UHGV virus genome: UHGV-0070112
From: a virus
Strand: one strand, 5' to 3'
Length of the DNA: 32,150 nt
This document shows, one piece after another, positions 1 through 32,150 of the stretch. Below the pieces are notes generated by a model. The model was given only the letters and a program-made list of their open reading frames with translations. It had not been told where the DNA came from and did no database searches. How positions within the stretch are numbered: position 1 is the first letter of the stretch; every line of letters begins with the position of its first letter. The position numbers and the translations under genes are program-made.

Positions 1-1143
1 AAGGATGCGGCCAGAATAGTTGGCGCCAGTCGGCAAAACTAGTTGACGTCTAATAAACGCCAGTGCCGTCAAATCACGCGATCCGGACAGGTCTAAACCG
101 CCATAGCATTCCTCACCTTCCAGTTCATCTGGATCAAAGCTCTCCTCACAACCCATCCAGACATCACTGCTCATCCACGGATTAGCCGCGTCAACCCACT
201 GACAGAAGTTAAGACGTCTGACGATGCTCTCTTTCGATGGCATCCCGCGGGCCTGAGTCACCTGCTCACGAAGATAGCTTTCTTCAAAGGTGTGACCCAG
301 CGAAGGGTTAGCTTTCTTCCAGCAGGACTCATCCTTGAAAGGATCGTCTCCTTCATCCAGAGAACAAATGAAGGCGAAAAAGCTGTCATCTTCTATCGAA
401 CCGGCAGAAACCTTTCGGCCGTATTCGTGATAGTCATAGCAGACGCTCGTTTTATCGTGCCCACTGTTGGTGATCATGAAAATCAGCGCCTGCCGACGAC
501 CTTTGGTACCGGCACGCATCATTTCAACAACCTGATTGCTTTTATGCTCGTGAACTTCATCAATAAGAGCGCAATGTGGTCGCGGGCCGGACTGCCCGTC
601 ATCTGAACTGATTGGACGAAAGAAGGAACCAGACTGAAGAAAAGCCAGGTTCCATTCCTTCCCGGCACCACCTGATTTCTGAATACGTGCGGAAAGAGCT
701 GGAGACTGATCAACCATCGCCACCGCATCACGGAAAAGGACCATTGCCTGGTCTTTCTTCGTGGCAGCGGCATAAACTTCAGCGCGTGCTTCTTTATCCG
801 CAGTGAGACAGTAAAGCCCTATACCCGCAGACAGAGGGGATTTCCCGGATCCCTTCCCGGACTCCACGTAAACCATTCGGAACCGGCGAAAACCTCTGGC
901 GTTTTTCCAGCCAAAAATAGATCCAACGATGAAGCACTGCCATGGCAGTAACACGAAAGGCTCGCCTTCAAAATCGCCACCATTGAGCTTCAGAACTTTA
1001 GCAAAATAGTCAATCGAGCGTTGCGCCGCCTCAACATCCCAGTGCATACCACGGGCATGACATGACTGCAGATCGTTGAGGTGGCGCTGGCATGAGTTAC
1101 GTATGTCAGGACCAGCCAGTTCTTTGCCCGAGGTTACATCCAT
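1..1143 (-). CDS. Phage terminase large subunit, N-terminal part (gene continues past window start)
   Basis: Manual minus-strand translation from ATG at 1143 is open for 381 codons to position 1 (MDVTSGKELAGPDIRNSCQRHLNDLQ...). Contains Walker-A-like VESGKGSGKS and Walker-B-like ALIDEVHEH. Lies directly downstream of terS. Not in the supplied ORF track. Confidence 0.85.
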   Translation of the reverse strand, partial: MDVTSGKELAGPDIRNSCQRHLNDLQSCHARGMHWDVEAAQRSIDYFAKVLKLNGGDFEGEPFVLLPWQCFIVGSIFGWKNARGFRRFRMVYVESGKGSGKSPLSAGIGLYCLTADKEARAEVYAAATKKDQAMVLFRDAVAMVDQSPALSARIQKSGGAGKEWNLAFLQSGSFFRPISSDDGQSGPRPHCALIDEVHEHKSNQVVEMMRAGTKGRRQALIFMITNSGHDKTSVCYDYHEYGRKVSAGSIEDDSFFAFICSLDEGDDPFKDESCWKKANPSLGHTFEESYLREQVTQARGMPSKESIVRRLNFCQWVDAANPWMSSDVWMGCEESFDPDELEGEECYGGLDLSGSRDLTALAFIRRQLVLPTGANYSGRIL

Positions 1144-1162
1144 CGCATATTGGGTTGCTGGA

Positions 1163-1627
1163 TCAACCGAAGAACTTGTCGAGCGTGTCCTCTTCGGGGT
1201 CTTCGCCATTCACTTTCACCTTCGTCCTTGCCGCTGGCGTCAGACCGAATTCAACCAGGTAACTTTTAAAACGGCGGTCGGCATCGGCCAGCATCGAAAC
1301 GGCCGGGTTAGCTTTGATAAGAAAACCACCCTCGGTCTGGACGGTATAGGTTCTTCCCTCTACTGCGATGGTGTCGCGCAACTGAAGGATATCAGCGTAA
1401 ATATCGCATAGCCGTTCAAGGGCTAAGGTATCGGCAACCGTCAACACCCCCATCCCGTCAAGGAGAACAGTCAACCTTCCCCAGGCAACCTTTCCCCAGT
1501 CGGTCAGGTGCGCAGGCGGGCTTGGAATTTCTCGCGCCGGAGTCGGTTCTTTATCGTTGAGTTTACGTTTGCCCGGGTTGCCGGAGACCACTTTGAGGTG
1601 GGTCGGTTTCGGGCGTCTTCCTGCCAT
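1163..1627 (-). CDS. Phage terminase small subunit (P27-like)
   Basis: 154-aa ORF. N-terminus MAGRRPKPTHLKVVSGNPGKR is characteristic of P27-type small terminases. GGGAGG RBS upstream. Immediately precedes terL. Confidence 0.8.
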   Translation of the reverse strand: MAGRRPKPTHLKVVSGNPGKRKLNDKEPTPAREIPSPPAHLTDWGKVAWGRLTVLLDGMGVLTVADTLALERLCDIYADILQLRDTIAVEGRTYTVQTEGGFLIKANPAVSMLADADRRFKSYLVEFGLTPAARTKVKVNGEDPEEDTLDKFFG

Positions 1628-1805
1628 CGGAACCTCCCGGAAAAAAACTTTTCATTTCGCGGTTGTGCACAAAAAGGATGGGCGGTGGTCATTTGGGTTC
1701 GAGGTTCTGAACTTTTGACCCGCCCCCCTCAGATGAGAATCGATATCATTTGGATGCTAATTATTTCAAATGACAATCAATTTTGATATGTATTGATAAT
1801 GGTTA
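1628..1805. other. Candidate cos/packaging-site region
   Basis: 178-bp non-coding gap between the HNH endonuclease gene and terS, the usual cos position in HNH-terminase phages. G/C-rich core (gacccgcccccctcag) with AT-rich flanks. Confidence 0.3.
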
Positions 1806-2147
1806 TCACTTAAACCAATGAGAAGCCGGGTCAAGTGGCATCCCGTTTTCATCGCAGCCGATCACAGTGCCACGCTTCTCCATTCGCTGCTTGGTTGAGT
1901 CGTGGTGCTGCTTACACAGCCCTTGCCAGTTCTTCCGGCTCCAGAAAAGCTTTTGCGCTTTCGCTATTGCCTGGCTGTCACCAGAGCGCAGAGCCTCTTT
2001 CAGTTTGTGCGGTATGATGTGGTCAACCACAGTGGCCGCTGTCACCCTGCCTTGCTCCTGGCACATGACGCATAAGGGGTGCGCACGAAGGAATATAAGG
2101 CGCTCACGGTCCCATTTGCTGCCGTATATGCGCGGTTCTTTGTTCAT
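1806..2147 (-). CDS. HNH endonuclease (terminase-associated)
   Basis: 113 aa with Cys/His HNH signature (CVMCQEQGR...VDHIIPH...CKQHHDSTK). Sits upstream of terS across the putative cos gap. Confidence 0.85.
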   Translation of the reverse strand: MNKEPRIYGSKWDRERLIFLRAHPLCVMCQEQGRVTAATVVDHIIPHKLKEALRSGDSQAIAKAQKLFWSRKNWQGLCKQHHDSTKQRMEKRGTVIGCDENGMPLDPASHWFK

Positions 2148-2202
2148 GTTATCGCCCCTTAAGCATTATCACAGGCACTCAGTGAATGCCTGCTGTAATG
2201 CC

Positions 2203-2448
2203 TTAGCTTGCCTGCTCTGCGCCGGTATCGAAGAGCGGTAGCGCTTCAGTTGCTTCCTGTACTGCTTTCATCGTCTTTGCCACTACCTCAGTTTCTGAGG
2301 TGACACGGCTATATTGCTGGATGAATAACTGGTATTTAAGCGGACTGTCCTGAACAAACTCTACAGCGACTTTTGCAGCGGCAGTGTCATAGTTCAGGGT
2401 GGATAGCAGGTTGAGACGAATCTGCTGAGCGTCGGTAATTTCGACCAT
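2203..2448 (-). CDS. Hypothetical phage protein
   Basis: 81-aa ORF co-oriented with the late genes; no recognisable motif. Confidence 0.45.
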   Translation of the reverse strand: MVEITDAQQIRLNLLSTLNYDTAAAKVAVEFVQDSPLKYQLFIQQYSRVTSETEVVAKTMKAVQEATEALPLFDTGAEQAS

Positions 2449-2512
2449 GTCATACCTCTGTGCGATGTGGGGAGCATTATCGAAGCCCTTCGCTGAAGAG
2501 CTTCTGTAATGC

Positions 2513-2713
2513 CTACTGTTGGGCCCTGTGTTCGTAACGAGAGATGGTCTTACCGTTTGCGTTCATCACATACGCCACCTCTCCCTGCTTCAGGAACACG
2601 TTCTGGTCCATTCCCGTTACCGCGATGCTCTGCTGGTCAGGATTGAAACCAACACTCAGGCCACAATGGATTTCTTCGCCGCCACCTGGCGACATCACTT
2701 TTACTGTTAACAT
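2513..2713 (-). CDS. Hypothetical small protein
   Basis: Start revised to ATG at 2713 (MLTVKVMSPGGG...), which has a GGAGAAGAAG RBS; the track ORF begins further upstream. Confidence 0.45.
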   Translation of the reverse strand: MLTVKVMSPGGGEEIHCGLSVGFNPDQQSIAVTGMDQNVFLKQGEVAYVMNANGKTISRYEHRAQQ

Positions 2714-2835
2714 GCTTCTTCTCCTGCTTCTGGTAATAAAAATGCCGCACTGTGGCGGCACTGATCGAATATCAGGATATAAAGTACCCCTGAGCCAGGT
2801 TAGGCTGATAAAACCACTACAACAAAGGAGGTTTT

Positions 2836-3021
2836 ATGTCTGGTCTTGTGAATCCAAAAGATTCCCCTGAAGAGGCTGCATACGCACTGATAATTGAGCT
2901 TGTAAGAGCACAGCGTGTACCGGTTTATTCATCAAATATTTCCGGACTGCTGTCGCTCTATAATGAGGCTGTCGAGCATTTCAAAGACGGTGAGGGCGAA
3001 ATTCACAAAATCCGTGAATGA
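2836..3021 (+). CDS. Hypothetical small protein (moron, plus strand)
   Basis: 61-aa ORF with strong RBS AAAGGAGG 7 nt before the ATG. Opposite strand to the flanking late genes. Confidence 0.5.
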   Translation: MSGLVNPKDSPEEAAYALIIELVRAQRVPVYSSNISGLLSLYNEAVEHFKDGEGEIHKIRE

Positions 3022-3041
3022 ACTAAAAACAGCGGCAGCAG

Positions 3042-3314
3042 CTAGTCGGAGGAGGTCGCGCGGCGACGCATATTCAAAAGTTCTGTCAGCTCTGAATAAG
3101 CCCGAGTAATGCTGGCATCCAGCTCGCTAATGCACCAGATCCAGAGGTCTTGCGCGTCCGTTTCTTCTTCTGGCTGAGTTGAGGCTGCTACTGCGCCTGC
3201 GATGTTGACAGGCAGTCCGAGACTGCTCAATTCATCTTTCAGCAGGCGCACCTTTTCGATGACTGAATCAATGGCGCTGTCATCAATTTCAATTACGAGT
3301 TTTCTTTCTTTCAT
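3042..3314 (-). CDS. Hypothetical small protein
   Basis: Start placed at ATG 3314 (MKERKLVIEIDD...) with GGAG RBS; track ORF starts further upstream. Convergent with 2836..3021. Confidence 0.4.
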   Translation of the reverse strand: MKERKLVIEIDDSAIDSVIEKVRLLKDELSSLGLPVNIAGAVAASTQPEEETDAQDLWIWCISELDASITRAYSELTELLNMRRRATSSD

Positions 3315-3448
3315 GGATACTCCGTTACGGGCATAAATAGCCTCGCTTTTGCGTGGCATCACGATTAATGGCTGGCGCATGGGTGGCAGGCTTTATATCT
3401 CCCTGATACTGTTAAATGGTAAAACTCAACAGAACGGGTGGTGAAAAC

Positions 3449-3733
3449 ATGATCGATCATTACTACGTAACTCACGCTCAAATCCTGGCGCTGAGAAACG
3501 TTGTCGCTTTTATCGTGCAAACGATGCCTGAAGAACAAAAAGAAACTGTCCTGCAGGTTTTGAAAAAATTTGCTGAAATAGAATTGATGGATGGTGTCGA
3601 CACGCCGCCTACAAGTGACATCACCCTAAAAACAGTTGAGAAATTAAACAAAGCCTACAAGGCTATCTTCAATGAGATTATTGATCTTTCAACGCCTGGA
3701 CCTGAATCTGGTTCAAAAGGCTACCTGCAATAG
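3449..3733 (+). CDS. Hypothetical protein (moron, plus strand)
   Basis: Start revised to ATG 3449 (MIDHYYVTHAQ...) with GGGTGGTGA RBS. AT-rich by eye. Overlaps the 3' end of minus-strand ORF 3678..3827, so one of the two may be spurious. Confidence 0.35.
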   Translation: MIDHYYVTHAQILALRNVVAFIVQTMPEEQKETVLQVLKKFAEIELMDGVDTPPTSDITLKTVEKLNKAYKAIFNEIIDLSTPGPESGSKGYLQ

Positions 3734-3827
3734 CTCTTGCCTTACTATTCATAGCGGCCAGAACTTGCTTATCTGGCCCTTTCTCAAGTTTGATCAGGCG
3801 AGATTCAATATCGCTTGGCTTAGTCAT
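3678..3827 (-). CDS. Hypothetical 49-aa protein, coupled to o-spanin
   Basis: Manual translation MTKPSDIESRLIKLEKGPDKQVLAAMNSKARAIAGSLLNQIQVQALKDQ. ATG overlaps the o-spanin stop (ATGA) and has an AAGGA RBS. Below the track length cut-off. Confidence 0.35.
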   Translation of the reverse strand: MTKPSDIESRLIKLEKGPDKQVLAAMNSKARAIAGSLLNQIQVQALKDQ

Positions 3828-4054
3828 CGCGTAATCCTTTTGGTTGATTGCGGGCAGTTGGCCAGCACAGATTTGTTATGCGCCAGAATGTCGCGCTTCG
3901 TTTGTCTGTCCAGCGCGTCGATATCGTGATCAGTCAGGTAGATGATCCGCACCCAGTTGCAGGCGGTATCAACCACCACCGGGGCGGGTAAAGTTTTCGC
4001 GCAGCTCCCGATCAACATCGTCATCAGGCATATGGCTAACAGTCTGCTGTACAT
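3824..4054 (-). CDS. Putative o-spanin (Rz1-like lipoprotein)
   Basis: Start taken at internal Met (MYSRLLAICLMTMLIGSCAK...), giving a signal peptide plus lipobox-like IGSC. Overlaps the i-spanin candidate in a different frame, as Rz/Rz1 pairs do. Confidence 0.5.
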   Translation of the reverse strand: MYSRLLAICLMTMLIGSCAKTLPAPVVVDTACNWVRIIYLTDHDIDALDRQTKRDILAHNKSVLANCPQSTKRITR

Positions 4055-4244
4055 TGCTGGCCTCTTTCGTTGCTTGCGCCTTCCGTTCTGCCATGGCGAC
4101 GGTGGCGGTGGCGTTCTCTTCGGTTCGCTGCTGATCGGCTTTGGCTTCCGCCTTGCTGGTCCCGCGGGCATGGCCCAACCCAAATGCGCCAGCGACAATG
4201 GCCAGCAACGCAGCTGCCAGACCAATAATCATTTCAATGCCCAT
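3969..4244 (-). CDS. Putative i-spanin (Rz-like)
   Basis: Start revised to ATG 4244 (MGIEMIIGLAAALLAIVAGAF...) with GAGGT RBS, 8 nt after the endolysin stop. N-terminal TM helix then charged helical region. Confidence 0.45.
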   Translation of the reverse strand: MGIEMIIGLAAALLAIVAGAFGLGHARGTSKAEAKADQQRTEENATATVAMAERKAQATKEASNVQQTVSHMPDDDVDRELRENFTRPGGG

Positions 4245-4251
4245 AGTGACC

Positions 4252-4881
4252 TCACACCAGTACTGATTTAGCCTGATTAAACAGCGCTCGGCGTTTATCC
4301 AGACCGTTGCGGCCACCGTTAATAAGCAGTGTTACGCGCTCAACATCACCGGAATGAAGCAGGCAACCGTGGGAGACATAAAACCATGCGGCCGAACGTG
4401 CAGCGTAATCATCTCGCTCCAGCAGCTCAGGCTGGGTAACAAGGTCAAGTTTCAGCGCCTGTCCGCAGCTGCGATAGTTGCTCAAGCCCGTAACTTGTTT
4501 CAGGCCGCGACCGCGATATTTCCAGCCATCACCAGCAACCTGATTACCGAGATTCTTTTTGCCCCACTCGCCCCCATACACCAGATTAGCGATTGCTCGC
4601 TGATTCGCTGGTTGTGTTGCCGTTCTGCCGAGTGCGGCGGCCTGCTGGGCGGTGATACGGTGTTTGCCGAACGTAGGAACAAGTCTGTCGGCGGCGTAGT
4701 TCAGGCTTTCCACCAACGTTGTATAACCACCGGATTCATGCCCCATCTGCGCGATGAACATCGCCTGATCGAGTGGAGCTGTGATACCGAATTCTTTCAT
4801 CGCAGCATCAATGTGCGGAAACCAGCGCGCAGCTAACCCGGCGCTGATACCAGCCGCCCGTTGAAATTGTGATTGGTTCAT
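4252..4881 (-). CDS. Endolysin, GH19 chitinase-like lysozyme
   Basis: 209 aa; motifs FIAQMGHESGG and NLVYGGEWGKKNLGN typical of GH19-type phage lysozymes. Sits between holin-like and spanin genes. Confidence 0.8.
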   Translation of the reverse strand: MNQSQFQRAAGISAGLAARWFPHIDAAMKEFGITAPLDQAMFIAQMGHESGGYTTLVESLNYAADRLVPTFGKHRITAQQAAALGRTATQPANQRAIANLVYGGEWGKKNLGNQVAGDGWKYRGRGLKQVTGLSNYRSCGQALKLDLVTQPELLERDDYAARSAAWFYVSHGCLLHSGDVERVTLLINGGRNGLDKRRALFNQAKSVLV

Positions 4882-5162
4882 CAGTGCCTCAGTGCATCAA
4901 CAAGCCGTGCTACATTGCCTCTTACGCTCAGCAGCACAACAAGGATCATGATATTGGCCCCGATGGTGGGCCATGTTGAATAGGGATAGATGCCGCACAG
5001 ATACGCCAGCGGCACAGAGCTGTATAACACTGTTATCAGCCATGCCAGCCGGGAGACCCACTTACGATGCCGTGAATCTCGACGGCGATAGAACATCAGA
5101 GTAACCACGATACCAGCGCATAACAGCGCATTGATTGTTGCTGTCGGATCATTTAGTACCAC
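4881..5162 (-). CDS. Lysis-cassette membrane protein (holin/antiholin-like)
   Basis: 93 aa with about three hydrophobic helices; immediately upstream of the endolysin. Confidence 0.5.
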   Translation of the reverse strand: MVLNDPTATINALLCAGIVVTLMFYRRRDSRHRKWVSRLAWLITVLYSSVPLAYLCGIYPYSTWPTIGANIMILVVLLSVRGNVARLVDALRH

Positions 5163-5535
5163 CGGAACCTCCCCGGCGCGTTATTAGCGCCACCAGCGAG
5201 CCAATATCCTGATTGTTCAGGAAGGTGAGTATTTTCACGGCCAATGCCGAAATGATTACGGCACCAATAGCATCCAGCGGTTTATCGCTGTATCCGGTAA
5301 GGGCTGATAGCTTGGAGCCTACTAACCCGGCGCACAGAACACCGGCGATATAGGACACCACGAAATAAGCCATACGCCGTGTTGCGCTCAAATCGGCAGC
5401 GGTCGCTATATAAAATACAGAACCAGCAAATGCCCCGAACACAACACCGTAATCAGTACCGGTTAACAGCCCGTAAACACTCGCACCCGTTAAAGCGCCG
5501 CCAGCTAAGCCTGTGCCGGTTATTGGTTCGGACAT
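5149..5535 (-). CDS. Putative holin
   Basis: 128 aa, Gly/Ala-rich with multiple TM segments; first gene of the lysis block. Confidence 0.55.
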   Translation of the reverse strand: MSEPITGTGLAGGALTGASVYGLLTGTDYGVVFGAFAGSVFYIATAADLSATRRMAYFVVSYIAGVLCAGLVGSKLSALTGYSDKPLDAIGAVIISALAVKILTFLNNQDIGSLVALITRRGGSGGTK

Positions 5536-5777
5536 CAGTCCCCCTCAATTGCTGTGAATCCTCTCAGAACGAGGGGAAAATGGAATGGTCGCCAGATAAC
5601 AGCCACCAAAAATCACTGTAAAAATATCAGGGTTCACCACCCTCTCAGACGGATTTATTCTTCTTGTTCAGTCTCGTCCGCGTACGAAGCCGAGGATGTA
5701 TCCAAGACCAAAACAAGAAAACCCGAATCCCACCACGGGTAAAACTGAATAAATAAAATAAGGCATAGGGAAATCTC

Positions 5778-6188
5778 ATGGAAATTATTTCAGTAATCGG
5801 GGTGATACTGACACTGCTAGGGCTATTTATACCGTCACTAATCAGTAACCATTCGGCACGTAAGGCAGAGTTCAGGAAGCAATCCGCGCCACTGCTGGGA
5901 AAGTTGCTAAGCGAAATTGAGGCTATTGAAGGAGGCTCTTATCCATTCAGGCTTATCAGCGATGCTGATTTCAACCAGTTGCTACCTTACGCCCCGAGGC
6001 GCAGGAAAAACGCCCTCCTTGATGCTTACACCAGTTATCTCGACGCTCATACGATGGCCACCACGAAGCACTGGCACGATGAACATCCATCCGATGGAAT
6101 GCTATTTTTCCCGACGGGTTTCTTAGTCACTAATTCAGATGAGGTACTGAAGAAAATGCAACCTCTGAAAAAAGAACTCAGCAGATAG
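5778..6188 (+). CDS. Hypothetical membrane-anchored protein (moron, plus strand)
   Basis: 136 aa with N-terminal TM helix (IISVIGVILTLLGLFIPSLI). Opposite strand to the lysis genes; 3' end overlaps the convergent ORF 6135..6656. Confidence 0.45.
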   Translation: MEIISVIGVILTLLGLFIPSLISNHSARKAEFRKQSAPLLGKLLSEIEAIEGGSYPFRLISDADFNQLLPYAPRRRKNALLDAYTSYLDAHTMATTKHWHDEHPSDGMLFFPTGFLVTNSDEVLKKMQPLKKELSR

Positions 6189-6656
6189 TCCTTTAGGATG
6201 GCCGCCAGATGGATTTACGACTAAACACTGAAAGTGAGTGACGTTCTGGCGCACAAATGAAAAAAGCCACGCAAATGCGCAGCCCTTAGAAACGAAAAAG
6301 CCACCCGAAGGTGGCTCACTGTTCAGCGTTAGAGGTATACCCACCTTCGCCTTTAATGCAGCGTTATCATCTTTCAGGCGATCTACTTGGTTTTGCAACC
6401 TTTCAATTTCCTTATCGGTGTTGTCTCGGTCGCGCTGAAGACCTTTTATTACTTCACCTTGGGACGCCTGTACTTCTTTTGAGGCCTGAACGGCCGCCTC
6501 AGTCTCATCGACGGTGTTAATTAAACGAACCGTCAGGAATGAAACAATGGCCATCAGAAGAACGACCATAGCGGTAAGAATCCAGACCTTCACGCCGGAA
6601 GCAGAATTATCAGAGGCTTCTATAAGAAATTCCTTATGAATAGAAAAAATACCCAA
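6135..6656 (-). CDS. TM plus coiled-coil protein, start and C-terminus uncertain
   Basis: TM helix (VKVWILTAMVVLLMAIVSFL) followed by a heptad-like segment (EIERLQNQVDRLKDDNAALKAKVG). No ATG start with RBS. The C-terminal third reads through a perfect hairpin at ~6296-6316 and looks non-protein-like. Confidence 0.35.
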   Translation of the reverse strand: MGIFSIHKEFLIEASDNSASGVKVWILTAMVVLLMAIVSFLTVRLINTVDETEAAVQASKEVQASQGEVIKGLQRDRDNTDKEIERLQNQVDRLKDDNAALKAKVGIPLTLNSEPPSGGFFVSKGCAFAWLFSFVRQNVTHFQCLVVNPSGGHPKGLSAEFFFQRLHFLQYLI

Positions 6657-7242
6657 CGCGCGGCCGCGACGTTAGAACCATGGGTATTTTAACTACATAA
6701 GGTTATGAAGATCTTCGGAAAAAATGAGATGATGGTTTGTTTGGTTATTTAATGAGCGAAAACAGCCAAAATCCCCATGCAGGGATGATAAAAAACGTCA
6801 TTGTGTAGACGACTGCAGGCTGTAATTTATTCAAATTAAATTTCCTTAGTAGGGCTCTATGTGTCCTACAACATCCAACCTACCTAAAGACATTGATTGA
6901 TACAAGAGGAAAAACACTACTTTTTTATCAAATTGGGATCGGTTTTGTTTCCGATGGCGCGGCATTATACGGAGATAACCCAAGTTATCAACAGAAATTG
7001 CCAGCATATGTACGCAAAATGTGCTGTTTCTAATTTTGAGATGGTTGTGGTGCCGGGTGCCTCCCGGTGAGCATGCCCCAACAGACATTACTCGCGCGGT
7101 ATTCACAGGGCTTTCGCTCTATTAGTTGGACGCCCCTCCGCATAGGGGGATTCACCACACGGATAATTTAGGATGTAGTCATAGGCGGCGTCAATAACTG
7201 ACACTCTGTCAAAGGCACCATTACGATGCCTTTTGCACAGTG

Positions 7243-7398
7243 CTAATCACTGGATCTAATAAGGGGCCAGAGCAAAGCGATTACCCCAGCTACCAGCACG
7301 CCATCAGCCAGGATTGACATCATTTTGCTGGTGAAGTCGATAGCAACCACCAGAAACAAAAGCACCCCGGCTGCGGCCCAGCGAAGTTTACCGATCAC
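7243..7398 (-). CDS. Hypothetical 51-aa two-TM peptide, coupled to TerB-like gene
   Basis: Manual translation (M)IGKLRWAAAGVLLFLVVAIDFTSKMMSILADGVLVAGVIALLWPLIRSSD. GTG start overlaps the TerB stop (GTGA). Below the track length cut-off. Confidence 0.35.
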   Translation of the reverse strand: MIGKLRWAAAGVLLFLVVAIDFTSKMMSILADGVLVAGVIALLWPLIRSSD

Positions 7399-7820
7399 AG
7401 GTACTGGTCCAGAGGAAGTTGCAGAGCTTGGGCAATTTTCTTCAGCTGTTTCTCTTCTTCTTCCCCGATACCGTCATTATCTGCTACATCAAGACACAGG
7501 CAAAGAACATCGACAGCGTCATCCGTCCCGGCAACATCAGCCAGTTCGCGCAACGCCTGAGCGTTGGCTGAACGCGGCGATGCTTCGTAACGAGCGCGAA
7601 TATTCGAACTCATCTGGGCAATTTCACCAGCAAATGGCGCGAATGCCGGCAGGGCCGAAATAGTCTTCTCCAGCACTGCAATCTCTTTTGCATCGCAGGT
7701 ACCATCGGCGTATGCAATCGAGTACGCTCCCCAGACCGTGGCTTCTACAGCATCGCGGTTTTCCATTTTTTTCACTTCAACAACGGCTTTACGGGCTTTC
7801 TTTTTAAAAATACCAAACAT
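7395..7820 (-). CDS. TerB-like domain protein
   Basis: 141 aa with acidic helical TerB-like core (CLCLDVADNDGIGEEEEKQLKKIAQALQL). AAGGA RBS upstream. Confidence 0.55.
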   Translation of the reverse strand: MFGIFKKKARKAVVEVKKMENRDAVEATVWGAYSIAYADGTCDAKEIAVLEKTISALPAFAPFAGEIAQMSSNIRARYEASPRSANAQALRELADVAGTDDAVDVLCLCLDVADNDGIGEEEEKQLKKIAQALQLPLDQYL

Positions 7821-7952
7821 AGTGACTTTCCTTTTAGCGGGTGAGCCAGCGCTCAGGAATGATCAGCCCACAGAGACAGTCACACTGACTATTCCCTATG
7901 GCTCACCCCTGAAAGGCTCTGTGGTTATATAACGCCGAGCGTGGCGCAGATA

Positions 7953-7977
7953 CGAAAAAGGCCCGCAAATGCGAGCC
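7953..7977 (-). terminator. Intrinsic terminator between late-leader region and TerB-like gene
   Basis: Minus-strand hairpin GGCUCGC-AUUU-GCGGGCC followed by UUUUU. Confidence 0.5.
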
Positions 7978-8373
7978 TGGTTGATCCGCTTACTGATACG
8001 GAGCGACCAACCTAAGTTGTCGCAGATTCAAATTGTGGCCCTGCCTTTAAGTCACTTTGCGCGCAGCTGGGACATGTAGTTTTCGCATCGTGATCGGGAT
8101 TCGCTTCAGGCGCTGGCCCCGCAGCCATATAAGTGCCGGTTACGGTTCCGGCCAGGCCTCTTCCTCAACGGGTTATTCTCCATACGGATTTCCGTTTGTT
8201 GGTCGTTCCTGCGATCTCAATTTTCCGGTTACGTTTATCCGGTGGCTTACGCCCGGTTTAGCCCTAAGGTAAGGGATTTGGTTGTGGTGGCAGGCGCCCA
8301 TCTCCTGCTTAACGTCAATCAACGCTTGCACATCGCTACGTTATGGGCCGGGATCAACCGATATTTTCGCTCG

Positions 8374-8476
8374 CCACAACGGAAAGAGCACTGGTAATCT
8401 GTAGCGGGTATTTACTCGCGCACGCCGTTTTGACGTGCGGCCCATTTCAGCATGGTCAATGATCTTACCTGTTGTG
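8374..8476 (-). other. Paired-motif element, late-leader copy
   Basis: Minus strand reads CACAACAGGTAAGATCATTG ... ~80 nt ... CCAGTGCTCTTTCCGTTGTGG; the two arms are imperfect reverse complements. A second copy is at 23361-23475 on the plus strand. No credible ORF in 7978-8538. Confidence 0.3.
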
Positions 8477-8538
8477 CGCTCCGTTTCGTGGAGCAGACGC
8501 CGCCGGAATCGCACCGGCAGAATCATCACATTGGTATA

Positions 8539-8570
8539 TGGTGCTGGTTGACGGAATCGAACCGCCGTAG
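8539..8570 (-). tRNA. tRNA 3' segment (T-arm, acceptor 3' strand, CCA)
   Basis: Minus strand ctac-GGCGG-TTCGATT-CCGTC-AACCAGC-A-CCA. Acceptor 3' strand AACCAGC is the exact complement of the 5' strand GCTGGTT at 9037-9043. Begins 1 nt after the HNH stop codon. Confidence 0.45.
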
Positions 8571-8990
8571 CTATTTCGTTATTTCCAATAAACCTGCGTG
8601 GACTTTTCTGTGGCAATTAGCACAGAGGACAATACACTTCCTCACTTCATCTTTAAGTCGATTTCGTGATCTGCCACATAGATTGGAAGGGTCGCCTTCT
8701 TTGCTGCCGGCGTTGTCATGATGAAGATCCAGAACAACAGGTTCTTTTTCTCCGCAATTTTGGCATCCTATGAAGCGTTTATATCGAGCTAGAAACTGAC
8801 GGTTTGAACTTGTTTTTCTCGTTCTCGTTGACTTTATTAGCTGTCGCCTTGACTCATTGGTTGCATAACTCAAAGCATCTCTTTCCTTAGCGCACGCCTT
8901 ACAGATATTTTGTAGGCCATCGCTCTTTCCTTTGTTTTTATGGAAATCGGAAGCAGATTTTAACTCTTTGCATTTGCTACAAATTTTCAT
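8571..8990 (-). CDS. HNH endonuclease with N-terminal Cys-rich motif
   Basis: 139 aa; N-terminal CSKCKELK...CKAC and C-terminal HNH motif (LDLHHDN...CANCHRKVH). AT-rich by eye. AGGA RBS. Lies between the two halves of the tRNA-like gene. Confidence 0.8.
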   Translation of the reverse strand: MKICSKCKELKSASDFHKNKGKSDGLQNICKACAKERDALSYATNESRRQLIKSTRTRKTSSNRQFLARYKRFIGCQNCGEKEPVVLDLHHDNAGSKEGDPSNLCGRSRNRLKDEVRKCIVLCANCHRKVHAGLLEITK

Positions 8991-9005
8991 CAGTATCCTA
9001 GGTCA

Positions 9006-9043
9006 TTACAAGGCAGGCGCTCTACCAGCTGAGCTAAACCAGC
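9006..9043 (-). tRNA. tRNA-Thr(UGU)-like 5' half (acceptor, D-arm, anticodon stem 5' strand and loop)
   Basis: Minus strand GCTGGTT-TA-GCTC-AGCTGGTA-GAGC-G-CCTGC-CTTGTAA with U33 and anticodon UGU. The expected 3' anticodon-stem strand GCAGG is absent; the sequence runs into the HNH RBS. Overlaps the last codons of the N6 methyltransferase. Confidence 0.45.
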
Positions 9044-10083
9044 AAATTGCGCATTTCACTGACCGTCTGTTCAAATCTCTCGGTTTCCAGTTCGACACCT
9101 AGTCCCCTTCGCCCGAGAAGAGCAGCCTGCTTGAGCGTTGAGCCTGATCCAAAAAAGAAATCAGCTACAACATCACCCGGGCGGCTACTCGCTGTGATTA
9201 TCTGCTCCAGCATATCCGCAGGCTTTTCACATGGGTGTTTACCTGGATAAAACTGAACAGGCTTATGAGTCCAGACGTCGGTATATGGCACCGTGACCGA
9301 TACGCTGAATGGTCGCCGTAAACGGTAATATTCCTGCTGGAGTTCAGAATATTTTCGGCTTAACGATTGCCAGGTAGCGACAAGCTGGTGGTGAGGTTTT
9401 CCCAGTTCGTTGCGTGAGTGCTTATCCATGGCGATTTTTTGAAACAAAGCCTGCAACTTTAAATAATCGGCTTCGTTCGGTAGCTGCCACTGACTAAGGC
9501 CAAACCAGTGGGAAACCATATTTTTCTTACCTGTGGCTTCTGCAATCTGAGCGGACGTCACGCCAAGAGATTCCCGTGCATCACGGAAGTAAGAAATTAA
9601 AGGCGTCATGACGTGTTGCTTTAACTCATTACACTTTGCGGCATATCCATCGTCTTTGGGCCTGTATGGCCCCTGATAATGGTCGGCAAAAATGATACGT
9701 TCCGTCGCCGGGAAATATGACCGGAGGCTTTCTTTATTGCATCCGTTCCAGCGTCCCGAAGGTTTAGCCCAGATGATATGGTTGAGCAGGTTAAACCGCT
9801 CTCTCACCAACAGCTCAATATCCGCTGCCAGGCGGTGCCCACAGAACAGATACATGCTGCCGGCAGGTTTTAACACTCGCCAGAACTGTGCCAGACAGCT
9901 ATCCAGCCAACGTAAATAGTCCTCGTCCCCCTTCCATTGGTTATCCCAGCCGTTTGGCTTCACCTTAAAGTAAGGCGGATCGGTAACAATAAGATCAATG
10001 GAGTTATCGGGTAGCGATGGGAGGTATTGCAGGCAATCAGCATTGATTAATTCAATACTGGATGTTTTTACAGTATTTTTCAT
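9034..10083 (-). CDS. DNA N6-adenine methyltransferase, beta class
   Basis: 349 aa; motif IV IVTDPPYF near the N-terminus and motif I FFFGSGSTL near the C-terminus, the beta-class order. No adjacent restriction endonuclease other than the small HNH ORF downstream. Confidence 0.8.
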   Translation of the reverse strand: MKNTVKTSSIELINADCLQYLPSLPDNSIDLIVTDPPYFKVKPNGWDNQWKGDEDYLRWLDSCLAQFWRVLKPAGSMYLFCGHRLAADIELLVRERFNLLNHIIWAKPSGRWNGCNKESLRSYFPATERIIFADHYQGPYRPKDDGYAAKCNELKQHVMTPLISYFRDARESLGVTSAQIAEATGKKNMVSHWFGLSQWQLPNEADYLKLQALFQKIAMDKHSRNELGKPHHQLVATWQSLSRKYSELQQEYYRLRRPFSVSVTVPYTDVWTHKPVQFYPGKHPCEKPADMLEQIITASSRPGDVVADFFFGSGSTLKQAALLGRRGLGVELETERFEQTVSEMRNLLV

Positions 10084-10232
10084 AGATCAGTAAGCGTAAC
10101 TCTGATAGGCTCACTTTGCTTTTGCGCTAAAGCAGTGGGCCGTGGTTAGCTTGTGACCTGAAAGCATGAGCTGATGGCTGGCCGGGTGCTACAACACCCA
10201 CCAGCCGCCCATTTTCACAGCAAAAGCCCCCA

Positions 10233-10424
10233 TTACTGGAGGCGCTTATAACATCCGAACTGATAATCAGATAACCCCGCCATTACCAGCTGCATAAGTA
10301 TGAGCTGGCAGCGTTCGCGGCTCAGGTGAGAACTCTGTGCAATCTCTCCAGCAGTAGCTGGTTTGTCACTTAGCTCATTCAAAACAGCCTTGGCTGTTTC
10401 CGTCATATCTTGCTGATTTAGCAT
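10233..10424 (-). CDS. Small winged-helix-like protein
   Basis: 63-aa ORF with helix-turn-helix-like core (ATAGEIAQSSHLSRERCQLILMQLVMAGL). First gene after the candidate late-operon terminator, upstream of the N6 methyltransferase. Confidence 0.45.
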   Translation of the reverse strand: MLNQQDMTETAKAVLNELSDKPATAGEIAQSSHLSRERCQLILMQLVMAGLSDYQFGCYKRLQ

Positions 10425-10503
10425 GTCTTTTACCTAAAAAAGTGGCGTGACATACAGATAACTCTCGTTACTGAGTACAGCAAGAAACAATCGCGATAAA
10501 CGT

Positions 10504-10524
10504 AAAAAAACCCGCCAGAGCGAG
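10504..10524 (-). terminator. Candidate tR'-like intrinsic terminator
   Basis: Minus strand CUCGC-UCUG-GCGGG followed by seven U. Sits ~120 nt downstream of a promoter-like TTGTCA/TTGTAA region in the 10525-10642 intergenic gap. Confidence 0.35.
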
Positions 10525-10642
10525 TTTTTAATGTTTAAGCTGTGTGTCGAAGTGACCACTCTTAACACGTTACATAACAAAATGCGGACCGCGTTAGTGA
10601 TTTTTTTATTTCCTCACGCTAAGGTAGGTTTACAAGAACGGA

Positions 10643-11527
10643 TTGACAAAAATTGAGGCAACCTTGGAAAGTTCGACCACCTTTAAAATCTTCTACGATG
10701 CTGAAGATGATGAGTTAGCACAGCATAAAATTGACGCGAAAACTTTAAGTCTTTCAATTGGCTCAATGGCAGAATTGATTTCCAAAGCAGATAAAAATCT
10801 TAATGACGGGCAAGAAACAGTCAAATTAATGGTTACAACACCTGCTGCTGAAGGCTCAATTGGTGTTGTTTATTCAATGATGGAGTTAGTCCCTAATGCT
10901 ATAAACGTGGCTAAAGTTATCGGTTTAACGGCAGCAGGAGGGGCTTTTATTGGTGCTCCCGCGCTTTCATTGATCCGGCAGTTAGGGAGTAAAAGAGTTA
11001 TATCGATTACTAAAAGACCCCAGACGCATGAAGCCGTCCTTGAGCTTGAAGATGGGGAAATTGTTTGTAACGATGCTGTTGCAAAATTAGTTACTGATCC
11101 TGAAATACGTCAAGCTCTGGTTAACGTCGTAAGGGCTCCTCTTGATGGTAAAACCAATCCTGTTTTTAAAATCCTTGACCAGGAAGGTAACGAGGTCTTG
11201 CGGCTTGAGAATGAGGAAACAGAAGAGGTAAAACCTTTACCTCGTGGTACACTTCTTGAAAAAGAAGTATCAATCGATGAGGTGAATGTTCGATTCGTCC
11301 AAGTGAACTTTGAAGGAAACAAAGGATGGAGAATTGATTACCTTGGGGATGAACATTCAGTTAGCCTAGATGACAACGTGTTCCTTTCTCAGGTCCAAGC
11401 TGCAACAGTGCAATTCTCCAAAGAAGATCTTTACGTTGTTGATCTAGAAACTATTAAAACGTACACAGCCCGTGGGGTAACGCATCGTTACACCATAAAG
11501 AAGGTTAAGCGTAAGCGCCCAGCGTAA
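10643..11527 (+). CDS. Hypothetical protein A of AT-rich three-gene cassette
   Basis: 294 aa, no recognisable catalytic motif. TTG start (first in-frame ATG is 40 codons in); AGGTAGG upstream. Visibly AT-rich. Convergent with Q. Confidence 0.45.
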   Translation: MTKIEATLESSTTFKIFYDAEDDELAQHKIDAKTLSLSIGSMAELISKADKNLNDGQETVKLMVTTPAAEGSIGVVYSMMELVPNAINVAKVIGLTAAGGAFIGAPALSLIRQLGSKRVISITKRPQTHEAVLELEDGEIVCNDAVAKLVTDPEIRQALVNVVRAPLDGKTNPVFKILDQEGNEVLRLENEETEEVKPLPRGTLLEKEVSIDEVNVRFVQVNFEGNKGWRIDYLGDEHSVSLDDNVFLSQVQAATVQFSKEDLYVVDLETIKTYTARGVTHRYTIKKVKRKRPA

Positions 11528-11533
11528 GTAGGA

Positions 11534-11800
11534 GTGATGGTAAACCAGCAACTTTTTGAACTAGCGATGTGGGTAGGGGTGATAATGGCTTCCCCCCTGC
11601 TTTTTCGTTTTTCATATGCTGCATCTGCCTTGTTATGGCGGAGGGTTTTCCCTACTCGTAAATTTGAGTTTTCGTATAAGGATGAAAATTCTCAAACCAT
11701 ACGCTCTGTAACAATCCTTATCCCAAGAAATAGAAGCAAAACCCTTGTTCAGTTGATAGATGAAGCCCGAAAGAACGGGGACAGAAACAGTGGCAAATGA
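11534..11800 (+). CDS. Hypothetical small membrane protein B of cassette
   Basis: 88 aa with one N-terminal TM helix (LFELAMWVGVIMASPLLF). Starts 7 nt after the gene A stop with AGGAG just upstream. Confidence 0.4.
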   Translation: MMVNQQLFELAMWVGVIMASPLLFRFSYAASALLWRRVFPTRKFEFSYKDENSQTIRSVTILIPRNRSKTLVQLIDEARKNGDRNSGK

Positions 11801-12206
11801 TAAGAAAACCACCAGTCCAGTGTCATCGACACTTTCAACTGGGGGCATAGGCATAATTCTATCTGGTTTGGTTACCTATTTTGTGCCAGAAACCAAGTCT
11901 GGACTAGCTAAGCTATTGTATTTATTCATCCCTTTTGTTTCAGCTATTTTGACCTACCTTATGGCTTGGGTTATAGCCCGGCATGGACTTGAATCTCCTG
12001 AAGATGCAGCCAAACGGGCAAACTTCTTGAGAGATTTAGCCACAATTGATGTTGAACTTGCTAATGATAACAACTCTGAAGAATTCAAGGAAAAGTTAAG
12101 AAAATCAAGAGAGAAAACTGTAGAGATGATGATTAACATTGGAAAGGAAAGCACTTTTACTTTCTTTGATAAAAGTAATGAACAATCAGCAAAGGGCAGC
12201 GATTAA
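11760..12206 (+). CDS. Hypothetical membrane protein C of cassette
   Basis: 148 aa with two TM helices (GGIGIILSGLVTYFV, LLYLFIPFVSAILTYLMAWVI) then a charged helical tail. Overlaps gene B by 41 nt in another frame; start may be GTG at 11790. Confidence 0.4.
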   Translation: MKPERTGTETVANDKKTTSPVSSTLSTGGIGIILSGLVTYFVPETKSGLAKLLYLFIPFVSAILTYLMAWVIARHGLESPEDAAKRANFLRDLATIDVELANDNNSEEFKEKLRKSREKTVEMMINIGKESTFTFFDKSNEQSAKGSD

Positions 12207-12221
12207 CTGCCCTCTTATAAC

Positions 12222-12587
12222 TTAACAATCTAGATCAAGACGGATGTCTAACATTGATAGACATCCGTCAATAAAACCTTCAGCCATCTGTATCTCGATC
12301 CGGATCAACTTCTCATCTTTCTTTTGCGCCTTAGCTATTTTACGTTTCGAGATACCGTACAGGTAATGAGCCACGAGCAAACTGTGCTCGTATGGCTTCT
12401 TTTCTCGAAGCCTTGCCAAACAGCCTTCTATGATCAGCGCATCATCATCAGTACAGCACAAGCGCGTTTTTCCGCCCTGCGGAAGAAGCCCCTTAAAACC
12501 TGCTGCAATGTGGGAATAATCAATACCGGAGCTGTCAGCTGCCGCCCAGCCTCCCCATAAATCTAAAACCTTTTGCATGTCACGCAT
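12222..12587 (-). CDS. Phage antitermination protein Q (QuuD-like)
   Basis: 121 aa; motifs LDLWGGWAA, FKGLL, CCTDDDALIIEGCLARL match the small Q-family antiterminators of lambdoid prophages as I recall them. Confidence 0.7.
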   Translation of the reverse strand: MRDMQKVLDLWGGWAAADSSGIDYSHIAAGFKGLLPQGGKTRLCCTDDDALIIEGCLARLREKKPYEHSLLVAHYLYGISKRKIAKAQKKDEKLIRIEIQMAEGFIDGCLSMLDIRLDLDC

Positions 12588-12604
12588 TCATATTCTCCAT
12601 ACAC

Positions 12605-13660
12605 TTATGCTTTTACAATGACGCCGATACCCATTACCCGATCCAGAAAACGAGCCCACAGCTCTAACTGAGTGCCATATTTCTTTTCGAACTCTGATGT
12701 ATTGGCGTGTAATTCATCGTGATGCACTCTGCACAGTGGTATCACGAAGAGATCATGGGCCTTGGTGCCAGTTCCCCCCAGACCATTCCCTATTATATGG
12801 TGTGGATCGTCTGATGGTTGCCTACAGCATTCACATGGCTGAGTTTTAACCCAACGTGTGTAAACTTCGCAGGTCCAGCGCCGGCGCTTTGGGCGGCGCA
12901 TAAATGATTCGGGGCTGTTCGGATCGACACTAAGCCTCAGAATGGGTTTACTTTCACTCTGAGTTTGCTCAATGAGTACACTGGCTTCCGCCAGGTCTAT
13001 GCCCTCGACAAGATCCTGAAGGATTTCACCTGCAGCAAATGACGGGACAATATCGCTATCCTTATAAACGGACAGGAAAGGTTCCTCAGGCAGTCTTAAG
13101 GCCTGTTGCGCCATCGTCTCGGTTATTGCGTCAGCAATGCCGGATTTCACAGCCCACCAGCAGAGCTCCGCCATCGATAATTCGCGCTCCTTATTGTATC
13201 CAAGGCTGATCTGCACCCTTTCAATCACCCACTGAACCAGATTCTGATAAGCCAGCTCTGACAACATTTCGGTGGCCTGCTCACGTAATTCATTATCACA
13301 ATGCCAGCAGACAACCATGGCGCCAGGCGGATGCCGCATAGTCACTAATTCATGGTGGTGATAGTGGGAATGCGGGTACTGGCACTCTCTGACATGTCGT
13401 AGAAGCCAGGCCTCAAGAGCGTTTATTCCACCAGCTGCGTTAATAACCCTCTCATCCCTCATGAAAAAACGCAGAATGTCCATTTCGGCAAGCGGCTGAC
13501 GTGCATCGGCGATCCGCCCAGTAGGCAGTGTTTTCATTTTCTCTGGCTGACGCTCTATCAGGACACGGCCGCCGGTAAAGAGAGACATCAATTCGCGGCC
13601 TGGTTTGAAAAGAACAACGCCCAGGCGCGGCACAATTTCCGGAGTAAGCAATGCTCGCAC
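12605..13660 (-). CDS. Phage protein with C-terminal HNH-like Cys/His motif (DUF968-like)
   Basis: 351 aa; C-terminal CECCRQPSDDPHHIIGNGLGGTGTKAHDLFVIPLCRVHHDELH. Family name is from recollection. Confidence 0.5.
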   Translation of the reverse strand: MRALLTPEIVPRLGVVLFKPGRELMSLFTGGRVLIERQPEKMKTLPTGRIADARQPLAEMDILRFFMRDERVINAAGGINALEAWLLRHVRECQYPHSHYHHHELVTMRHPPGAMVVCWHCDNELREQATEMLSELAYQNLVQWVIERVQISLGYNKERELSMAELCWWAVKSGIADAITETMAQQALRLPEEPFLSVYKDSDIVPSFAAGEILQDLVEGIDLAEASVLIEQTQSESKPILRLSVDPNSPESFMRRPKRRRWTCEVYTRWVKTQPCECCRQPSDDPHHIIGNGLGGTGTKAHDLFVIPLCRVHHDELHANTSEFEKKYGTQLELWARFLDRVMGIGVIVKA

Positions 13661-13668
13661 AATCCCCC

Positions 13669-14199
13669 CTAAACAGTCAGATCTTTAAGCTTCTGCACGG
13701 CTTTACCAACTTCAGCCATAGCATCTACGAACTCGTCAAACTTCCTGCTGGCCATTCCATATGCCTGGAGAATTTCCAACTTCAAGGGATCGAGCTGTTT
13801 CTTAATTTCTGCACGATCCCCTGCTTTTTTCTCCGCTTCCTCTGCCGCTTTGATCAAGGCGTCGGCCTGTTTACGTAATGCTTCCGGAGTTACTTCGAGC
13901 TGTTTATTCATTTTGCATTCCATCGTCGGCTGAGGAGGTGTCATTACAGGCGCCACAGATTTGTGACCATATTTCGGGTGGTGCAAGGTAGTAGACCTTC
14001 CATCATCTATCACGCAGAGCATCCCGCTTTCCCGGATTATTTCGATCAGGGTCTCTTTGTCTTTGCGATTGAGCCCACTGTATGCCGCCACTTTGTGCGT
14101 CAGGTGGGTTAGCGTTGCGCCTTCTGGTTGCCTCTCTACAAAACGCTTTACCCTGGAAAGCACTGGTTGCAGGTGTGGGGGAGTCATTCTCATGTTCAC
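13669..14199 (-). CDS. Hypothetical protein
   Basis: 176-aa ORF in the nin-like block; helical, Lys/Glu-rich C-terminal half. Confidence 0.45.
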   Translation of the reverse strand: MNMRMTPPHLQPVLSRVKRFVERQPEGATLTHLTHKVAAYSGLNRKDKETLIEIIRESGMLCVIDDGRSTTLHHPKYGHKSVAPVMTPPQPTMECKMNKQLEVTPEALRKQADALIKAAEEAEKKAGDRAEIKKQLDPLKLEILQAYGMASRKFDEFVDAMAEVGKAVQKLKDLTV

Positions 14200-14202
14200 C
14201 CC

Positions 14203-15045
14203 TTACTGCGTGACAACGCCAATGAGCTTTAAAAGCTCAGGAAATTTCGATTCGAAGAAGTGCGGTTGCGTCTCACGTGGATTTGCCGGGCTGGTGATGT
14301 TTTTACCGTACAGACAACCTTTTGCCGTAACAGACCAGAATCTTTTCACGCCATTGATACCCGTTCGGCTGCGGCGCTCCTTCTGCTCGACTATGCCGTG
14401 ACCAGCCATAAGGTGATAAGCCTGGTTCGCGGTCATTCTGATGTTGTTAGCTTTAAGCAAAGCGCTAAGAGACAGCGTTGGTCTGCTGGAACCATCCTGC
14501 GCGCCAGCTGGTGCATCAATGGCATATGAAGGCATTAAATCAGGCAGCCCTGCTACCTGCTGAAGCTTCTGATATGCCCCGAGCTTTGACGAATTAGAGA
14601 GATTGAGCATTTTGGCTGCAGATTCCAGGAGGATTATGCCGGCTTGAATGCGATCGGTATTGACGGTTGCAGCCCCAGCAGTGTGGAGCGCGTCAAACGT
14701 TCTGATGACCTTCAGATTAAAAACAGCGCTGATCCACATCGCGTAGGCATACACCAACTCACGGCAAACATAGGTACCTTGCTCATTTCCGCCGCGGATG
14801 ACACTTACAGGTTCTGAAATATCCGAGTTGCTATTTTGCAACTCGCCTATCAATTGCGCAGTTTGTTCGTTACGGAGCCAGAATGCAGGCTTATGGCGGT
14901 CAAGGGAGCCGGAAGCACGATGGAGATCGTTTAGGCAATAACGACCAAGGACATCACGACGAACAGAAATACCATCAATAACAAAAAAATTGTGATTATT
15001 GGATGCAGCAGCACCCATGACGTGGTTAGTCATAGCTTTCTCCAT
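14203..15045 (-). CDS. KilA-N domain protein (antirepressor-like)
   Basis: 280 aa; N-terminal FFVIDGISVRRDVLGRYCLNDLHRASG...KPAFWLRNEQT resembles the KilA-N domain. Confidence 0.55.
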   Translation of the reverse strand: MEKAMTNHVMGAAASNNHNFFVIDGISVRRDVLGRYCLNDLHRASGSLDRHKPAFWLRNEQTAQLIGELQNSNSDISEPVSVIRGGNEQGTYVCRELVYAYAMWISAVFNLKVIRTFDALHTAGAATVNTDRIQAGIILLESAAKMLNLSNSSKLGAYQKLQQVAGLPDLMPSYAIDAPAGAQDGSSRPTLSLSALLKANNIRMTANQAYHLMAGHGIVEQKERRSRTGINGVKRFWSVTAKGCLYGKNITSPANPRETQPHFFESKFPELLKLIGVVTQ

Positions 15046-15121
15046 ACATTTTTATGTGACGAAGGGCCTGCACGCCCGTTTCGTTTGCACTCTTTGACAT
15101 TACTGCCATATCGGCGAACTT

Positions 15122-15520
15122 TCAACCCACAGCTGTACATACATCCACCACTTTTTGATAGCAGACTATGGTGATTTCTACCCTGCCTCCTTTGACGATT
15201 TCACCCCATTCAATAGCCATACGCTTAACCTGGTTGTCGTCCTCCCAGATACCGGCATAAGTCAAAGCATCAAGAAGTGCCTTGTTGTAATTGTCCAGGT
15301 CACGCCGGCGATAGTCTGGCGGATAGAGAATAATTTCTACAGCTGCTGGCGCGGTAGATGGTTTTGGTATTGCACGCAGTTGCTCAATGATCGCTGACCG
15401 TACTGCATGTTTGAATTTACGGCCGGCTGCGCTGACAAGGTGTTTGCCTTTTGCGGGCCCCTTATTTGGGGACCGCCAGTAGGTGTTCACGCTGGGTGGG
15501 AATGGAAGAATAAATTTCAT
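15122..15520 (-). CDS. rusA: Holliday junction resolvase RusA
   Basis: 132 aa; PPSVNTYW and RRRDLDNYNKALLDALT are characteristic RusA motifs. Confidence 0.8.
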   Translation of the reverse strand: MKFILPFPPSVNTYWRSPNKGPAKGKHLVSAAGRKFKHAVRSAIIEQLRAIPKPSTAPAAVEIILYPPDYRRRDLDNYNKALLDALTYAGIWEDDNQVKRMAIEWGEIVKGGRVEITIVCYQKVVDVCTAVG

Positions 15521-15993
15521 TCTGCCTCCAGCACTATTTTCAACTCAAACGGAACATCTCCTCCGCAATAGCAGAGCGGGCCAAGGTCAGACATGAGGCT
15601 CCACAGGGTCATTGACGTATAGCCATTTTCGTCTGTTATCGGGGGCGAAAAGTCCCCGAAGATCCTCGGGTGCTGGATTCGATTCTGCTCGTGTTGTTTT
15701 TCCAAATGTCTGAGGGAAACTTCATTAAGTTTCACTTTTACGATGCTGTTGAGATTGACCGATATTTCTCTGGCCAACAGCGAAGGGGTGATACTGATAC
15801 CGCGAGAAACCCCGCGGGTGATTGTGATAACACCCTTTTTCTCCAACGCCTTGAGGTGTGTTGCTGCTGCATTGGGGGACCGGCACCCCAGCATGCCGGT
15901 CAGTTCGTAAGTTGTAGGCGGAAAACCATGTTTACGCTGATATTCGATCAGGAGGTCCAGGACCTCCTGCTGCCTTAAGGTCAAGGAAGTCAT
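15517..15993 (-). CDS. LexA-like N-terminal DNA-binding domain protein without S24 peptidase domain
   Basis: Start revised to ATG 15993 (MTSLTLRQQEVLDLLIEYQRKHGFPPTTYELTGMLGCRSPNAAATHLKALEKKGVI...), closely resembling the LexA winged-helix domain. C-terminal ~80 aa unrecognised. ATG overlaps the C5-MTase stop (ATGA); its own stop overlaps the rusA start. Confidence 0.6.
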   Translation of the reverse strand: MTSLTLRQQEVLDLLIEYQRKHGFPPTTYELTGMLGCRSPNAAATHLKALEKKGVITITRGVSRGISITPSLLAREISVNLNSIVKVKLNEVSLRHLEKQHEQNRIQHPRIFGDFSPPITDENGYTSMTLWSLMSDLGPLCYCGGDVPFELKIVLEAE

Positions 15994-17960
15994 GCTGCCT
16001 GCTCCTCTCTGTTCACGCACATTTCGGGTAAATTGGCGCGAACCAGCGCTTCGGCGAACGGCGGCGGGACGGCATTTCCACAGCGCGCAACCTGCTTATC
16101 TTTCGCGTATTTCACGCCGCGGTAATCCTGGTCAATGATGTACCACTCGGGGAAGCCCTGCGCCCGGTAAAGTTCGTGTGGCTGCAGCATGCGCATGCCG
16201 ATATCAACGATGCGGTAAGTCACTCCGCCGATTTCCACCAGACCGGTGCATTCCTCTCCGCAGTATTCCTGCAGGAACGACAGCACCTGCTGCGCTCGCT
16301 CTTCGTCATAGTCCTCGACTGCCAGAGTCGTTTTAACCTCGCCTACGTGCTGGCCACCAGCAGTGATAGTCGGCATCGGCTCGTCAGTGCGCTGGCCATC
16401 GCGGCATGTACCACGGAGCTTGATCAGATGAGACGTAACCATTGCGGCATCAGCCTTTGTCGTCATGGTTTGCAATGGCTCGCTAACGTCACGTGGCCTG
16501 CTCTGCCCAGCGCGACCGCCAACACCAACAATCTGAGCAGTAACCAGCGCATGATGATCGACGGTAGTAACTGAATGAGCTGGTTCATCCAAGTCAATAC
16601 CGGCGCCCTGATAATTCCCGCCATAGTGTTTCGCCAGGAATGCGGATACCAGTTGCGATTTACCGCCGCCGCCCGCGGTGATTGTTGCGCTAGGTTCGTC
16701 GGCACGGTGTCCGATGCTGGCGCCGAACTGCCGGGCGATAACCGGAGCGACGACACAGGCGCGCGATTCTTTCATGATGGTGTGAGCGGGTTTATCGAGC
16801 GGGCGTGGTTTAGCCTGGTACTCGCTGCCGCCATTGCCAGCCAGGAACGGCGCCAGCTCTGCTTCAACAATACCCAGAGCGTGACCATTCCCGCCCGGGC
16901 GTTTTGCGGTACCGGCCGTCACCGTCGGCAACGGATCGGTGACTTCCTGCCCGGTAGCTCCGGTTCGGAATTTTGTCAGATGAGGTACCGCAATTGCGTA
17001 GCCGTGGGTTTTCGTAATCGTCTGTAGCGGATCGTCCAGCGCCTGTCCCCGGAAACAGTCGTATTTGCCGCGTGTCGTTGTGTGATTGCACTTCACGATG
17101 AATGGCGAAGCGCTTTCGATAACAAAGCGCTGAATGCCGCGGGCAATCCGTTTTAGCGTATTCTCTGCCAGTGACTTTTTGCGACCGAAGATGCTCGGCG
17201 CGGGGATTGACCAGTCTATGCATTCCGCAGCTGTACGCCACGGCTCCAGCTGGCCCGCCAGCACGGCGGCAGACTTCGGATCCCCGTGCGTGGCTTCCGG
17301 CCAGACTATCGGTTTCCCGTCCCGGCGCATCACCATGAAGAACCGCTTACGGATGGTCGGCGCGCCATAATCGCAGGCGCGCAGCTCGCGAAAATCGACG
17401 ACATAACCAAGCCCGGCAATTAAGCGCTTGGCCTGCTCGCTATCCGGTGAAAACTCCAGAAACTCGCAACACTCCACCAGTGCAGGATGATCTGCTGGAA
17501 TACCGGTGGTAAGCATCCCGACAAATGCATTGAAAGTTTCACCGATGCGTGCCGGATCCGGTCGCATTTCTGCCGCGAGTAACGGACCCCACGTCTTAAA
17601 CTCTTCGACGTTTTCCAGCATCATGACTCGCGGGCCAACATCCAGCGCCCAACGAATGACGATCCATGCCAGCCCTCGAATAGCTTTCTCTACTGGTTTA
17701 GCACCTTTCGCTTTAGAAAAGTGACGACAGTCAGGCGAGAACCATGCCAGGCCGACAGGCTTGCCACTGGTAGCGGCTAATGGGGATACATCAAACACAC
17801 TTTCGCAATAGTGAAGCGTGTCGGGATGGTTAGTGCGGTGCATAGCAACGGCGTTAACATCGTGGTTAATCGCGATATCAACGCTACGCCCTATCGCCAG
17901 CTCAATACCTGTACTGGCGCCACCGCCACCAGCAAAATTATCGACAATAATCTCACGCAT
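15990..17960 (-). CDS. DNA cytosine-5 methyltransferase with a long, repeat-containing variable region
   Basis: 656 aa; motif I FAGGGGAS, catalytic-Cys region FSPDCRHFS, ENV motif MLENVEEF, C-terminal motif-X-like CGNAVPPPFAEAL. About 450 aa between ENV and motif X carry reiterated segments (LPTVTAG, SATITAGGGG, MPTITAGG, LQTMTT, LQTITKT). Confidence 0.85.
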   Translation of the reverse strand: MREIIVDNFAGGGGASTGIELAIGRSVDIAINHDVNAVAMHRTNHPDTLHYCESVFDVSPLAATSGKPVGLAWFSPDCRHFSKAKGAKPVEKAIRGLAWIVIRWALDVGPRVMMLENVEEFKTWGPLLAAEMRPDPARIGETFNAFVGMLTTGIPADHPALVECCEFLEFSPDSEQAKRLIAGLGYVVDFRELRACDYGAPTIRKRFFMVMRRDGKPIVWPEATHGDPKSAAVLAGQLEPWRTAAECIDWSIPAPSIFGRKKSLAENTLKRIARGIQRFVIESASPFIVKCNHTTTRGKYDCFRGQALDDPLQTITKTHGYAIAVPHLTKFRTGATGQEVTDPLPTVTAGTAKRPGGNGHALGIVEAELAPFLAGNGGSEYQAKPRPLDKPAHTIMKESRACVVAPVIARQFGASIGHRADEPSATITAGGGGKSQLVSAFLAKHYGGNYQGAGIDLDEPAHSVTTVDHHALVTAQIVGVGGRAGQSRPRDVSEPLQTMTTKADAAMVTSHLIKLRGTCRDGQRTDEPMPTITAGGQHVGEVKTTLAVEDYDEERAQQVLSFLQEYCGEECTGLVEIGGVTYRIVDIGMRMLQPHELYRAQGFPEWYIIDQDYRGVKYAKDKQVARCGNAVPPPFAEALVRANLPEMCVNREEQAA

Positions 17961-18906
17961 GAGCGGTCCCCCTCATGCTGCCGACCAGCCCACCAGCAAG
18001 GGTGATGATTTCGCTGGTGGGCACGCGCTCCAGCCACAACTGGTTAATATGGGCCTTCAGCTTGTTCTGCTGGGAGAACTCCAGATCCTCTGCGCCTTGT
18101 ACCTGTCCAAAGACGAGTCCAACTTCCAGTGGCCAGATCCGGGATTCAGGCTCAGCCAATGATGCAACAGCATCGGGGATGATCACTTCAGGAGACTGAA
18201 CTGGCGAAACTGGTGACAGGAATTTTCCTGCAGCAAACTCAGCCAGCGCCATACTTGCGCGCCCTTTTGCTTCCAGCTCAACGCGATCGATATAGCTAAA
18301 ATGTTCACCGCGCCAGGTCTTATCAAATACCGCAATGGCCCCGGCAAAGAATGCGCTGGTGGGCTTCTGCTTTTCGTCGGCCGGCACAAACCACGTTGGG
18401 AGATCGAATCCAATACGACCACGAATAAACATGATGTGATCGGCATATTCCGGCCACCATGTTTCACTTGTTGCTGACTTCACGAGGTAAATGTAACGAC
18501 CACCCTTTTCACGCTGCTCGGCGGTATAGTTCATAATATGAGTCATGCCAGTGATGGCTTGTTTTTCATGGTACTGCGAGCGGCTGTACGGCGGATTAGC
18601 AAAGGCCGCTCCTCCGAGTTCTACCAGACGACCAGACCAGTCCTGCGTCAGCGCATTATCTTCAGCGGTATACCATGCCGGGCATTTTGTATTGCTGTCG
18701 TCTGCAAACAGGTCCAGCACCAGCGGGCCAAACAAAGCGTTAACGCCCCAGAACAGCAGATCAGGGGTACGCCATTGATCCCCGACTTCTTTCAAATAAT
18801 GCGAACTTCGCTGGCGCTGTTCCTCAAGTGCCAGGCAATAAGGGCTGACGCTTTTTGTTAAATTTTGCTCTTCTGCGGTCATAGCTTCTTGTACTTCCTG
18901 ACTCAT
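17953..18906 (-). CDS. Phage Dam-type DNA N6-adenine methyltransferase
   Basis: 317 aa; DLFADDSNTKCPAWYTAED and AFANPPYS motifs of the phage Dam family. GGGGA RBS. Has an extra ~100-aa C-terminal region. Confidence 0.8.
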   Translation of the reverse strand: MSQEVQEAMTAEEQNLTKSVSPYCLALEEQRQRSSHYLKEVGDQWRTPDLLFWGVNALFGPLVLDLFADDSNTKCPAWYTAEDNALTQDWSGRLVELGGAAFANPPYSRSQYHEKQAITGMTHIMNYTAEQREKGGRYIYLVKSATSETWWPEYADHIMFIRGRIGFDLPTWFVPADEKQKPTSAFFAGAIAVFDKTWRGEHFSYIDRVELEAKGRASMALAEFAAGKFLSPVSPVQSPEVIIPDAVASLAEPESRIWPLEVGLVFGQVQGAEDLEFSQQNKLKAHINQLWLERVPTSEIITLAGGLVGSMRGTAHA

Positions 18907-19084
18907 AGTTTTCCCCTGCGCTGATCAGCATTAACAAGTGCTCTCAGTAACCAGTAACGGCGATCAAAGCTGAAAAGGTCATTTCTGAGGAGTGCATATT
19001 TTCTGCGAAAAATAACGTCGTGCTGCCACCAGTAACGCCAGTGATGCAAACGCACAAGGCGCCGGAGACTTATCAAAATCCTCT

Positions 19085-19543
19085 TCAATCGGAGCACAAG
19101 TCACCTCCGCAGTAATTTCCGGCCAGATAGCATGACCCGGCGGAATCATTCATGTTTCTGGCGTTTCGAACAGAAGCATTCTTAAGACGCAGGTATCGCT
19201 CTCTTGCTTTAGCCGTACAGTTGCTGTCACAAAGTTGCTGCCATACCGTCGCCGCACGGCGGTAATAGCGTTTCTCTTCCAGCTTTTTGGCTGTCGCTTC
19301 AAGGGCAAGAATCTCCCCCGAAAGCCCACCAGGCAGGTACTCTTCAATATCGATGGATCCCGCTACGAAGTAGATAAACCCACCAGTAACTTCAACGCTG
19401 GCAAGTTCCCCGTCGTAGTAAAGGCGATGAACAGCGCTCTTCACTGTTACCGGTTTGGTTCCAGGAAATGCCGCAGTGATATCGCGCAGCATTTTGCCGG
19501 GATTCTTCTCAATAAATTCAAAGATCGACTTGGCTATGTTCAT
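19085..19543 (-). CDS. Hypothetical protein with PerC-like C-terminal region
   Basis: 152 aa; C-terminal KKLEEKRYYRRAATVWQQLC...RERYLRLKNA resembles PerC-family regulators. ATG overlaps the stop of the upstream replication gene. Confidence 0.4.
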   Translation of the reverse strand: MNIAKSIFEFIEKNPGKMLRDITAAFPGTKPVTVKSAVHRLYYDGELASVEVTGGFIYFVAGSIDIEEYLPGGLSGEILALEATAKKLEEKRYYRRAATVWQQLCDSNCTAKARERYLRLKNASVRNARNMNDSAGSCYLAGNYCGGDLCSD

Positions 19544-20451
19544 CCCCGGAACCCCCGTGGAATCGTGGTTTGTACTGGACTAATTGAATTAACATCCCGC
19601 GGTCTGGTTTTGTCCCACGACTCCCTTGGCGGGCGGCCTTTAGCATCCCAACGGATAGCGCTTTGCAGATATCCCTCGAATTTTTTAGGGCCGAAAAGTG
19701 TCTCGGGTCGCATGTACTGGTATTGCTCGTCGTTGCCATGCCAGTGCTCATGCTTGATGTCAATTACCAGTTTCAAGTCGCTAACGGTATGACCTTCGCG
19801 GAGGCGGGCGCGAATGTTCTCCAGCGAGGTCTTAGATTTCTGGTAACGGGAACCGCTGACCAGATTCAGGTGTGCCAGAACTTCGATCGCGTTATCGGTA
19901 ATAACAACTTCAGGATCCGGCTTATCGTCGGGTTCCGCAGGAGCCCGACAAGAAGGTTTTTTAGATGACGGATCTAATGACGGATCTAATGACGGATCGC
20001 CTTCAACCATTGAGGGGTCCTCCCGCAATATTTGAGGGGGTACAGACCCATTATTTGAGGCATCAGAATTTGACCCCTCAAATTTTGAACCCTCAAATTC
20101 TGAGGCATCAAATTTTGATTGTTCACGTGGCGTTGCGTAGAAAATTTTTGCTTCAGCTGCTGCACGTTCCAGCATGTCAACATTGAGTTTATAAACGTTC
20201 GAATTATTCTTTCCGCCCACGCGCCGTTCCTGCTTCTTCAGCCAGCCTTTAGCCTGAAGCTTTTTGATAGCGCTGCGGACAGTATTCTCGCTCTTGGCGC
20301 CGATCTGTCGCTGAATAGTGGTTACCGCTGGCCATGACACACCTTCGTCATTACTGAAATCTGCCAGGCGAGCCATGACCGCTATTTCTGAGATTATCAG
20401 CCCTTTGAAAGCGCATGCTTCCCATACGAGGCCGTGTAATTTACTGCTCAT
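19540..20451 (-). CDS. Replication initiation protein (O-like) with conserved phage C-terminal domain
   Basis: 303 aa; N-terminal HTH-like region, central low-complexity linker encoded by the iteron repeats, C-terminal VLAHLNLVSGSRYQ...LKLVIDIKHEHWHG typical of phage replication proteins. Confidence 0.7.
   Translation of the reverse strand: MSSKLHGLVWEACAFKGLIISEIAVMARLADFSNDEGVSWPAVTTIQRQIGAKSENTVRSAIKKLQAKGWLKKQERRVGGKNNSNVYKLNVDMLERAAAEAKIFYATPREQSKFDASEFEGSKFEGSNSDASNNGSVPPQILREDPSMVEGDPSLDPSLDPSSKKPSCRAPAEPDDKPDPEVVITDNAIEVLAHLNLVSGSRYQKSKTSLENIRARLREGHTVSDLKLVIDIKHEHWHGNDEQYQYMRPETLFGPKKFEGYLQSAIRWDAKGRPPRESWDKTRPRDVNSISPVQTTIPRGFRG
19965..20115. repeat. Iteron-like repeats (candidate origin) inside the replication gene
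   Basis: Direct repeats gacggatctaat x3 (19965-20000) followed by at least six copies of TTTGAGGG / CCCTCAAA-type units in both orientations (20008-20115). Confidence 0.5.
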
Positions 20452-20620
20452 GGCTGCCCTCTACTTCCCTGAACTTGCGTTGAAACTGATCGAGTGGGCT
20501 AAAGCACTCGTGGGAATAGCCTTCCCGCAGGTAGATGACGCGACGTGTCTCAGGCTCCCAGCGGATAACTCTGACTGGATTGCCATAGTGGTCTTTGAAC
20601 TTCCGGTTAACTTCTCGCAT
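20441..20620 (-). CDS. Hypothetical 59-aa protein, coupled to replication gene
   Basis: Manual translation MREVNRKFKDHYGNPVRVIRWEPETRRVIYLREGYSHECFSPLDQFQRKFREVEGSHEQ. GGAGGG RBS; stop overlaps the replication-gene start. Replaces the track ORF 20461..20808, which is in another frame. Confidence 0.4.
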   Translation of the reverse strand: MREVNRKFKDHYGNPVRVIRWEPETRRVIYLREGYSHECFSPLDQFQRKFREVEGSHEQ

Positions 20621-20792
20621 AACGCTTTTGCCCTCCGGTTAAAGACCCCCACAACTCCGCGTGCCCGACTGTGGTTACACTTGACCCATTTACCGCATAC
20701 CATGCGCTCATACCGAAACGACGAAACGCCCGGGATCGGGTACATCCGTAGTTGCGGTAATTGAAGATTTACGATTAAATTGCTCATGCGGA

Positions 20793-21344
20793 TTATTTCT
20801 CCATACACAAAGATTTATTCGCCACGACGCCCGGAGCTGCACACTCGCGGGCGTCACTATTTTCTGGCAGGCAATAAACACGAGAAATCAGGTTGAGAAA
20901 CGTCATCAGCGTGACCCTGAACTGGTAGGCGATATCATTCAGACTTTGCCACTCCCCGTGTGTAACCACCCCATCATCGATATATTCCCGATAGGCGCTG
21001 ACCAGCTCGCCGAGTTGTCCCACCAGCTCCGCCAGCTTCAAACCAATCTCTTCGTTCTCGTCTTCATGAGCTGCGCCAGATACATGGATCCCGTTGTCGG
21101 TTTCACGTGAAAAAACATCGGCGATGTAGCTAACACCTGCTGCCTTCTGCAGGACCATTGCCCAGCCCATAGGGAATATCTGATCTCCACCAGCACGCAG
21201 CCGGTTAAAGATCGCGTCCTGGGTGGTATCCAGAATCTCAGCTGCTTCGATATAGCCACCAGGTAACGCGGCTATTGTTTTACGGATTGCTGCCACCAGC
21301 CACGCGGGCTGTTTTTCTACTTTCCAGGTTGGTTCATTACCCAC
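20793..21344 (-). CDS. cII-position regulatory protein (family uncertain)
   Basis: Start revised to GTG 21344 with AAGGGG RBS just after the cro stop; the track start at 21431 would overlap cro by 59 nt. Occupies the cII position. Confidence 0.4.
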   Translation of the reverse strand: MGNEPTWKVEKQPAWLVAAIRKTIAALPGGYIEAAEILDTTQDAIFNRLRAGGDQIFPMGWAMVLQKAAGVSYIADVFSRETDNGIHVSGAAHEDENEEIGLKLAELVGQLGELVSAYREYIDDGVVTHGEWQSLNDIAYQFRVTLMTFLNLISRVYCLPENSDARECAAPGVVANKSLCMEK

Positions 21345-21372
21345 GGTGTACCCCTTATCTCTGTGGTTCCTA

Positions 21373-21582
21373 TCAAACTTTTTGTTCTTTAAGCTTGCTA
21401 TACAGCTCCGGTTGGAAAACAAGTTTCCCATCGGTGCGGTACGCGGCTTCAGCAGCCCTCCCTTTTGGGATCAAGCGACCGGGTCTGTTCCGCCACTGAT
21501 AAACAGCTTCGCTGGATATGCCAAAGAACTCGGCTACCTTCTCAGCGTTTCCAAAGTACTTTTCAACATCATCGGTGGTCAT
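21373..21582 (-). CDS. cro: Cro-like repressor (HTH)
   Basis: 69 aa with HTH (VAEFFGISSEAVYQWRNR). AGGAG RBS. Divergent from cI across an operator-bearing gap. Confidence 0.65.
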   Translation of the reverse strand: MTTDDVEKYFGNAEKVAEFFGISSEAVYQWRNRPGRLIPKGRAAEAAYRTDGKLVFQPELYSKLKEQKV

Positions 21583-21682
21583 AATGGCTCCTTTAACTAA
21601 GTTTGATTAGATAATAATTACCAATCTATCTTTGGTCAATAAAAACTAAGATTGCTTAGCTTGATTGACTACTGGTGTGTAA
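21583..21682. promoter_or_regulatory. Right operator/promoter region between cro and cI
   Basis: 100-bp AT-rich gap carrying CTAAGtttgaTTAG (21596-21609) and CTAAGattgCTTAG (21645-21658); the same half-site family recurs downstream of cI. Confidence 0.45.
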
Positions 21683-22309
21683 ATGGAAACTGTCGGACAA
21701 CGAATAAAATCGCTTAGGCGAATCACCAGAACCTCACAAAAAGAGCTTGGGAAGTTTTGTGGGGTCAGTGATGTCGCAGTTGGGTATTGGGAAAAGGACG
21801 TAAACGTCCCAGGAGGGGAATCTCTTTCCAAACTAGCAAAATTCTTCAATACATCAATTGATTACATACTTTTTGGCACTGAGTTTGAGGGAAACTTAAT
21901 AACTAAGATGCGAAAAGTTCCCGTGATATCGTGGGTGCAAGCAGGATTATTCACTGAATCAAAGCCTGAAGATGTCTTGCATGATGCCGAAAAATGGGTG
22001 GAAACGTCTCTCCGCATCAGCGATAACTCGTTTGCCCTTGAAGTAAAGGGAGACTCAATGACAAATCCTAATGGACTGCCCACGATTCCTGAAGGCGCAA
22101 CGGTCATCGTTGATCCAGACATTGAGCCAATTCATGGAAAGATTGTAGTTGCACGAATAGATGGGACCAACGAGGCCACGGTCAAAAAACTGGTTGTAGA
22201 CGGTCCGCAAAAATTTCTTGTCCCGCTAAATCCCCGTTATCCTAACATCGCCATCAATGGTAACTGCGTCATTATTGGTGTGGTTAAAGGCGTTCAATAC
22301 GAGCTCTGA
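21683..22309 (+). CDS. cI: CI-type repressor (HTH plus S24 LexA-like peptidase domain)
   Basis: 208 aa; N-terminal HTH (TSQKELGKFCGVSDVAVGYWEK), C-terminal S24 domain with catalytic-serine motif KGDSM and downstream Lys. Confidence 0.85.
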   Translation: METVGQRIKSLRRITRTSQKELGKFCGVSDVAVGYWEKDVNVPGGESLSKLAKFFNTSIDYILFGTEFEGNLITKMRKVPVISWVQAGLFTESKPEDVLHDAEKWVETSLRISDNSFALEVKGDSMTNPNGLPTIPEGATVIVDPDIEPIHGKIVVARIDGTNEATVKKLVVDGPQKFLVPLNPRYPNIAINGNCVIIGVVKGVQYEL

Positions 22310-22327
22310 TCTAAGCTAATCTCCCTT

Positions 22328-22358
22328 CGACACCAAGCTAAGAAAAGTTTGGTGTTTT
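22328..22358 (+). terminator. Intrinsic terminator after cI
   Basis: Stem ACACCAA / TTGGTGT with 12-nt loop, followed by TTTTT. Confidence 0.5.
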
Positions 22359-22369
22359 TTCTTGACGAC

Positions 22370-22398
22370 AAAACTAAGTTAAGTTAGATTTTCATCTA
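22370..22398 (+). promoter_or_regulatory. Candidate PL promoter with embedded left operator
   Basis: TTGACG, 17-bp spacer, TAGATT. The spacer holds CTAAGttaaGTTAG, the same half-site family as the cro-cI operators. Confidence 0.4.
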
Positions 22399-22494
22399 TC
22401 AACAGCGAAGAGGCAGGACGCCCACGAAGTAGCCGCCCGGGGCATATGAAGTCCGGGATGATTCGCTGACAGATAAACCAAATAGGAACAGATC

Positions 22495-22728
22495 ATGGCA
22501 AGCAAAGGCATTGAAAACCTTATCAAGGACGCATTAGCAAACGGCTGTCATGTAGTCCGTAAAGCGCATCGCTTCGAGGTAAGCAAGAAAGGCCAAAAAT
22601 CAATCACTCTTATTATTTGTGAAGATGGCACAGCTTACCGGGGAGATATTGACCTAACGATCGCCATAGCCATTCGCACTCAAAAAGAAATGCGCAGCAT
22701 CCTCGGCCTGCCGGCCAAGGCAAGTTAA
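22495..22728 (+). CDS. Hypothetical 77-aa protein, first ORF after candidate PL
   Basis: AGGA RBS 8 nt upstream; no recognisable motif; not Arg-rich. Sits in the slot lambda uses for rexAB. Confidence 0.4.
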   Translation: MASKGIENLIKDALANGCHVVRKAHRFEVSKKGQKSITLIICEDGTAYRGDIDLTIAIAIRTQKEMRSILGLPAKAS

Positions 22729-23360
22729 TTACCACAGGTATCTTCGGGAGGGGTTGCGAAGCTGGATTGACCACCAGCAACAGAAACTCACCCGACATAC
22801 AGCAGCCGTTTAACCCACGGCGTCGGGGGTCCAGTAGACCTGGATTAATACTGTAGGGGTTGTGCCGGTTGGTCGCCGGCGCCCCGCCCGAAGATACCTG
22901 AACGAACATGGCGAAGCCGACAGCGTTGAAGGCGATTTTCTCGGTTTGCGCGCTAAACAATAGCGGGGGTGAAATCGGGGCGGAGAAGCAGAATCCGCGA
23001 TGTCGGGACTTGATACTTCCGGCCATACCAACAAGCCGAATGATCGCGTAACGATCCTTTGCATCTGCCCCGGCGAGGTGGCGCCGCCGGACCGGGGTAG
23101 ATGAATCGTACACAACATGAAAGCGCATTCCATCTTCATCCGTCGTGGGGACTGGTTTGTAACTGAAGGAGTGCGCTTCCAGTTGTGAACGGCAATATTC
23201 ACGACCGTTGTATGGCACATGCAGCGTTAGCAGCCCGGATGGTTCCCTTGAAGTTCCATGCGCTATCCGGACAACTGGAATGTGCAAGCCAAGTGTTTCA
23301 GGCACGACGTGCGCCCCACCAGCGCGGCGAAAAGGTGTGACGCCCGGGAAGAGTCCGGGA

Positions 23361-23475
23361 CACAACAGGTAAGAGCATTCCCGCCACACGAGGCTGAAAC
23401 CCAATCGCCATGTGGATGCGCCGAAAAGCTACGACGGGGCGTTGGTAGAAGATCGGAGTGCTCTCTCCGTTGTGG
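23361..23475 (+). other. Paired-motif element, early-left copy
   Basis: CACAACAGGTAAGAGCATT ... ~77 nt ... GGAGTGCTCTCTCCGTTGTGG on the plus strand; same arm sequences as 8374-8476. Inside a GC-rich ORF-poor stretch. Confidence 0.3.
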
Positions 23476-23616
23476 TAATTGCGGCTATGCGCACGTGGCG
23501 AGCCAACCCGTTCATGGAATGCGTTTCCGGGCAGTGTACGTCGCCGGTTATGGCTTAACCCGGCAGGTGGAGGCACCACCGCCACAACCTAGTTAACTGT
23601 GCTGTGTGTAGTCTTG

Positions 23617-23687
23617 GCGGTTATCCAGTTTTCCACTATCCAAAGGAGGAAGAGGATAACGTTCTGATGGATAACCGCCCTTTTTAC
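23617..23687 (+). promoter_or_regulatory. 11-bp perfect inverted repeat enclosing the RBS and start of a small ORF
   Basis: GGCGGTTATCC (23617-23627) and GGATAACCGCC (23669-23679) bracket AAGGAGGAAGAGGA and the ATG at 23667; followed by CTTTTTAC. Confidence 0.4.
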
Positions 23688-23828
23688 ACAATACACAAGA
23701 GCATCACCGGGCGACGGGCTCATTACCCAATCCACCCGGGCGGATTTGCAGCCGCAGGTGCTCTTCTGTGTTGTGTACGGAGAAATTCCCGGCGGTGGCA
23801 GCCGCCTTTCGAGAGGGTAAAACCATGA
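23667..23828 (+). CDS. Hypothetical 53-aa Arg-rich protein
   Basis: MDNRPFYTIHKSITGRRAHYPIHPGGFAAAGALLCCVRRNSRRWQPPFERVKP. GAGGA RBS 10 nt upstream; stop overlaps the next gene's ATG (ATGA). Could be spurious in GC-rich DNA. Confidence 0.3.
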   Translation: MDNRPFYTIHKSITGRRAHYPIHPGGFAAAGALLCCVRRNSRRWQPPFERVKP

Positions 23829-24196
23829 GTAATGATCGCATGACAGTCGTGCCCGATTTCCTGGGCGAACTGGACGCCGGCGTATTCATGAACAAGATTG
23901 CGGCGGCTCTGAATACCACCGCGCTCGGCGTTCTGAACAACGGCAACAAAGGCAAAGTAGTCCTGACCTTTGATTTTGAGCGTATGGGCAACTCTGTTGA
24001 AGAGAAGCGCGTCAAGATTAAGCACAAGCTGAACTACAGCACCCCAACTCCCCGCGGAAAAGCGTCGGAAGAGGACACCACCGAAACACCAATGTGGGTC
24101 AATAAAGGCGGCAAGCTCACCATCCTGCAGGAGGATCAAGGGCAACTCTTCGGTATCACCGGCACGGTGGACGGAAAGCTTAAAGCGGCTCAGTGA
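23825..24196 (+). CDS. Hypothetical early-left protein
   Basis: Start revised to ATG 23825 (MSNDRMTVVPDFLGE...) with GAGGG RBS; 123 aa. Confidence 0.5.
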   Translation: MSNDRMTVVPDFLGELDAGVFMNKIAAALNTTALGVLNNGNKGKVVLTFDFERMGNSVEEKRVKIKHKLNYSTPTPRGKASEEDTTETPMWVNKGGKLTILQEDQGQLFGITGTVDGKLKAAQ

Positions 24197-24252
24197 TCCG
24201 CACGCACAAATTCACTGATACCACTTCGCTAATCAGTTAATAAGGAATTTTT

Positions 24253-25080
24253 ATGTCTCAGTTAGACAGCGGTACTTTTCAGCAGGTTAAAGACCTGGTG
24301 CTTTCCGGTTATCACCTGAACGATATCCACGGCCTGGCCTGCCCGACCGCCCTGTTACCTCAAAATACAAGCGTTGAAAGCCTGGAGCGTTTTTCTTATG
24401 AGCGCTTCCGTTTCCGTGGCGCCATGGACACAACCAGTATTGATGATTTCGTTCGCTATTCTGTTGGTTATGCCCAGGAAGAAGAAAAAGCACGTTGCTT
24501 TATTGATGCCGATAACATGCTTGCTCGCTCTATCTTCAACATCGGTACGCTGGATAACCCAGGCCACGCTGATAACGTCGCCTCGATCAAGCTTAAGAAG
24601 ACAGCACCCTTCCGCGCGTTACTGGCGATCAACGGCGATCACCTTAATCAGAAGCAAATCGCCGAATGGCTCGAAGACTGGAGCGACTATCTCACTGCGT
24701 TCGATGCTGACGGACAGACAATGAAAATGGCACAGGCGGCGCAGGCGGTTCGCCGTGTCACTATCCAGCAAACTAATGCCGCCGATCATGAAGACGGTGA
24801 TTTCAGCGGCAAAAAATCGCTGATGCAAAGTATCGAAGCCAGCAGTAAAGATGTTATGCCGGTCGCTTTTGAATTTATGTGTGTACCGTATGAGGGCTTG
24901 GGCGAGCGTCGTTTCAGTCTGCGCAACAGCCTGCTGAAAAGTAGCGACCCGGTGTTTGTTCTGCGCATTGTCCAGTTGGAGGCGCAGGAAGAAGCGATCG
25001 CCAATGAGTTCCGTGACCTGTTGGTTGGCAAGTTCGACGGCAAGCCGGTAGAAACCTTCATCGGTAACTTCAAAGCCTAA
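24253..25080 (+). CDS. DUF2303-like prophage protein (from recollection)
   Basis: 275 aa; size and position match DUF2303/YfdQ-type proteins of lambdoid prophage early-left operons as I recall them. Confidence 0.5.
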   Translation: MSQLDSGTFQQVKDLVLSGYHLNDIHGLACPTALLPQNTSVESLERFSYERFRFRGAMDTTSIDDFVRYSVGYAQEEEKARCFIDADNMLARSIFNIGTLDNPGHADNVASIKLKKTAPFRALLAINGDHLNQKQIAEWLEDWSDYLTAFDADGQTMKMAQAAQAVRRVTIQQTNAADHEDGDFSGKKSLMQSIEASSKDVMPVAFEFMCVPYEGLGERRFSLRNSLLKSSDPVFVLRIVQLEAQEEAIANEFRDLLVGKFDGKPVETFIGNFKA

Positions 25081-25209
25081 TTCAAAGCCTGATTGCTCAG
25101 CCTTAAATCCCCGCAGCTGCGGGGATTTATTGAAGCGTAATCCTGTAATTAATCGCCACCTGGCGAGGGATTCCTACACCCAAAAAACAGCGCTGTGCAG
25201 GCGTAAAGT

Positions 25210-25749
25210 ATGGAGAAAAAAATGAGCTTTATTCAAACCTTTTCAGGCAAACATTTTAACTATCTCGACATCCAGCAAGACGCCATCGAGATCGAAGATA
25301 TTGCTAATGCACTCTCGAACATCTGCCGCTTTGCCGGTCACCTGCCTGAGTTCTACAGCGTCGGCCAGCACAGCGTTTTAACAAGCCAACTGGTACCTCA
25401 AGAATTTGCGCTTGAAGCGCTGCTGCATGACGCCGCCGAGGCATATTTGCAGGATATCCCTGCCCCATTGAAACGCCTTCTTCCTGACTACCGCGCCATT
25501 GAAGATCAGGTTGATGCAGCTATTCGCCAAAAATTCGGCCTGCCGGCTGAGCAGCACCCAACCGTTAAATATGCCGACCTGGTGATGCTGGCCAGCGAAC
25601 GTCGCGACTTTGAGATCGACTACGGCACCCACTGGCCGATGCTCGACGGCGTCATTCCTACTGACCAGTTTGTGATTAATCCCGTCCGCCCGGGCCAGTC
25701 TTACGGCATGTTCATGAACCGCTTTAACCAACTGATGGAGCGGCGCTAA
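25210..25749 (+). CDS. HD-domain phosphohydrolase
   Basis: 179 aa; His at ICRFAGH and HD dyad at ALLHDAAEAYLQD, consistent with the HD metal-dependent phosphohydrolase fold. Confidence 0.6.
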   Translation: MEKKMSFIQTFSGKHFNYLDIQQDAIEIEDIANALSNICRFAGHLPEFYSVGQHSVLTSQLVPQEFALEALLHDAAEAYLQDIPAPLKRLLPDYRAIEDQVDAAIRQKFGLPAEQHPTVKYADLVMLASERRDFEIDYGTHWPMLDGVIPTDQFVINPVRPGQSYGMFMNRFNQLMERR

Positions 25750-25949
25750 TGGCACATGTGAAAGTGAAAGAATTGGTTGCTGCAGCATACGCTGCAGCAC
25801 CTGACCTACCACCAGCAGCAGCACAATTAATGCAAGACATAGCGTCAAGGCTGGATGTCACCTTTGTCGCCCTTACAGAGGCAATGGACCAGAACACCGC
25901 TATGGCCGCGATGATAGCGAACCTGAGCGAGGAAAACAGAAATGGCTAA
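25749..25949 (+). CDS. Hypothetical small protein
   Basis: 66 aa, Ala-rich; ATG overlaps the upstream stop and its 3' end overlaps the ParB-like start. Confidence 0.4.
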   Translation: MAHVKVKELVAAAYAAAPDLPPAAAQLMQDIASRLDVTFVALTEAMDQNTAMAAMIANLSEENRNG

Positions 25950-26727
25950 AAACTCGATCGATGCTTATGGCGCCAGCGGCAAGACAAACGTTCTGATGTT
26001 CGAGCCGGAAAATCTGCATATTGTCACTGACAAGGCCCACCCGCTTTACGATGAGCGAGTCAGTCTGCCGATCGATGAAGGGATGGTGCTGAATATCAAG
26101 GAGCTGGGTGTTCTTGAGCCGATTATTGTCTGGAAAGACCCTGAAAAGGGGCTCACCTGTGTGGTTGTCGGTCGTCAGCGCGTTAAACATACGCTGGAAG
26201 CCAATAAGCTCCTGCTGAAAGAAGGCAAAACACCGCTGCTTGTTCCTGGAGTCGTTAAGCGTGGGTCGGCATACCAAATGGCCAAATACATGGTTAGCGA
26301 AAACGAAATACGCCGACCTGATACGCCGTTAGGTCGCGCTAAGAAAATGTCCGACGCGCTGGACCGTGGTCATGACGAGGACGACCTTGCGGTGTTGTTT
26401 GGCTGTAGCGTTCAGACCGTACGAGCAACGCTGTCACTACTCGATGCTACCCAGGCTGTTCGGGAAGCGGTGGAGTCCGGCACAGTCACCGTTACCCAGG
26501 CGCGTCAGCTTGGCGCGCTCCCACCTGAAGAGCAGCGGGCAAAAGTGGCAGAAATCGAGCTGGCGACAGCTGGTACCAAAGGCCATGAAAAATCCCGTCG
26601 GCAGCGTCAGGTTCTCGGTGAGGCAAAGCGGCGCATCAAATCACGTAAGGAAATCACAAAAGCCCTCGAAGATGCCAGCGGCGAATATGCCGAGGCTCTG
26701 CTCTGGGTACTTGGGGAGGCGAAATGA
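25942..26727 (+). CDS. ParB-like nuclease-domain protein
   Basis: 261 aa; N-terminal ParB/Srx-like region (LEPIIVWKDPEKGLTCVVVGRQRVKH), central HTH-like segment, basic C-terminus. RBS GAGGAAAACAGAA. Confidence 0.65.
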   Translation: MAKNSIDAYGASGKTNVLMFEPENLHIVTDKAHPLYDERVSLPIDEGMVLNIKELGVLEPIIVWKDPEKGLTCVVVGRQRVKHTLEANKLLLKEGKTPLLVPGVVKRGSAYQMAKYMVSENEIRRPDTPLGRAKKMSDALDRGHDEDDLAVLFGCSVQTVRATLSLLDATQAVREAVESGTVTVTQARQLGALPPEEQRAKVAEIELATAGTKGHEKSRRQRQVLGEAKRRIKSRKEITKALEDASGEYAEALLWVLGEAK

Positions 26728-26858
26728 ACTTTGAACCTGAAAATTACAGCCGGCGCGCCCTTCTCTGGTTTGCGGCACTGGTTAGTGTTGCCGGGTGGGT
26801 TGCAGTAGTCGCTGTGACCTGGGGCGTATGCATGATGATCGAATGGGTGACGGCATGA
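26724..26858 (+). CDS. Hypothetical 44-aa membrane peptide
   Basis: Manual translation MNFEPENYSRRALLWFAALVSVAGWVAVVAVTWGVCMMIEWVTA. ATG overlaps the ParB-like stop and its stop overlaps the next ATG. Confidence 0.4.
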   Translation: MNFEPENYSRRALLWFAALVSVAGWVAVVAVTWGVCMMIEWVTA

Positions 26859-27079
26859 AAGTGAAATGCATCAAAGATACCGAGGGTTGGTGGACTGAGG
26901 GTGAAATGTATCCTGCCCGTGTAGTTGCTGGCGGGTTTGTCCAAGTCGGCGACGATGACGATCCCAATGGCGAAGGCTGGAGCGCTGCACCAATGGAATA
27001 TCGGGAAGATGGCTCGATAGTTTATCAGGTCGGCGGTATTGAGGGTGATGCGTTATTCGAGGAGGCCAGCCATGACTGA
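26855..27079 (+). CDS. Hypothetical small acidic protein
   Basis: Start revised to ATG 26855 (MKVKCIKDTEGWW...), 74 aa; the longer track ORF starts upstream without a convincing RBS. Confidence 0.4.
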   Translation: MKVKCIKDTEGWWTEGEMYPARVVAGGFVQVGDDDDPNGEGWSAAPMEYREDGSIVYQVGGIEGDALFEEASHD

Positions 27080-28106
27080 TATCACCGAACTGGCGCAGGG
27101 TGACATCGACCGGCGTTGTCTGGCAGAAAACACCTTTAATTTGATTTCCATGTCCGGCGGGAAAGACTCGTTAGCCCAATGCCTGTATGCCGTAGAGAAC
27201 GGCGTGAAGCACGATCGGGTGTTTGCTGATACGGGCCATGAACACCCTCAGACGATGGAATATCTGGATTATCTTGAACAAAAGCTGGGTCCGATTCGCC
27301 GGGTAAAAGCTGATTTCACTCGCCAGATTGAGGGTAAACGTAAATTCATTGCAGAAAAATGGCCGGTTTCCCTCGTTGAAGAATGCGGGATGTCTCACGA
27401 TGAAGCGGAGGAGCGTATCGCCCGTGCACTGGAAATCCTCCACCCAACCGGTAATCCATTTCTGGACCTGTGCATGTGGAAAGGTCGATTCCCGAGCACA
27501 AAAGCGCGGTTCTGCACGTTCGACCTTAAACATGAGCCTGTACGCACTCAGGTGGTGCTACCGGCGCTTGATGAATATGACGAGGTTATTAGTTGGCAGG
27601 GCGTACGCGCCCAAGAATCGCCAGCGCGGGCTGGCCTGCCGATGTGGGAAGAGGATGCAGATAATACTCCTGGTCTGCACGTCTATCGCCCAATTCTCAA
27701 TTGGCTGCATGAAGATGTGTTTGCTATTGCAAAACGCCATGGAATTAAGCCAAACCCACTATATCTGCAAGGCTGTAGTCGCGTTGGGTGTATGCCATGC
27801 ATTCACGCTCGAAAATCTGAATTAGCGGAGATTTTCCAGCGTTGGCCGGAGGAAATAGCCAGGGTAGCAAAGTGGGAGCGCTTCGTTGCAGCTTGCTCTC
27901 GCCGCGGCAACTCTACATTTTTCCCATCAACCCATGATCCGCGCCGGGCAGAACGTCGTATAGACGTTATCACGGTGGACGGTTACGGGATTGAAACCTA
28001 TCGCGACTGGGCGATGACAACCCGAGGCGGAGCCCAGTTCGATTTACTGGCTGAAGCTAACGACAAATCCGTGTGTAGCAGCGTTTATGCAGGGGTGTGT
28101 GAGTGA
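27072..28106 (+). CDS. PAPS-reductase-like (phosphoadenosine phosphosulfate reductase family) protein
   Basis: Start revised to ATG 27072 with strong GAGGAGG RBS. P-loop-like SMSGGKDS near the N-terminus and Cys-rich C-terminal region (CSRVGCMPC). Confidence 0.7.
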   Translation: MTDITELAQGDIDRRCLAENTFNLISMSGGKDSLAQCLYAVENGVKHDRVFADTGHEHPQTMEYLDYLEQKLGPIRRVKADFTRQIEGKRKFIAEKWPVSLVEECGMSHDEAEERIARALEILHPTGNPFLDLCMWKGRFPSTKARFCTFDLKHEPVRTQVVLPALDEYDEVISWQGVRAQESPARAGLPMWEEDADNTPGLHVYRPILNWLHEDVFAIAKRHGIKPNPLYLQGCSRVGCMPCIHARKSELAEIFQRWPEEIARVAKWERFVAACSRRGNSTFFPSTHDPRRAERRIDVITVDGYGIETYRDWAMTTRGGAQFDLLAEANDKSVCSSVYAGVCE

Positions 28107-28279
28107 TTGATCTTGCTGAGTGCGAAGCACGTGCACTCATTAAAAACCTGCAGCAGCGGATAAAGTGGAAAGAGGAATTAGCTCCTCTCAATCATCTTGA
28201 AGCGCAAGACCTGATTATTTATCGGATAGCACTTGAGGCGCTCGAAGAGGCATTGAATGAACGAAAAATTATTGAATGA
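28103..28279 (+). CDS. Hypothetical 58-aa protein
   Basis: Manual translation (M)IDLAECEARALIKNLQQRIKWKEELAPLNHLEAQDLIIYRIALEALEEALNERKIIE. GTG start overlaps the PAPS-reductase-like stop. Confidence 0.35.
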   Translation: MIDLAECEARALIKNLQQRIKWKEELAPLNHLEAQDLIIYRIALEALEEALNERKIIE

Positions 28280-28416
28280 CGACGTGAAAATTCTCCTTCG
28301 TCAGATAGAAGACGGCAAGCCATATGTCGAACTTATTAACTTCATGGTTAATCAGTTCGGATTGACGTACCGAGAGGCGCAGGAAGTCCATGAGAAGTTG
28401 AGTCGGGAGAGTGATT
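28255..28416 (+). CDS. Hypothetical 53-aa protein
   Basis: Manual translation MNEKLLNDDVKILLRQIEDGKPYVELINFMVNQFGLTYREAQEVHEKLSRESD. GAGG RBS; the next gene starts 2 nt after its stop. Confidence 0.35.
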
Positions 28417-28418
28417 AA

Positions 28419-29297
28419 ATGACCAATAACCAGTTAAACAGAGAACGTCTGGAAAAAATTAAATCATGGCGTGAAACCTATGGATCTGAAAGCAACGTAA
28501 TGCTGCCAGCAGAAGAAGCGGAAGAGCTGGCCCGCATGGCGCTGGACGCAATGGACGGTGAGCCGGTTGTGTTCACAGATGAACGAAACCTTCATCATAT
28601 TGCTATGGGCCGAGAAACATCTCTGATTTGGGGTAAACAAAACCAGCTGGCGGGGGATATCCCGCTCTATCGCCACGCGCAGCCAGCGCCGGACCGCGAG
28701 CAGGTACGCCGTGAGCACGCCGAGTGGTCACAGGCTACGTTCGGTAATGTCGGCCCGGTTGGCCCACTGAAGCACCTGGCAAAAGAGGCTATGGAGGCCG
28801 CAGCGGAACCAGATGACCTGTCGGAGTGGGCTGATATGCAATTCCTGCTGTGGGATGCCCAGCGCCGGGCTGGTATTACAGACGAGCAGATTACCCAGGC
28901 GATGATCGAAAAACTGGCGGTGAACAAACAGCGCGAATGGCCTGAGCCGAAAGACGGTGAGCCGCGGTTGCACATTAAAGATCAACCATCGGCGGTAGGG
29001 CCAGTAACAGATGCTATGGCTTACGCATTCCATCATGCGCTAACCGATGGTCCCCTGGGTGATGACGATGTGGAGGATATTAAGATCGGATTGAGAGCAG
29101 CTTTCGCTAATGTAACCACCTATCAGCCATTACCAGTAGTGCTGAAAGAGCATCAAATCCGTGAACTAATCAATAAACTGCGTGATATAGCTATTGAATA
29201 TCACAGTACACAACAATTGCGTGAGCATATTGCTTGTGTTGTCCACGCCGCTATGAGCGCGATCGCACCACCAGCGCCAAAAAGCGCAGTTAATTAA
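28419..29297 (+). CDS. DUF550-like (dATP/dGTP pyrophosphohydrolase-type) domain protein
   Basis: 292 aa; central REHAEWSQATFGNVGPVGPLKHLAKEAMEAAAEPDDLSEWADMQFLLWD resembles the DUF550/MazG-like domain of lambdoid early-left proteins as I recall it. Confidence 0.55.
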   Translation: MTNNQLNRERLEKIKSWRETYGSESNVMLPAEEAEELARMALDAMDGEPVVFTDERNLHHIAMGRETSLIWGKQNQLAGDIPLYRHAQPAPDREQVRREHAEWSQATFGNVGPVGPLKHLAKEAMEAAAEPDDLSEWADMQFLLWDAQRRAGITDEQITQAMIEKLAVNKQREWPEPKDGEPRLHIKDQPSAVGPVTDAMAYAFHHALTDGPLGDDDVEDIKIGLRAAFANVTTYQPLPVVLKEHQIRELINKLRDIAIEYHSTQQLREHIACVVHAAMSAIAPPAPKSAVN

Positions 29298-29324
29298 TAA
29301 TTTTCCCCGGGTGCAGCCGGGGTA

Positions 29325-29543
29325 ATGGAGAAATCTATGCTGAGCCTCGATTGTGTTCCCATCTCAACTTATTGCAAAGAGACAGGCGAAACCCCTGATG
29401 CCATAAATAAGCGCATCCAGCGTGGCGTATGGCGTGAAGGAGTACAGGTGCTAAAGGTCGAAGGCGTTAAGGAAAGATGGATAGATCTTAGTGAGGTTGC
29501 AAAATGGGCTCGACAAAATCGCCTAAACTCCCGCGCGGCGTAA
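29325..29543 (+). CDS. xis: Excisionase-like protein
   Basis: 72 aa, immediately upstream of and overlapping the integrase gene; small basic HTH-like protein. True start may be the ATG at 29337. Confidence 0.5.
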   Translation: MEKSMLSLDCVPISTYCKETGETPDAINKRIQRGVWREGVQVLKVEGVKERWIDLSEVAKWARQNRLNSRAA

Positions 29544-30694
29544 CGATCAGGAAACATAGTACTGGGGAAACTATCAATATTACCTTTACCTATAAGGGGG
29601 TGAAATGCCGGGAACCTTTATCAAACCTTGAAGTTAATAGCAAAAACATAAAATACGCCGAGCGAACACTCGGCGAAATACACAATAAAATTGAGCGGGG
29701 TACATTCAATTATGGTGAACACTTTCCCCGTTCGGCACGACTTAAAATATTTGGTAATGCTTCAACAGGAAAAACGGTAAAAAATTATCTCGATGAATAT
29801 CTTGTAATTTGTGAAACGAGAAAATTATCTCCTTCAACAATCGGCGGATATAAGAAATGTTTAAATGCTTTGGCATCACTTCACGTTTTTCCTGCCAGTG
29901 AATTAACACCTGCTGCTTTAAAAACATGGATCCAGAGTCAGAAAACGACATTAAAAACGATTAGGAACCAACTTTCATTCCTACGCTCAGCACTGGATGA
30001 AGCTGTGACTGATGGTGTATTACAGATTAACCCAGTTTCACTGGTGACAGCCTCGCGCTACCAGAGCAGTAAAACCGAGGATGAAAGTGATTATATTGTT
30101 GATCCGCTTTCACCGGCCGAGGTTGAAGCGCTTTTGCATGCCGCAGGTAACAAGCAGTGGGAAAACATATTCCGCTTTGCAATTGAAACCGGGCTACGTA
30201 GTTCTGAACTCTGCGCCCTCCGTTGGCGCGATATCGACTTTATCGGCAAAACAGCGCATGTGCAAAATGCCAGCGTAGTGGGGGTAATTAAGGGCACGAA
30301 AACTAAAGCTGGAACACGTAAAGTTGAGTTAACCGAAGAAGCCTTGTATGCCCTGATTTCTCAGAAGCCTTTCACCTTTATTAAAGATGCAACGATCTTT
30401 GAGGATCCCAAGACAGAAAAACCATGGGCGGGTGCCGATGCGATAAGAAAGAAAGCTTGGGTGCCAACTTTACGCAAAGCCGGGATCAGGTACCGCAATC
30501 CATACCAGACCAGGCATACGTTCGCGACCAGGCATATTAGTCGAGGCGCTAACCTGTTCTGGCTCGCATCGCAGATGGGACACAAAGGGCCTGAAATGTT
30601 GTTCAGGCATTATGGACGCTATCTGAAGGAGTATGACGGCAACACTGAAAAACGACCCAAGCTGGTCAGCGGTGGAACCTCAAAGGAGCCGTAA
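29504..30694 (+). CDS. int: Tyrosine integrase (lambda-Int family)
   Basis: 396 aa; C-terminal catalytic region with RHTFATRHISRGANLFWLASQMGHKGPEMLFRHYGRY (R, H-x-x-R, Y). Last phage gene before the attachment core. Confidence 0.85.
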   Translation: MGSTKSPKLPRGVTIRKHSTGETINITFTYKGVKCREPLSNLEVNSKNIKYAERTLGEIHNKIERGTFNYGEHFPRSARLKIFGNASTGKTVKNYLDEYLVICETRKLSPSTIGGYKKCLNALASLHVFPASELTPAALKTWIQSQKTTLKTIRNQLSFLRSALDEAVTDGVLQINPVSLVTASRYQSSKTEDESDYIVDPLSPAEVEALLHAAGNKQWENIFRFAIETGLRSSELCALRWRDIDFIGKTAHVQNASVVGVIKGTKTKAGTRKVELTEEALYALISQKPFTFIKDATIFEDPKTEKPWAGADAIRKKAWVPTLRKAGIRYRNPYQTRHTFATRHISRGANLFWLASQMGHKGPEMLFRHYGRYLKEYDGNTEKRPKLVSGGTSKEP

Positions 30695-30751
30695 AGGATC
30701 CGCAGCAAAACGCTACATTTTTTTATCACTGTTTATCATGAGGTTATAAAG

Positions 30752-30787
30752 TTTCGGGCGCGGGTTCAACTCCCGCCAGCTCCACCA
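30752..30787 (+). other. ssrA: Attachment core: 3'-terminal segment of the tmRNA gene ssrA
   Basis: TTTCGGGCGCGGGTTCAACTCCCGCCAGCTCCACCA matches my recollection of the E. coli tmRNA 3' end (T-arm-like stem, acceptor end, CCA). Only ~36 nt; upstream is integrase coding sequence. Confidence 0.6.
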
Positions 30788-30845
30788 AAATTCTCCATCG
30801 GTGATTACCAGAGTCATCCGATGAAGTCCTGAGAGCCCGCATGGC

Positions 30846-30868
30846 GCAAGCCCTGCGGGCTTTTTTGT
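30846..30868 (+). terminator. Intrinsic terminator in flanking DNA
   Basis: Stem AAGCCC / GGGCTT with loop TGC, followed by TTTTTTG. Confidence 0.4.
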
Positions 30869-31094
30869 GTCTGTATCGGTCTGGCGGGAATGACTGAGAA
30901 CCGCAGCCTTGTGGTACCTTTTTGGGCTCCAGGAGAAAAGAGCCAAAAAACGCGGGTCCTAAAATGGCAAAACTCATTAAGAAGCTCATTGCGGCTAAAA
31001 GCACAAGCATGAAGCCTTCAGAGCAGACAGCCTGAATATCTGTAATGGGTCAGGCAACGGTTGCCTGCACAATATGAGAAACCGCTGCGACTAT

Positions 31095-31574
31095 TCAGGC
31101 AAGGCAATCAACGGCATGGAAAAAGAGCTCTTCCGTCATGATGACATTCTCTTTTTCGCTCTGCTGTTCGCGGCGGATAAACCAGCCCGTTTCCGGCGCC
31201 ATGCTCAGGTAAAACAGCTGAGTGATTCCGGGGGCATTAACCCGCATTGTCATGCAGCCCGTTTCCGCACCTCGACAGAGCTGTTCAGGTACGATGCTGA
31301 CGTGACGATCGCCGTTCTGGAGCCGGATTGTGGTGATGTCATAACGGCATATACCGCTGTTCAGGCTATAGCCGATCGTGCTCAGATCATGAATATGCTT
31401 TGTTGATAGAATGACCTCAATGCCGGAACCCGCAAACCACTGGCTGATTTGCTGCACCAGCGCATCCATCCGGCGGCGGAATGCCTGAATTTCTGCCTCA
31501 GCGGTTTTATTGCCGGGCGGTGTGCTCTCGGAGTTCTGCTGCACTTTCTTAAAAAAACGTTCTCTGGCCGACAC
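31095..31574 (-). CDS. Hypothetical protein (flanking, outside prophage)
   Basis: 159-aa ORF to the right of the attachment core; no recognisable motif. Confidence 0.4.
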   Translation of the reverse strand: MSARERFFKKVQQNSESTPPGNKTAEAEIQAFRRRMDALVQQISQWFAGSGIEVILSTKHIHDLSTIGYSLNSGICRYDITTIRLQNGDRHVSIVPEQLCRGAETGCMTMRVNAPGITQLFYLSMAPETGWFIRREQQSEKENVIMTEELFFHAVDCLA

Positions 31575-31675
31575 GTTATCGCCCCCGTTAACTTTTAATA
31601 CGTTGTGAGATATGCGCTGAGCGGCATTCTCTTTTTTTCATCGCCTCTCCCGCCACCTTATTTTTCGTAAACAGA

Positions 31676-32137
31676 TTAAGCGCACAGCACTGCGGCACGG
31701 GCGGGATCGATGGCAATCAGCTCGGCAAGCAGGCGATCCATAGCAGACTGCAGGCGGTTTTTGTCGGTTTCACTGCGCCCGGCCTTCATGCGTAGCAGCC
31801 TGAGGTGGCGGGCTTTGACTTCGAACAGCAGACCTGTCTCCCATTGTGCCAGCGGAATTCCGGCAGCATCCGCGCCCAGTTCCGCCAGCAGGTGTTGCGC
31901 CAGCTCATTTTTGCCAGTCTGCTCGGCAATACGCGCCATCAGCAGGCGCAGCAGCCAGCGGCTGCGCACGCTGGTGATACCCGGGCGGTTCTGCAGCCAG
32001 GCCAGCGCCGCCTCCGGGCCGTCGCTGTCGGCAACCGCGAGGGCCTCCGGCTCCAGCAGCAGAATATCGTCATCGCCGGATGCGGTAGCGGCGCTGGCGG
32101 CAGTATCATCCCGCCAGCCTGCGGCGTTCTCCAGCAC
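31676..32137 (-). CDS. Hypothetical protein (flanking; true start may lie beyond the window)
   Basis: 153-aa Ala/Leu-rich ORF near the right edge. The overlapping plus-strand ORF 31805..32149 is taken as its antisense shadow. Confidence 0.4.
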   Translation of the reverse strand: MLENAAGWRDDTAASAATASGDDDILLLEPEALAVADSDGPEAALAWLQNRPGITSVRSRWLLRLLMARIAEQTGKNELAQHLLAELGADAAGIPLAQWETGLLFEVKARHLRLLRMKAGRSETDKNRLQSAMDRLLAELIAIDPARAAVLCA

Positions 32138-32150
32138 CTGCTGTTGTAAC

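Follow-up and report, generated by a model that had tools for sequence, protein, structure and literature searches.

A conserved prophage membrane-protein gene that reads through a predicted intrinsic terminator and probably starts at AUA

Phage morons are units of promoter, gene and terminator carried within late operons, examples being stx and the lambda genes bor and lom. In lysogens, transcription from the constitutive late promoters is terminated immediately downstream (PMC7547250). Terminators can also lie inside genes. In brfA of Bacillus subtilis, an internal rho-independent terminator gives rise to a non-stop mRNA whose product is SsrA-tagged and degraded (PMC6881298), and arfA of E. 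coli, which has an RNase III site/terminator hairpin before its stop codon, is under similar non-stop regulation (PMC3989581). Regulation by natural non-stop mRNA has so far been established for few genes (arfA, brfA), all of them rescue machinery, and we found no report of such terminator-before-stop control for a phage gene. A second departure from the usual design of a gene, initiation at AUA, AUC or AUU, proceeds at 1–2% of the level of AUG (10.1101/063800).

We analysed a 32,150-nt stretch of the virus genome UHGV-0070112 (the window), in which the initial annotation had pointed to two convergent membrane-protein genes, one of which, here ORF-2, it suspected of being damaged. Related prophage loci were fetched from Enterobacterales, giving 74 sequences including the window; they amount to perhaps ten lineages, so the variant counts below overstate independence. 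By this comparison, ORF-2 is part of a self-contained, conserved cassette of ~700 bp made up of a promoter (P), a short upstream gene (ORF-1), ORF-2 itself and a predicted terminator (T1). DNA homology between the window and all loci (blast) extended from ~7000–7031 to ~6288, with its upstream limit just 5′ of promoter P and its downstream limit directly after the T-run of T1. As in a moron, the cargo is thus flanked by its own promoter (6991–6964) and its own terminator (6317–6290), and homology ends at both.

In lambdoid prophages, the cassette stands at the start of the late operon, with a Q antiterminator on one side and lysis genes on the other. The nearest upstream gene in the related loci was a Q antiterminator belonging to several Pfam families (PF06323, 11; PF03589, 8; PF06530, 5; and DUF1133, 6; 28 distinct upstream genes), and the genes 3′ of the terminator were holins and endolysins of many PHROG families. 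The cassette thus has varied Q antiterminators on one side and varied holin/endolysin cassettes on the other, and its position is that of a PR′-tR′ leader: 3′ of Q, 5′ of the lysis cassette and with a terminator at its end. In the window, a Q-like antiterminator (12222–12587, minus strand; phrog_79 at 6e-41, also matched by tblastn with the Q proteins of the related loci) lies ~5 kb upstream of the cassette, with cargo genes between. On the minus strand, the late operon continues after the cassette with the first holin gene of the lysis cassette (5149–5535; Phage_holin_8 at 8e-35, phrog_198 at 2e-42), a plus-strand gene (5778–6188) lying in between. The cassette was present in only 1 of 5,426 complete E. 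coli genomes, and the INPHARED collection of sequenced phages contained no DNA or protein match to it. Rfam reported STnc100 upstream of the cassette (7189–6989) and nothing on the cassette, save a sub-threshold Leu-leader match at the two terminators.

Promoter P (6964–6991, minus strand) comprises TTGATA, a 16-nt spacer and TATAAT, followed by the conserved GC-rich GCCGCGCCATCG, and agrees with the consensus at 11 of 12 positions. The two hexamers and the GC block after them were kept in all lineages (the site also occurs in L004 and L023), while the spacer and the upstream sequence were variable. It is doubtful that P is Q's own PR′, since P is found unchanged with several unrelated Q families and there are separate sites that resemble PR′; in L054 and L023, the interval from Q to the cassette contains a further promoter-like site and a terminator. 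Behind P lies ORF-1 (6745–6834, minus strand), an unannotated 29-aa hydrophobic membrane peptide, MNKLQPAVVYTMTFFIIPAWGFWLFSLIK, with the Shine-Dalgarno sequence CTAAGGA. It starts with TTG in the window and with ATG in distant lineages, it was present, with its Shine-Dalgarno sequence in place, in all 74 sequences, and its coding periodicity was strong (pi1/2/3 =.188/.064/.304); it had no Pfam, NCBIfam or PADLOC match. Two conserved elements occupy the spacer between ORF-1 and ORF-2, both on the minus strand: a −10-like hexamer, TAAAAT (6686–6691; TAnAAT across lineages), and a covarying hairpin, CTAACGTCGC-GGCC-GCGCGTTGG (6653–6675), for which 8 pairs were predicted, 5 of them with compensatory changes (RNAalifold).

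The minus-strand ORF at 6135–6656 is listed with a TTG start and 173 aa. The initial annotation had remarked that it has no good start codon, and indeed we found no ATG or GTG with a Shine-Dalgarno sequence. What is conserved instead of a canonical start, and speaks against the missing start being a lesion, is an ATA codon (6621–6623) behind the Shine-Dalgarno sequence AAGGAA (6630–6635, 6–7 nt 5′ of the ATA). Among 46 distinct variants, this codon was ATA in 41 and ATC in 4, at a fixed distance to a conserved ASG motif, and 45 of the 46 had a Shine-Dalgarno sequence (AAGGA, AAGGT or GAGG) 7–9 nt 5′ of it. Coding periodicity was absent upstream of the ATA, set in at the ATA and continued up to the T1 hairpin. 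Several lineages have an in-frame stop 1–4 codons upstream of the ATA and no canonical start before the conserved N-terminus, and no canonical start precedes it in L019, L020, L028, L031, L036 and L039. A conserved codon, conserved Shine-Dalgarno spacing, the onset of coding and the want of a canonical alternative in some lineages together make this a probable near-cognate start, and we infer that AUA is the codon at which ORF-2 is initiated in vivo. Other lineages argue against so general a statement, as they have an ATG six codons upstream (MHKEF...) that might replace the ATA. Two further candidates were rejected: the TTG at 6656, because the stretch from there to the ATA is without periodicity, and an internal ATG (M30 of the 173-aa ORF), because the stretch from the ATA to this ATG is clearly coding and the ATG lies too far downstream. 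In P0071, a distant homologue, the start is an ATG that precedes the residue equivalent to the ORF-2 start by two codons.

The conserved coding part of ORF-2 (6297–6623, minus strand) encodes a short N-terminus, a transmembrane (TM) helix, a coiled coil of ~75 residues, the segment GIPLTLNS and the hairpin-encoded EPPSGGFF. We aligned 42 homologues, which form a small family (17 cluster representatives at E ≤ 1e-10), and the architecture was the same in all of them, down to ~50% identity. The AlphaFold2 model consists of a single helix (residues 5–93) and a disordered tail, with a mean pLDDT of 76. The gene thus encodes, as first proposed, a real membrane and coiled-coil protein next to the lysis cassette. 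For its function, Pfam, PHROGs, NCBIfam, PADLOC, a PDB profile search and AlphaFold2 returned coiled-coil noise or nothing. Scores against Pfam TraF_2 (23.7 and 20.2 bits, cut-off 25, over 69 of 264 positions) and DivIC (16.5–18.1 bits, cut-off 28.9) were below the gathering score, and 'conjugal transfer protein TraF' and 'cell division protein FtsB', the names under which databases list ORF-2 homologues, are coiled-coil artefacts. The match to phrog_1026 was sub-threshold (E = 0.004), as were those to LysB (E = 0.065; NCBIfam LysB 13.5 bits, cut-off 92.75), and neither ArfA nor BrfA was among the Pfam and NCBIfam matches listed at E ≤ 1 (for Pfam, the best 25 of 34). The suggestion that the protein is spanin-like holds for its TM and coiled-coil architecture only: no profile of an Rz-like i-spanin matched at family threshold, no o-spanin lipoprotein ORF was present, and a separate Rz-like gene lies at 3824–4225. 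A role in lysis or at the envelope would be a guess from position and architecture. A polyproline stall (EPPS/KPPK) was discarded as the role of the hairpin-encoded residues, since other variants of the hairpin encode AASGQ, AAPRGG, LPKGG or VADGG.

T1 (6290–6317, minus strand) consists of GAGCCACC-TTCG-GGTGGCTT followed by TTTCGTTT, and a terminator scan called 6317–6298 terminator-like. On the plus strand it reads AGCCACC (6299–6305), loop CGAA, GGTGGCT (6310–6316), which is the perfect hairpin that the ORF had been noted to read through; as no T-run follows it on the plus strand, it has terminator orientation for the minus strand only. T1 has what marks an intrinsic terminator, a GC-rich stem of 7–10 bp with a loop of 3–4 nt and a T-run directly behind it, and its structure was conserved over its sequence. 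There were at least 9 compensating sequence variants with the stem kept; 95.6% of cells were paired (29–64% at slid control positions), 3 pairs were changed on both sides, and 0 of 500 shuffles reached the observed values. All 22 distinct hairpin-region sequences folded at −13 to −18 kcal/mol, each with at least 5 T after the hairpin. These properties suggest that T1 terminates transcription in vivo.

The ORF-2 frame was open through the stem and the T-run in all 41 distinct 3′ variants, and its stop codon always fell at least 3 nt past the T-run (12–171 nt after the start of the T-run). Among 29 distinct segments from the LKAK motif to the end of the T-run, none had a stop in the ORF frame; in the other two frames, 24 and 16 did. 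Hence, as in arfA and brfA, there is an internal terminator hairpin with no in-frame stop upstream of the predicted RNA 3′ end, and here too the protein is conserved only as far as the hairpin, with a variable encoded tail behind it. The last third of the ORF, which the initial annotation had called non-protein-like, was conserved in no homologue: only the residues up to ...GGFF are conserved, not the full 173-aa protein as written. The read-through tail (6135–6296, minus strand) runs to the first chance stop and overlaps the 3′ end of the convergent gene. Such tails were unrelated between loci and ranged from 2 to more than 50 residues; past the T-run, diversity was ~.61 at every codon position. 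The tail in the window also contains a second terminator-like hairpin with T-run, T2 (6252–6287, minus strand; hairpin 6287–6262), common only to the closest (Klebsiella-type) loci, so that the minus-strand ORF reads through both hairpins.

The convergent plus-strand gene (5778–6188) has an ATG start and encodes a conserved hypothetical protein of 136 aa with an N-terminal TM helix. Its overlap with the minus-strand ORF, which had been reported, measures 54 nt (6135–6188) and involves only the unconserved tail of that ORF. We found 23 full-length homologues with 48–96% identity, mostly of 136 aa, and no family match in profile searches; the gene was absent from 73 of 73 related loci. In E. coli prophages, a homologue is flanked by tciB and the holin gene; it occupies the same Q-to-lysis interval and is on the opposite strand. 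The conservation and distribution of this sequence thus mark it as a genuine, conserved and separately inserted gene, in line with its earlier description as an insertion.

We favour, with slightly better than even confidence, the reading that ORF-2 is an intact, conserved gene whose terminated transcripts are non-stop and whose completion comes from Q read-through. It builds on the anatomy of the locus and its conservation, the coding frame, the covariation of the terminator and the genomic position. Two brakes would act on ORF-2, a near-cognate AUA start behind a good Shine-Dalgarno sequence and an in-frame terminator before any stop codon. Transcripts from promoter P, or from any polymerase without Q modification, would end at T1 as non-stop mRNAs; ribosomes would run to their 3′ ends and be rescued by tmRNA, and the ORF-2 product would be SsrA-tagged and, we infer, degraded. 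Since T1 comes before any stop codon, completion of the ORF-2 protein would probably require the phage to override T1. Q-modified polymerase would be expected to pass T1 in the late phase, ORF-2 would gain a chance stop codon, and the untagged product would consist of the conserved part and an arbitrary tail. Termination with tagging on the one hand and Q read-through on the other would thus restrict the ORF-2 protein to the late, lysis-committed phase despite the cassette's strong own promoter; ORF-1, which has a normal stop, could be produced at any time. Several points weigh against this reading. To make a late protein, it would be simpler to have a stop codon ahead of the terminator, so that the observed design needs a selective reason. 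Arbitrary C-terminal tails might be harmful, which would favour a functional truncated product. Because Q lies 5 kb away in the window with cargo genes between, read-through of T1 there depends on antitermination persisting that far. Antitermination that persists over ~5 kb is, however, normal for Q.

A functional truncated product is what an arfA/brfA-like sensor would make. The protein ending at about ...EPPSGGF would then be translated from the non-stop transcript of promoter P and normally be tmRNA-tagged and destroyed, which we consider unlikely, though it has points in its favour; the prophage would in that case respond to the ribosome-rescue status of the cell. Protein conservation stops exactly at the terminator with random tails beyond, as in arfA and brfA, and the retention of a near-consensus promoter is hard to explain if late read-through alone matters. 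However, no rescue factor was among the profile matches listed for the ORF-2 protein, an AUA start would make the sensor very weak, and Q read-through is the simpler explanation for a place at the start of the late operon. It is a shade less probable, in our judgement, that the arrangement reflects neutral sloppiness, with T1 lying by chance over the 3′ end of a minor gene, enough read-through or escape from tagging for function, and neither the lack of an upstream stop nor the AUA having regulatory meaning. Stop codons are rare in GC-rich stems, the family is small (the 17 representatives above), and the loci are phylogenetically related, so that 41 of 41 open frames are not 41 independent events. 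Yet the other two frames do contain stops in 16–24 of the 29 distinct segments, and the ORF frame stayed open in at least 9 different hairpins with indels in loop and stem. A harmless stop was a single base away in the loop (TCG or AAG to TAG), yet none was seen. More distant relatives have an ordinary ATG, and P0071 at least ends right after the coiled coil; both oddities therefore look derived and retained together.

The open frame across the whole stem in every variant would also fit control of read-through by translation, in which a ribosome translating ORF-2 follows the polymerase closely, masks the 5′ arm of T1 and suppresses termination, so that ORF-2 translation sets the leak from P into the holin and endolysin genes. 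A weak start and a structured upstream spacer could tune ribosome loading to this end. We regard this as improbable, as a lysogen would not survive lysis-gene leakage from a constitutive promoter, coupled ribosomes would be rare with an AUA start, and the window has a second terminator and a convergent gene after T1. The initial annotation had taken ORF-2 for a lysis-accessory pseudogene, damaged by a frameshift or the loss of its stop codon. In its favour are the missing canonical start and an alternative frame in the window (GEGGYTSNAEQ*) that ends with a TGA exactly at the stem. That TGA, however, occurs in one subclade only; given the codon-position diversity and the other lineages without it, we regard it as a coincidence. 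In the VGIPLTLNS segment, the ORF-2 frame gave pi1/2/3 of.37/.26/.52, with third-position variation running up to the hairpin, and the same frame passes through the hairpin in 41 of 41 variants. Alignment with homologous prophages, proposed as a way to find the intact frame, supported the ORF-2 frame. The architecture is the same in all homologues down to ~50% identity, and because the oddities themselves are conserved in related prophage loci, the reading as a damaged gene is wrong; comparative data already refute it, and we leave it a very slight probability.

Beside the preferred reading of an intact gene completed by Q read-through stands a more tentative proposal, which we put forward as possible though doubtful: a phage expression gate, in which the membrane protein is completed only if Q overrides the terminator or host tmRNA rescue fails. 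If such a gate operates, a lysis, envelope or altruistic-death function of the prophage would be coupled both to antitermination and to trans-translation status, and IF3-dependent tuning would come on top through the conserved AUA start. The gate would be the first non-stop switch of the arfA/brfA style outside ribosome-rescue genes and the first in a virus. A gene with terminator-before-stop, Q and AUA would carry non-stop logic to viruses and to membrane proteins, and the cassette would offer a directly testable case of a late protein silenced in the prophage despite a strong local promoter. For annotation, gene callers mis-annotate every member of the ORF-2 family, giving it a wrong start, a junk tail at the C-terminus and a spurious 'TraF' or 'FtsB' label, and miss the conserved 29-aa ORF-1 entirely.

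We compared the locus with the described systems that it most resembles. ORF-2 is like Rz-type i-spanins and the bitopic proteins FtsB and DivIC in having an N-terminal TM helix followed by a long coiled coil and in adjoining lysis genes; it differs in that its matches are sub-threshold only, no partner lipoprotein gene is present and the Rz-like gene lies elsewhere (3824–4225). With the AUU-initiated infC and pcnB of E. coli, it shares a conserved near-cognate start behind a normal Shine-Dalgarno sequence and, probably, low, IF3-sensitive initiation (10.1101/063800), whereas its predicted start codon is AUA (AUC in 4 variants). Like a moron, the cassette has its own sigma-70 promoter and terminator and is present or absent between conserved neighbours, with various Q and lysis modules. 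The classical moron terminator, however, follows the stop codon, and the gene is expressed from the prophage, whereas the second gene of the cassette would have no normal termination on the cassette's own transcript.

The lambda PR′-tR′ leader (6S RNA) and StxS of Stx phages resemble the cassette as constitutive units between Q and the lysis genes that end at an intrinsic terminator in the lysogen and are read through under Q (PMC7547250), with the transcription of the cassette predicted from its sequence. Unlike these short non-coding RNAs, which come from Q's own target promoter, the cassette's unit is ~660 nt long, encodes two membrane proteins and has a promoter common to several unrelated Q families; L054, for example, has a separate PR′-like promoter and a short terminator in the stretch from Q to the cassette. 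In design, ORF-2 is also like brfA and arfA, in which a hairpin likewise lies within the ORF before the stop and marks the limit of sequence conservation (PMC6881298, PMC3989581). Their products are cytoplasmic ribosome-rescue factors serving as a backup to tmRNA, whereas that of ORF-2 is an unrelated prophage protein with a membrane helix and a coiled coil, and ORF-2 has, in addition, a predicted AUA start. Unlike theirs, its terminator stands in a Q-antiterminated late operon, where read-through would provide a second, regulated route to the complete protein.

Comparison of related loci makes a solid case for a conserved prophage cassette whose second gene, ORF-2 (6135–6656, minus strand), probably starts at a near-cognate codon and carries a predicted terminator before its stop; from this anatomy we infer the regulatory consequences. 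The window is an enterobacterial lambdoid prophage, and a database homologue search returned Klebsiella pneumoniae as the source of the protein closest to ORF-2. The 42 database homologues, 97–184 aa long, belong to Klebsiella, Raoultella, Enterobacter, Citrobacter, Serratia, Edwardsiella, Pantoea and Cronobacter. Their alignment extends from the N-terminal region as far as ...LKAK-x-GIPLTLNS-EPPSGGFF, beyond which their tails are unrelated. We fetched 73 related loci for comparison (74 sequences including the window). The family is narrow: when 1.84 billion representatives were searched exhaustively with a profile, 17 clusters reached E ≤ 1e-10. Of 5,426 complete E. coli genomes only one carried the cassette, and none of the sequenced phages of INPHARED did.

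The initial annotation had described two overlapping ORFs, 5778–6188 (plus strand) and 6135–6656 (minus strand), the latter running through a perfect 7-bp hairpin. The ORFs, of 136 aa and of 173 aa from a TTG, do overlap, by 54 nt, the hairpin is present at 6299–6316, and the minus-strand ORF runs through it and also through a second terminator-like hairpin (T2) at 6287–6262. Read on the minus strand, the first hairpin is GAGCCACC-TTCG-GGTGGCTT followed by a T-run, and thus looks like an intrinsic terminator (T1, 6290–6317). No in-frame stop precedes the hairpin or T-run in any of 41 distinct 3' variants, the ORF-2 stop lying 12–171 nt past the start of the T-run. There are at least nine sequence versions of T1, with differing loops and with stems including GAGCCACC/GGTGGCTT, AAGGCTGCC/GGCAGCTT, GGCTGCCCC/GGGGCGGC, AGCTGCC/GGCGGCT and GGTCGCC/GGCGGCC; every version has a folding energy of −13 to −18 kcal/mol and is followed by at least five T. 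Pair counts point to covariation of the stem: 95.6% of cells were paired and three pairs were altered on both sides, values reached in 0 of 500 shuffles; the unpaired cells came only from two sequences with a 3-nt loop and the hairpin shifted by one column. From the LKAK motif to the end of the T-run, the ORF frame had a stop in 0 of 29 distinct segments, and the other two frames in 24 and 16 of them; openness through T1 is specific to the ORF frame. DNA homology among the loci stops directly after the T-run.

ORF-2 had been suspected of damage by frameshift or stop loss, an idea that seemed plausible because an alternative frame of the region ends in TGA exactly at the first stem. We calculated nucleotide diversity at codon positions 1/2/3 segment by segment. 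It was.31/.19/.59 in the TM helix,.21/.17/.43 in the coiled coil,.37/.26/.52 in VGIPLTLNS,.21/.28/.21 in the hairpin and about.61 at all positions after the T-run. The flat diversity of the hairpin indicates structural rather than coding constraint. Synonymous series are directly visible in GIPLTLN (GGT/GGG/GGA, ATA/ATT/ATC, CCT/CCA/CCC/CCG). Coding continues in the ORF-2 frame all the way to the hairpin, which refutes a frameshift or stop loss. Thus, the initial observation was sound and its interpretation as a broken gene was not.

ATA (41) or ATC (4) stands at a fixed distance from the conserved ASG-x-K-V-W motif in 45 of 46 distinct variants, with a Shine-Dalgarno sequence (AAGGA, AAGGT or GAGG) 7–9 nt upstream; the window has its ATA at 6623–6621 and its Shine-Dalgarno sequence at 6635–6630. 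Several lineages have an in-frame stop just 1–4 codons before the ATA or ATC and no ATG, GTG or TTG ahead of the conserved N-terminus. Some lineages also carry an ATG six codons upstream of the ATA, without a Shine-Dalgarno sequence. Codon periodicity began at the ATA (.25/.20/.42) and was missing immediately before it (.35/.32/.26). A distant relative, P0071 (48% identical), starts MSIEASS..., its ATG lying two codons before the ATA-equivalent residue. In E. coli, AUA, AUC and AUU initiate at about 1–2% of AUG, and infC and pcnB are the sole confirmed natural near-cognate starts (10.1101/063800). The family is wrongly annotated throughout the databases, with starts at a non-conserved ATG or internal Met (e.g. 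L001 3908–4297, NZ_CP058714.1, WP_157915242.1) and C-termini carrying 2 to >50 junk residues beyond the terminator. The database names 'conjugal transfer protein TraF' and 'cell division protein FtsB', given to some homologues, are artefacts.

AlphaFold2 with the family alignment gave one long helix (residues 5–93) spanning the TM segment and the coiled coil, followed by a disordered tail (mean pLDDT 76), in agreement with the TM helix and coiled-coil segment first read from the sequence. Matches of the ORF-2 protein to protein families, PDB entries and defence systems were all sub-threshold coiled-coil noise; where the gene sits and how the protein is built hint at a part in lysis or at the envelope.

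By homology, the convergent ORF at 5778–6188 is a real, conserved gene, with 23 homologues, mostly exactly 136 aa long and 48–96% identical, in Klebsiella, Kosakonia, E. coli, Leclercia, Enterobacter, Mixta, Erwinia and Salmonella. E. coli prophages carry it between tciB and the lysis genes as well, on the opposite strand. It is missing from 73 of 73 cassette-bearing loci, bearing out the view of it as an inserted gene, and its overlap with ORF-2 touches just the meaningless read-through tail.

The cassette comprises a promoter, a 29-aa peptide gene (ORF-1), ORF-2 and a terminator in about 700 bp, and its ends coincide with the limits of homology between loci. The promoter (6991–6964, minus strand) reads TTGATA, 16 nt, TATAAT, then GCCGCGCCATCG, matching 11 of 12 consensus positions; it was found again in loci L004 and L023 and is conserved in the 5'-region alignment. 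Its GC-rich discriminator is similar to those of rrn P1 promoters. ORF-1 (6834–6745, minus strand), unannotated here and left so by RefSeq in E. coli M172-1, encodes the hydrophobic MNKLQPAVVYTMTFFIIPAWGFWLFSLIK behind the Shine-Dalgarno sequence CTAAGGA. It is present with its own Shine-Dalgarno sequence in 74 of 74 sequences, has a strong coding signature (.19/.06/.30) and matched no toxin or holin family. Between the two genes, on the same strand, a conserved TAnAAT hexamer (6691–6686) and a conserved covarying hairpin (6675–6653) may serve for RNA processing or polymerase pausing, or else form a second promoter giving a transcript that starts with a 5' stem-loop.

In related loci, the nearest same-strand gene upstream of the cassette is that of Q, the antiterminator of late transcription (among 28 distinct upstream proteins, PF06323 in 11, PF03589 in 8, PF06530 in 5 and DUF1133 in 6), and the next genes downstream code for holins and endolysins drawn from many PHROG families. 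A separate promoter-like site would fit between Q and the cassette, and there is evidence of one in L054 and L023 (followed in L054 by a short terminator); the cassette promoter is therefore probably not Q's own target. In the window, Q and the cassette are 5 kb apart, and T1/T2 are separated from the holin gene by the inserted 136-aa convergent gene. The lysis genes, all on the minus strand, are two holins (5149–5535 and 4881–5162), a GH19 endolysin (4252–4881) and an Rz-like gene (3824–4225).

Upstream of ORF-2 lie an STnc100-family sRNA element, tciB and tciA, a methylase and other cargo genes, and a Q-like gene (12222–12587, minus strand). The latter is almost 7 kb upstream of the first holin gene (5535). 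Because several cargo genes, on both strands, intervene, antitermination has to persist across three or more terminator-like sites for late transcription to go through. The STnc100 element (RF02076; 6989–7189, minus strand) is a full-length Rfam match (71.6 bits, gathering score 47) whose 3' terminator part matches poorly; it abuts the cassette promoter and is preceded by a promoter-like TTGACG-18 nt-TAAATT at 7194–7165. In L031-type loci, the homologous element instead follows the cassette terminator. A preprint from 2026 links STnc100 with PasD, a prophage sRNA, and notes Q genes in the vicinity of PasD. The tciA/tciB-like pair (7243–7820, minus strand) encodes a TerB-domain protein (141 aa) and a DUF3927 protein (51 aa) in the late region; in the E. 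coli prophages L074 and L075 this pair neighbours the 136-aa convergent gene. Some 750 nt (7820–8570), bounded by tciA and a 139-aa Zn-ribbon/HNH-like gene (8571–8990), hold no convincing ORF on either strand and no tRNA or Rfam match. A 294-aa gene on the strand opposite the late operon (10643–11527, plus strand) matches PADLOC candidate defence family PDC-S42 (6e-31) and phrog_3243, and is probably defence cargo between Q and the lysis region.

Because T1 precedes the stop codon, any transcript ending at T1 lacks the ORF-2 stop. In trans-translation, ribosomes stall at the 3' end of a stop-less transcript and the product is SsrA-tagged and degraded; Q-modified polymerases ignore terminators. 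Late-region transcripts of lysogens end at the first terminator (PMC7547250). On a T1-terminated transcript, ribosomes would stall at the 3' end and the ORF-2 product would be tagged, then degraded; Q read-through of T1 would supply the stop codon and yield untagged product. ORF-1 could be made at any time from the cassette promoter. We lean, if slightly, towards this account, in which T1, Q read-through and the AUA start together would confine ORF-2 protein to the late phase.

It is unlikely, though still worth weighing, that ORF-2 is an arfA-like sensor of tmRNA status with the truncated product as its functional form. Neutral sloppiness we regard as quite improbable: distant relatives have ordinary ATG starts and P0071 ends ordinarily right after the coiled coil, which suggests that the AUA start and in-frame terminator are derived and were retained together, arguing against neutrality. 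There is little to be said for control of T1 read-through by ribosomes translating across the terminator, and scarcely any chance that ORF-2, coding as it is up to the hairpin, is a pseudogene.

The proposed tagging and degradation of the ORF-2 product would have two precedents. In brfA, an internal rho-independent terminator was shown to give a stop-less mRNA and an SsrA-tagged, degraded product (PMC6881298), and arfA is a second case of control through a stop-less transcript (PMC3989581). ORF-2 would share this non-stop principle with arfA and brfA, but its version sits in a Q-antiterminated phage operon.

Follow-up and report, generated by a model that had tools for sequence, protein, structure and literature searches.

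On the evidence of sequence comparison, the overlapping genes studied here are a copy of the TciA-TciB module, a name introduced for phage P1, and tciA and tciB prove to be a genuine, conserved pair that travels together across unrelated phage lineages. The copy analyzed lies in a 32,150-nucleotide stretch of viral DNA (UHGV virus genome UHGV-0070112; hereafter, the window), in which we recovered, on the minus strand, both the TerB-like gene and the overlapping 51-aa ORF that a preliminary description of this DNA had placed in a late operon (Table 1). That placement was borne out: the pair shares its strand with Q and the lysis genes and follows an intrinsic terminator. The closest phage record is Klebsiella phage Kp4866-6 (96-97%), and the STnc100 variant found next to the pair has matches in Klebsiella phages only, so the carrier of tciAB here is probably a lambdoid prophage of Klebsiella origin. 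TciA and TciB are already annotated in GenBank, PGAP, PHROGs, and Pfam, and the window adds no new kind of element; part of the neighboring "empty" DNA belongs to a known sRNA family. What is added here is the breadth and tightness of the tciA-tciB coupling, the substitution of TerC in Vibrio phages, the equivalence of the locus to the stx slot, and a conserved leader helix predicted to occlude the Shine-Dalgarno region.

Table 1. Features of the tciAB locus and its surroundings (positions in the window)
Feature	Position	Strand	Basis or remark
Q (Pfam Phage_antitermQ)	12222-12587	-	Strand of tciAB
Intrinsic terminator	7950-7978 (stem-loop 7978-7959, then T-run)	-	Terminator scan
Structured tciA 5′ leader	7821-7949	-	Consensus fold, conservation
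tciA, 141 aa	7395-7820	-	ATG start; TerB family, phage P1 TciA orthologue
tciB, 51 aa	7243-7398	-	GTG start; DUF3927/TciB-like; overlaps tciA stop
STnc100-family sRNA homologue (putative)	6989-7189	-	Rfam RF02076
Sigma-70 promoter-like site, TTGATA-16-TATAAT	6964-6991	-	11/12 positions match
Next ORF, separate moron	6135-6656	-	ORF list; one transmembrane segment and coiled coil
Two tandem terminators	6317-6298 and 6287-6262	-	Overlap 3′ end of ORF 6135-6656
Two holins	5149-5535 and 4881-5162	-	Downstream of tciAB
Endolysin	4252-4881	-	Downstream of tciAB

The window's TciA was 84.4% identical to P1 TciA across all 141 aa and matched phrog_632 over its full length (216 bits). The match to Pfam TerB (PF05099) was partial, covering residues 15 to 57 (30 bits; cut-off, 24.4; E = 7e-7); TciA resembles solved TerB along its whole length and has a fold of the TerB type. 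An acidic xADG...E motif is duplicated in TciA, with one copy in each half of the protein, and both copies are conserved: AYADGTCDAKE and VADNDGIGEEEE align with ASDGVSSEEK and AKSDGNFDDDEK of the solved structure 2JXU. Residues D39, G40, E46, and G117 never vary, and at least 90% of sequences have D114. The dN/dS of tciA was 0.026. TciA is a cytoplasmic, single-domain protein with a TerB fold, maintained by very strong purifying selection. Nine contigs in IMG/VR encode a TciA 100% identical to that of the window, and three of these also encode an identical TciB.

The GTG start codon of tciB lies within ctGTGAtc and overlaps the stop codon of tciA (TGA), as had originally been noted; the overlap is 4 nt. 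The peptide matched Pfam DUF3927 (PF13064; 51.7 bits; cut-off, 25; E = 9e-14), which was its only Pfam match, and phrog_1470, "TciB-like" (79.8 bits); it is 43% identical to P1 TciB. A search of NCBIfam matched neither TciA nor TciB. Seven positions of TciB (R6, D21, F22, S28, D32, G33, and P45) are invariant. Hydropathy analysis revealed two hydrophobic segments, spanning residues ~7-22 and 26-47, and basic residues at either end. AF2 modeled TciB alone as a single continuous helix (residues 2-48; pLDDT 94), so the hairpin was not confirmed. In the AF2 model of a fused P1-type sequence, the TciB helix broke at D32/G33. The two-transmembrane topology first proposed would be the simplest reading of a peptide on which the AF2 models differ.

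Across 102 loci holding the 3′ end of a tciA homologue (window included), a coupled hydrophobic ORF of 49-55 aa was found directly 3′ of tciA in 99, and these ORFs encode 58 distinct peptides. GTG was the start codon in 80 of the 99 loci, ATG in 18, and TTG in 1, and the two genes were coupled at every junction (GTGA or ATGA, 82 loci; TAATG, 16; TAAATG, 1). Of the three loci without an intact coupled ORF, one was a contig of just 221 nt, and the copy was frameshifted in the other two. In the reverse direction, TciA was directly upstream in 78 of 79 TciB-centered viral loci. Over 57 distinct alleles of 51 codons, the dN/dS of tciB was 0.13 (0.10 and 0.14 in the two halves), compared to values of 1.4 and 3.8 when the frame was shifted. 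The conservation and dN/dS check proposed for the small ORF in the preliminary description thus came out in its favor, and the finding named there as a refutation, that TerB-like homologues are never followed by such a peptide, was the opposite of what we observed, since they almost always are. The contrary reading, in which the 51-aa ORF arose by chance and the TerB-like gene alone is real, would appeal to the shortness of the ORF, its GTG start, and the lack of an obvious Shine-Dalgarno sequence of its own. This reading is refuted by conservation and by the pattern of substitution: length is preserved throughout the peptide set, dN/dS is far lower than in the other frames, both halves are constrained, and the Pfam and PHROG profiles recognize the product. 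Its remaining probability is negligible, and tciB is, as judged from these comparisons, a real gene far beyond chance.

Even where TerB identity had fallen to 35-66%, the pairing was kept; such cases come from N4-like, jumbo, Pseudomonas, and Pantoea phages. The distant pairs include those of the N4-like Salmonella phage SP-076, the Erwinia jumbo phage ChrisDB (gp7), Pseudomonas phage ZY21, and Pantoea phage LIET2 (gp074), and the peptides of all four carry a ...DG...WP(L/V)(I/V)K signature. SSU5-like phage-plasmids also have the pair, among them pJN2-26, whose TerB falls in this identity range too. Existing annotations already place the two genes side by side: as "tellurite resistance TerB family protein" and "DUF3927 family protein" on E. 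coli chromosomes, as "tellurite/colicin resistance protein" and "DUF3927" on 668 P1-like and SSU5-like plasmids, and as "tellurite resistance protein" and "TciB-like protein" in Escherichia phages. For the peptide of ZY21, the existing annotation is too short. Nearly identical TciA proteins were found paired with TciB peptides only 34-58% identical to that of the window; given a near-constant TciA and a divergent TciB, any interface between them must depend on a small set of invariant residues.

The pairing has exceptions. TciB occurs without TciA in PP2 of E2348/69 and in one further locus (L189), and truncated copies are present in phages 434 and 2B8; in E2348/69, PasD2, not PasA, lies just after the orphan DUF3927 gene. 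Pseudomonas phage PMBT3 has TerB alone. Vibrio N4-like phages lack TciB, and a TerC gene adjoins TerB instead; in two of these phages, TerC is flanked by two TerB genes. We also looked for fusions of the two proteins. An exhaustive profile search of 1.84 billion representatives returned 99 TciB clusters (at 50% identity), nearly all of them free-standing peptides of 40-70 aa, and no credible TerB-DUF3927 fusion was found among these representatives; the sequences of the longer hits were read and resemble frameshift or chimeric artifacts. A 196-aa candidate Rosetta-stone fusion of TerB and DUF3927 (P0215) was rejected as fusion evidence, being confined to a single contig with an indel-like junction. 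When the fused sequence of P0215 was modeled with AF2 from a TciA-only alignment, confidence was good for the TerB part but not for the TciB part (pLDDT 56-77).

The P1 locus (AF234172, 70233-70929) resembles that of the window closely: P1 TciA also has 141 aa, a TciB homologue of the same Pfam and PHROG families is encoded immediately downstream, with a start that has one base in common with the stop codon of tciA (TGATG), and the window retains, upstream of the pair, fragments of the P1 tRNA-tciA spacer together with a tRNA-Thr 3′ end. The two loci differ in their third gene: P1 continues from tciB into tciC, whereas the window has no TciC homologue. A tblastn search with P1 TciC returned nothing credible in the window and, among the loci, only P1 and one P1-like contig. 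Their settings differ as well. The P1 pair is part of the C1-controlled ban operon: the Pban promoters, which are under C1 control, precede it, ban follows it, and no promoter is annotated for the pair alone. The window pair belongs to a lambdoid late operon and is preceded by a terminator. In P1, tciA, tciB, and tciC were non-essential in a CRISPRi screen (PMC10695390). Taken literally, the name "tci" would make tciAB a cell division inhibitor that blocks septation in lytic growth (cf. PMC4633105), and a dicF-like region does lie in the tci transcription unit of P1. However, the name was based on homology alone, filamentation has not been assigned to TerB itself, and neither Pfam nor PHROGs revealed a division-related domain; we regard a role in division as improbable.

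TerB is among the longest-standing puzzles of the system behind tellurite resistance, phage inhibition, and colicin resistance, and its type of domain is now being found in new defense systems as well. The phage version cuts the TerB problem to two very small proteins that appear to be made together. We propose by analogy, rating the chances as about even, that TciB is the membrane partner of cytoplasmic TciA and that the two form a minimal TerB-TerC analogue acting in lytic growth. The replacement of TciB by TerC beside TerB in Vibrio N4-like phages underlies the membrane-partner logic. The original suggestion of a membrane-associated accessory module holds to the extent that the genes are coupled and conserved and that one partner is strongly hydrophobic; the module was not a new one, having already been named TciA/TciB in P1. 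In ter operons (terZABCDE), the TerB gene likewise adjoins a gene for a membrane protein, TerB shares its fold and motifs with TciA (structure 2JXU), and a TerC-TerB complex has been described as the central Ter unit (PMC12054061). Nevertheless, the likeness is incomplete. TerC of ter operons is a multi-pass protein, whereas TciB has ~51 aa, and we detected no similarity of TciB to TerC families or to holin families. Solved TerB lacks, at the aligned positions, the conserved cysteines of TciA: C42, which never varies, and C107 and C109, which at least 90% of sequences have. Unlike the terZABCDE components, tciAB is encoded outside any ter gene cluster: the flanking genes scanned (4252-6656 and 8571-18906) comprised Q, methyltransferases, HNH, holins, and endolysin, with no detectable terZ, terA, terC, terD, or terE. 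Membrane-tethered TerB-domain proteins, which include DjlA and YebE, offer a second comparison, in that their transmembrane segment places the domain at the inner membrane, whereas the hydrophobic part of tciAB is a separate polypeptide. The Bunzi defense system also has a TerB protein bearing a transmembrane segment, and membrane association of TerB has been reported (10.1101/2022.05.11.491447).

These defense systems raise a different explanation, in which TciA is an anti-defense decoy, a TerB mimic that would jam host systems whose membrane sensors or subunits are TerB domains (Ter/Phi, Bunzi, Shango). TerB domains occur in Bunzi, Shango, and Ter (10.1101/2022.05.11.491447), terC of K. pneumoniae contributes to phage resistance (PMC12054061), lytic phages carry the pair, and the extreme conservation of TciA would suit a mimic. 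We nonetheless consider a decoy doubtful: a dedicated, co-translated membrane peptide is not obviously needed for one, and the TerC and two TerB genes of Vibrio phages look like the import of a function rather than the blocking of one.

The DNA downstream of tciB had been described as ~740 bp without credible ORFs; the ORF-poor stretch (6657-7242) measures 586 bp and contains both an STnc100 match and a promoter-like site (Table 1). The STnc100 family comprises prophage sRNAs and is related to PasD (bioRxiv 10.64898/2026.05.13.724894). The putative sRNA begins 54 nt past the tciB stop codon, matches model positions 1-206 (71.6 bits; cut-off, 47; E = 1e-13), and has an intact core. Single-sequence folding of the region was no more stable than that of shuffled sequences (z = -0.24), and the call therefore rests on the Rfam covariance model. 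By blastn, the STnc100 core lies near tciAB in ~49 of the 102 loci, and among 19 loci tested with Rfam, STnc100 was called 3′ of tciB in 9 and, in 1 more, 5′ of tciA. This arrangement recalls the stx2AB slot of Stx2 phages, which follows Q, the late terminator, and tRNAs and directly precedes a copy of STnc100, with 75 nt between this copy and the stx2 operon (PMC12370729). With its 54-nt spacing in the window, tciAB fills the stx-type moron slot, although its cargo is unrelated and includes no toxin. Phage JLK-2012 shows the order Q-tRNAs-tciA-tciB-esterase-S-R-Rz.

The position of the pair in the late operon also bears on the role in lysis timing that had been suggested for it; the pair would then act as an antiholin or a modulator of the holin. 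A small hydrophobic peptide encoded upstream of holins would fit such a role, and in some relatives (UMNK88 and many IMG/VR loci) a holin start lies ~100 nt past tciB. In the window, however, ~1.7 kb holding the sRNA homologue, a separate moron, and an opposite-strand ORF intervene between the pair and the holin, and the holins are genes distinct from tciB, which matches no holin family. In P1 and in the N4-like, SSU5-like, and jumbo phages, moreover, no annotated lysis gene adjoins the pair. Lysis timing is therefore disfavored, and we consider it very unlikely.

Upstream, the terminator hairpin has 8 pairs, 6 of them G-C, is followed by TTTTTCG, and lies 138 nt from tciA. Of 15 aligned loci, 14 had a hairpin and U-run here, and two pairs of the stem are kept via GC-to-CG swaps or the reverse (6 sequences each). 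Between the terminator and tciA lies a leader with a predicted fold consisting of a hairpin (GCGCC-N6-GGCGC) and a long helix of 16 pairs, whose CCUUU segment (7916-7912) is base-paired to AAAGG (7834-7830) in the Shine-Dalgarno region. In the consensus fold, 96% of cells were paired, compared to 38-42% with slid partners, and the minimum free energy was -50 kcal/mol (z = -2.24). The leader is 86-96% identical in nearly all lambdoid loci and still 84% identical in phage JLK-2012, although TciA there is only ~43% identical; covariation is limited because the sequence barely varies. No Rfam family matched the leader, and a blastn search upstream of P1 tciA found no match to the lambdoid structured leader. 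No conserved promoter was visible in the leader across the aligned loci. Together with the terminator and the Pban context in P1, this suggests that tciAB is expressed in the lytic phase.

This pattern is difficult to reconcile with tciAB as a lysogenic-conversion moron, switched on in the lysogen and conferring superinfection exclusion or resistance to pore-forming colicins or tellurite. That possibility is a reasonable one to raise, because PHROGs assigns TciA and TciB alike to the category "moron, auxiliary metabolic gene and host takeover," links of ter operons with the inhibition of phages and resistance to colicins have been described (PMC7371120, PMC12054061), and tciAB occupies the position that stx2 has in Stx phages, just upstream of STnc100 (PMC12370729). 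It is disfavored because an intrinsic terminator precedes the pair, because the P1 genes lie downstream of C1-repressed promoters, and because strictly lytic N4-like and jumbo phages carry the pair (cf. PMC4319500). The leader also lacks a conserved promoter, and searches of the PADLOC defense models (E up to 0.01) returned no matches for TciA or TciB. We therefore view lysogenic conversion, like the decoy, with considerable doubt.

If TciB is indeed the membrane partner of TciA, the steps could be ordered as follows. Transcription of tciAB would occur only on lytic read-through of the upstream terminator, dependent on Q in the window and on C1 derepression in P1, and the leader helix, by occluding the Shine-Dalgarno region, would further gate translation of tciA. 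The overlapping stop and start codons suggest co-translation, in which TciB would be made in step with TciA by termination-reinitiation. TciB would then act in the inner membrane, docking or receiving TciA, so that tciAB would resemble a minimal TerB-TerC unit or a TerB domain fused to its own transmembrane segment. The output would most likely be a conditioned inner membrane of the infected cell (its ion or metal balance, or its energization) rather than a set time of lysis. Such conditioning may protect the infection against secondary insults such as superinfecting phage, pore-forming colicins, or membrane-triggered defenses, or the pair may serve to keep competitors out. A bolder version, which we offer as a tentative and rather unlikely possibility, would make tciAB a self-sufficient miniature of TerB-TerC carried in at least six unrelated lineages: a hairpin oligomer with the invariant D21 and D32 would form an ion or metal site regulated by a metal-binding TerB and switched by the leader, holding the membrane productive or excluding competitors. 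Because the pair spans P1-like, SSU5-like, lambdoid, N4-like, jumbo, and Pseudomonas/Pantoea phages and sits in the Shiga toxin slot, tciAB offers a compact handle on how TerB domains act at the membrane.

The remainder of the ORF-poor stretch is mosaic. Homology to Kp4866-6 and to one other locus of the sample (L027) stops at ~7045, and homology to E. coli M172-1 begins at 7031; past this junction (~7031-7045), the 3′ part of the STnc100 homologue has been replaced. The columns of its 3′ terminator hairpin are mismatched, and the terminator scan found none at the STnc100 3′ end. An 86-aa ORF (6846-7106, minus strand) was rejected as a gene: it overlaps STnc100, spans the mosaic junction, and is not retained in relatives whose homology covers just one side of that junction. 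The promoter-like site lies in a block (7031-6290) that is 87% identical to a region of E. coli M172-1 ~250 nt downstream of its Q gene, and it probably serves the next gene, outside the tciAB module. That gene, ORF 6135-6656, weakly matched phrog_3671 and has a 130-aa homologue in E. coli M172-1 that is annotated as hypothetical.

The arrangement of a DUF3927 gene followed by a small RNA recurs outside the TerB context. In E. coli E2348/69 (NC_011601, 740129-741328), an orphan DUF3927 gene with a TTG start is preceded not by a TerB gene but by one for a 247-aa hypothetical protein with multiple transmembrane segments. The published PasD2 sRNA starts 41 nt past this orphan gene, the same position as that of the STnc100 (RF02076) homologue after tciB in the window. 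The 3′ terminator part of the window STnc100 is replaced at a mosaic junction, and this variant has matches in Klebsiella phage records only, where it is unannotated. In Pseudomonas phage ZY21, a TciB-like ORF (986-1174) is annotated at 39 aa (1055-1174); read at 62 aa, it starts 3 nt past the TerB stop codon and regains the first hydrophobic segment. The TerB genes of three Vibrio N4-like phages (L106, L109, and L110) lie immediately downstream of a TerC gene (3 of 3), and a second TerB gene lies upstream of TerC in BUCT194 and PhiImVa-1. A TciB-like peptide was found in none of these three phages.

The TciA subfamily has one invariant cysteine, C42, and two others, C107 and C109 (motif VLCLCLD), that are present in ≥90% of sequences; all three cysteines are absent at the aligned positions of the solved TerB structure 2JXU. 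The N terminus, MFGxFKKKxRK, is almost invariant and has an AF2 pLDDT of <50. Upstream of the gene is a noncoding leader consisting of a terminator and ~130 nt, for which Rfam gave no match. This leader is more conserved than the tciA coding sequence: its nucleotide identity to phage JLK-2012 is 84%, against ~43% for the TciA proteins. It is predicted to fold into a long helix in which CCUUU would pair with the Shine-Dalgarno sequence AAAGG.

Beyond STnc100, the DNA looks like a self-contained moron, with a promoter-like site (score, 11 of 12) and two tandem terminators overlapping the 3′ end of its ORF. The ORF has a TTG start and encodes one transmembrane segment and a coiled coil; its homologue in E. 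coli M172-1 starts MHKEF, and the homologous block there begins ~250 nt past the Q gene. Between the moron and the holin, on the opposite strand, lies a 136-aa ORF with a hydrophobic N terminus, for which searches of Pfam, PHROGs, PADLOC, and NCBIfam gave no match.

Upstream of tciA, a 27-nt fragment directly after an HNH endonuclease gene matches the tRNA-Thr 3′ end of P1 and JLK-2012, and another two have their match in the spacer upstream of P1 tciA (plp/upl region). ARAGORN found no intact tRNAs in the window. A 294-aa ORF running opposite to Q and the late genes matches the PADLOC candidate defense family PDC-S42 (106 bits; E value, 6e-31). This ORF and the 148-aa ORF that follows it, which had no family match, separate Q from the late region. 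This one prophage segment also carries three DNA methyltransferase genes, of the types N6_N4_Mtase, C-5 cytosine methylase, and Dam.

Features of the prophage segment, in window coordinates
Feature	Position	Strand
136-aa ORF	5778-6188	+
Putative moron	6135-6991	-
Tandem terminators	6317-6298, 6287-6262	-
Promoter-like site	6991-6964	-
STnc100 homologue, directly 3′ of tciB	6989-7189	-
Mosaic junction	~7031-7045	
tciA	7395-7820	-
tciA leader	7821-7979	-
27-nt tRNA-Thr fragment (first interval) and P1-spacer fragments (second and third intervals)	8539-8565, 8458-8502, 8132-8213	-
HNH endonuclease gene	8571-8990	
PDC-S42-matching ORF	10643-11527	+
148-aa ORF	11760-12206	
DNA methyltransferase genes	9034-10083, 15990-17960, 17953-18906	-

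Follow-up and report, generated by a model that had tools for sequence, protein, structure and literature searches.

A strand-specific phage RNA hairpin with near-invariant arms and variable tips, probably a site for RNase III processing

Four copies of an RNA hairpin were found in a lambdoid prophage of the Klebsiella/Salmonella ST64B-phiNP type, a 32,150-nt stretch of DNA that we call the window. We propose that this hairpin is probably an RNase III processing element of polycistronic phage transcripts that also carry tRNAs, DicF-like sRNAs and STnc100-like modules. Its arms are almost invariant across phages, and the 40-80 nt between them are unrelated from phage to phage. On this reading one RNA module would unite the late RNase III sites of lambda, the DicF maturation step of the Qin prophage and an unexplained non-coding stretch of the P1 ban operon. 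The module occurs in hundreds of phage and prophage sequences, is absent from Rfam and RefSeq annotation, and suggests a testable rule by which phage polycistronic transcripts would be divided into tRNA, sRNA and mRNA units. Recognizing it would also improve annotation, since spurious ORFs overlap the elements.

Copies in the window and covariation of the stem

An earlier note, made from the DNA letters alone, had described a pair of arms at two places in the window, and our pattern search found both arms exact at each. The 5′ motif CACAACAGGTAAGAKCATT (19 nt) lies at 8476-8458 on the minus strand and at 23361-23379 on the plus strand, and the 3′ motif AGTGCTCTYTCCGTTGTGG (19 nt) at 8392-8374 (minus) and 23457-23475 (plus), all with 0 mismatches; 0.02 matches per window are expected by chance. 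These arms delimit copy A (8374-8476, minus strand) and copy B (23361-23475, plus strand). Pairwise alignment of 450 nt around each revealed similarity only in the arms and in the downstream string CCRCCACAACC, so the interiors do differ between copies as described, and we reject a recent segmental duplication because these interiors are unrelated. The note's later motif, CCRCCACAACC, is indeed present after both copies (8290-8280, minus; 23579-23589, plus), but the string alone is not above chance; in homologues it is part of a conserved second module.

Two further copies brought the total to four. Copy A alone is on the minus strand; the plus strand has the other three, in the order C, B, D. 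Copy C (23111-23186, plus strand) was recovered as a 3-mismatch match and is the first of three in the early-left operon; its arms, AAGCGCAUUCC/GGAGUGCGCUU, contain a compensatory change from A-U to C-G. Copy D (23686-23776, plus strand) has divergent arms and was found with a covariance model, R1, which matched 23685-23777 at 19.8 bits (E = 5e-4; copy D lies outside the seed). The model took the place of a hexamer hairpin scanner (at most 1 mismatch plus an energy cut-off), which was abandoned because it produced 54 matches in shuffled controls, failed to find copy A and put copy C in the wrong orientation.

The stem is about 20 bp long and consists of CACAAC paired with GUUGUG, a bulged A, GG paired with CC, a U.U mismatch and AAGAGCAUU(G) paired with (C)AGUGCUCUU. 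The inner helix beyond the U.U mismatch has 9-12 bp, including a conserved U.G pair, and the whole stem closes a highly variable tip of 40-80 nt. The window copies share the features of the R1 family, namely the arm sequences or compensated variants of them, the stem with its bulge, U.U and U.G, and a place on the transcribed strand. Folding, which the note had recommended, gave the family stem in the minimum free energy (MFE) structures of all four copies, at −37.1 kcal/mol (z = −3.7) for copy A, −47.9 kcal/mol (z = −4.0) for copy B, z = −4.2 for copy C and −43.7 kcal/mol (z = −5.4) for copy D, whose arms form 19 of the 20 pairs.

Conservation of the pairing was assessed in 81 arm pairs drawn from scans that fixed different parts of the element. 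Pairing was retained in 87.6% of cells, and 16 of the 20 pairs had changed on both sides. None of 500 shuffles reached any of the five covariation measures, and sliding the partner by 1-3 columns lowered pairing to 40-58%. Pair 22-40 is U.G in 59 of the 81 sequences. Entire helices have been exchanged in a compensatory manner: the whole outer helix in three homologues, L193, L195 and L197 (CGAAAUCU/AGUUUUCG), and the inner helix in L047 (UAGCUCACU/AGUGAGCUA), with compensatory replacement of the inner helix also in copy C and in the copy of the Qin prophage.

The stem is also strand-specific. With orientation set by an independent downstream marker, the sense arms formed the stabler helix in 92 of 110 homologues (mean advantage over the antisense arms, 3.3 kcal/mol). 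Fold z-scores of the window copies were −3.7 to −5.4 on the sense strand versus −1.7 (copy A) and −2.3 on the antisense strand. For the window copies that are part of the R1 seed, sense-strand scores were 51-67 bits and antisense scores 23-25, a gap of about 30-40 bits (copy A, 62.2 on minus and 25 on plus; copy B, 67.2 and 23.5; copy C, 51.2 on its sense strand). Where a tRNA gene is found no more than 1 kb away, as for 52 elements, the element and the tRNA always share a strand. Strong covariation together with strand specificity indicates that the element acts as RNA and not as DNA binding sites. Between the two readings offered in the earlier note, these data favor the structured RNA, with compensatory changes at 16 of 20 pairs, a conserved U.G and a more stable sense strand, and they speak against a pair of inverted protein-binding sites, the stem being strand-specific and covarying. 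Pairing is conserved across homologues, and on the sequence evidence a symmetric DNA site is excluded as the primary function.

Three pattern scans of viral contigs returned 57, at least 120 and at least 120 loci, and 169 distinct homologues were analyzed. A 41-nt block that joins the 3′ arm to the first part of the module behind it gave matches in 456 deposited phage genomes, and in 135 of these the match extended over 80% or more of the block; the candidate matches in Pseudomonas and Aeromonas phages cover the block adjoining the hairpin and no more. Lambda, P1 and prophages of Klebsiella, Salmonella, Erwinia and Pantoea have nearly the same arms. In a genome collection the inner-arm pattern (20 fixed bases, 596 Gb) matched 36 loci where about 34 were expected, and R1 confirmed 10 of these, 9 from Enterobacterales and one from a MAG labelled Geobacteraceae. 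Matches in Clostridia, Bacteroides and Acidobacteria were dismissed as chance because the count equals the expectation and R1 does not support them. The Rfam scan that the note had called for gave no family at 8374-8476 or 23361-23475, either at the gathering threshold or at E up to 10, and an identity with STnc100 (RF02076) was rejected on the same grounds. Nothing is annotated under the lambda version of the hairpin among the matches listed in 435 E. coli genomes, and the hairpin is unannotated in RefSeq. The unity of the family across lambda, Qin and P1, and its variable cargo, appear to be uncatalogued.

Operons, arrays and the second module

On the minus strand of the window the Q antiterminator gene (12587-12222) and a DNA methylase gene (10083-9034) come first, then a tRNA gene split by an HNH-type ORF, then copy A; a TerB-domain gene (7820-7395), STnc100, two holin genes and an endolysin gene follow in that order. 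Copy A has the same strand as Q, the holins and the endolysin, so its reported place between Q and the lysis genes is confirmed by gene order. It sits 4 kb downstream of Q, after the methylase gene and the disrupted tRNA, and since terminator-like sites are present between Q and copy A, its membership in the Q-dependent late transcript is only putative. An intrinsic terminator predicted from the sequence (7978-7959, minus strand) follows about 400 nt downstream of copy A. The sole STnc100 sRNA of the window (6989-7189, minus strand; 71.6 bits against an Rfam gathering score of 47) lies 1.2 kb downstream of copy A, beyond the TerB-domain gene; it has the ends GUGUGGUGAAU ... CACCACAAC and, judging from these, is a likely relative of the second module.

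The other three copies share the strand of the early-left genes, and a pL-like promoter precedes them. A 208-aa plus-strand ORF, taken to be a putative repressor, is followed by a terminator (22329-22356) and directly afterward by the candidate promoter (22362-22390, TTGACG-17-TAGATT), which by its sequence would drive the early-left transcript carrying C, B and D. Downstream of it are a 77-aa ORF and then about 1 kb without convincing genes that holds copy C, copy B, a DicF-like sRNA and copy D. The element lies outside coding sequence, and an overlapping 91-aa ORF has no Pfam match. The DicF-like sRNA with its intrinsic terminator (23603-23690, plus strand; UUGGCGGUUAUCCAGUUUU ... AACCGCCCUUUUU) is a weak Rfam DicF match, below the gathering score (16.5 bits, E = 1), and a DicF-like sequence 3′ of the second module is also found in many related loci.

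The element occupies corresponding places in three well-known phages. The lambda copy (44787-44862) begins 7 nt past tR′, the terminator of 6S RNA, so that the likeness to the lambda Q-to-S leader, which the note had suggested, was correct. Its arms, CACAACAGGTAAGAGCATT ... AGTGCTCTTTCCGTTGTG, are identical to the window consensus. Like copy A, it has Q on one side and the lysis genes on the other, and a GUUGUG ... CACAAC second module comes after it. It differs in a shorter tip (76 nt overall) and in abutting tR′, whereas copy A is far from Q. A terminator directly upstream (within about 15 nt) is a feature of 32 of the 169 elements, that of lambda included. In E. coli K-12, Qin has one copy at 1649173-1649257. 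This hairpin, CAUAACGCGAAAGCGCAUGG ... CCGUGCGCUUCCGGUUGUGG, is homologous to those of the window and nearest to copy C, and it appears to coincide with the RNase III site of the dicBF operon (Faubladier et al. 1990; PMC10448788). The operon is of the same early-left type, and the hairpin precedes dicF by 124 nt, much as copy B precedes the DicF-like sRNA by about 130 nt; however, the Qin tip is unrelated, there is one copy rather than three, and cleavage is known for Qin alone. P1 has four copies in its ban operon, between a dicF-like region, tRNA genes and tciA, which encodes a TerB homolog, and this neighborhood is the same as that of copy A. The copy in the early-left region, which had been called unexpected, is thus matched in the Qin dicB operon (one copy) and the P1 ban operon (four copies); early-left placement is common. 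We also observed that the TerB-like protein of the window is homologous in position to P1 tciA, which makes the arrangement of tRNA, hairpin and TerB-like gene common to the lambdoid prophage and P1.

Copies often stand in same-strand arrays of 2-4 with a spacing of 200-300 nt, and in these arrays hairpins alternate with the second module, whose 5′ strand is GUUGUGG(UGAAU) and whose 3′ strand is CCACCACAAC. The 5′ strand overlaps the 3′ arm of the hairpin, GUUGUG being shared. In the window, second modules are predicted after copy A (8280-8380, minus strand; GUUGUGG ... CCACCACAAC as closing helix, from sequence) and after copy B (23469-23589, plus strand; GUUGUGG ... CCGCCACAAC, from sequence and folding). 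Homologues share the ends of the module that follows copy A. The ends of STnc100 (GUGGUGAAU plus hairpin ... hairpin plus CACCACAAC) are common to second modules, and the STnc100 (RF02076)/PasD prophage sRNAs of Rfam share the neighborhood of the hairpins; the hairpin itself differs from STnc100 in being without an Rfam match. In two loci, L042 and L043, the second module is a recognizable tRNA-like RNA with D and T arms, and that of L043 has an Rfam tRNA match.

Folded on its own, the second module forms its closing helix. GUUGUG can pair with the upstream arm of the hairpin or with the downstream CCACAAC, but not with both at once, and in joint folds the hairpin stem prevails in the window and the second module in lambda. 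The downstream pairing covaries in P1 as well: the shared strand reads GUUGCG there, and both of its partners have changed to fit, to CGUAAC on the upstream side and CCGCAAC on the downstream side. Both pairings may therefore matter, and the stem may represent just one of two functional states.

A conserved non-coding block is also present at 8215-8135 (minus strand), with the sequence GCAGGAACGACCAACAAACGG...CCGUAUGGAGAA...CCGUUGAGGAAGAGGCCUGGCCGGAACCGUAACCGGCAC. It is nearly unchanged in the P1 ban operon and in the locus L028, and its sequence suggests a third type of module in these arrays.

The case for RNase III and the competing explanations

RNase III substrates are nearly continuous helices of about 20 bp (PMC6212723), and the ~20-bp stem fits the substrate size of the host enzyme. 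The Qin operon supplies the most direct connection. A 190-nt DicF species, with a 5′ end determined by primer extension, is reported to be lost in a strain lacking RNase III, and the sequence in Fig. S1B of the same paper starts in the loop of the Qin hairpin and runs through the 3′ arm (PMC10448788). Counting 190 nt back from the 3′ end of dicF (1649434) leads to approximately 1649245, inside the Qin 3′ arm (1649237-1649257), a position that is good to about 5 nt because it was derived from the reported length. By this arithmetic the published RNase III cut in Qin falls in the homologous hairpin. A second RNase III product is the 72-nt DicF (PMC9438474), which ends at 1649453, within the ~20-bp helix that closes an STnc100-like module on the 3′ side of dicF.

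In the lambda late leader, the hairpin arms form the longest stacked, near-continuous helix identified, although the outer helix is not formed in the free MFE fold. Processing of the lambda late transcript by RNase III at particular sites was reported by Daniels et al. (1988, Virology 167:568). The RNase III sites of T7, early and late, and the stems of rRNA operons resemble the hairpin in having a ~20-bp helix with a small internal irregularity between transcript units. They have no sequence relation to it, and the rRNA stems enclose kilobases compared with 40-80 nt here.

We envision that the hairpin would be transcribed within long operons (in the window, those of the minus-strand Q-to-lysis region and the plus-strand early-left region of pL type), and that RNase III would cut the stem, splitting the transcript into tRNAs, DicF-type sRNAs, STnc100-like modules and downstream mRNA. 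Each cut would make the 5′ end of the downstream RNA. At copy B this would be the 5′ end of a DicF-like precursor, as in Qin, and at copy A the product would either end at the terminator at 7978-7959 or be a read-through late mRNA toward the lysis genes. For the copies of the window we infer such cutting from these comparisons.

RNase III has loose sequence requirements, so near-invariant arms across phages exceed what cleavage alone demands, and other explanations were weighed. The hairpin might act in cis on transcription, near the start of early-left and late transcripts, as an RNA for processive antitermination of the kind known from HK022, whose put RNA has two stems, lies shortly after pL and pR and works on RNA polymerase. 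We consider this very unlikely. It would account for the elements, lambda's among the 32 of 169, that begin within about 15 nt of an intrinsic terminator, for the presence of window copies in both the early-left and the Q-to-lysis units, and for the boxA-like string UGCUCUUU in the 3′ arm, which we take to be the first 8 nt of rrn boxA. However, the arrays of 2-4 copies at 200-300 nt and the location of copies far from promoters, with copy A 4 kb downstream of Q, do not fit such a role, and in compensated variants the likeness to boxA is gone (copy C has UGCGCUUC and L047 has UGAGCUAC). There is also no boxB-type hairpin 3′ of it at nut spacing, and the Qin copy is a cleavage site according to the literature and coordinate mapping. 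A nut site has boxA and, about 8 nt on, a boxB hairpin with a GNRA-like loop. An identity with the lambda nut site was rejected because UGCUCUUU belongs to the 3′ strand of the stem, does not survive in compensated variants and has no boxB after it.

Even less probable, in our judgment, is a function of the arms at the DNA level, as inverted protein sites or as recombination 'linkers' for cassette swaps, with the RNA structure being incidental. The arm sequence is conserved well beyond the needs of pairing, conserved blocks reach about 40 nt including the ends of neighboring modules, and unrelated tips between identical arms are what cassette exchange would give. Yet a DNA site would be strand-symmetric, and the element is not, for it retains a U.G on the sense strand that would be C.A on the antisense strand; double changes keep the helices while destroying the sequence; and the orientation always follows that of neighboring tRNA genes. 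Recombination at the arms may explain the shuffling of tips but not why the arms exist. The identical arms and adjoining conserved blocks may, by their sequence, serve as homology for such exchange in addition to forming an RNA stem.

Several other identities were dropped. A link to the anti-sRNAs AgvB and AsxR was considered, CACAAC being presumably complementary to the GcvB seed, but neither family matches the window at gathering. In the Sakai Stx2 prophage, AsxR (with a sub-threshold AgvB match) adjoins STnc100 and not a hairpin, and R1 has no match in that prophage. Integron attC sites, REP/BIME elements, retrons and Y-RNAs were set aside as their defining sequence features or neighboring genes are absent.

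Variable tips and adjoining tRNA-like sequences

The 169 elements fall into 84 unrelated tip clusters between nearly constant arms. Some tips have conserved hairpins of their own with compensatory changes, for example those of cluster 10 and of copy A compared with L069. A tRNA T-loop motif is present in 21 of the 169 tips and a hairpin resembling the anticodon stem-loop of initiator tRNA in 17, copy D among them; both counts are 0 in shuffles. The initiator-like motif of copy D is GGGCUCAUUACCC. Its tip and those of 16 related elements (for example L004, L011, L068 and L172 of P1) contain GGGCUCAU(A/U)ACCC, which we take to be the initiator tRNA anticodon stem-loop with three G-C pairs and a CUCAUAA loop. 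The string GGGCUCAUAACCC is exact in four tips, and GGCCUCAUAAGCC is a compensatory variant. The tips of copies A and B have no tRNA-like motif, and neither ARAGORN nor Rfam RF00005 found a tRNA cloverleaf at their coordinates.

This diversity raises the question of whether the tip itself is the functional payload, the stem being a scaffold and the tip being cut out of it, by RNase III or a different nuclease, to yield a stable small RNA such as a tRNA-fragment mimic, another kind of sRNA or a decoy for host defense nucleases that target tRNA. The idea extends the RNase III explanation and is compatible with it; we regard it as rather unlikely. It draws on the unrelated tip clusters between near-constant arms, on the compensatory changes in tip hairpins and on the T-loop and initiator-like motifs that shuffles lack. 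The clustering of elements with phage tRNA genes, and the copies on one P1-like plasmid that adjoin a Thoeris anti-defense gene, would also suit it. On the other hand, a free loop could diverge from lack of constraint and recombination, and copies A and B carry no tRNA-like motif in their tips.

A broader form, which we hold to be unlikely, is that the hairpin is a universal 'expression cassette' of enterobacterial phages from which RNase III frees the tip RNA, with many tips mimicking parts of tRNA. That mimics of the T-arm or the initiator anticodon would then be decoys or inhibitors of host nucleases that target tRNA, or of other tRNA-binding factors, and that identical arms would allow payloads to be swapped, is a speculation we find similarly unlikely. 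The diversity of tips, tRNA-like pieces included, makes the family a possible reservoir of phage small RNAs.

Sequences adjoining the hairpins show further tRNA-like features. The disrupted tRNA gene upstream of copy A (9043-8539, minus strand) matches P1 tRNA-Thr(UGU) in its 5′ half up to the anticodon loop and is interrupted just after that loop by about 410 nt. The insert encodes a 139-aa HNH-type endonuclease (8990-8571) ending in ...CANCHRKVHAG, and the T-arm, acceptor strand and CCA resume at 8566-8538. The insert may be a self-splicing intron, or the tRNA gene may be dead. ARAGORN with default settings reported no tRNA at 9043-8539; with introns allowed it reported c[8539,9043] with a 410-nt intron, labelled Trp, a label that is probably forced. 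Small hairpins lie directly 5′ of the copies, GCUCCACGAAACGGAGC before copy A (8520-8480, minus strand) and CCCGGGAAGAGUCCGGG before copy B (23340-23360, plus strand), and such hairpins with GAAAGA-type loops precede many homologues too. A solitary T-arm-like hairpin, GCCGGUGCGAUUCCGGC, also precedes copy A.

Antisense reading frames overlap many of the elements. In P1, plp and upl (AF234172, 69472-70041; positions 2169-2738 of locus L172) are on the opposite strand and overlap hairpin copies and second modules, and 31 of the 169 hairpins of related loci are inside an antisense ORF of at least 100 aa. Antisense ORFs such as plp and upl may be artifacts of a structured RNA region. Finally, in the P1-like E. 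coli plasmid pEC361_3 (locus L058, 985-3317), five tRNA genes are scattered among the hairpins and second modules, and the array is directly upstream of a gene annotated as Thoeris anti-defense Tad2.

Follow-up and report, generated by a model that had tools for sequence, protein, structure and literature searches.

A phage tRNA-Thr(UGU) gene interrupted by an HNH endonuclease gene that is probably a free-standing homing element

The window analysed here is a stretch of 32,150 nucleotides from the virus genome UHGV-0070112, and the locus under study lies on its minus strand, in a Klebsiella-type lambdoid prophage most closely related to Kp4866-6 (95.8% identity over 48%). At this locus a tRNA-Thr(UGU) gene is present in two pieces, and the insert between them is filled by an ORF for an HNH endonuclease (Table 1). 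The arrangement, tRNA-Thr::HNH, is located mid-prophage in the late region, between the Q antiterminator and the lysis genes. Directly upstream is a DNA methylase gene, whose last three codons and stop codon TAG (9036-9034) are supplied by the 5' end of the tRNA. In Kp4866-6 the methylase is 98% identical and the tRNA module is absent. A promoter scan detected no sigma-70-like promoter between the methylase and the HNH ORF, which points to expression from the late transcript, of which the HNH gene is probably a part. Terminator-like hairpins were found upstream of the methylase and at 7978-7959.

Table 1. Features at and around the split tRNA-Thr gene (positions in the window; loci other than the window carry L numbers)
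Feature	Position	Strand	Basis or remark
Q antiterminator	12587-12222	minus	followed by cargo, then methylase
N6/N4 DNA methylase ORF	10083-9034	minus	Pfam PF01555, E=1.3e-40
tRNA-Thr(UGU) positions 1-38	9043-9006	minus	read directly; Rfam tRNA partial match, 18 bits
Anticodon TGT	9010-9008	minus	within loop CTTGTAA
Whole insert, 439 nt	9005-8567	minus	alignment of occupied with empty allele
15-nt leader TGACCTAGGATACTG	9005-8991	minus	read directly
Shine-Dalgarno AGGA	8999-8996	minus	5 nt ahead of ATG
HNH endonuclease ORF, 420 nt, 139 aa, ATG start	8990-8571	minus	ORF list
GCAGG inside ORF, Ala-Gly codons of ...HRKVHAG...	8597-8593	minus	read directly
3' junction CTAC, stop codon to T-stem, 4 nt	8570-8567	minus	read directly
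tRNA-Thr positions 49-76	8566-8539	minus	read directly; 28/28 vs L003 and L110
T-arm GGCGG/TTCGATT/CCGTC	8566-8550	minus	read directly
Acceptor 3' strand AACCAGC	8549-8543	minus	read directly
ACCA, discriminator A plus CCA	8542-8539	minus	read directly
3' flank travelling with the tRNA module	8538-8460	minus	97-98% identity to L003 and L110 flank
T-arm-like remnant GCCGG/TGCGATT/CCGGC in 3' flank	8518-8502	minus	
TerB-like ORF	7820-7395	minus	downstream of tRNA-Thr::HNH
Holin	5535-5149	minus	lysis gene
Endolysin	4881-4252	minus	lysis gene

The 5' half of the tRNA reads GCTGGTT TA GCTC AGCTGGTA GAGC G CCTGC CTTGTAA. Alignment of occupied with empty alleles indicates that the insert replaces 10 nt, GCAGGATGTC, which are tRNA positions 39-48 of the intact alleles, and that it is made up of a 15-nt leader containing a Shine-Dalgarno sequence, the 139-codon HNH ORF and 4 nt. 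The leader has counterparts in L001 (GCAGTGGGATACCG) and L006 (GTATTGGGATACTC), and it diverges at about the synonymous rate, GGA excepted. At the 3' junction CTAC is found in the window and L001 and CTAT in L006. At the 5' junction the remnant of positions 39-42 drifts, being GCAG in L001, GTAT in L006 and TGAC in the window. An earlier sequence-only reading had located the tRNA halves, the HNH ORF and its ribosome-binding site, and each lies where that reading had put it when the minus strand is read. The insert length of 435 bp given there has to be corrected to 439 nt by comparison with an intact allele, the smaller figure having counted CTAC as tRNA. The same reading had described the 3' strand of the anticodon stem, GCAGG, and the variable loop as missing. 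Positions 39-48 are indeed absent, but a GCAGG does occur within the last nine codons of the ORF, and CCTGC at 9017-9013 is a formally possible pairing partner for it.

No contiguous cloverleaf, as expected of a functional tRNA gene, was recognized at the locus by either ARAGORN or Rfam. A default ARAGORN run over the whole window returned 0 tRNA genes. The Rfam tRNA model gave the window 18 bits, from the 5' half, against a threshold of 29 that neither the window nor the P1-type copy described below reaches; intact alleles score 73-76 bits. The interrupted tRNA is very probably non-functional.

The same tRNA gene is uninterrupted in related phages. Klebsiella phage 5 LV-2017 (L003) possesses an intact 76-nt tRNA-Thr(UGU), GCTGGTTTAGCTCAGTAGGTAGAGCGCCTGCCTTGTAAGCAGGATGTCGGCGGTTCGATTCCGTCAACCAGCACCA, located between the Q antiterminator on its 5' side and, on its 3' side, the TerB-like ORF and lysis genes that are also seen in the window. 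The halves in the window match this allele at 36/38 (5') and 28/28 (3') positions, and they match a second intact allele, L110, at 37/38 and 28/28. Judging from these alignments, the match of both halves to one intact allele is far beyond chance. Among the matches listed, L110 differs from the window halves by one D-loop base and has the TATACCA 3' flank in common with them. The similarity extends beyond the tRNA, the next 70-83 nt of 3' flank being 97-98% identical between the window and L003 or L110, with 97% for L003. In addition, a scan of IMG/VR for the tRNA 5' core recovered at least 120 loci, nearly all of them intact alleles. For the occupied locus L231, four empty sites were found (L111, L108, L114 and L179); their tRNA is intact, and the sequences on its two sides are 99% and 93% identical to the L231 flanks. 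Empty-site counterparts were found for three of the four occupied alleles, and the presence/absence polymorphism expected of a free-standing homing endonuclease gene (HEG) is seen both for L231-233 against L111/L108/L114/L179 and for the window against L003/L110.

The alignment with intact tRNA-Thr genes of related phages that the sequence-only reading had proposed thus yielded uninterrupted homologues at the same position, in L003, L110 and IMG/VR contigs. Its view that the halves belong together is borne out by their nearly perfect match to a single intact tRNA-Thr(UGU) allele. The two observations that would have counted against it, an origin of the halves in different tRNA genes or the lack of an uninterrupted homologue, were not made for the window, where the halves are one gene and empty homologues exist at the locus. 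An exact 5'-junction search of IMG/VR with the window sequence gave 0 matches. A 3'-junction scan of JGI metagenomes gave seven, two real (L242 and L244) and five due to chance, and added no new alleles. One further locus, L159, was set aside: its tRNA is broken after GTAAGCA by an unrelated rearrangement that truncates it, and the 3' half is absent.

The protein encoded by the insert possesses an N-terminal Cys4 zinc finger and an HNH core with a CxxC...CxxC zinc site. No variation was seen among 37 distinct relatives at residues C4, C7, C30, C33, C76, C79, H91, C123, N125, C126 and H127, and the HNH motif can be read as LDLHH(90-91)...CANCH(123-127)RKVH(131). Hence, the His...Asn...His and CxxC...CxxC signature of the HNH (beta-beta-alpha-Me) endonucleases is present. 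The protein matches PHROG 2255, annotated as 'HNH endonuclease', with E=1.6e-37. A Pfam search of the protein returned no significant family, and the HNH model PF01844 scored 13.9 bits (E=0.061), below its gathering cut-off of 21.4. The closest solved structure in a PDB sequence search was McrA (6ghc, E=0.21). PHROG 2255 is a divergent branch of the HNH enzymes, to which it is assigned by PHROGs and by the motif. Among three diverged lineages dN/dS is 0.08-0.10 (about 0.09) at dS values of 0.36-0.76, indicating that the ORF is a functional gene under purifying selection.

Relatives of this protein are encoded by several cultured phages, including ENT3 of Enterobacter (64% identity), DU_PP_I of Pectobacterium (63%), Felix O1 and its relatives (57%) and KIL1 of Pseudomonas (51%). 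Among 102 related loci in genomes and in viral contigs, 53 have tRNA genes, and in 25 a same-strand tRNA begins no more than 40 nt from the HNH stop codon, often overlapping it. Seven of these 25 stop-adjacent tRNAs are tRNA-Thr(UGU), including those of the closest array-type relatives, L030 and L032. Members of the PHROG 2255 family thus usually lie between intact tRNA genes. When the 102 loci were scanned for other split tRNAs, defined by a T-arm past the stop codon and a complementary 7-mer upstream, only the enterobacterial lineage was recovered; the remaining matches were T-arms belonging to intact downstream tRNAs. A shared 'TAGCT' at the junction of stop codon and tRNA (window AAATAGCTAC, L032 TTTAGCTGGGG) was considered as a trace of an ancestral order of HNH gene then tRNA and rejected as too short.

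The exact HNH protein occurs in 61 blocks of public assemblies, and four occupied contexts were distinguished in total. The first is represented by the window and L230. The second comprises L231-233 and L242, in which 0 of 420 ORF nucleotides differ from the window and both junctions are identical. The tRNA of the L231 type is nevertheless another allele, with CAGAAGG in the D-loop vs CAGCTGG in the window and GAACGGC vs TATACCA in the 3' flank. Its lambdoid surroundings consist of Dam-RusA-DUF968-Q upstream, where the window has the methylase, and holin-endolysin downstream. The third context is a diverged copy on an Enterobacteriaceae chromosome (L006), with the acceptor strands GCTGATT/AATCAGC and the T-loop TTCAACT; these match the acceptor and T-loop of the intact alleles L116, L123 and L181. 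One element is therefore found in different alleles and lineages, as expected if a free-standing HEG spreads horizontally. Ordinary mosaic recombination between prophages at a conserved tRNA, without an endonuclease, could likewise place one and the same cassette in two contexts. In three of the four contexts there is almost no decay of the flanking tRNA halves, which fits a recent invasion, and selection on the halves would give the same picture.

The fourth context, again with a diverged copy, is provided by IncY P1-like phage-plasmids of E. coli, E. fergusonii and Salmonella, in which 7 of 590 backbone-matching records are occupied. Ordinary P1-like plasmids carry a Dam gene followed by tRNA-Asn and then tRNA-Thr. 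In the occupied plasmids the cassette has displaced the resident tRNA-Thr entirely and tRNA-Asn in part: the backbone continues to about position 26 of tRNA-Asn and there gives way to the anticodon arm of tRNA-Thr, after which come the HNH gene, the 3' half of tRNA-Thr and a lambdoid-type downstream flank of 85 nt; the P1 backbone resumes at GCACAACAG.TAAG. The lambdoid 3' flank thus accompanies the cassette and aligns where these plasmids have their own tRNA-Thr. The resulting 'tRNA' is a chimera of Asn(1-26) and Thr with mismatches at 7:66 and 51:63. An origin of the halves in different tRNA genes, which does not apply to the window, is therefore realized in this copy. No intact version of the P1-type allele was found in IMG/VR, and none is expected because the allele is an Asn/Thr chimera.

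The sequence-only reading had left two interpretations side by side, the disruption of a tRNA by a homing-type HNH gene and an unconventional intron. Were the insert intron-like, 9005-8598 (408 nt) would be excised and the exons joined so that CTTGTAA is followed directly by GCAGGTTTATT, and pairing of CCTGC with the distal GCAGG would give a working tRNA-Thr whose variable arm is 26 nt long. When these 408 nt are removed, ARAGORN indeed finds a good 97-nt tRNA-Thr with that arm, at an ad hoc junction that runs through the coding GCAGG, and the hypothetical joined products score 120-128 vs 121 for an intact allele. In intron mode ARAGORN also reports Thr(tgt), with i(39,407) as the intron, for L001, L005, L006 and L027-29, and a cloverleaf for the window. 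Moreover, two C-to-T changes in the 5' strand of the anticodon stem, in L001 and L006, still allow wobble pairing with GCAGG, and the distal stem (CCTGC/GCAGG) has a fold probability of 0.60-0.67 in the window and L231. The same stem has a probability of 0.00 in L001 and L006, however, and the GCAGG is accounted for by the protein, because the HAG motif that it encodes is conserved family-wide and is specified by GCAGGTTTA also in the array-type L032, outside any tRNA. Simple deletion of the insert left no tRNA detectable by ARAGORN. A 'tRNA-Trp(cca)' that the intron mode forced onto the window is an artefact of free intron placement.

Further evidence against splicing comes from the insert itself. 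A search of positions 8300-9300 with 4227 Rfam models detected no group I, group II or other intron or ribozyme family at E<=10, and no intron family reached its gathering threshold anywhere in the window. Synonymous variation in the ORF showed no local suppression (lowest-window p=0.80, longest-run p=0.57), so neither approach reveals a group I or group II ribozyme core. The ORF fills the insert and runs 27 nt into the supposed 3' exon. Removal of an intron should restore the exons, but positions 39-48 (GCAGGATGTC) are lost and their remnant decays. The P1-type copy, in turn, would join an Asn acceptor to a Thr anticodon with two mismatched stem pairs. Bacteria are not known to possess a protein-only tRNA splicing pathway or any other mechanism for making such a product. 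Excision as an intron is accordingly regarded as very unlikely. Because the same tRNA is uninterrupted in related phages, a homing element that disrupts the gene is the most likely interpretation, rather than a new kind of intron.

The halves might also serve the HNH gene without any splicing, if the mimic of an acceptor and T-arm allowed RNase P and 3' processing to excise or stabilize the HNH mRNA. This is compatible with homing, although it is considered unlikely. In all four lineages, folding predicts closure of the 505-nt RNA by the acceptor stem at a probability of 0.81-0.96, and the MFE z-score of the window is -2.76. Closure of exactly complementary ends is, however, a trivial prediction once the RNA is cut at those ends, the T-arm probability varies from 0.08 to 0.99, and the stems of the P1 copy contain mismatches. 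The family resides in tRNA arrays with stop codons that abut or overlap the next tRNA, which makes release by tRNA processing plausible, and the lack of a sigma-70-like promoter between methylase and ORF is in keeping with it. So is the near intactness of the halves, but recency accounts for this because the halves match local intact alleles. Taken together, the chance that the split tRNA is alive, whether through cleavage and ligation (e.g., RtcB-type) to a tRNA-Thr with a long variable arm or as a scaffold that excises or stabilizes the HNH mRNA, appears quite small. If true, the locus would be a gene within a tRNA, with both partners functional and no ribozyme.

Two accounts of how the pieces came together were also weighed. 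The acceptor pairs of three alleles are GCTGGTT/AACCAGC, GCTGATT/AATCAGC and GATGGTG/AACCATC, and double changes at 2:71 and 5:68 keep the pairing while the HNH genes differ at dS 0.36-0.76. A single ancient insertion with vertical descent, followed by compensatory evolution that maintained a working split tRNA, would explain this. The same acceptor variants occur in intact, uninterrupted alleles, however, so the double changes were discarded as covariation, and the pairing was inherited from each recipient gene. Additionally, GATGGTG is the 5' end of the P1 tRNA-Asn, and identical inserts in different alleles contradict purely vertical inheritance, so that this account is largely refuted and extremely improbable. 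The pieces might instead be unrelated fragments, e.g., a pseudogene and the remnant of an integrase att site, flanking an ordinary HNH gene by chance. This has some precedent, since 3' halves of tRNAs are often duplicated at phage att sites, and L159 illustrates a truncation of this same tRNA by an unrelated rearrangement. In the window, by contrast, one and the same intact allele matches both pieces nearly perfectly, gene order at the locus agrees with that of the empty-site phages, and no integrase is nearby, the position being mid-prophage between Q and the lysis genes. The alignments with empty sites refute a coincidence of this kind, the probability of which is negligible.

Based on the current evidence, it is very probable that a free-standing HNH homing endonuclease gene invaded a dispensable phage tRNA-Thr(UGU) gene and almost certainly disabled it, the endonuclease activity, its target, the homing and the loss of tRNA function being inferred from sequence comparisons. 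The first interpretation offered by the sequence-only reading is supported by the one-gene origin of the halves, the empty sites, the spread of the element and purifying selection. The second, an unconventional intron, is disfavored by the absence of a ribozyme match, the loss of ten exon bases, the lack of synonymous constraint and the decay of the remnant. In the proposed mechanism, the HNH protein would be translated from the late transcript by means of its own Shine-Dalgarno sequence and would recognize and cut an uninterrupted (empty) tRNA-Thr gene in another phage that resides in or infects the same cell, putatively near the region of the anticodon stem, variable loop and T-arm. The break would be repaired off the occupied allele, with tRNA halves of about 38 and 28 nt serving as homology arms, and the cassette would be copied in. 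The occupied allele would then be immune because the target is absent, and the phage would tolerate the loss of its tRNA because the host supplies tRNA-Thr.

HEGs normally spare their host by residing within self-splicing introns or inteins or between genes. Group I introns are found in the anticodon loops of bacterial tRNAs, and some of them carry HEGs. The element described here resembles these introns in having an intervening sequence in the region of the anticodon arm and an associated homing endonuclease, but its insert possesses no ribozyme core, the exon is not preserved and the ORF fills the insert. The nearest relatives by sequence are HNH genes of the Felix O1 type (PHROG 2255; ENT3, DU_PP_I and KIL1), which share 51-64% full-length identity as well as the Cys4 finger and HNH core and are packed in tRNA arrays, often directly 5' of tRNA-Thr(UGU). 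The phages that carry them are virulent and have large tRNA arrays, in which the HNH genes occupy intergenic positions flanked by intact tRNAs. The window copy, by contrast, interrupts a solitary tRNA gene in a temperate lambdoid prophage; homing is putative in both. Six HNH genes have been noted in Felix O1 (PMC3185647), and HNH genes have also been noted in the tRNA clusters of mycobacteriophages (PMC6409571).

A better characterized nuclease associated with phage tRNA genes is SegB of the T4/T6 tRNA cluster, a free-standing homing endonuclease whose cleavage sites lie in tRNA genes at the T-psi-C motif GGTTCRANTCC and which drives the preferential inheritance of itself and of the flanking region (PMC2330249). 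SegB also amplifies tRNA loci, allowing escape from Septu (PMC13096335). Like segB, the window gene encodes a free-standing nuclease associated with phage tRNA genes. In contrast, SegB is a GIY-YIG enzyme encoded between intact tRNAs, while the window gene encodes a predicted nuclease of the HNH type and lies inside a tRNA from which 10 nt have been deleted.

Protein-coding genes offer a further comparison. In Aeromonas phage Aeh1, nrdA is reportedly split by the HEG mobE without an intron or intein. Direct insertion of HEGs into protein-coding genes is described for Aeh1, Twort and the Pseudomonas phages ZC03 and ZC08 (PMC5418858). As in Aeh1 nrdA/mobE and ZC03/ZC08, the free-standing HEG in the window lies directly in a gene body and is flanked by its two pieces. 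The pieces of those essential proteins still form an active enzyme, whereas the gene interrupted here is a dispensable tRNA whose function is probably lost. In the literature searched, no description was found of a free-standing HEG inside the body of a tRNA gene without an intron.

In conclusion, a member of an HNH family from tRNA arrays is found inside the body of a tRNA without a splicing element. This arrangement occurs in no fewer than four allelic contexts, which belong to temperate phages and P1-like phage-plasmids from Enterobacteriaceae. The locus also carries a warning for annotation, as PGAP labels a 99-nt piece of it 'tRNA-Thr' on the P1-like plasmids and leaves the HNH gene unannotated. 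tRNA-Thr::HNH is a tidy, experimentally tractable case that introduces no new principle. Its matched empty and occupied alleles form a natural system for finding the DNA target of this HNH family, and homing here would rely on homology arms that a tRNA provides and that measure only about 30-40 nt. Phage tRNA repertoires matter in the escape from tRNA-cleaving defences, and invasions of this type may provide a route both to the erosion of those repertoires and to tRNA chimeras.

Comparison of the window with Klebsiella phage Kp4866-6 indicates that the tRNA module is itself a variable element. The methylase of this phage is 98% identical to that of the window, and the tRNA module is entirely absent (L004 3257-3322). 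The Kp4866-6 methylase ORF is about 12 codons longer, and the two sequences rejoin near window position 8300. The whole module is therefore an insertion/deletion polymorphism in its own right. In Kp4866-6 the same cargo slot between Q and the lysis genes also encodes a different, unrelated HNH-type ORF (…DHIDGDKLNNRITNLRL…, L004 ~3575-3900), and its presence suggests that nuclease genes settle preferentially at this site. Separately, the Q antiterminator gene of the window is directly preceded upstream by a DUF968-like HNH-domain protein of PHROG 96.

The same phage tRNA-Thr has also been destroyed by a separate, independent route. In locus L159, the tRNA ends after GTAAGCA and is joined to unrelated sequence, followed by the lysis genes (~1573-1620), and its 3' half is absent. 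In P1-like plasmids, splitting of the gene has affected annotation. The 99-nt 'tRNA-Thr' assigned by RefSeq/PGAP in NZ_CP046005 (L001 4005-4103) and similar plasmids spans the 5' half and the first part of the HNH ORF, and the 139-codon HNH ORF is left unannotated. This call is an artefact that results from the gene being split.

Features of the window and of the comparison loci
Feature	Location	Strand	Details
STnc100 (RF02076) sRNA family match	window 6989-7189	minus	71.6 bits (threshold 47)
Conserved long hairpin	window ~8380-8480	minus	RNAalifold
Conserved long hairpin, other copies	L003 (Klebsiella phage 5 LV-2017) 3090-3164; L001 3716-3800 and 4563-4654; L002 3084-3176; L236 2257-2352
tRNA-like remnant	window 8486-8530	minus	T-arm-like hairpin at 8502-8518
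Methylase ORF 3' end	window 9034-9043		last residues LLV; TAG stop codon (9036-9034) within the tRNA 5' end
Second HNH-domain protein, unrelated	window 12605-13660	minus	351 aa; PHROG 96, DUF968-like

The segment GCCGGTGCGATTCCGGCGGCGTCTGCTCCA resembles what is left of a second, degenerated tRNA. In alignments it falls at the position of the GCCGGTT-type tRNA-Thr of P1-like plasmids, and it is conserved beside intact tRNA-Thr alleles as well.

Directly 3' of the phage tRNA module lies a long, conserved hairpin with the closing stem CACAACAGGTAAG.../...CTTTCCGTTGTG. RNAalifold analysis of six copies predicted 17 pairs, with compensatory double changes at four of them, and no Rfam family matched at the gathering threshold. 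The hairpin adjoins tRNAs in lambdoid phages and P1-like plasmids alike, and the 3' crossover of the HNH cassette in P1 is located at it. The hairpin may serve in RNA processing, by RNase III or otherwise, or it may represent a small RNA that has not been described before.

Follow-up and report, generated by a model that had tools for sequence, protein, structure and literature searches.

The question raised by this locus is why a single Klebsiella prophage should carry three DNA methyltransferase (MTase) genes, and whether any of them has a restriction partner. All three lie on the minus strand of the window (the whole stretch of DNA analyzed, 32,150 nucleotides, UHGV virus genome UHGV-0070112). 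The features considered are listed below by window coordinates, with the basis of the assignment in parentheses.

8539..8566, minus strand: tRNA-Thr 3' half (T arm, 3' strand of the acceptor stem, CCA)
8571..8990, minus strand: free-standing HNH endonuclease gene (PHROG 2255, E 1.6e-37)
9006..9043, minus strand: tRNA-Thr(UGU) 5' half (acceptor, D arm, 5' strand of the anticodon stem, loop)
9034..10083, minus strand: beta-class N6-adenine MTase, probable ortholog of M.EcoGII (Pfam, M.EcoGII alignment)
10233..10424, minus strand: winged-helix gene, 63 aa (weak Pfam matches, PHROG 331)
10506..10529, minus strand: terminator-like hairpin with a T run, candidate tR' (sequence, position)
12222..12587, minus strand: Q antiterminator, from which the late region with the M.EcoGII-like gene starts (Pfam Phage_antitermQ, E 1.7e-50)
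15990..17960, minus strand: C5-cytosine MTase with an enlarged variable region (Pfam, motifs, AlphaFold, structural matches)
16326..17111, minus strand: seven tandem TRD-like modules, aa 284-545 (motif repeats, indels, shuffling)
17953..18906, minus strand: phage Dam-type (PF05869/TIGR01712) N6-adenine MTase (Pfam, NCBIfam)

The three MTase ORFs were found at exactly these coordinates, and Pfam assigned them to three different families, as the first-pass annotation had proposed. Catalytic residues, the loss of which would have indicated an inactive gene, were retained in all three. The same annotation saw no cognate restriction genes, and the Pfam scan of approximately 40 larger ORFs in the window agreed with this: no restriction-endonuclease family was detected, and the MTases are regarded as solitary. 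The nuclease-type domains found among the scanned ORFs were RusA, a DUF968/HNHc_6 protein in the nin region, and a weak HNH match beside the small terminase. The claim of an unusually heavy load did not hold. All three genes were confirmed in the phage Kp4866-6, the same MTase families were found (from hit tables) in Escherichia phage Flotzy, and Citrobacter phage phiNP has the same synteny with four MTases. Three solitary MTases in one lambdoid prophage are thus ordinary. Of the earlier interpretation, the solitary state, the intactness, the three families and the anti-restriction role (see below) were kept and the unusual load was abandoned; it had missed the kinship of the beta-class enzyme to M.EcoGII and the multi-module recognition region of the C5 enzyme.

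The HNH ORF had also been considered as a possible restriction partner of the beta-class MTase, and the two genes are indeed neighbors on the same strand, 43 nt apart. A conventional restriction-modification pair is nevertheless extremely improbable. The ORF, which had no Pfam match and was assigned as an HNH endonuclease by PHROGs, sits in a 738-bp segment (8301-9038) that is missing from Kp4866-6, the closest phage (96-97% identical), which keeps the beta-class MTase. The identical HNH protein is encoded directly after Q in phages without a beta-class MTase nearby. In both contexts the HNH gene is flanked by the two halves of the tRNA-Thr gene, of which the 5' half overlaps the last codons of the beta-class MTase in the present prophage, and intact 76-nt versions of this tRNA gene are present in other Klebsiella phages. 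Among 5426 complete E. coli genomes, 3209 contain DNA similar to the winged-helix and beta-class MTase region; the top matches listed span both genes and end before the HNH ORF. In phiNP, a holin gene directly follows the beta-class MTase. Co-inheritance of the two genes as a type II pair was therefore not observed in the E. coli matches, phiNP, Kp4866-6 or the phages with HNH after Q, and the pair was rejected. The HNH ORF is a mobile gene that split a phage tRNA-Thr gene.

The beta-class MTase (349 aa) matched Pfam N6_N4_Mtase (E 1.3e-40) over aa 29-340, with DPPY (aa 35) preceding FxGxG (FFGSG, aa 310), which is the motif order of the beta class. Against M.EcoGII, also of 349 aa, the identity was 75-76% (87% positives) over the full length; the alignment was colinear (264 of 348 residues identical, two single-residue gaps), where the M.EcoGII sequence was machine-read from a supplement and may contain small errors. 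In the central recognition region (aa 115-280), 119 of 165 residues (72%) were identical. Two enzymes from a paper on non-site-specific MTases, each with measured activity on DNA (rates in its Table S3), were also compared: the identity was 83% to Anc291, a reconstructed ancestor, and 71% to SUPREM. M.EcoGII and M.EcoGI are non-specific adenine MTases of E. coli O104:H4 prophages, and the prophage-borne M.EcoGII is not expressed in the lysogen, where its expression does harm (PMC5778455). Judged from these alignments, the beta-class enzyme is a probable ortholog of M.EcoGII.

The beta-class MTase gene lies downstream of Q and of the terminator-like hairpin, and is therefore probably a late gene. 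The hairpin immediately precedes the winged-helix and MTase genes and, from its position downstream of Q, is a candidate tR' that Q would allow transcription to pass. A search for promoters yielded fewer sites than shuffled sequences did, with none clearly placed upstream of the hairpin, which counts against this reading. The winged-helix ORF is real: its product belongs to PHROG 331 (E 1.5e-29), a group of unknown function, and the gene is co-conserved upstream of the M.EcoGII-like gene, with a small ORF at the same place in phiNP. Its only Pfam matches were DprA_WH and TrmB, both below the cut-off. A controller role had been suggested for this gene. The Pfam search gave winged-helix matches rather than an Xre-type HTH, and the terminator-like hairpin was the only element found upstream of the gene, where a palindromic C-box was sought; an Xre-type C protein was thus ruled out. 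Other kinds of regulation may apply and are compatible with this outcome. A 9-nt palindrome lies between the winged-helix gene and the MTase start.

The Dam-type MTase (317 aa) matched Pfam Dam PF05869 (E 9e-43) and, over the full length of the profile, NCBIfam phage_N6A_met (187 bits; cut-off, 97), with NPPY at aa 104. GATC is the documented target of this phage Dam family (PF05869/TIGR01712). The stop of the gene overlaps the C5 start by 8 nt. At least 80% of the protein length was covered in only 12 of 284 phage records, and the C-terminal extension of roughly 90 aa is common to few phages, e.g. ST64B.

The C5 MTase (656 aa; Pfam C5 DNA_methylase, E 6.5e-19) has a single complete core with motifs I, IV, VI, VIII, IX and X, recognized as FAGGGG (aa 9), P-D-C78, ENV116, RKR204-206, QGFP601 and GNAV628. 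Residues P76, C78, E116/N117/V118, R204, R206 and G628/N629/V631 were invariant among 91 family members. The core was modeled by AlphaFold with pLDDT >90, and the top structural matches of the enzyme were all C5 MTases (3g7u, DNMT1, M.HhaI and M.HaeIII). The gene overlaps an ORF with a LexA DNA-binding domain.

The variable region between motifs VIII and IX consists of consecutive units, each with a T-[LIV] motif: seven tandem modules of 30-40 aa, each made of a beta-strand, a G-rich loop and the motif xEPxxT[IVM]T. This motif occurred seven times (expected, 0.08; maximum in 20,000 shuffles, 3). Near-identical homologs (92-99% identity) differ by insertion or deletion of whole modules and have 6, 7 or 8 of them; in the 120 closest clusters, the module string was 12345678 in 90, 1234678 in 26 and 123468 in one. 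The whole family comprises approximately 2,500 clusters (at 50% identity) with 1-12 modules per protein and the same module types in differing orders. In the best 150 of the approximately 2,497 clusters, 361 of 964 modules were assigned to the eight Klebsiella types (0 after shuffling), and types 2-7 occurred at many positions and in varying orders. At the sequence level, modules are thus added, removed and recombined in nature, as the 6-, 7- and 8-module variants and the shuffled order indicate. The family representative P0126 (575 aa), which may be the phiNP C5 protein, has six modules in a different order. The conserved residues that are specific to a type cluster at two sites, the G-rich loop and the surroundings of the TxT motif, and in M.HhaI and M.HaeIII the same two places form recognition Loops 1 and 2 (PMC2790894).

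The module profile scored 1.3 bits against SPbeta MtbP, which is not significant, and -3.5 against M.HaeIII at EPAFTVQASGRQ, with no match to M.HhaI (the latter two sequences were entered by hand). The putative kinship of the modules to known recognition domains is based on the short motif and the layout, not on statistical homology. This lack of significant similarity to characterized recognition domains favors the alternative that the modules together build a single large DNA-binding domain as a structural repeat, with one target or relaxed, low specificity, or are mostly inactive pseudo-domains. Such pseudo-domains are known in the multispecific enzymes of Bacillus phages, and four or five modules remain even in the shortest family members that were inspected by eye. 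The AlphaFold model, in which only the last module was confident and modules 1-6 had pLDDT <50, may be counted on the same side for the missing fold; as a model, it neither supports nor refutes module independence. A closed structural repeat, however, should keep its module order, whereas the types vary in order and number, whole modules are gained and lost between proteins of 92-99% identity, and the type-specific conservation concerns the loops, with their many R, K, Q and G residues, and not the strand framework. We consider the alternative rather unlikely. The modules instead suggest that the C5 enzyme marks many different cytosine sites. We tentatively propose, at somewhat short of even odds, a very large and apparently undescribed C5 family of Proteobacteria phages in which one core is combined with 3-12 short recognition modules, drawn in varying order from a common repertoire, each type having its own target, so that the Klebsiella enzyme would have at least seven targets. 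No description of a multi-module layout in Gram-negative phages was found in the literature searched.

For the set as a whole, self-protection was judged the best reading, in line with one of the two roles, anti-restriction or epigenetic, suggested in the first-pass annotation: three solitary MTases in two temporal classes, including a multi-module C5 enzyme and a relative of M.EcoGII (probability, approximately 0.6). The set would probably be expressed during lytic growth alone. The overlapping Dam-type and C5 genes, which directly follow the replication genes, would act from the early-right operon. Each C5 module would most likely direct the same core to another short sequence, by analogy with the multispecific MTases of the Bacillus phages SPR, phi3T and SPbeta. 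From the late operon, downstream of Q and the terminator, the M.EcoGII relative would most likely methylate adenine in any context shortly before packaging; non-specific adenine methylation is toxic under constitutive expression. Together, the MTases would mask the progeny DNA from many adenine- and cytosine-sensitive restriction systems of the next host.

The MTases could instead be mainly epigenetic regulators of phage or host genes, acting for example on packaging, on host transcription or on the choice between lysis and lysogeny. Regulation of phage cycles by solitary MTases does occur, P1 packaging needs Dam methylation (review, PMC12707154), and the overlap of the C5 gene with the LexA-domain ORF points the same way. 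However, neither an adenine MTase without sequence specificity nor a C5 enzyme with many modules is well suited to regulation at specific sites; the lysogen keeps the harmful M.EcoGII silent (PMC5778455), and all three genes are in lytic operons. We regard the regulatory role as improbable and prefer self-protection.

With a non-specific adenine MTase and a many-module cytosine MTase together, one temperate phage would be protected from nearly all methylation-sensitive restriction, which bears on the host range of Klebsiella phages and on the design of phage therapy. If the modules are independent, the multispecific principle, so far known from a few Bacillus phages, would be widespread and much expanded in Gram-negative phages, and the C5 family would offer a natural combinatorial library from which DNA reading by C5 MTases could be decoded. 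The natural 6-, 7- and 8-module variants would allow direct assignment of motifs to modules, which addresses the unsolved C5 recognition code and might yield components for the engineering of methylation tools.

The locus was compared with known systems. [quoted passage not shown] The Dam-type enzyme shares with the phage Dam family the full-length profile match, the NPPY motif and a location in the early-right (nin-type) part of a lambdoid genome. M.EcoVT2Dam of phage VT2-Sakai, the sole named member compared, is much shorter (175 aa, in contrast to 317 aa) and only 33% identical, so that GATC is at best a putative target of the Klebsiella enzyme, and in other phages the Dam-type domain is fused to a PAPS-reductase domain. 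The gene order in phiNP is replication O, Dam-type, C5, Q, small ORF, beta-class MTase and lysis; phiNP differs in a fourth adenine MTase, a C5 enzyme of 575 aa and the lack of the HNH/tRNA insertion.

The multispecific C5 MTases of Bacillus phages are M.SPRI, M.Phi3TI, M.SPBetaI/MtbP and M.H2I (review, PMC12707154). In common with these, the Klebsiella enzyme has one C5 core, short units with a PxxT[LIV]xT-type motif between motifs VIII and IX, natural variants differing by whole units, and a gene carried by temperate phages without a restriction enzyme. In SPbeta MtbP, two motifs of this type, SPTLTTMGGGH and GEPAFTVNTIDRHG, were seen in the variable region, approximately 47 aa apart, whereas 7 or 8 units are present here and as many as 12 elsewhere in the family. 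The Klebsiella units, at 30-40 aa, are shorter and have no significant sequence similarity to SPbeta MtbP, and the enzyme further differs in its motif IV (P-D-C rather than P-C), in its Proteobacterial hosts and in a multispecificity that is predicted from its architecture.

The window, a lambdoid prophage from Klebsiella, is most similar among sequenced phages to Kp4866-6 (96.7% identity over 75% of positions 8500-19000). The three DNA methyltransferase (MTase) genes proposed in the first-pass annotation were all found, each on the minus strand, among the following features.

7010-7189, minus strand: STnc100 sRNA (Rfam, 69 bits; gathering score, 47), between a TerB-like ORF and the lysis genes
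9034-10083, minus strand: beta-class MTase (349 aa; Pfam N6_N4_Mtase, E = 1.3e-40)
10506-10529, minus strand: strong terminator-like hairpin with a T run, preceding the winged-helix gene and the beta-class MTase gene
12222-12587, minus strand: antiterminator Q, between the DUF968 protein and a plus-strand insert
15990-17960, minus strand: C5 MTase (656 aa; Pfam C5 DNA_methylase, E = 6.5e-19)
17953-18906, minus strand: Dam-type MTase (317 aa; phage Dam family PF05869, E = 9e-43)
19540-20451, minus strand: replication protein, the first in the right-to-left order
21683-30694, plus strand: repressor, early-left genes, and integrase

On the minus strand, read from right to left, the replication protein is followed by the Dam-type MTase, the C5 MTase, a LexA-DNA-binding-domain protein, RusA, a KilA-N protein, a DUF968 protein, and Q; leftward of the plus-strand insert, the winged-helix ORF (10233-10424), the beta-class MTase, the HNH ORF (8571-8990), the lysis genes, a second HNH ORF, and the small terminase are arranged in this order. 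Catalytic and cofactor motifs were retained in all three MTases, and inactivation by loss of catalytic residues was thus not found: the beta-class enzyme has DPPY and FxGxG in the beta order, the Dam-type enzyme has NPPY (and scored 187 bits against the NCBIfam equivalog phage_N6A_met, of which the cut-off is 97), and the C5 enzyme has FAGGGG, P-D-C78, ENV, RKR, QGFP, and GNAV. In the alignment of 91 sequences of the C5 family, P76, C78, E116-N117-V118, R204, R206, and G628-N629-V631 were invariant. Pfam scans of the approximately 40 larger ORFs of the window detected no restriction-endonuclease family, in agreement with the earlier statement that no cognate restriction genes are obvious. The second HNH ORF (1806-2147, minus strand), small and with a weak match, adjoins the gene of the small terminase subunit (1163-1627), where terminase-associated HNH genes are usually located, and is unrelated to the MTases. 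STnc100 is a gammaproteobacterial sRNA (Rfam family). The plus-strand insert at 10643-12206, between Q and the late genes, is low in GC (41-43%). It encodes a protein of 294 aa that belongs to the LAPAL family (NCBIfam, 2.9e-60) and matches the PADLOC candidate defence family PDC-S42 (6e-31); of its two further, small ORFs, one gave a SLATT_4 match that was weak and below threshold. Kp4866-6 carries a different segment at this position, and the insert may be a prophage-borne defence cassette.

The possibility that the HNH ORF and the beta-class MTase form a restriction-modification pair was contradicted by comparison with other phages. Window positions 8301-9038 constitute a 738-bp indel relative to Kp4866-6, which retains the beta-class MTase without the HNH ORF, and an identical 139-aa HNH protein was found directly after Q in phages without the beta-class MTase; the HNH ORF was therefore rejected as a restriction partner. 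It had no Pfam match, and among solved structures the sole match of its protein was to McrA, weak and generic for HNH. In both contexts (the window and the after-Q phages), the HNH ORF is flanked by the halves of a tRNA gene, which in the window are as follows.

9006-9043, minus strand: 5' half of tRNA-Thr(UGU), with the acceptor strand, D arm, and anticodon stem and loop with UGU
8539-8566, minus strand: 3' half of tRNA-Thr, with the T arm, acceptor strand, and CCA

The 5' half overlaps the last codons of the beta-class MTase gene. Intact 76-nt tRNA-Thr(UGU) genes (90-94% identity) are present in other Klebsiella phages; relative to these, approximately 440 nt, nearly all of which is the 420-nt HNH ORF, substitutes for 10 nt (the 3' strand of the anticodon stem and the variable loop), so that this is not a clean insertion. 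ARAGORN in its default mode missed the split gene; in intron mode it called a tRNA of 95 nt interrupted by a 410-nt intron, but the anticodon of this call is doubtful and its variable arm is long. No Rfam match to a group I intron was obtained around the HNH ORF at E values up to 10. The simplest reading is invasion of the tRNA-Thr gene of the phage by a mobile, free-standing HNH gene; alternatively, the insert may be an intron of unusual type that carries the ORF.

For the beta-class MTase, comparison was made with M.EcoGII (sequence from Table S1 of PMC11551740), a non-specific, prophage-borne adenine MTase of 349 aa from E. coli O104:H4, the gene of which is kept silent in the lysogen and the expression of which is deleterious (PMC5778455). 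The two proteins were aligned over the full length with 75-76% identity, 87% positives, and two single-residue gaps, and the identity in the central recognition region was 72%. Against Anc291, a reconstructed ancestor, the window protein showed 83% identity, and against SUPREM 71%; both of these are engineered proteins. Note that M.EcoGII itself is 70% identical to SUPREM and is thus about as near to it as the window protein is. Anc291 and SUPREM act on DNA (Table S3 of PMC11551740), and the paper describes non-site-specific enzymes. Because of these identities, the beta-class MTase falls within the sequence space of the enzymes reported to be non-specific, and we infer from the alignment that it probably methylates adenine non-specifically. 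The gene is located downstream of Q and of the terminator-like hairpin (10506-10529), the region of which is the expected start of the Q-antiterminated late transcript, and this position fits predicted late, lytic-only expression. A promoter scan gave fewer sites than shuffled sequences, none of them clearly positioned upstream of the hairpin.

The winged-helix ORF, which had been suggested as a controller of the beta-class MTase, is a member of PHROG 331 and had no match among solved structures; its identity as an Xre-type C protein was ruled out. DNA similar to the region of the two genes was matched in 3209 of 5426 complete E. coli genomes, the best listed matches spanning both genes, and a small ORF occupies the same spot in Citrobacter phage phiNP. 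In the search for a C-box-like palindrome upstream of the winged-helix gene, the terminator hairpin was the sole result. A near-perfect palindrome of 9 nt (TGCTTTTGC/GCTAAAGCA) is present 3' of this gene at 10117-10134, 34-51 nt upstream of the start of the beta-class MTase gene, and is a possible operator. These results speak neither for nor against a controller role of the winged-helix protein.

The Dam-type enzyme is a full-length family member with a C-terminal extension of approximately 90 aa, which is found in few phages, and had no match among solved structures. Its identity to the 175-aa M.EcoVT2Dam of phage VT2-Sakai, which is counted as a Dam homolog in the literature (PMC6602927), was 33%, and GATC specificity is therefore not to be assumed. 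Hia5, Hin1523, and Nme1821, considered as models for this gene, were dropped, as they are related to E. coli/T4 Dam and belong to a different family. Overlaps of 8 nt between the Dam-type stop and the C5 start, and of 4 nt between the Dam-type start and the ORF before it, suggest co-translation of the two MTases within the early-right operon. Proteins annotated as PAPS reductase carry the Dam-type domain in some phages (SfII, Kati, and several Salmonella phages), and PHROG 33262, annotated likewise, matches the C-terminal part of the Dam-type protein of the window. Among the products of the early-left operon (25942-29297, plus strand) are a ParB-HTH protein, a protein resembling PAPS reductase, and a 'dATP/dGTP pyrophosphohydrolase' of the DUF550 family. 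The sequence matches hint that the Dam-type domain and PAPS reductase may be functionally linked.

The C5 enzyme has motifs I-VIII in aa 1-211 and motifs IX-X in aa 589-640, with a 377-aa region between them. Within this region, aa 284-545 consist of seven tandem modules of 30-40 aa, each with a hydrophobic strand, a glycine-rich loop, x-(D/E)-P-x-x-T-(I/V/M)-(T/M), and a short G/H-rich tail; the motif occurred 7 times (0.08 expected; maximum, 3 in 20,000 shuffles). This layout is that of the recognition core in single-specificity C5 MTases. The corresponding motifs are NEPAFTVQASG in M.HaeIII and GKGGQGERIYSTRGIAITLSAYGGG in M.HhaI, and two motifs of this kind, SPTLTTMGGGH and GEPAFTVNTIDRHG, occur in the variable region of MtbP, a multispecific enzyme of Bacillus phage SPbeta. 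M.HhaI and M.HaeIII read DNA via two loops, with a conserved T-L dipeptide in the second (PMC2790894). M.HaeIII, M.HhaI, and MtbP were not matched significantly by the module profile. In the AlphaFold model, the catalytic core and the last module were modelled well and modules 1-6 were below pLDDT 50; Foldseek confirmed the general C5 MTase fold and nothing beyond it. The LexA-domain protein (167 aa; 15517-16020, minus strand) lacks the peptidase domain, and the first 31 nt of its gene lie within the 3' end of the C5 gene; since PHROG 29443 combines this protein with the N-terminal 155 aa of the C5 enzyme, a deletion fusing the two seems to exist in some phages.

Near-identical homologs from Klebsiella and Raoultella differed by clean whole-module indels: a 695-aa homolog (94% identity) has an eighth module after module 4, and a 619-aa homolog (99% identity) lacks module 6. 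Among the 120 closest cluster representatives, the module string was 12345678 in 90, 1234678 (the window form) in 26, 123468 in 1, and included a variant seventh module in 3. The exhaustive family search yielded 2,497 50%-identity clusters at E values below 1e-30, and the enzyme belongs to a very large proteobacterial phage family. The best 150 of these clusters had 1-12 modules each by profile count, and the shortest members checked by eye still had four or five. Single-linkage clustering of the modules collapsed to one cluster and was replaced by typing of all modules against the eight Klebsiella types, with a shuffle control; 361 of the 964 modules in the best 150 clusters were assigned, and none after residue shuffling. 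Type 1 nearly always led the array and type 8 mostly came next to last, and types 2-7 occurred at many positions in varied orders (T1-T5-T6-T4-T8 in the cluster representative P0126, T5-T2-T6-T4 in P0131, and T5-T6-T4-T2 in P0251). Modules of one protein share merely short identical stretches, and one module type keeps a sharp signature (TKFxxGxxG, YGERxGQxPR, KxYGG...DH, or GxGGRxGQS) across proteins of 40-63% overall identity. The shuffling and the type-specific loop conservation are as would be predicted for independent recognition domains and not for a fixed structural repeat. We consider it slightly better than an even chance (roughly 0.5-0.6) that the enzyme is truly multispecific.

The presence of the three MTases was confirmed, and anti-restriction, one of the roles named in the first-pass annotation, is the best reading of them; the description of the load in that annotation as unusually heavy was not borne out, since Kp4866-6 and phiNP carry comparable sets. 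All three genes are present in Kp4866-6. The order in phiNP is replication O, Dam-type, C5, Q, the small ORF, beta-class MTase, and holin, and a fourth adenine MTase is present besides. In hit tables, Escherichia phage Flotzy matched the beta-class and the C5 enzyme and showed a neighboring "PAPS reductase". The Kp4866-6 record (flagged UNVERIFIED) also has an inverted second copy of the winged-helix and beta-class MTase genes (12615-13977, 78% identity) and may be a chimeric assembly of two prophages. As for known systems, the beta-class MTase is a further member of an already known kind of enzyme, represented by M.EcoGII. Multi-module C5 MTases of Gram-negative phages were not found in the literature searched, REBASE aside; a multispecific, multi-domain C5 MTase is known from Bacillus temperate phages (review, PMC12707154), and the C5 MTase described here, with seven or eight modules, is best regarded as a further form of this kind of enzyme.

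Follow-up and report, generated by a model that had tools for sequence, protein, structure and literature searches.

Small inner-membrane proteins encoded by prophages commonly exclude superinfecting phages, as in the case of P22 SieA, T4 Imm and HK97 gp15. In phi80, the prophage defence TaiEcA is silenced at induction by the phage's own early read-through transcription. Prophages of the P2 and P4 types carry defence hotspots (Rousset et al. 2022, PMC9122126), and 145 candidates, the PDCs, have been collected by “guilt-by-embedding” in BREX, DISARM and R-M systems, with a putative defence status only. In the canonical Q cassette the Q gene is followed by pR', a pause element and a terminator (bioRxiv 10.1101/651190, from which the family name Q21/933W used here was also taken).

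The window (the whole stretch of 32,150 nucleotides analysed, virus genome UHGV-0070112) departed from this adjacent layout: the Q stop and the late leader were 1.6 kb apart, with a cassette of three genes (A, B and C) between them. The features of the locus were as follows:

10500..10529, minus strand: intrinsic terminator, candidate tR' of the late leader (stem ACTCGC/GCGGGT, then seven T; terminator scan and sequence)
10530..10606, minus strand: late-leader block, candidate pR'/Q-binding/pause region, near-invariant across loci; contains AATCACTAACGCGGTCCGCATTTTGTTATGTAACGTGTTAAGAGTGGTCACTTCGACACACAGCTTAA
10607..10663, plus strand: cargo-specific region 5' of A, with a weak sigma-70-like candidate promoter and a ribosome-binding site (GAGG, 10654-10657)
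10643-11527, plus strand: ORF A, 294 aa from TTG
10664..11527, plus strand: gene A from its probable start TTG 10664, 287 aa, served by the same GAGG
11534..11800, plus strand: gene B, 87-88 aa
11760-12206, plus strand: ORF C, 148 aa from the upstream ATG 11760
11790..12206, plus strand: gene C from its database start GTG 11790, 138 aa (ribosome-binding site GGGGA)
12191..12215, no strand assigned: hairpin rich in GC (GGGCAG-N7-CTGCCC) that covers the stop codon of C, where the C and Q genes converge
12222..12587, minus strand: Q antiterminator, 121 aa, Q21/933W family, flanking the cargo slot

The open reading frames matched an earlier note on this DNA, which had described three packed plus-strand genes convergent with Q and 15 bp between the C and Q stop codons (12207-12221). 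The 287-aa form of A was 100% identical to the database protein P0001, and TTG 10664, not the upstream TTG, is probably the true start; for C, GTG 11790, as called in databases, is more likely than ATG 11760. The GC content of 10607-12221 was 0.411 vs. 0.504 for the whole window, the minimum of all same-size windows (z = -3.5), in agreement with the note's description of the cassette as richer in AT than the backbone. The order and sizes of A-B-C were retained in more than 100 loci from Klebsiella, Citrobacter, Enterobacter, E. coli, Cronobacter, Pantoea, Edwardsiella, Pseudomonas and Methylomonas. In the cassette genes dN was far below dS, with dS saturated; the dN/dS of gene B, which is frequently unannotated in database records, was 0.10-0.36. 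A, B and C are real, conserved genes.

The 75-bp block and terminator at 10500-10606 matched the sequence located immediately after the Q stop in Stx2_95 and VT2-Sakai and were therefore assigned as the late leader. In Stx2_95 the slot was empty and the leader block directly followed the Q stop. The terminator was 3' of the conserved block at the same place in all the relatives, including these two, and the block itself (10530-10606) barely varied between loci, whichever cargo was present. The promoter-like and terminator-like elements proposed from the sequence alone proved real and conserved (terminator scan and relatives), and the proposal that the cassette parts Q from its late promoter and terminator was borne out by the position of the leader homologue in Stx2_95 and VT2-Sakai. 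The span first given to the cassette (10425-12221) was right for 10607-12221, but its left part (10425-10606) corresponded to the late leader.

The boundaries, which the earlier note had suggested defining by comparison with related prophages, were sharp and placed the cassette at 10607-12221. Homology between different cargo types stopped right after GCGGACCGCGTTAGTGATTTTT, i.e. at 10606. One phage, Kp4866-6, shared both flanks at 96-98% but had a different Q module and no cassette, and its homology resumed at 10486, just past the leader terminator. The candidate promoter of A comprised a -35 box (GTGATT, 10597-10602) inside the conserved block and a -10 box (TAAGGT, 10620-10625), a weak match to the consensus that was not called by a generic promoter scan; most of the A-B-C relatives had TAAATT at the -10 position. 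At the other end, the gap between C and Q contained a stable hairpin, unrelated in sequence from locus to locus, in 18 of 18 A-B-C loci and in the three loci with other cargo examined; the one at 12191-12215 is a candidate bidirectional terminator/insulator. Q matched PF06530 over its full length (E 1.7e-50). No tRNAs were found in the Q-lysis interval, and an Rfam search over 7000-13000 gave nothing at the locus except a sub-threshold istR-like match on the leader.

The slot between the Q stop and the leader was compared among the 80 closest Q relatives, 64 of which were measurable as prophage loci. It was filled in 63 of the 64 (Q stop and leader 0.86-2.8 kb apart), with a GC content of 0.32-0.44 vs. 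0.48-0.58 in the flanks of these filled loci, and its cargo was mostly convergent with Q. At least 14 types of cargo were distinguished: a TIR-TM protein (3.5e-58), the KAP NTPases PDC-S20 (4e-160, PifA/QatA-related) and PDC-S49 (4e-132), an HNH nuclease similar to CBASS effectors/PDC-M68A (7.5e-27), putAbiC, SMEK_N, NYN, an SDH protease and DUF6731 with a 4TM protein, among others; about half of the cassette types had no recognisable family. The slot thus combined conserved flanks, variable cargo and recognised defence families, as in prophage defence hotspots. No description of a cargo hotspot between Q and the late promoter, and nothing relevant on DUF6731, was found in the literature searched. 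A was not a homologue (probability 0.1%) of the DUF6731 protein that fills this slot in phage cdtI, which is a different cargo.

The cassette was absent, or replaced by other genes, in phages that shared its flanks or had a closely related Q, so that the earlier reading of A-B-C as cargo and not core was upheld. The module was present in some close relatives and absent or replaced in others, had sharp edges and deviated in base composition; its cargo status at 10607-12221 is well supported, and it is read as a self-contained mobile module (a “moron”). A-B-C is also a cargo allele that is stable and shared by many prophages, not the product of a single insertion, since it was found with identical boundaries in many prophages of this Q subtype. 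It diverges fast beside a conserved Q: K. pneumoniae prophages with a 90% identical Q encoded an A only 57% identical, and B and C 42% identical, to those of the window. The equation of the slot with the Shiga-toxin site, made in the earlier note, did not hold. Stx phages share the general Q-to-lysis interval of lambdoid phages, the Q family and the leader sequence, but their stx genes are downstream of pR'-tR', co-oriented and Q-dependent, whereas the cargo described here lies on the upstream side of pR', in the interval from the Q stop to the leader; it mostly converges with Q and is putatively insulated by the hairpin from late transcription.

Contrary to the statement that no motif supported any specific family, A matched three profiles: PADLOC PDC-S42 (PDLC05015, E 6e-31, residues 10-294), NCBIfam NF053583 or “LAPAL” (2.9e-60, 204 bits vs. 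a cut-off of 60) and phrog_3243 (E 2e-61). A is a full-length member of this PDC-S42/LAPAL/phrog_3243 family, which comprised 1,229 clusters at 50% identity. No mention of PDC-S42, the LAPAL motif or the family accessions was found in the literature searched. Databases treat the family either as a defence candidate of one gene or as a “putative structural protein”, but here and in nearly all the contexts sampled it formed a three-gene unit with one-TM and two-TM partners that are unmodelled in the databases. In the structure model, A had an N-terminal domain with a hydrophobic Gly/Ala-rich segment followed by two OB-like beta-barrels, and is predicted to be a tandem OB-like protein; the segment (residues 86-104) is borderline, which qualifies its earlier description as soluble. 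Foldseek gave no significant match to the PDB (E 0.04-0.1), a search of the model against BFVD returned only uncharacterised viral proteins, and the profile search of PDB sequences gave no relative for A or C; by profile and structure searches no solved or characterised relative of the cassette was found.

The title of NF053583 (“LAPAL motif-containing putative phage structural protein”) suggests that A might be a virion structural protein. This is hardly credible: A was outside every structural module and oriented opposite to the late operon, was found on plasmids and in non-phage islands, was missing from 50,697 sequenced phage genomes (tblastn with A and with a distant A as queries, no match), and its fold matches were OB folds, not capsid or tail folds; the argument also counts A as always accompanied by two membrane proteins.

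Topology prediction agreed with the numbers of TM helices given before for the partners: one in B, N-terminal and followed by a basic cytoplasmic tail, and two in C (N-in/C-in by the positive-inside rule), followed by a conserved RHGLESP motif and a helical cytoplasmic tail. The structure model of C had low confidence (pLDDT 62). No PADLOC model matched B or C at E <= 1. A SLATT identity is not claimed for C: the match to SLATT_4 (NF033632) was sub-threshold (17.5 bits vs. a cut-off of 55) and inconsistent (3 of 15 homologues), and there was no Pfam SLATT match.

The layout of C, two TM helices and a charged cytoplasmic tail, is like that of a class-II holin, and B/C could be holin/antiholin-like proteins regulated by A that tune the lysis timing of the carrier phage. 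A faint Phage_holin_9 match in 1 of 15 homologues, the position of the trio beside the lysis cassette at both of its prophage sites (Q-holin and Rz-terS) and its co-orientation with the late genes in the Rz-terS clade are consistent with such a lysis accessory. It is nevertheless improbable: in the window and in all close relatives the trio faces away from pR', with a hairpin before Q, which puts it outside the late transcript; no holin family matched the window protein; the prophage already encodes holins (Phage_holin_3_7, Phage_holin_8) and an endolysin; and instead of lysis genes the slot otherwise houses nucleases, TIR proteins and NTPases. In addition, the trio is not confined to prophages (Pseudomonas megaplasmids and IS/R-M loci, a Methylomonas toxin-antitoxin island).

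A-B-C was intact in every locus with an A identity of at least 32%, B adjoined A down to about 20% A identity, and the trio was kept in 5 of 6 distant contexts sampled. It was located within a group of type I R-M genes, next to an IS, in P. aeruginosa, on megaplasmids in Pseudomonas, between HicAB and PIN/Phd modules in Methylomonas and, in one prophage clade, at Rz-terS. An integron remnant was also seen among its neighbours. The sixth context is a case of a constant A with a swapped partner: A was paired with a nucleoside deoxyribosyltransferase-like gene instead of B/C.

The toxin-antitoxin modules, IS elements, integron remnant and megaplasmids near the trio, together with the potential toxicity of small membrane proteins, would fit a selfish addiction module or another host-fitness module, with a membrane toxin (C/B) checked by A and no specific anti-phage role. 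This is very unlikely given a dedicated prophage hotspot common to recognisable defence families, the fast allelic divergence beside a conserved Q and the PDC candidate status of A. Exclusion of superinfecting phages at the envelope, with B/C in the inner membrane acting with A to block the entry of phage DNA while the cell survives, would agree with the known role of small prophage-encoded inner-membrane proteins, with the topology of B and C, with the lysogen-type orientation and with the hotspot. It is distinctly unlikely, as a simple entry block would not be expected to include a cytoplasmic protein as large and conserved as A, with folds of the nucleic-acid-binding type, and in one family member the partner of A is a soluble enzyme, not B/C; the latter suggests that B/C is an exchangeable effector.

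Because the same slot in related prophages holds many other genes of anti-phage type, the trio is likely a putative defence system, and the earlier suggestion that a soluble protein with small membrane partners has the shape of a defence module fits this context. We infer a defence function for A-B-C as likely. As a whole, the best explanation, probable on balance, is an anti-phage system of the prophage expressed in the lysogen, in which A would be the sensor and B/C the membrane effector; the individual sensor and effector roles and the trigger are speculative and rather doubtful in themselves. The module, made up of a 5' region of its own, three genes with tight translational packing and a hairpin at the end, is inserted in reverse in the gap that parts the Q gene from the candidate pR'/pause/terminator leader on which Q would act. 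The trio would be expressed in the lysogen; A, cytoplasmic and with two OB-like barrels, might sense a signal of infection, perhaps phage nucleic acid or nucleoprotein; and B (one TM) and C (two TM) may form a membrane effector that collapses membrane integrity or otherwise stops the infection (abortive infection or exclusion). An unlikely, more specific version is a new type of abortive infection, in which a tandem-OB (HIN-like) sensor of phage DNA/nucleoprotein gates a two-component pore, encoded in an undescribed lambdoid Q-pR' hotspot whose convergent layout lets early read-through silence the defence at induction.

Confirmation of a defence role would turn what is at present a single-gene “candidate” or a “putative structural protein” in the databases into a three-gene system, widely spread (the 1,229 clusters, in prophages of Enterobacterales and MDR megaplasmids of Pseudomonas) and without homology to any characterised mechanism. 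Whatever the role of the trio, the Q-to-pR' gap of this Q21 subfamily is a dense cargo hotspot and a resource for discovery like the P2/P4 hotspots. The locus also shows tolerance of 1-3 kb of foreign DNA between Q and its target promoter, a point relevant to the way Q locates pR' and to the way prophages keep defence genes outside their own lytic programme. As prophages of this kind are common in Klebsiella, the cassette may affect the host range of therapeutic phages.

Among known systems, lambda RexA/RexB is also prophage-borne and combines a soluble protein of about 280-290 aa with a small polytopic membrane partner, under a proposed sensor-plus-membrane-effector logic. The likeness to RexAB proposed in the earlier note stands as an analogy but not as homology: RexAB comprises two genes next to cI in lambda and RexB has four TM helices, whereas A-B-C has three genes, another position and an A with OB-like barrels. 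Membership was rejected, as hhalign probabilities were below 1% (0.3% for A vs. RexA and 0.2% for C vs. RexB) and no RexA/B Pfam match was obtained. In its predicted topology, a pair of TM helices preceding a helical cytoplasmic region (low-confidence model, pLDDT 62), C may resemble the 2TM effectors of conflict systems (SLATT, CBASS/Pycsar). Rst_2TM_1TM_TIR reportedly has a similar composition, a 1TM protein, a 2TM protein and a soluble protein, but A is not a TIR protein. The tandem OB-fold binders of the HIN-200 and RPA types resemble A at the fold level only (Foldseek E 0.04-0.1), but A has no sequence similarity to them and its nucleic-acid binding is putative. The P2/P4 prophage hotspots share with this slot the conserved flanks and the many alternative low-GC cassettes, several of them matching known defence families, but occur in another type of phage and at another position; here the slot separates an antiterminator gene of the Q21 family from the late promoter that belongs to it.

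Judged from sequence, A, B and C are real genes. They were found packed on the + strand opposite Q, as the earlier note had described, with 15 bp between the convergent stop codons of C and Q. The features of the region, by window position, were:

10643-11527, +, A (ORF call)
11534-11800, +, B (ORF call)
11760-12206, +, C (ORF call)
12191-12215, GC-rich hairpin over the C stop codon (folding/terminator scan)
12222-12587, -, Q antiterminator, 121 aa (PF06530 full length, E 1.7e-50)
10530-10606, -, late-leader block of ~75 bp, near-invariant in the alignment across loci
10529-10500, -, intrinsic terminator directly after the leader block (terminator scan, sequence, cross-locus alignment)

The sizes first proposed (294, 88 and 148 aa) hold for the ORFs, but database gene calls and ribosome-binding sites favoured a TTG start at 10664 for A (287 aa) and a GTG start at 11790 for C (138 aa). 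The 287-aa A was 100% identical to P0001, a database protein of Klebsiella michiganensis. More than 100 loci share the order, sizes and overlaps of the three genes; they belong to Klebsiella, Citrobacter, Enterobacter, E. coli, Cronobacter, Pantoea, Edwardsiella, Pseudomonas and Methylomonas (B is usually missed by PGAP), and pairwise comparisons of the cassette genes gave dN of 0.1-0.6 with saturated dS. Topology prediction agreed with one TM helix in B and two in C: B has a single N-terminal hydrophobic helix and then a basic tail, and C has a Gly-rich helix 1, a strongly hydrophobic helix 2, an invariant RHGLESP motif and a helical tail, both termini being predicted as cytoplasmic by the positive-inside rule.

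PF06530 corresponds to the Q21/933W family of Q proteins, and in the canonical Q cassette pR', a sigma-dependent pause element and a terminator come straight after the Q gene (bioRxiv 10.1101/651190); 10500-10606 was therefore read as the late leader. The order within its block is GCGGTCCGC, TGTAACGTGTTAAGAGTGGTCAC and CACACAGCTTAA. The same block and terminator directly follow the Q stop in VT2-Sakai and in the Stx2a phage Stx2_95 (Q 67% identical to that of the window, nothing between Q and the block), which bears out the proposal that the cassette sets Q apart from its leader elements. Loci with different cargo lost homology just past GTTAGTGATTTTT (window 10606), so the cassette (10607-12221) is an insertion of ~1.6 kb that parts the Q stop from the leader. 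The AT-richness noticed earlier was also evident, this being the lowest-GC stretch of its size (0.411 vs. 0.504 for the whole window, z = -3.5). A stable hairpin in the C/Q gap, unrelated in sequence between loci, was present in 18 of 18 A-B-C loci folded and in 3 loci with other cargo.

Related prophages proved informative on boundaries, as had been suggested. The Klebsiella phage Kp4866-6 matched window 9039-10486 (96%) and 12595-14000 (98%); between these flanks it lacked the cassette and its Q was another protein, of 282 aa, making Q, the cassette and ~120 bp the exchangeable unit. The Kp4866-6 segment (L001 4389-5374) facing window 10487-12594, between flanks called identical, also has its own leader, and is a clean case of mosaic exchange of an entire Q-plus-leader module. 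The first gene past the late leader (10233-10424, -) encodes a 63-aa winged-helix protein (phrog_331), whose relatives are named “TrmB family regulator” or “DprA-like winged helix” in RefSeq; in Stx2_95 and cdtI, too, this gene is conserved behind the leader.

The cassette was no one-off insertion: it is one allele of a hotspot and is widely shared. Among the 80 IMG/VR loci whose Q is most similar (73-94% identity, picked without regard to A), the slot from Q stop to leader motif was measurable in 64 loci; it was filled in 63 (0.86-2.8 kb) and empty in one (49 bp). Slot GC was 0.32-0.44 vs. 0.48-0.58 in the flanks, and the cargo was almost always convergent with Q. The cargo comprised the A-B-C trio (7-8 loci, PDC-S42), a DUF6731 protein with a 4-TM protein (18 loci, PF20505; also in phages cdtI and vB_EcoS-733R5), a KAP NTPase related to PifA and QatA (7 loci, PDC-S20, 4e-160) and, matched by one representative each, a second KAP-like protein (PDC-S49, 4e-132), TIR-TM (3.5e-58), an HNH nuclease resembling CBASS effectors (PDC-M68A, 7.5e-27), a SMEK_N protein (PF21941), putAbiC (PF16872), an NYN domain protein (PF01936) and a ClpP-like SDH protease (PF01972). 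Several other one- to three-gene cassettes had no recognisable family. Recurrent cassettes lacking a PADLOC or Pfam match encode a 355-372 aa protein plus a 170-aa membrane protein (L116, L145, L159, L177), a 336-aa protein (L119, L123, L171), a 262-aa protein (L144, L147) or a three-gene set (L132), and offer as yet untapped candidates from this hotspot. The searchable literature yielded no description of the hotspot. There is good support for reading A-B-C as a self-contained, mobile cargo unit of three genes lodged between Q and its late leader, and equally for the slot's other tenants being mainly defence genes or candidates for defence.

In one IMG/VR prophage (L082, 1337-6484), a KAP NTPase (PDC-S20) fills the slot and a distant trio lies ~3 kb beyond it, co-oriented with Q; two cargo types thus coexist in one genome. 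Related prophages (L003 at 177-470, L005, L006, L011, L012, L014, L015, L023) encode, just past the lysis genes, a protein of the Acb2/Tad1-hairpin family (PF24729) of anti-CBASS/anti-Thoeris sponges, so defence-type and counter-defence-type cargo are carried together. Set against Kp4866-6, the window has a second insert of low GC (8298-9038, GC 0.41), downstream of a DNA methylase. The 139-aa product of its gene at 8571-8990 (-) is Cys-rich and matches HNH faintly (E 0.061); the gene may be homing-endonuclease-like or another piece of cargo. A full-length match to sRNA STnc100 (Rfam RF02076; 69.3 bits, gathering score 47, E 9.7e-14) lies within the prophage late region (7010-7189, -).

No motif had been thought to support any family; A was a full-length member of PDC-S42 (6e-31), of phrog_3243 and, at 204 bits against a cut-off of 60, of NCBIfam NF053583, “LAPAL motif-containing putative phage structural protein”. 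The structural role implied by that label found no support. The PADLOC PDC entries are 145 candidates, chosen for having a homologue embedded in a locus of BREX, DISARM, Hma or type I R-M. When 1.84 billion representatives were searched by profile, 1,229 A clusters were found (E <= 1e-3), nearly all of 285-310 aa and matching end to end; tblastn with two queries detected A in none of 50,697 sequenced phages, and the trio was carried by only 43 of 5,426 complete E. coli genomes. It was intact in 54/54 IMG/VR loci retrieved via A. Every member with A identity of at least 54% was convergent with a Q21/933W-type Q; in a 32-35% clade the trio had Rz on one side and the small terminase gene on the other, and shared the orientation of its neighbours. 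Distant members kept partners of 84-87 aa (1 TM) and 124-139 aa (2 TM). The Methylomonas trio was flanked by HicAB and PIN/Phd modules, and another was present in one metagenomic contig. In P. aeruginosa, with several copies per genome, the trio adjoined an IS6-family transposase amid type I R-M genes and also occurred on 370-460 kb megaplasmids. The Pseudomonas variant (L095-L099) occupies at least three places in one assembly and also lies beside qacE/sul1 integron remnants; plasmid matches place it on megaplasmids of ~400 kb in P. aeruginosa, P. putida and P. fulva. These non-phage contexts, together with cassette orientation and insulation from pR', argue against the trio being a lysis accessory, a role that would fit the way C resembles holins in topology and the trio's locations next to the lysis genes.

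A, B and C diverged jointly, and at a much higher rate than the Q beside them: in K. pneumoniae prophages the identity is 90% for Q against 57% for A and 42% for B and C. Four lines of context together suggest that the trio is probably an anti-phage system: its company in the hotspot, its embedding where R-M genes or TA modules lie, the prophages, IS elements and megaplasmids that carry it, and its rapid allelic divergence. Superinfection exclusion at the envelope level and an addiction or other fitness module are less likely roles.

The AlphaFold model of A (pLDDT 81.7, pTM 0.67) had three parts: an N-terminal strand/long-helix unit, the low-confidence, hydrophobic Gly/Ala-rich “LAPAL” region (residues ~80-108) and two successive beta1-beta2-beta3-alpha-beta4-beta5 units (~110-185 and ~197-285). 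Foldseek against the PDB gave nothing significant, with HIN-200 tandem OB domains near the top ranks, and BFVD returned uncharacterised viral proteins only. Profiles of A and C matched no PDB sequence, and C fell far under the SLATT_4 cut-off, matched in just 3/15 homologues. As an anti-phage system, the trio might, speculatively and with rather low probability, use the OB-like barrels of A for cytosolic detection of a nucleic-acid or nucleoprotein cue, B/C forming a membrane effector arm. One edge member, near genes for a CI-like repressor and a RelA/SpoT-domain protein, pairs A with a nucleoside 2-deoxyribosyltransferase-like gene in place of B/C, the sole hint that B/C is an exchangeable effector. 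Upon induction, again speculatively, delayed-early transcription past Q could run antisense into the cassette and silence A-B-C. Expression of the phi80 defence gene taiEcA is lower when Q is expressed, for which its authors suggest an influence of the late-operon transcript (PMC11364771).

The original interpretation thus stands as regards cargo, and a defence-like role is likely. The likeness to RexAB was an analogy only, lambda RexA and RexB being unrelated to A and C. The site is also distinct from that of the Shiga toxin genes, with which it had been equated: stx lies downstream of pR'-tR' under Q control, whereas the window cassette lies upstream of pR'.

Follow-up and report, generated by a model that had tools for sequence, protein, structure and literature searches.

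The late control region described here has its closest described counterparts in the lambdoid phages lambda, DLP12, PA-2, 434B, 21 and Sp5. In lambda, a constitutive promoter, PR', gives rise to a short terminated transcript, the 6S RNA, and the antiterminator Q is loaded at the promoter, a general scheme which the locus presented below resembles; the lambda pause element AACGAT lies at +1 to +6, the leader is about 194 nt long and lambda Q belongs to an unrelated protein family, PF03589. In DLP12, PA-2 and 434B, the Q gene (quuD/ybcQ) is followed by a porin gene on the opposite strand (nmpC/lc), then by a TGTTAAGAGTGG-type block with a terminator, and finally by the lysis genes or the holin gene, and the nmpC/lc loci of DLP12 and PA-2 are the classic precedent for a PR' that is displaced from its Q. 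Rueggeberg et al. are said to have reported in 2013 that Q of DLP12 controls the lysis cassette. The Q, pR' and tR' of phage 21 have also been described (Guo et al. 1991; Yin et al. 2019; Shi et al. 2019, PMC6606751), and the phage 21 record annotates pR', the Q-binding element (QBE), the transcription start and a terminator extending from +3 to +50. In Sp5, the Stx2a prophage of strain Sakai, the PR' start was mapped by dRNA-seq 258 nt before a 3' end found by Term-seq, and the PR' transcript is cut by RNase E in a GUAUU motif at +173 (Sy et al. 2020, PMC7547250).

We analysed a window of 32,150 nucleotides, the whole stretch of DNA of virus genome UHGV-0070112, in which the phage forward direction is the minus strand. 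We conclude, with a probability of about 0.8, that positions 10504-10607 of the minus strand constitute the late control unit, PR' and tR', of a lambdoid prophage carrying an antiterminator of the Q21 family (PF06530). The initial annotation had proposed a unit of the PR'/tR' type in the gap upstream of a small winged-helix gene, and this proposal is borne out: the gap of approximately 220-240 nt between an opposite-facing gene cassette and the winged-helix gene holds a conserved promoter block (10556-10607) followed by a terminator. The features of the locus are, in the direction of late transcription:

12605-13660, minus strand: DUF968 gene, upstream of Q
12222-12587, minus strand: Q antiterminator gene, 121 aa, Q21 family (Pfam PF06530, E = 1.7e-50, full-length model)
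12239-12269, no strand assigned: perfect 12-bp inverted repeat GACGGATGTCTA...TAGACATCCGTC with a 7-nt loop, in the last codons of Q
12191-12215, no strand assigned: hairpin between Q and the cargo, with the stop codon of the last cargo gene in its loop
10643-12206, plus strand: three-gene cargo cassette convergent with Q (ORFs 10643-11527, 11534-11800 and 11760-12206)
10630-10649, minus strand: TTGTCA (10649-10644) and TTGTAA (10635-10630), the hexamers of the initial annotation; not the late promoter
10556-10607, minus strand: conserved promoter block, approximately 60 nt nearer the terminator than these hexamers
10601-10607, minus strand: A-tract at -47 to -41, kept in the blocks even where it is Q coding sequence (Q-adjacent loci)
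10584-10592, no strand assigned: palindrome GCGGTCCGC at -32 to -24 (centre -28), candidate QBE
10567-10572, minus strand: -10 hexamer TAACGT of PR', almost every block and lineage having TAnnnT here
10556-10566, minus strand: GTTAAGAGTGG with the predicted start A10560, nearly invariant across Q lineages
10533-10559, minus strand: conserved leader, made of a small hairpin GUGGUC/GAC-A-CAC (10559-10542) and CTTAAAC (10539-10533)
10504-10529, minus strand: tR' intrinsic terminator (hairpin stem 10529-10506 and U-run 10510-10504)
10233-10424, minus strand: winged-helix protein gene, 63 aa, the first gene after tR'
9034-10083, minus strand: DNA methyltransferase gene, after the winged-helix gene

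The window's Q lies in PF06530, which is the Q21 family (PMC9388147). It is 46% identical to the DLP12-type Q lineage and 43% identical to the Q of the Stx phage Sp5 (933W-like); the 162-aa Q of phage 21 itself is distantly similar (E = 1.7e-4) and the Q21 structures 6P18 and 6JNX gave a weak match. When compared by Q protein, mEp390, vB_EcoS-733R5 and SfIV (82-84% identity) come nearest to the window. All three display the same layout of Q, hairpin, opposite-strand genes, gap and late genes, and their gaps share the window's block. The resemblance to phage 21 extends to the family of Q, to a QBE (in the window, a candidate one) placed between -35 and -10, to late genes lying downstream on the same strand and to the length of the leader. 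However, pR' of phage 21 directly follows Q whereas PR' of the window is found 1628 nt away, the -35 of phage 21 is a consensus one (TTGACA) and its pause element is clear (TAAGCT, +2 to +7), neither feature being evident in the window, and the phage 21 QBE is a direct repeat (ATTGAGCA, AATGAGCA) at -27 to -12 and not a palindrome (PMC6606751). With DLP12, PA-2 and 434B the window shares the order of Q, opposite-strand cargo, block, terminator and lysis genes, but the DLP12-type cargo is a porin gene, whereas the window carries a three-gene cassette including a PDC-S42 homologue, and the palindrome of the DLP12-type lineage is also different (TTTACGTACGTAAA). The window's unit belongs to a known type, Q21-family late control with a displaced PR', and its palindromic, lineage-specific candidate QBE and the defence-rich slot between Q and PR' are of moderate interest.

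The conserved arrangement consists, in order, of the A-tract, CGCGGTCCGCA, 15 nt, TGTTAAGAGTGG, about 20 nt, CTTAA and a hairpin with a U-run, and runs from 10607 to 10504 in the window. An exact-pattern scan of viral contigs (CGCGGTCCGCA, 15 nt, TGTTAAGAGTGG) returned at least 120 loci. Among the matches listed, a Q homologue was present upstream and on the same strand in 109 out of 109 loci with enough upstream DNA; in 16 of these, among them Stx2 phage 1720a-02, 0-11 nt separated the block from the stop codon of Q, and in the other 93 it lay 557-2536 nt after Q. When loci were retrieved by Q protein, the block was found 402-2730 nt downstream in 73 cases out of 80, the seven loci without a block having mostly short flanks. 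For the DLP12/933-type lineage, 81 of 104 loci were displaced, with a median distance of approximately 1.6 kb. The block normally follows Q, and in the Q lineage of the window it is usually pushed away by an insert. The distance of 1.6 kb behind a convergent cassette, already recorded in the initial annotation, was confirmed as 1628 nt from the end of Q to the promoter block, with three plus-strand ORFs between them. This displacement had been put forward as notable, with a comparison of the Q-to-late-promoter distance in related phages proposed as a check. The comparison does not single out the window, since displacement is the usual state in this Q lineage (93 of the 109 pattern-found loci among the matches listed, and all 73 Q-retrieved loci with a block). 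The finding is thus real but ordinary, because the layout of Q, cargo and PR' is common in this phage group. The canonical cassette of Yin et al., in which PR' immediately follows Q, is replaced in the window by a 1628-nt gap with a convergent cassette; as most relatives are displaced as well, adjacency of Q and PR' characterizes the model phages and is no defining trait of the family.

The position of the start within the block follows from Sp5. Directly after Q, Sp5 carries gaaaaaat, the palindrome TTTACGATCGTAAA, 8 nt, TATCAT, GATAAGAGTGG, a hairpin followed by seven U and, later, a second terminator. Counting back 258 nt from the last U of this second terminator (locus position 1103) leads to A846, and counting from the GUAUU motif (1017-1021) also leads to A846, 7 nt after TATCAT; these two internal distances were used to derive the start, the absolute coordinates of the paper being those of another record version. 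As both distances point to this A, the register of the -10 hexamer and the start A (in AAG-A-G) are settled. The window and Sp5/933W have in common the A-tract, a palindrome centred 20.5 nt upstream of the -7 T, TAnnnT, G(A/T)TAAGAGTGG and a first hairpin with seven U, and A10560, being the homologue of the Sp5 A, is the predicted transcription start of the window, with the hexamer located just upstream of G(T/A)TAAGAGTGG as the predicted -10. The loci also differ. The Sp5 palindrome overlaps the stop codon of Q, so that Q and PR' are adjacent in Sp5, unlike in the window. Moreover, the Sp5 transcript runs to the second terminator at +258 and is processed through RNase E into StxS, a 74-nt Hfq-binding RNA from its 3' part, whereas the window has a leader of about 57 nt without the StxS part.

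Between Q and the late genes, and on their strand, the window presents a predicted sigma-70 promoter, recognizable by its TAnnnT hexamer, by the purine context of the start and by homology to Sp5. The three middle positions of TAnnnT are free to vary between blocks, the -35 region is poor (AACGCG or TAACGC) and the A-tract at -47 to -41 is possibly an UP element of PR'. Between +1 and +25 of the block, no conserved or convincing -10-like TAnnnT was found that could represent a pause element. TAAGAG (from TGnTAAGAG) resembles the phage 21 pause element TAAGCT but spans -4 to +2 and overlaps the start, and TGG-TYWCTT at +3 to +11 is a pause-element candidate devoid of the A at -11. Full-text literature searches for GTTAAGAGTGG returned unrelated papers only, and the supplements of Adams et al. 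2021 hold neither an essD entry nor the block sequence.

Other registers of the block were considered and rejected. Taking TGnTAAGAG as an extended -10 would place a G at -7, leaves the TTTCTT variants devoid of a purine at the expected start and conflicts with both the 258-nt and the +173 constraints in Sp5. Taking TAnnnT as the pause element of a promoter located further upstream finds no conserved -10-like hexamer 13 nt upstream. A pause element of the phage 82 type (+9 to +14, then GCC, with a pause at +25; PMC5001585) does not fit the block, and the Q of phage 82 belongs to a different family, PF06323 (PMC9388147).

Between the A-tract and the -10 hexamer, each of six Q lineages was found to carry a palindrome of its own, whose centre is always situated 20 to 20.5 nt upstream of the -7 T (that is, at -28):

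GCGGTCCGC: the window and Stx2 phage 1720a-02
GCGTACGC: Klebsiella phage ST846-OXA48phi9.1
GGAATTCC: phiP27
TTTACGTACGTAAA: DLP12, 434B and PA-2
TTTACGATCGTAAA: Sp5
ATTCGT-T-ACGAAT: E. coli 118UI prophage

The Q proteins of these lineages differ in the predicted recognition-helix region, and the window and 1720a-02, which have the same palindrome, both read IRIE at this place. In a second pattern scan, blocks with GCGGTCCGC and a detectable upstream Q were associated with a window-type Q bearing IRIE in 155 loci out of 155, and blocks with TTTACGnnCGTAAA with a DLP12- or 933-type Q bearing IGKR in 104 out of 104. For the two block types scanned at this scale, the type of palindrome therefore matched the type of Q in all 259 loci, with no exceptions, and on the strength of this match we infer that the palindrome GCGGTCCGC is likely the Q-binding element. 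Since the QBE of phage 21 is a direct repeat, binding of Q to the palindrome is argued here from co-variation.

The cassette which separates Q from PR' encodes a 294-aa PDC-S42-like protein followed by ORFs of 88 and 148 aa. The 294-aa ORF, whose likely start is TTG 10664 with GAGG just upstream, matches PDC-S42, a candidate defence protein of PADLOC (E = 6e-31), and phrog_3243; no Pfam match was obtained for the cassette, and neither a consensus scan nor inspection revealed a convincing sigma-70 promoter on its plus strand. The three-ORF size pattern recurs in approximately ten other loci, and alignment of two loci (L008 and L082) with the cassette of the window shows about 70% identity. The hairpin at 12191-12215 is likely the terminator of the cassette and also of read-through on the Q strand, and mEp390 carries an annotated bidirectional terminator at the equivalent place. 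Across loci, 125 distinct inserts and 35 protein clusters were counted in the Q-to-PR' interval, nearly all of them oriented opposite to Q. Insert representatives matched numerous families related to defence, namely PDC-S20, PDC-S49, PDC-M68A, TIR-TM, a PD-(D/E)xK nuclease and SRA / mREase_II, and further matches were to a NucC-like nuclease, PifA, KAP NTPase / QatA, AbiC, an SDH protease and NYN. The interval is a slot filled by many different genes in related phages, often defence-like, and in the window its content has the attributes of moron-type cargo as exemplified by nmpC/lc: variable, at a fixed site, opposite-facing and with its own terminator. A limited literature search found no description of the interval as a defence hotspot.

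The limits of the exchanged segment could be mapped with two loci (L130 and L131) in which the Q type (94-96% identity) and the block are kept with other cargo. Their homology with the window is lost at 12243 and 12259 and regained at 10606 and 10608; judged from these alignments, the A-tract 10601-10607 is also the right-hand junction of the cargo exchange. At the left junction, where the homology breaks, sits the 12-bp perfect inverted repeat that had been noticed in the 3' end of Q, which is real at 12239-12269 and folds as drawn. Just five inverted repeats of at least 11 nt within 40 nt exist in the whole window, this one among them, and out of about 100 Q 3' ends only those of the window (12 bp) and of locus L144 (11 bp) possess the repeat. 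The repeat is specific to one lineage, L144 having its cargo type in common with the window. With the odds somewhat against it, the repeat could be a by-product of coding and form no functional hairpin: the peptide DGCLSMLDIR can be encoded by a palindromic sequence, and the amino-acid motif has been kept by nearly all Q homologues, of which about 100 variants do without the repeat (longest stem 3-8 bp). Yet a perfect repeat depends on around ten particular synonymous codons, the rare CTA, TTA and GGA among them, for which a rough estimate from E. coli codon usage gives a chance in the order of 1e-5. Furthermore, both repeat arms are identical in L144 despite only 74% identity of the surrounding DNA, and the repeat is positioned exactly at the homology break with phages carrying other cargo. 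We consider that the repeat was probably selected in the lineage of the window, where it may constitute a 3' stem-loop common to the converging Q and cargo transcripts.

At the other end of the unit, the hairpin and seven U described in the initial annotation proved to be a genuine terminator. Its arms, AAAAACUCGC and GCGGGUUUUU on the minus strand, are followed on the 3' side by the seven U (10510-10504), and the fold of 10495-10562 (-19.1 kcal/mol, z = -4.3) was more stable than any of 200 shuffled sequences (0/200 as stable). PR' is thus followed at a short distance by an intrinsic terminator, which precedes the late genes. The distance of about 120 nt from hexamers to terminator given previously does not correspond to the transcript, because the predicted start A10560 lies inside the conserved block; the terminated RNA would measure about 57 nt. 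When stems were trimmed so that basal A-U pairs do not consume the U-run, a hairpin with a U-run was found in 106 of 125 distinct blocks (85%); the hairpins are GC-rich, and the stem ended between +40 and +54 in 97 of those 106 blocks. More than 50 different hairpin sequences occur among the blocks, the position of the terminator being kept in spite of the varied stems. Most block variants also display a leader hairpin (GUGG...CCAC or GUGGUC...GAC-A-CAC) at +2 to +19, and the conserved leader possibly has a role in pausing or in the loading of Q. No Rfam family matched the region of the unit or 7800-8700, and no tRNA gene was found in the whole window.

The efficiency of tR' bears on a further alternative, in which PR' is situated as proposed and the hairpin 10506-10529 is only a weak first stop, the late genes being blocked in lysogens further down (10226-10243 and 7959-7978); the winged-helix gene, and perhaps the methyltransferase gene too, would then be expressed in lysogens. 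We regard this as unlikely, while recognizing the points that speak for it. In Sp5 the counterpart hairpin with seven U, at +26 to +48, must let some polymerases pass since a 258-nt RNA is made, and by the same token tR' of the window may be leaky; its GC core comprises just 5 bp, among which there is one G-U pair, and more terminator-like sites exist downstream of it. On the other hand, the phage 21 record, with reference to Guo et al. 1991, annotates a terminator in the same place (+3 to +50), the U-run of the window is a perfect seven and the hairpin has been retained in the large majority of distinct blocks. It is also to be noted that RNA-seq readily overlooks RNAs of very small size and that the Sp5 data are therefore no measure of the efficiency of the first hairpin. 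With tR' as the stop that holds back the late genes, leakage into the winged-helix gene in lysogens is nevertheless possible, because no second terminator occurs in the window between tR' and this gene and because read-through takes place in Sp5.

The initial annotation had placed the promoter at the hexamers TTGTCA and TTGTAA, of which the former falls just outside 10504-10642, the range that had been given for the feature. As they are 8 nt apart, these hexamers are not a -35/-10 pair; they were not listed by our consensus scan, and the DNA around them shows no conservation among relatives. The scan of 6500-14500 yielded 10 matches against 10.3 +/- 3.4 expected in shuffled sequence, which is chance level. 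The best pairing that can be constructed at this place consists of TTGTCA as the -35, 17 nt and TACCTT (10626-10621) as the -10, from which an RNA of about 115 nt would extend to the same terminator. TTGTCA agrees with the consensus at five of six positions, the 17-nt spacer and the fit of TACCTT to TAnnnT are favourable, and near the position of TACCTT, same-cargo relatives carry TAAATT or TAATTT. However, the pairing reaches a score of 8/12, below the threshold of a scan whose matches are themselves at chance level, the region varies with the cargo from one locus to another, and in Q-adjacent phages it is Q coding sequence, the downstream block being kept nevertheless. The region adjoins the start of the cargo genes, and its plus strand reads TTGACA and TTACAA; the bases of the constructed pair likewise read TTGACA and TAAGGT on that strand, so any conservation may serve a cargo promoter. 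The homologous PR' of Sp5, moreover, starts within the block. A late promoter at the hexamers is very improbable.

That the conserved block is chiefly a divergent promoter or operator of the cargo cassette and does not serve late transcription, as could be imagined from its back-to-back arrangement with the cargo start and from a cargo-strand TAnnnT hexamer, TAAGGT (10620-10625), about 28 nt from the palindrome and with equivalents in same-cargo relatives, can hardly be entertained, since cargo-free phages have the block in the same orientation (the 16 Q-adjacent loci, 1720a-02, 118UI and Sp5), since it is unchanged across 35 unrelated cargo protein clusters and since it tracks the type of Q and not the cargo.

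With 10504-10607 as PR' and tR', late control could operate as follows. The sigma-70 RNA polymerase would start at approximately A10560, using the -10 hexamer TAACGT (10572-10567), a weak -35 and the upstream A-tract, and without Q it would stop at the hairpin and seven U (10529-10504), releasing the RNA of about 57 nt. Q, whose gene (12222-12587) closes the early rightward operon, would diffuse to the palindrome GCGGTCCGC at -28 and load onto the early elongation complex. The Q-modified polymerase would then ignore tR' and the later terminators (10226-10243 and 7959-7978) and transcribe the winged-helix gene, the methyltransferase gene, further cargo, the holin and endolysin genes and the packaging genes. 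The 1.6 kb between Q and PR' would be occupied by an opposite-facing, moron-type cargo cassette having its own terminator at 12191-12215.

Further down the minus strand are encoded two holins (5149-5535 and 4881-5162), an endolysin (4252-4881) and the small terminase subunit. The genes that directly follow the unit recur elsewhere: the 118UI prophage has the same order of block, winged-helix gene and methyltransferase gene, and in 1720a-02 and phiP27 the block precedes a small unnamed ORF and then a DNA methyltransferase gene. Fixing the start and the stop would define the genes under Q control as those of the winged-helix protein, the methyltransferase, TerB, lysis and packaging, and would leave the defence-like cassette outside it. 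Our comparisons also suggest a testable rule for PR' in the sampled short-Q lineages, in which a palindrome is followed after 10-13 nt by TAnnnT, then by G(T/A)TAAGAGTGG and, near +50, by a terminator. The pairs of palindrome and Q provide a set for studying Q specificity, and the Q-to-PR' interval is a rich place in which to seek prophage-borne defence genes.

A broader and decidedly tentative model, which we would rather doubt than adopt at this stage, can be formulated from the same comparisons. The short Qs of the Q21 family (those of the window, Q933 and QuuD) might load as symmetric dimers on a lineage-specific palindrome at -28, unlike phage 21 with its direct repeat, and the Q-to-PR' interval might be a general slot for cargo that is mostly opposite-facing and often devoted to anti-phage defence, with junctions in the last codons of Q and in the A-tract of PR'. 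A cargo promoter would then stand back-to-back with PR', so that binding of Q or late transcription could switch the cargo at the lytic turn.

Finally, an exchange on a larger scale was observed in Klebsiella phage Kp4866-6, whose match to the window (96-98%) extends as far as 12595 and starts anew at 10486. Between these two points Kp4866-6 has 986 bp as compared to 2108 bp in the window, encoding a 276-aa Q of another type that is directly followed by a lambda-like PR' (TAATTT, AACGATGGG) and a terminator. Since Kp4866-6 has swapped all of this segment, the segment of the window from Q to tR' behaves as one replaceable unit.

The interval between the antiterminator gene Q and the conserved late-promoter (PR') block is a cargo hotspot: in the compared phage and prophage loci (L004-L208 and L215-L294) it holds 125 distinct inserts and 35 protein clusters, nearly all of them carried on the strand opposite to Q. 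Matches of the inserted proteins include TIR-TM, PD-(D/E)xK, SRA/mREase, NucC-like and PifA, together with KAP NTPase/QatA, AbiC, PDC-S20, PDC-S49 and PDC-M68A. The window's own cargo, and the features in and beside PR' on which the following comparisons draw, are these:

Window 10643-12206 (+): three-gene cassette in the Q-to-PR' interval, with ORFs of 294, 88 and 148 aa
Window 9034-10424 (-): winged-helix gene and DNA methyltransferase pair
L001 (Klebsiella phage Kp4866-6) 3115-4092: replacement for the window's Q-cargo-PR' segment, with a 276-aa Q, a lambda-like PR' and a terminator
L213 (Sakai prophage Sp5) 871-893: hairpin followed by U7, +26 to +48 of PR'

The 294-aa protein of the window's cassette matched both PDC-S42, a candidate defence protein in PADLOC, and phrog_3243, and the two shorter ORFs of the cassette encode small proteins of membrane-like appearance. 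The same pattern of ORF sizes was found again in about 10 further viral contigs. By comparison of sequences, Kp4866-6 is a clean case of a whole-module swap, being near-identical to the window apart from the Q-cargo-PR' segment. Its Q is of a different type from that of the window and is directly followed by the lambda-like PR' (AACGATGGG) and then by the terminator.

On the other side of PR', the window's pairing of a winged-helix gene with a DNA methyltransferase gene is also present directly after PR' in the 118UI prophage. In the Stx phages 1720a-02 and phiP27, the block is followed by a small unnamed ORF, a DNA methyltransferase gene and then the stx genes. In Sp5, the first hairpin with its U7 run lies well ahead of tR' at +258, the terminator that defines the small RNA StxS, and in position it corresponds both to the tR' of the window and to the terminator of phage 21; the portions of the StxS paper that were consulted (Sy et al. 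2020, PMC7547250) do not mention it.

Further along, at 7959-7978 (-), the late operon contains a strong terminator-like hairpin with a T-run after it; 6 of its 8 pairs are G-C, and it lies upstream of the TerB-like gene. The adjoining ORF-poor region (7978-8538), in which neither a tRNA (ARAGORN) nor an Rfam family was detected, includes an 82-bp stretch (about 8132-8213) sharing 94% identity with phage P1 and P7 DNA beside plp. The stretch 6989-7189 (-), located between the lysis genes and the TerB-like gene, matches the Rfam family STnc100, a small RNA of gammaproteobacteria, with 71.6 bits (gathering score 47). Finally, the early region carries two long imperfect palindromes (20053-20113 and 25091-25142; 30-nt arms, 80% complementary), which could be operators or an origin.

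Follow-up and report, generated by a model that had tools for sequence, protein, structure and literature searches.

A LexA-type DNA-binding domain without its protease, joined to an uncharacterised phage domain in a lambdoid prophage

What does a LexA-type protein without a protease do in a prophage that already carries a cleavable repressor of its own? This question is raised by a gene located between a C5 methyltransferase gene and rusA in a 32,150-nt stretch of viral DNA (UHGV-0070112), the whole of which was analysed and is referred to here as the window. The window is a lambdoid prophage, with an integrase at 29504-30694, and the region shares 98.9% identity with Klebsiella phage Kp4866-6, which encodes a 100% identical copy of the 158-aa product. 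An identical protein is present on 116 NCBI contigs, where it is labelled 'SOS-response repressor and protease LexA [Klebsiella]'.

An earlier note, made from the sequence alone, had placed a LexA-like gene at 15517-15993, its start overlapping the methyltransferase stop and its stop overlapping the rusA start. The ORF table and the sequence confirmed that the gene is real, lies on the minus strand (ATG 15993-15991, TGA 15519-15517) and shares 4 nt, ATGA, with each of its neighbors (Table 1). Its product consists of two domains joined by a short linker, and it is at this linker (residues 69-75) that the short, long and fused forms of the family described below diverge in alignment. In the predicted two-domain model pLDDT falls to 75 at residues 71-80, and pTM is only 0.53.

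Table 1. Coordinates of the LexA-like gene, its domains and the associated prophage features in the window.
Feature	Position	Strand	Basis
Gene of the two-domain protein (LexA-type winged helix plus domain X), stop included	15517..15993	-	ORF and translation, 158 aa
LexA-type winged helix-turn-helix DNA-binding domain, residues 1-68	15790..15993	-	
Interdomain linker, residues 69-75	15769..15789	-	pLDDT dip and divergence point of short, long and fused forms
Domain X, residues 76-158, small alpha/beta domain (phrog_5792/phrog_29443), in place of the S24 peptidase domain	15520..15768	-	
ATGA overlap, C5 methyltransferase stop and LexA-like gene start	15990..15993	-	sequence and ORF table
ATGA overlap, LexA-like gene stop and rusA start	15517..15520	-	sequence
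AGGAG Shine-Dalgarno, 8 nt 5' of the LexA-like gene ATG, within the end of the methyltransferase gene	16002..16006	-	read from sequence
rusA, Holliday-junction resolvase	15122..15520	-	PF05866 E 2.8e-16
C5 cytosine DNA methyltransferase, 656 aa	15990..17960	-	PF00145 E 6.5e-19
Dam-type N6-adenine methyltransferase, 317 aa; next upstream, same operon	17953..18906	-	PF05869 E 9.3e-43
PR-like sigma-70 promoter match, adjoining the cro-like gene, opposite the cI-type repressor	21611..21639	-	promoter scan, 10/12 matches
cI-type HTH_3 plus S24 repressor	21683-22309		

The N-terminal part proved to be the LexA winged helix that the earlier note had recognised. Homology of residues 1-68 to the LexA DNA-binding domain is very strong (53% identity), the recognition helix reading SPNAAATHLKAL and the wing RGVSRGI, and S39, N41, A42 and the wing residues R64-G65 are conserved throughout the family. 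The phrog_362 match (E 8e-32) covers residues 1-71 and aligns only positions 1-71 of the 106 in the profile, and TIGR00498 scores 62.9 bits against a cutoff of 110.95, or about half, with the alignment again confined to residues 1-71. No S24 peptidase signal was obtained on the 158-aa protein at any threshold tried; the Ala-Gly dipeptide at which LexA cleaves itself is absent throughout the translation, as is the Ser/Lys dyad of S24 peptidases. With the domain, the cleavage site and the catalytic dyad all missing, RecA-stimulated self-cleavage cannot inactivate this protein, and the proposal that it is non-cleavable stands. The public name, used in NCBI entries such as WP_098362866.1 and GKJ27881.1, is therefore wrong as to the protease.

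The LexA residues reported to contact DNA are S39, N41, A42, E44 and E45 (PMC3091678). The 158-aa protein keeps three of these five (S39, N41 and A42) but has A T in place of E44 E45. At position 45 the short and fused forms of the family have D or E; the long form, to which this protein belongs, invariably has T or S. Given the replacement of E44 E45 by A T, specificity for SOS boxes may be lost, as in gp6, the truncated LexA homologue of phage GIL01.

The C-terminal ~90 residues had been described as devoid of S24 features, which is correct, but they have features of their own and make up a separate phage domain, conserved and widely distributed, here called domain X. An exhaustive HMMER search with residues 71-158 returned 511 clusters (50% identity) at E<=1e-3. 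Most of these relatives consist of X alone, in 80-100 aa. Others carry additional, unannotated segments, and some, such as P0076 and P0130, are tandem X duplicates. Members share over ~80 aa the pattern N-x-N...G...D-x-x-G-[YFW]...LW-x-LM...G...PF-E, and all of the invariant or near-invariant columns (N10, N12, G23, D51, G54, M64, G68, G74, P78 and F79) are retained in the 158-aa protein. The protein matches phrog_29443 at E 1e-41 and phrog_5792 at E 1.8e-6, the latter a family of unassigned function that is matched by 64 of the 66 X members aligned. U5PUJ8 of Bacillus phage Grass superposes on the domain with a TM of 0.89. No member matched any Pfam family, the PDB contained no related sequence, and the predicted fold, though confident, matches nothing solved; nor did ten multi-domain X proteins yield a Pfam partner domain. 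All named members are annotated "hypothetical". Mostly as a stand-alone protein, X occurs in early or accessory gene arrays of SPO1-like Bacillus phages, Vibrio phages, Pseudomonas PaBG, Agrobacterium 7-7-1 and E. coli Bas81. LexA-type names were found on stand-alone X proteins of Vibrio phage 137E35-1 and of Pantoea PdC23, whose gp56 is called 'SOS regulatory protein'.

Within the phrog_5792/phrog_29443 family, only the Klebsiella/Raoultella/Enterobacter group has the LexA domain. The architecture combining a LexA domain with X is kept in Klebsiella, Raoultella, Enterobacter and Franconibacter, and both of its domains are under purifying selection, with dN/dS values, across 19 distinct sequences of the fused gene, of 0.07 (DNA-binding domain) and 0.14 (X). 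Since X is mostly found alone, in phages without a LexA-like domain, it has a function of its own. Identity with an EF-hand was considered and rejected. The calmodulin match is weak (E 0.036-0.6, residues ~118-140) and runs through a D-E-N-G-Y loop with a helix behind it; neither position 1 nor position 12 of the loop is acidic or conserved, and the likeness is probably a chance resemblance. The search with X also matched two long repeat proteins, P0084 (1591 aa, with 'TDANGCTATD' repeats) and P0101 (1690 aa), over 5-10 short stretches each; such hits most likely reflect composition or the loop motif and not true homology.

The position of the gene bears on when its product would be made. It lies 5.6 kb into the rightward early operon, of the nin-type, delayed-early kind, in the order PR-like promoter, cro, cII, O-like replication gene, activator-like ORF, Dam, C5 methyltransferase and LexA-like gene, followed by rusA, KilA-N, a 176-aa ORF, DUF968 and antiterminator Q. 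Further prophage genes encode an N6/N4 methyltransferase, holin, endolysin and small terminase. The promoter scan detected no promoter-like site directly upstream of the LexA-like gene; we infer the operon assignment, the gene being presumably transcribed from the PR-like promoter. Judging from this layout, the gene is probably silent in the lysogen, and the early-operon position implies that its product would probably appear no earlier than induction or infection, by which time host LexA has been cleaved. Since the prophage possesses its own cleavable cI-type S24 repressor, the 158-aa protein is not the immunity repressor.

Several other features of the prophage were recorded. Three classes of DNA methyltransferase are encoded in this single element, N6_N4 (9034-10083), C5 and Dam (the latter two as in Table 1). 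The best PF00145 match in the 656-aa C5 enzyme covers residues 6-122, one of two stretches altogether, which suggests a large non-canonical central or C-terminal region. The leftward early region (24253-29297) encodes DUF2303, a YfbR-like nucleotidase, a ParB-HTH protein, a PAPS-reductase-domain protein and a dATP/dGTP pyrophosphohydrolase, and from these assignments appears to be an accessory cluster with a flavor of nucleotide or DNA modification. The 76-nt spacer between rusA and KilA-N (15045-15122) contains a short ACAT-N4-ATGT inverted repeat just 5' of the KilA-N ribosome-binding site; the corresponding spacer is only 19 nt long in Stx2a phage WGPS2, and the repeat is therefore not conserved.

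If the protein is a LexA-box binder, where are its sites? The earlier note had suggested a search of the prophage for CTGT-N8-ACAG, and this revealed no credible box: the single exact match in the 32-kb window lies within the C5 coding region, and 0.42 are expected by chance. Boxes with one mismatch numbered 16 against 9.3 expected, all of them without AT-rich spacers and nearly all in coding sequence, in which CTG and CAG are common codons. Neither an enriched spacing of CTGT/ACAG or related half-sites in the window nor a conserved palindrome near the LexA-like gene was found, and LexA boxes in the prophage were discarded as targets. Inverted repeats fared no better as candidate operators, the only ones seen being origin-like and located inside the replication gene. 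These overlapping repeats of 13-30 nt at 20053-20113 (ATTTGAGG...CCTCAAAT), within the O-like gene, are probably origin iterons. With no operator in the window, the specific target of the protein, if it has one, should lie off the prophage or differ from CTGT.

The DNA-binding domain has many homologues in enterobacterial prophages, at least 559 of them in IMG/VR, and 81 phage records match it. They take the short, long and fused forms described next, besides some with other tails. The short form (105-109 aa; SfV Orf42, mEp460_046, Stx2a phages; PHROG 362) ends in a helical tail of ~35 aa. The long form (150-162 aa; Klebsiella, Raoultella, Enterobacter, Franconibacter) ends in domain X, and the 158-aa protein accordingly has X instead of the short helical tail, which corresponds to PHROG 362 profile positions 72-106. 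In the fused form (202-212 aa; Klebsiella, Kluyvera, IMG/VR contigs) the DNA-binding domain is in frame with a complete RusA. Such LexA-domain::RusA ORFs were seen at loci L037, L051, L094 (L094:2261-2899), L102 and L103 and as proteins P0050, P0051 and P0057, with the domain at residues 1-70 and a linker of ~10 aa. NCBI calls some of these fused ORFs RusA only, from an internal Met; STW98422.1 is one accession of such a natural fusion. Another chimera, P0058 (133 aa, Klebsiella quasipneumoniae), joins the Dam N-terminus (~66 aa) directly to the last ~66 aa of X, showing that deletions and recombination generate fusions in the slot between methyltransferase and rusA.

To what extent is the gene tied to its neighbors? 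We examined the loci of the best 80 of the at least 559 viral-contig relatives. In 75 of them rusA lies directly downstream of the LexA-domain gene and overlaps it by 4 or 1 nt, and in 2 the two genes form one continuous reading frame; two copies are disrupted and one differs. Synteny with rusA, adjacent or fused, thus holds at 77/80 loci, the present one included. The gene upstream varies across the same 80 loci, being a C5 methyltransferase in 35, Dam in 22, an activator-like ORF in 13 and another gene in 10. Because of this variability, a special link to the C5 methyltransferase was rejected. In a reciprocal survey of 80 RusA loci, one per species, the LexA-like gene was adjacent in 22 and fused in 3, all with a RusA at least 54% identical to that of the prophage, and it was absent from 51. 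At loci without a LexA-like gene, rusA still overlapped its upstream neighbor by 4 nt in 34 of 54, and in ~20 of the 54 this neighbor was a DNA methyltransferase (Dam, D12/C5, MT-A70 or N6_N4). In enterobacterial prophages rusA nearly always shares an ATGA with the preceding gene, irrespective of its identity. The ATGA overlap hence belongs to the slot and not to the gene. The proposed coupling to rusA survives in part: the 4-nt overlap is present, but it is not specific to the LexA-like gene, and as evidence of partnership it is weakened accordingly. The LexA-like gene is an optional occupant of a fixed slot between methyltransferase and rusA. A general association of X with RusA was also considered and not retained, being seen in Pantoea PdC23 and one Vibrio phage and not in four metagenomic contigs or Bas81.

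Taken together, these data best support the reading that the gene encodes a RecA-insensitive LexA-type DNA-binding protein that would be made in the early lytic operon. A more specific proposal, to which we attach a probability of about 0.3, is that the protein serves as an uncleavable LexA surrogate at CTGT-like sites outside the phage. The self-cleaving S24 dimerisation domain would have been replaced by an unrelated small phage domain, X. The winged helix would bind duplex DNA through a recognition helix nearly identical to that of LexA (SPNAA-x-x-HLKAL), and X might provide the oligomerisation or partner contact that is the job of the S24 domain in LexA. The protein would then sit on sites of the LexA-box-like (CTGT) type, either in the host chromosome or in co-resident elements, and re-impose or reshape repression during lytic growth. 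This proposal draws support from the strong homology of the DNA-binding domain, the absence of the cleavage machinery and the purifying selection on both domains, as well as from a position downstream of a PR-like promoter in a prophage that has a repressor of its own. The tandem X duplicates are compatible with X being a dimerising unit, the lack of a candidate operator in the window fits targets outside the phage, and gp6 provides a precedent for a truncated phage LexA homologue acting as a site-specific DNA-binding regulator (PMC6182141). The protein may be the SOS modulator envisaged in the earlier note. Against the LexA surrogate stand the changes at two of the five contacts, with T or S at position 45 of the long form, which may alter specificity, and the fact that our searches found no binding site of any kind. 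Its neighbors are genes of DNA metabolism and not regulatory genes. An interchangeable C-terminus and, in some phages, direct fusion to RusA are unusual for a transcription factor, and X occurs mostly alone in phages without a LexA-like domain.

Alternatively, the winged helix, although derived from LexA, might recognise a non-SOS phage site of its own and activate or repress a phage promoter for timing. GIL01 gp6 does just this, being a truncated LexA homologue with its own palindrome and a role in late activation (PMC6182141); position 45 of the recognition helix departs from LexA in the present protein, and the short form (PHROG 362) bears the label 'transcriptional repressor', albeit by homology only. 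We nevertheless regard such a timing regulator as unlikely, as the window contains no conserved palindrome or enriched half-site spacing, antiterminator Q already serves late transcription, and some close relatives of this rusA cassette do without the gene, which is unexpected for a core timing regulator. The constancy of rusA downstream of a variable upstream gene points in another direction, namely that the winged helix could tether, target or restrain the resolvase as an accessory of RusA or of the methyltransferase-RusA cassette, with the tail or X contacting RusA. LexA-domain::RusA ORFs, in which the link is covalent, occur in several clusters and species, and the segment between the DNA-binding domain and rusA is swapped (tail, X or none) while the flanks are kept together. 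This explanation also seems doubtful to us. RusA is active by itself (PMC10956419), most RusA loci surveyed have no LexA-like gene, and the generic overlap, often with a methyltransferase upstream, means that the linkage can be explained by an optional gene inherited in a fixed slot. Moreover, distant members in ST846-OXA48phi9.1, Hafnia yong2 and Rouxiella and Serratia loci are not beside rusA, stand-alone X genes have no consistent RusA neighbor, and the NCBI annotation of some fused ORFs covers the RusA part only.

The wide distribution of X raises the further idea that X is the functional core, perhaps a host-takeover or anti-defence binder, a sponge or a ligand sensor, which the LexA domain would localise or make signal-responsive, or else that the protein is a neutral fusion of nin-region ORFs. 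X is indeed mostly a stand-alone protein in the early or accessory arrays of very diverse phages, its polar positions N10, N12 and D51 and its DxxGY loop are conserved, and chimeras such as P0058 indicate that fusions arise readily. However, purifying selection on both domains and an architecture kept across four genera make a neutral accident unlikely; for X as the core, nothing pointing to a ligand or target was found, and neither the PDB nor Pfam offers a match. We judge this family of explanations improbable. At similarly long odds, two bolder schemes can be imagined from the available sequences. Either the LexA winged helix, its variable C-terminus and RusA would form a two-part, sometimes fused, DNA-tethered Holliday-junction resolvase, or X would be a sensor or partner module that makes a LexA-box binder into a RecA-independent, signal-controlled SOS override, with which an induced phage could silence host SOS functions and LexA-controlled rival prophages.

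If the LexA surrogate does bind SOS boxes, an induced phage would be making an uncleavable substitute for the very repressor whose cleavage accompanies induction. Such a phage, its own induction assured, could shut down host SOS functions, as well as rival prophages or bacteriocins under LexA control. Competition between prophages in Klebsiella and E. coli would be affected, also where Stx phages with the short form are concerned. Irrespective of the role of the fused protein, domain X is widespread and has a confidently predicted fold, which makes structural and functional study of it reasonable. The misleading LexA protease name could in addition distort lexA counts or SOS analyses in Klebsiella genomes.

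Comparison with known systems places the protein as follows. E. coli LexA (PF01726 plus PF00717; TIGR00498) has the S24 peptidase/dimerisation domain, Ala-Gly site and Ser/Lys dyad that the 158-aa protein lacks, and the gene described here lies within a phage early operon and not behind an SOS box. By description, the closest characterised analogue would be gp6 of GIL01, a Bacillus thuringiensis tectivirus. This truncated LexA homologue, 44% identical to host LexA, recognises a palindrome of its own, GaCACAnnTGTGaC, and is an activator of the late promoter P3 (PMC6182141). Both proteins are phage-encoded, derive from the LexA DNA-binding domain, lack a cleavable C-terminal domain and belong to an early operon. 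They differ in that gp6 is essentially a DNA-binding domain alone, from a Firmicutes tectivirus, with a demonstrated site and activator role, whereas the 158-aa protein has an extra, unrelated domain of 83 aa and comes from a lambdoid enterobacterial prophage with Q-dependent late control. PNB-2, a winged-helix protein of Stx phages known to associate 1:1 with a methyltransferase (PMC10810198), is not the same gene, as it belongs to another locus, with an MT-A70 enzyme at gp5-gp7 near the prophage end.

Much nearer relatives are the short-form proteins SfV Orf42, mEp460_046 and WGPS2_21 of the Stx2a phage (PHROG 362), which have the same DNA-binding domain (62-75% identity) and share the methyltransferase/rusA slot and the ATGA overlaps, but carry a helical tail of ~35 aa and D/E45 where the long form has X and T45. 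A full-text literature search found no experimental study of the short or the long form. Members of phrog_5792 and phrog_29443 in turn have the same domain as residues 76-158, though mostly as stand-alone proteins without a LexA domain. Truncated phage LexA homologues are thus already known, and this common family has been catalogued and misnamed; what is new is the union of a LexA DNA-binding domain with an uncharacterised phage domain.
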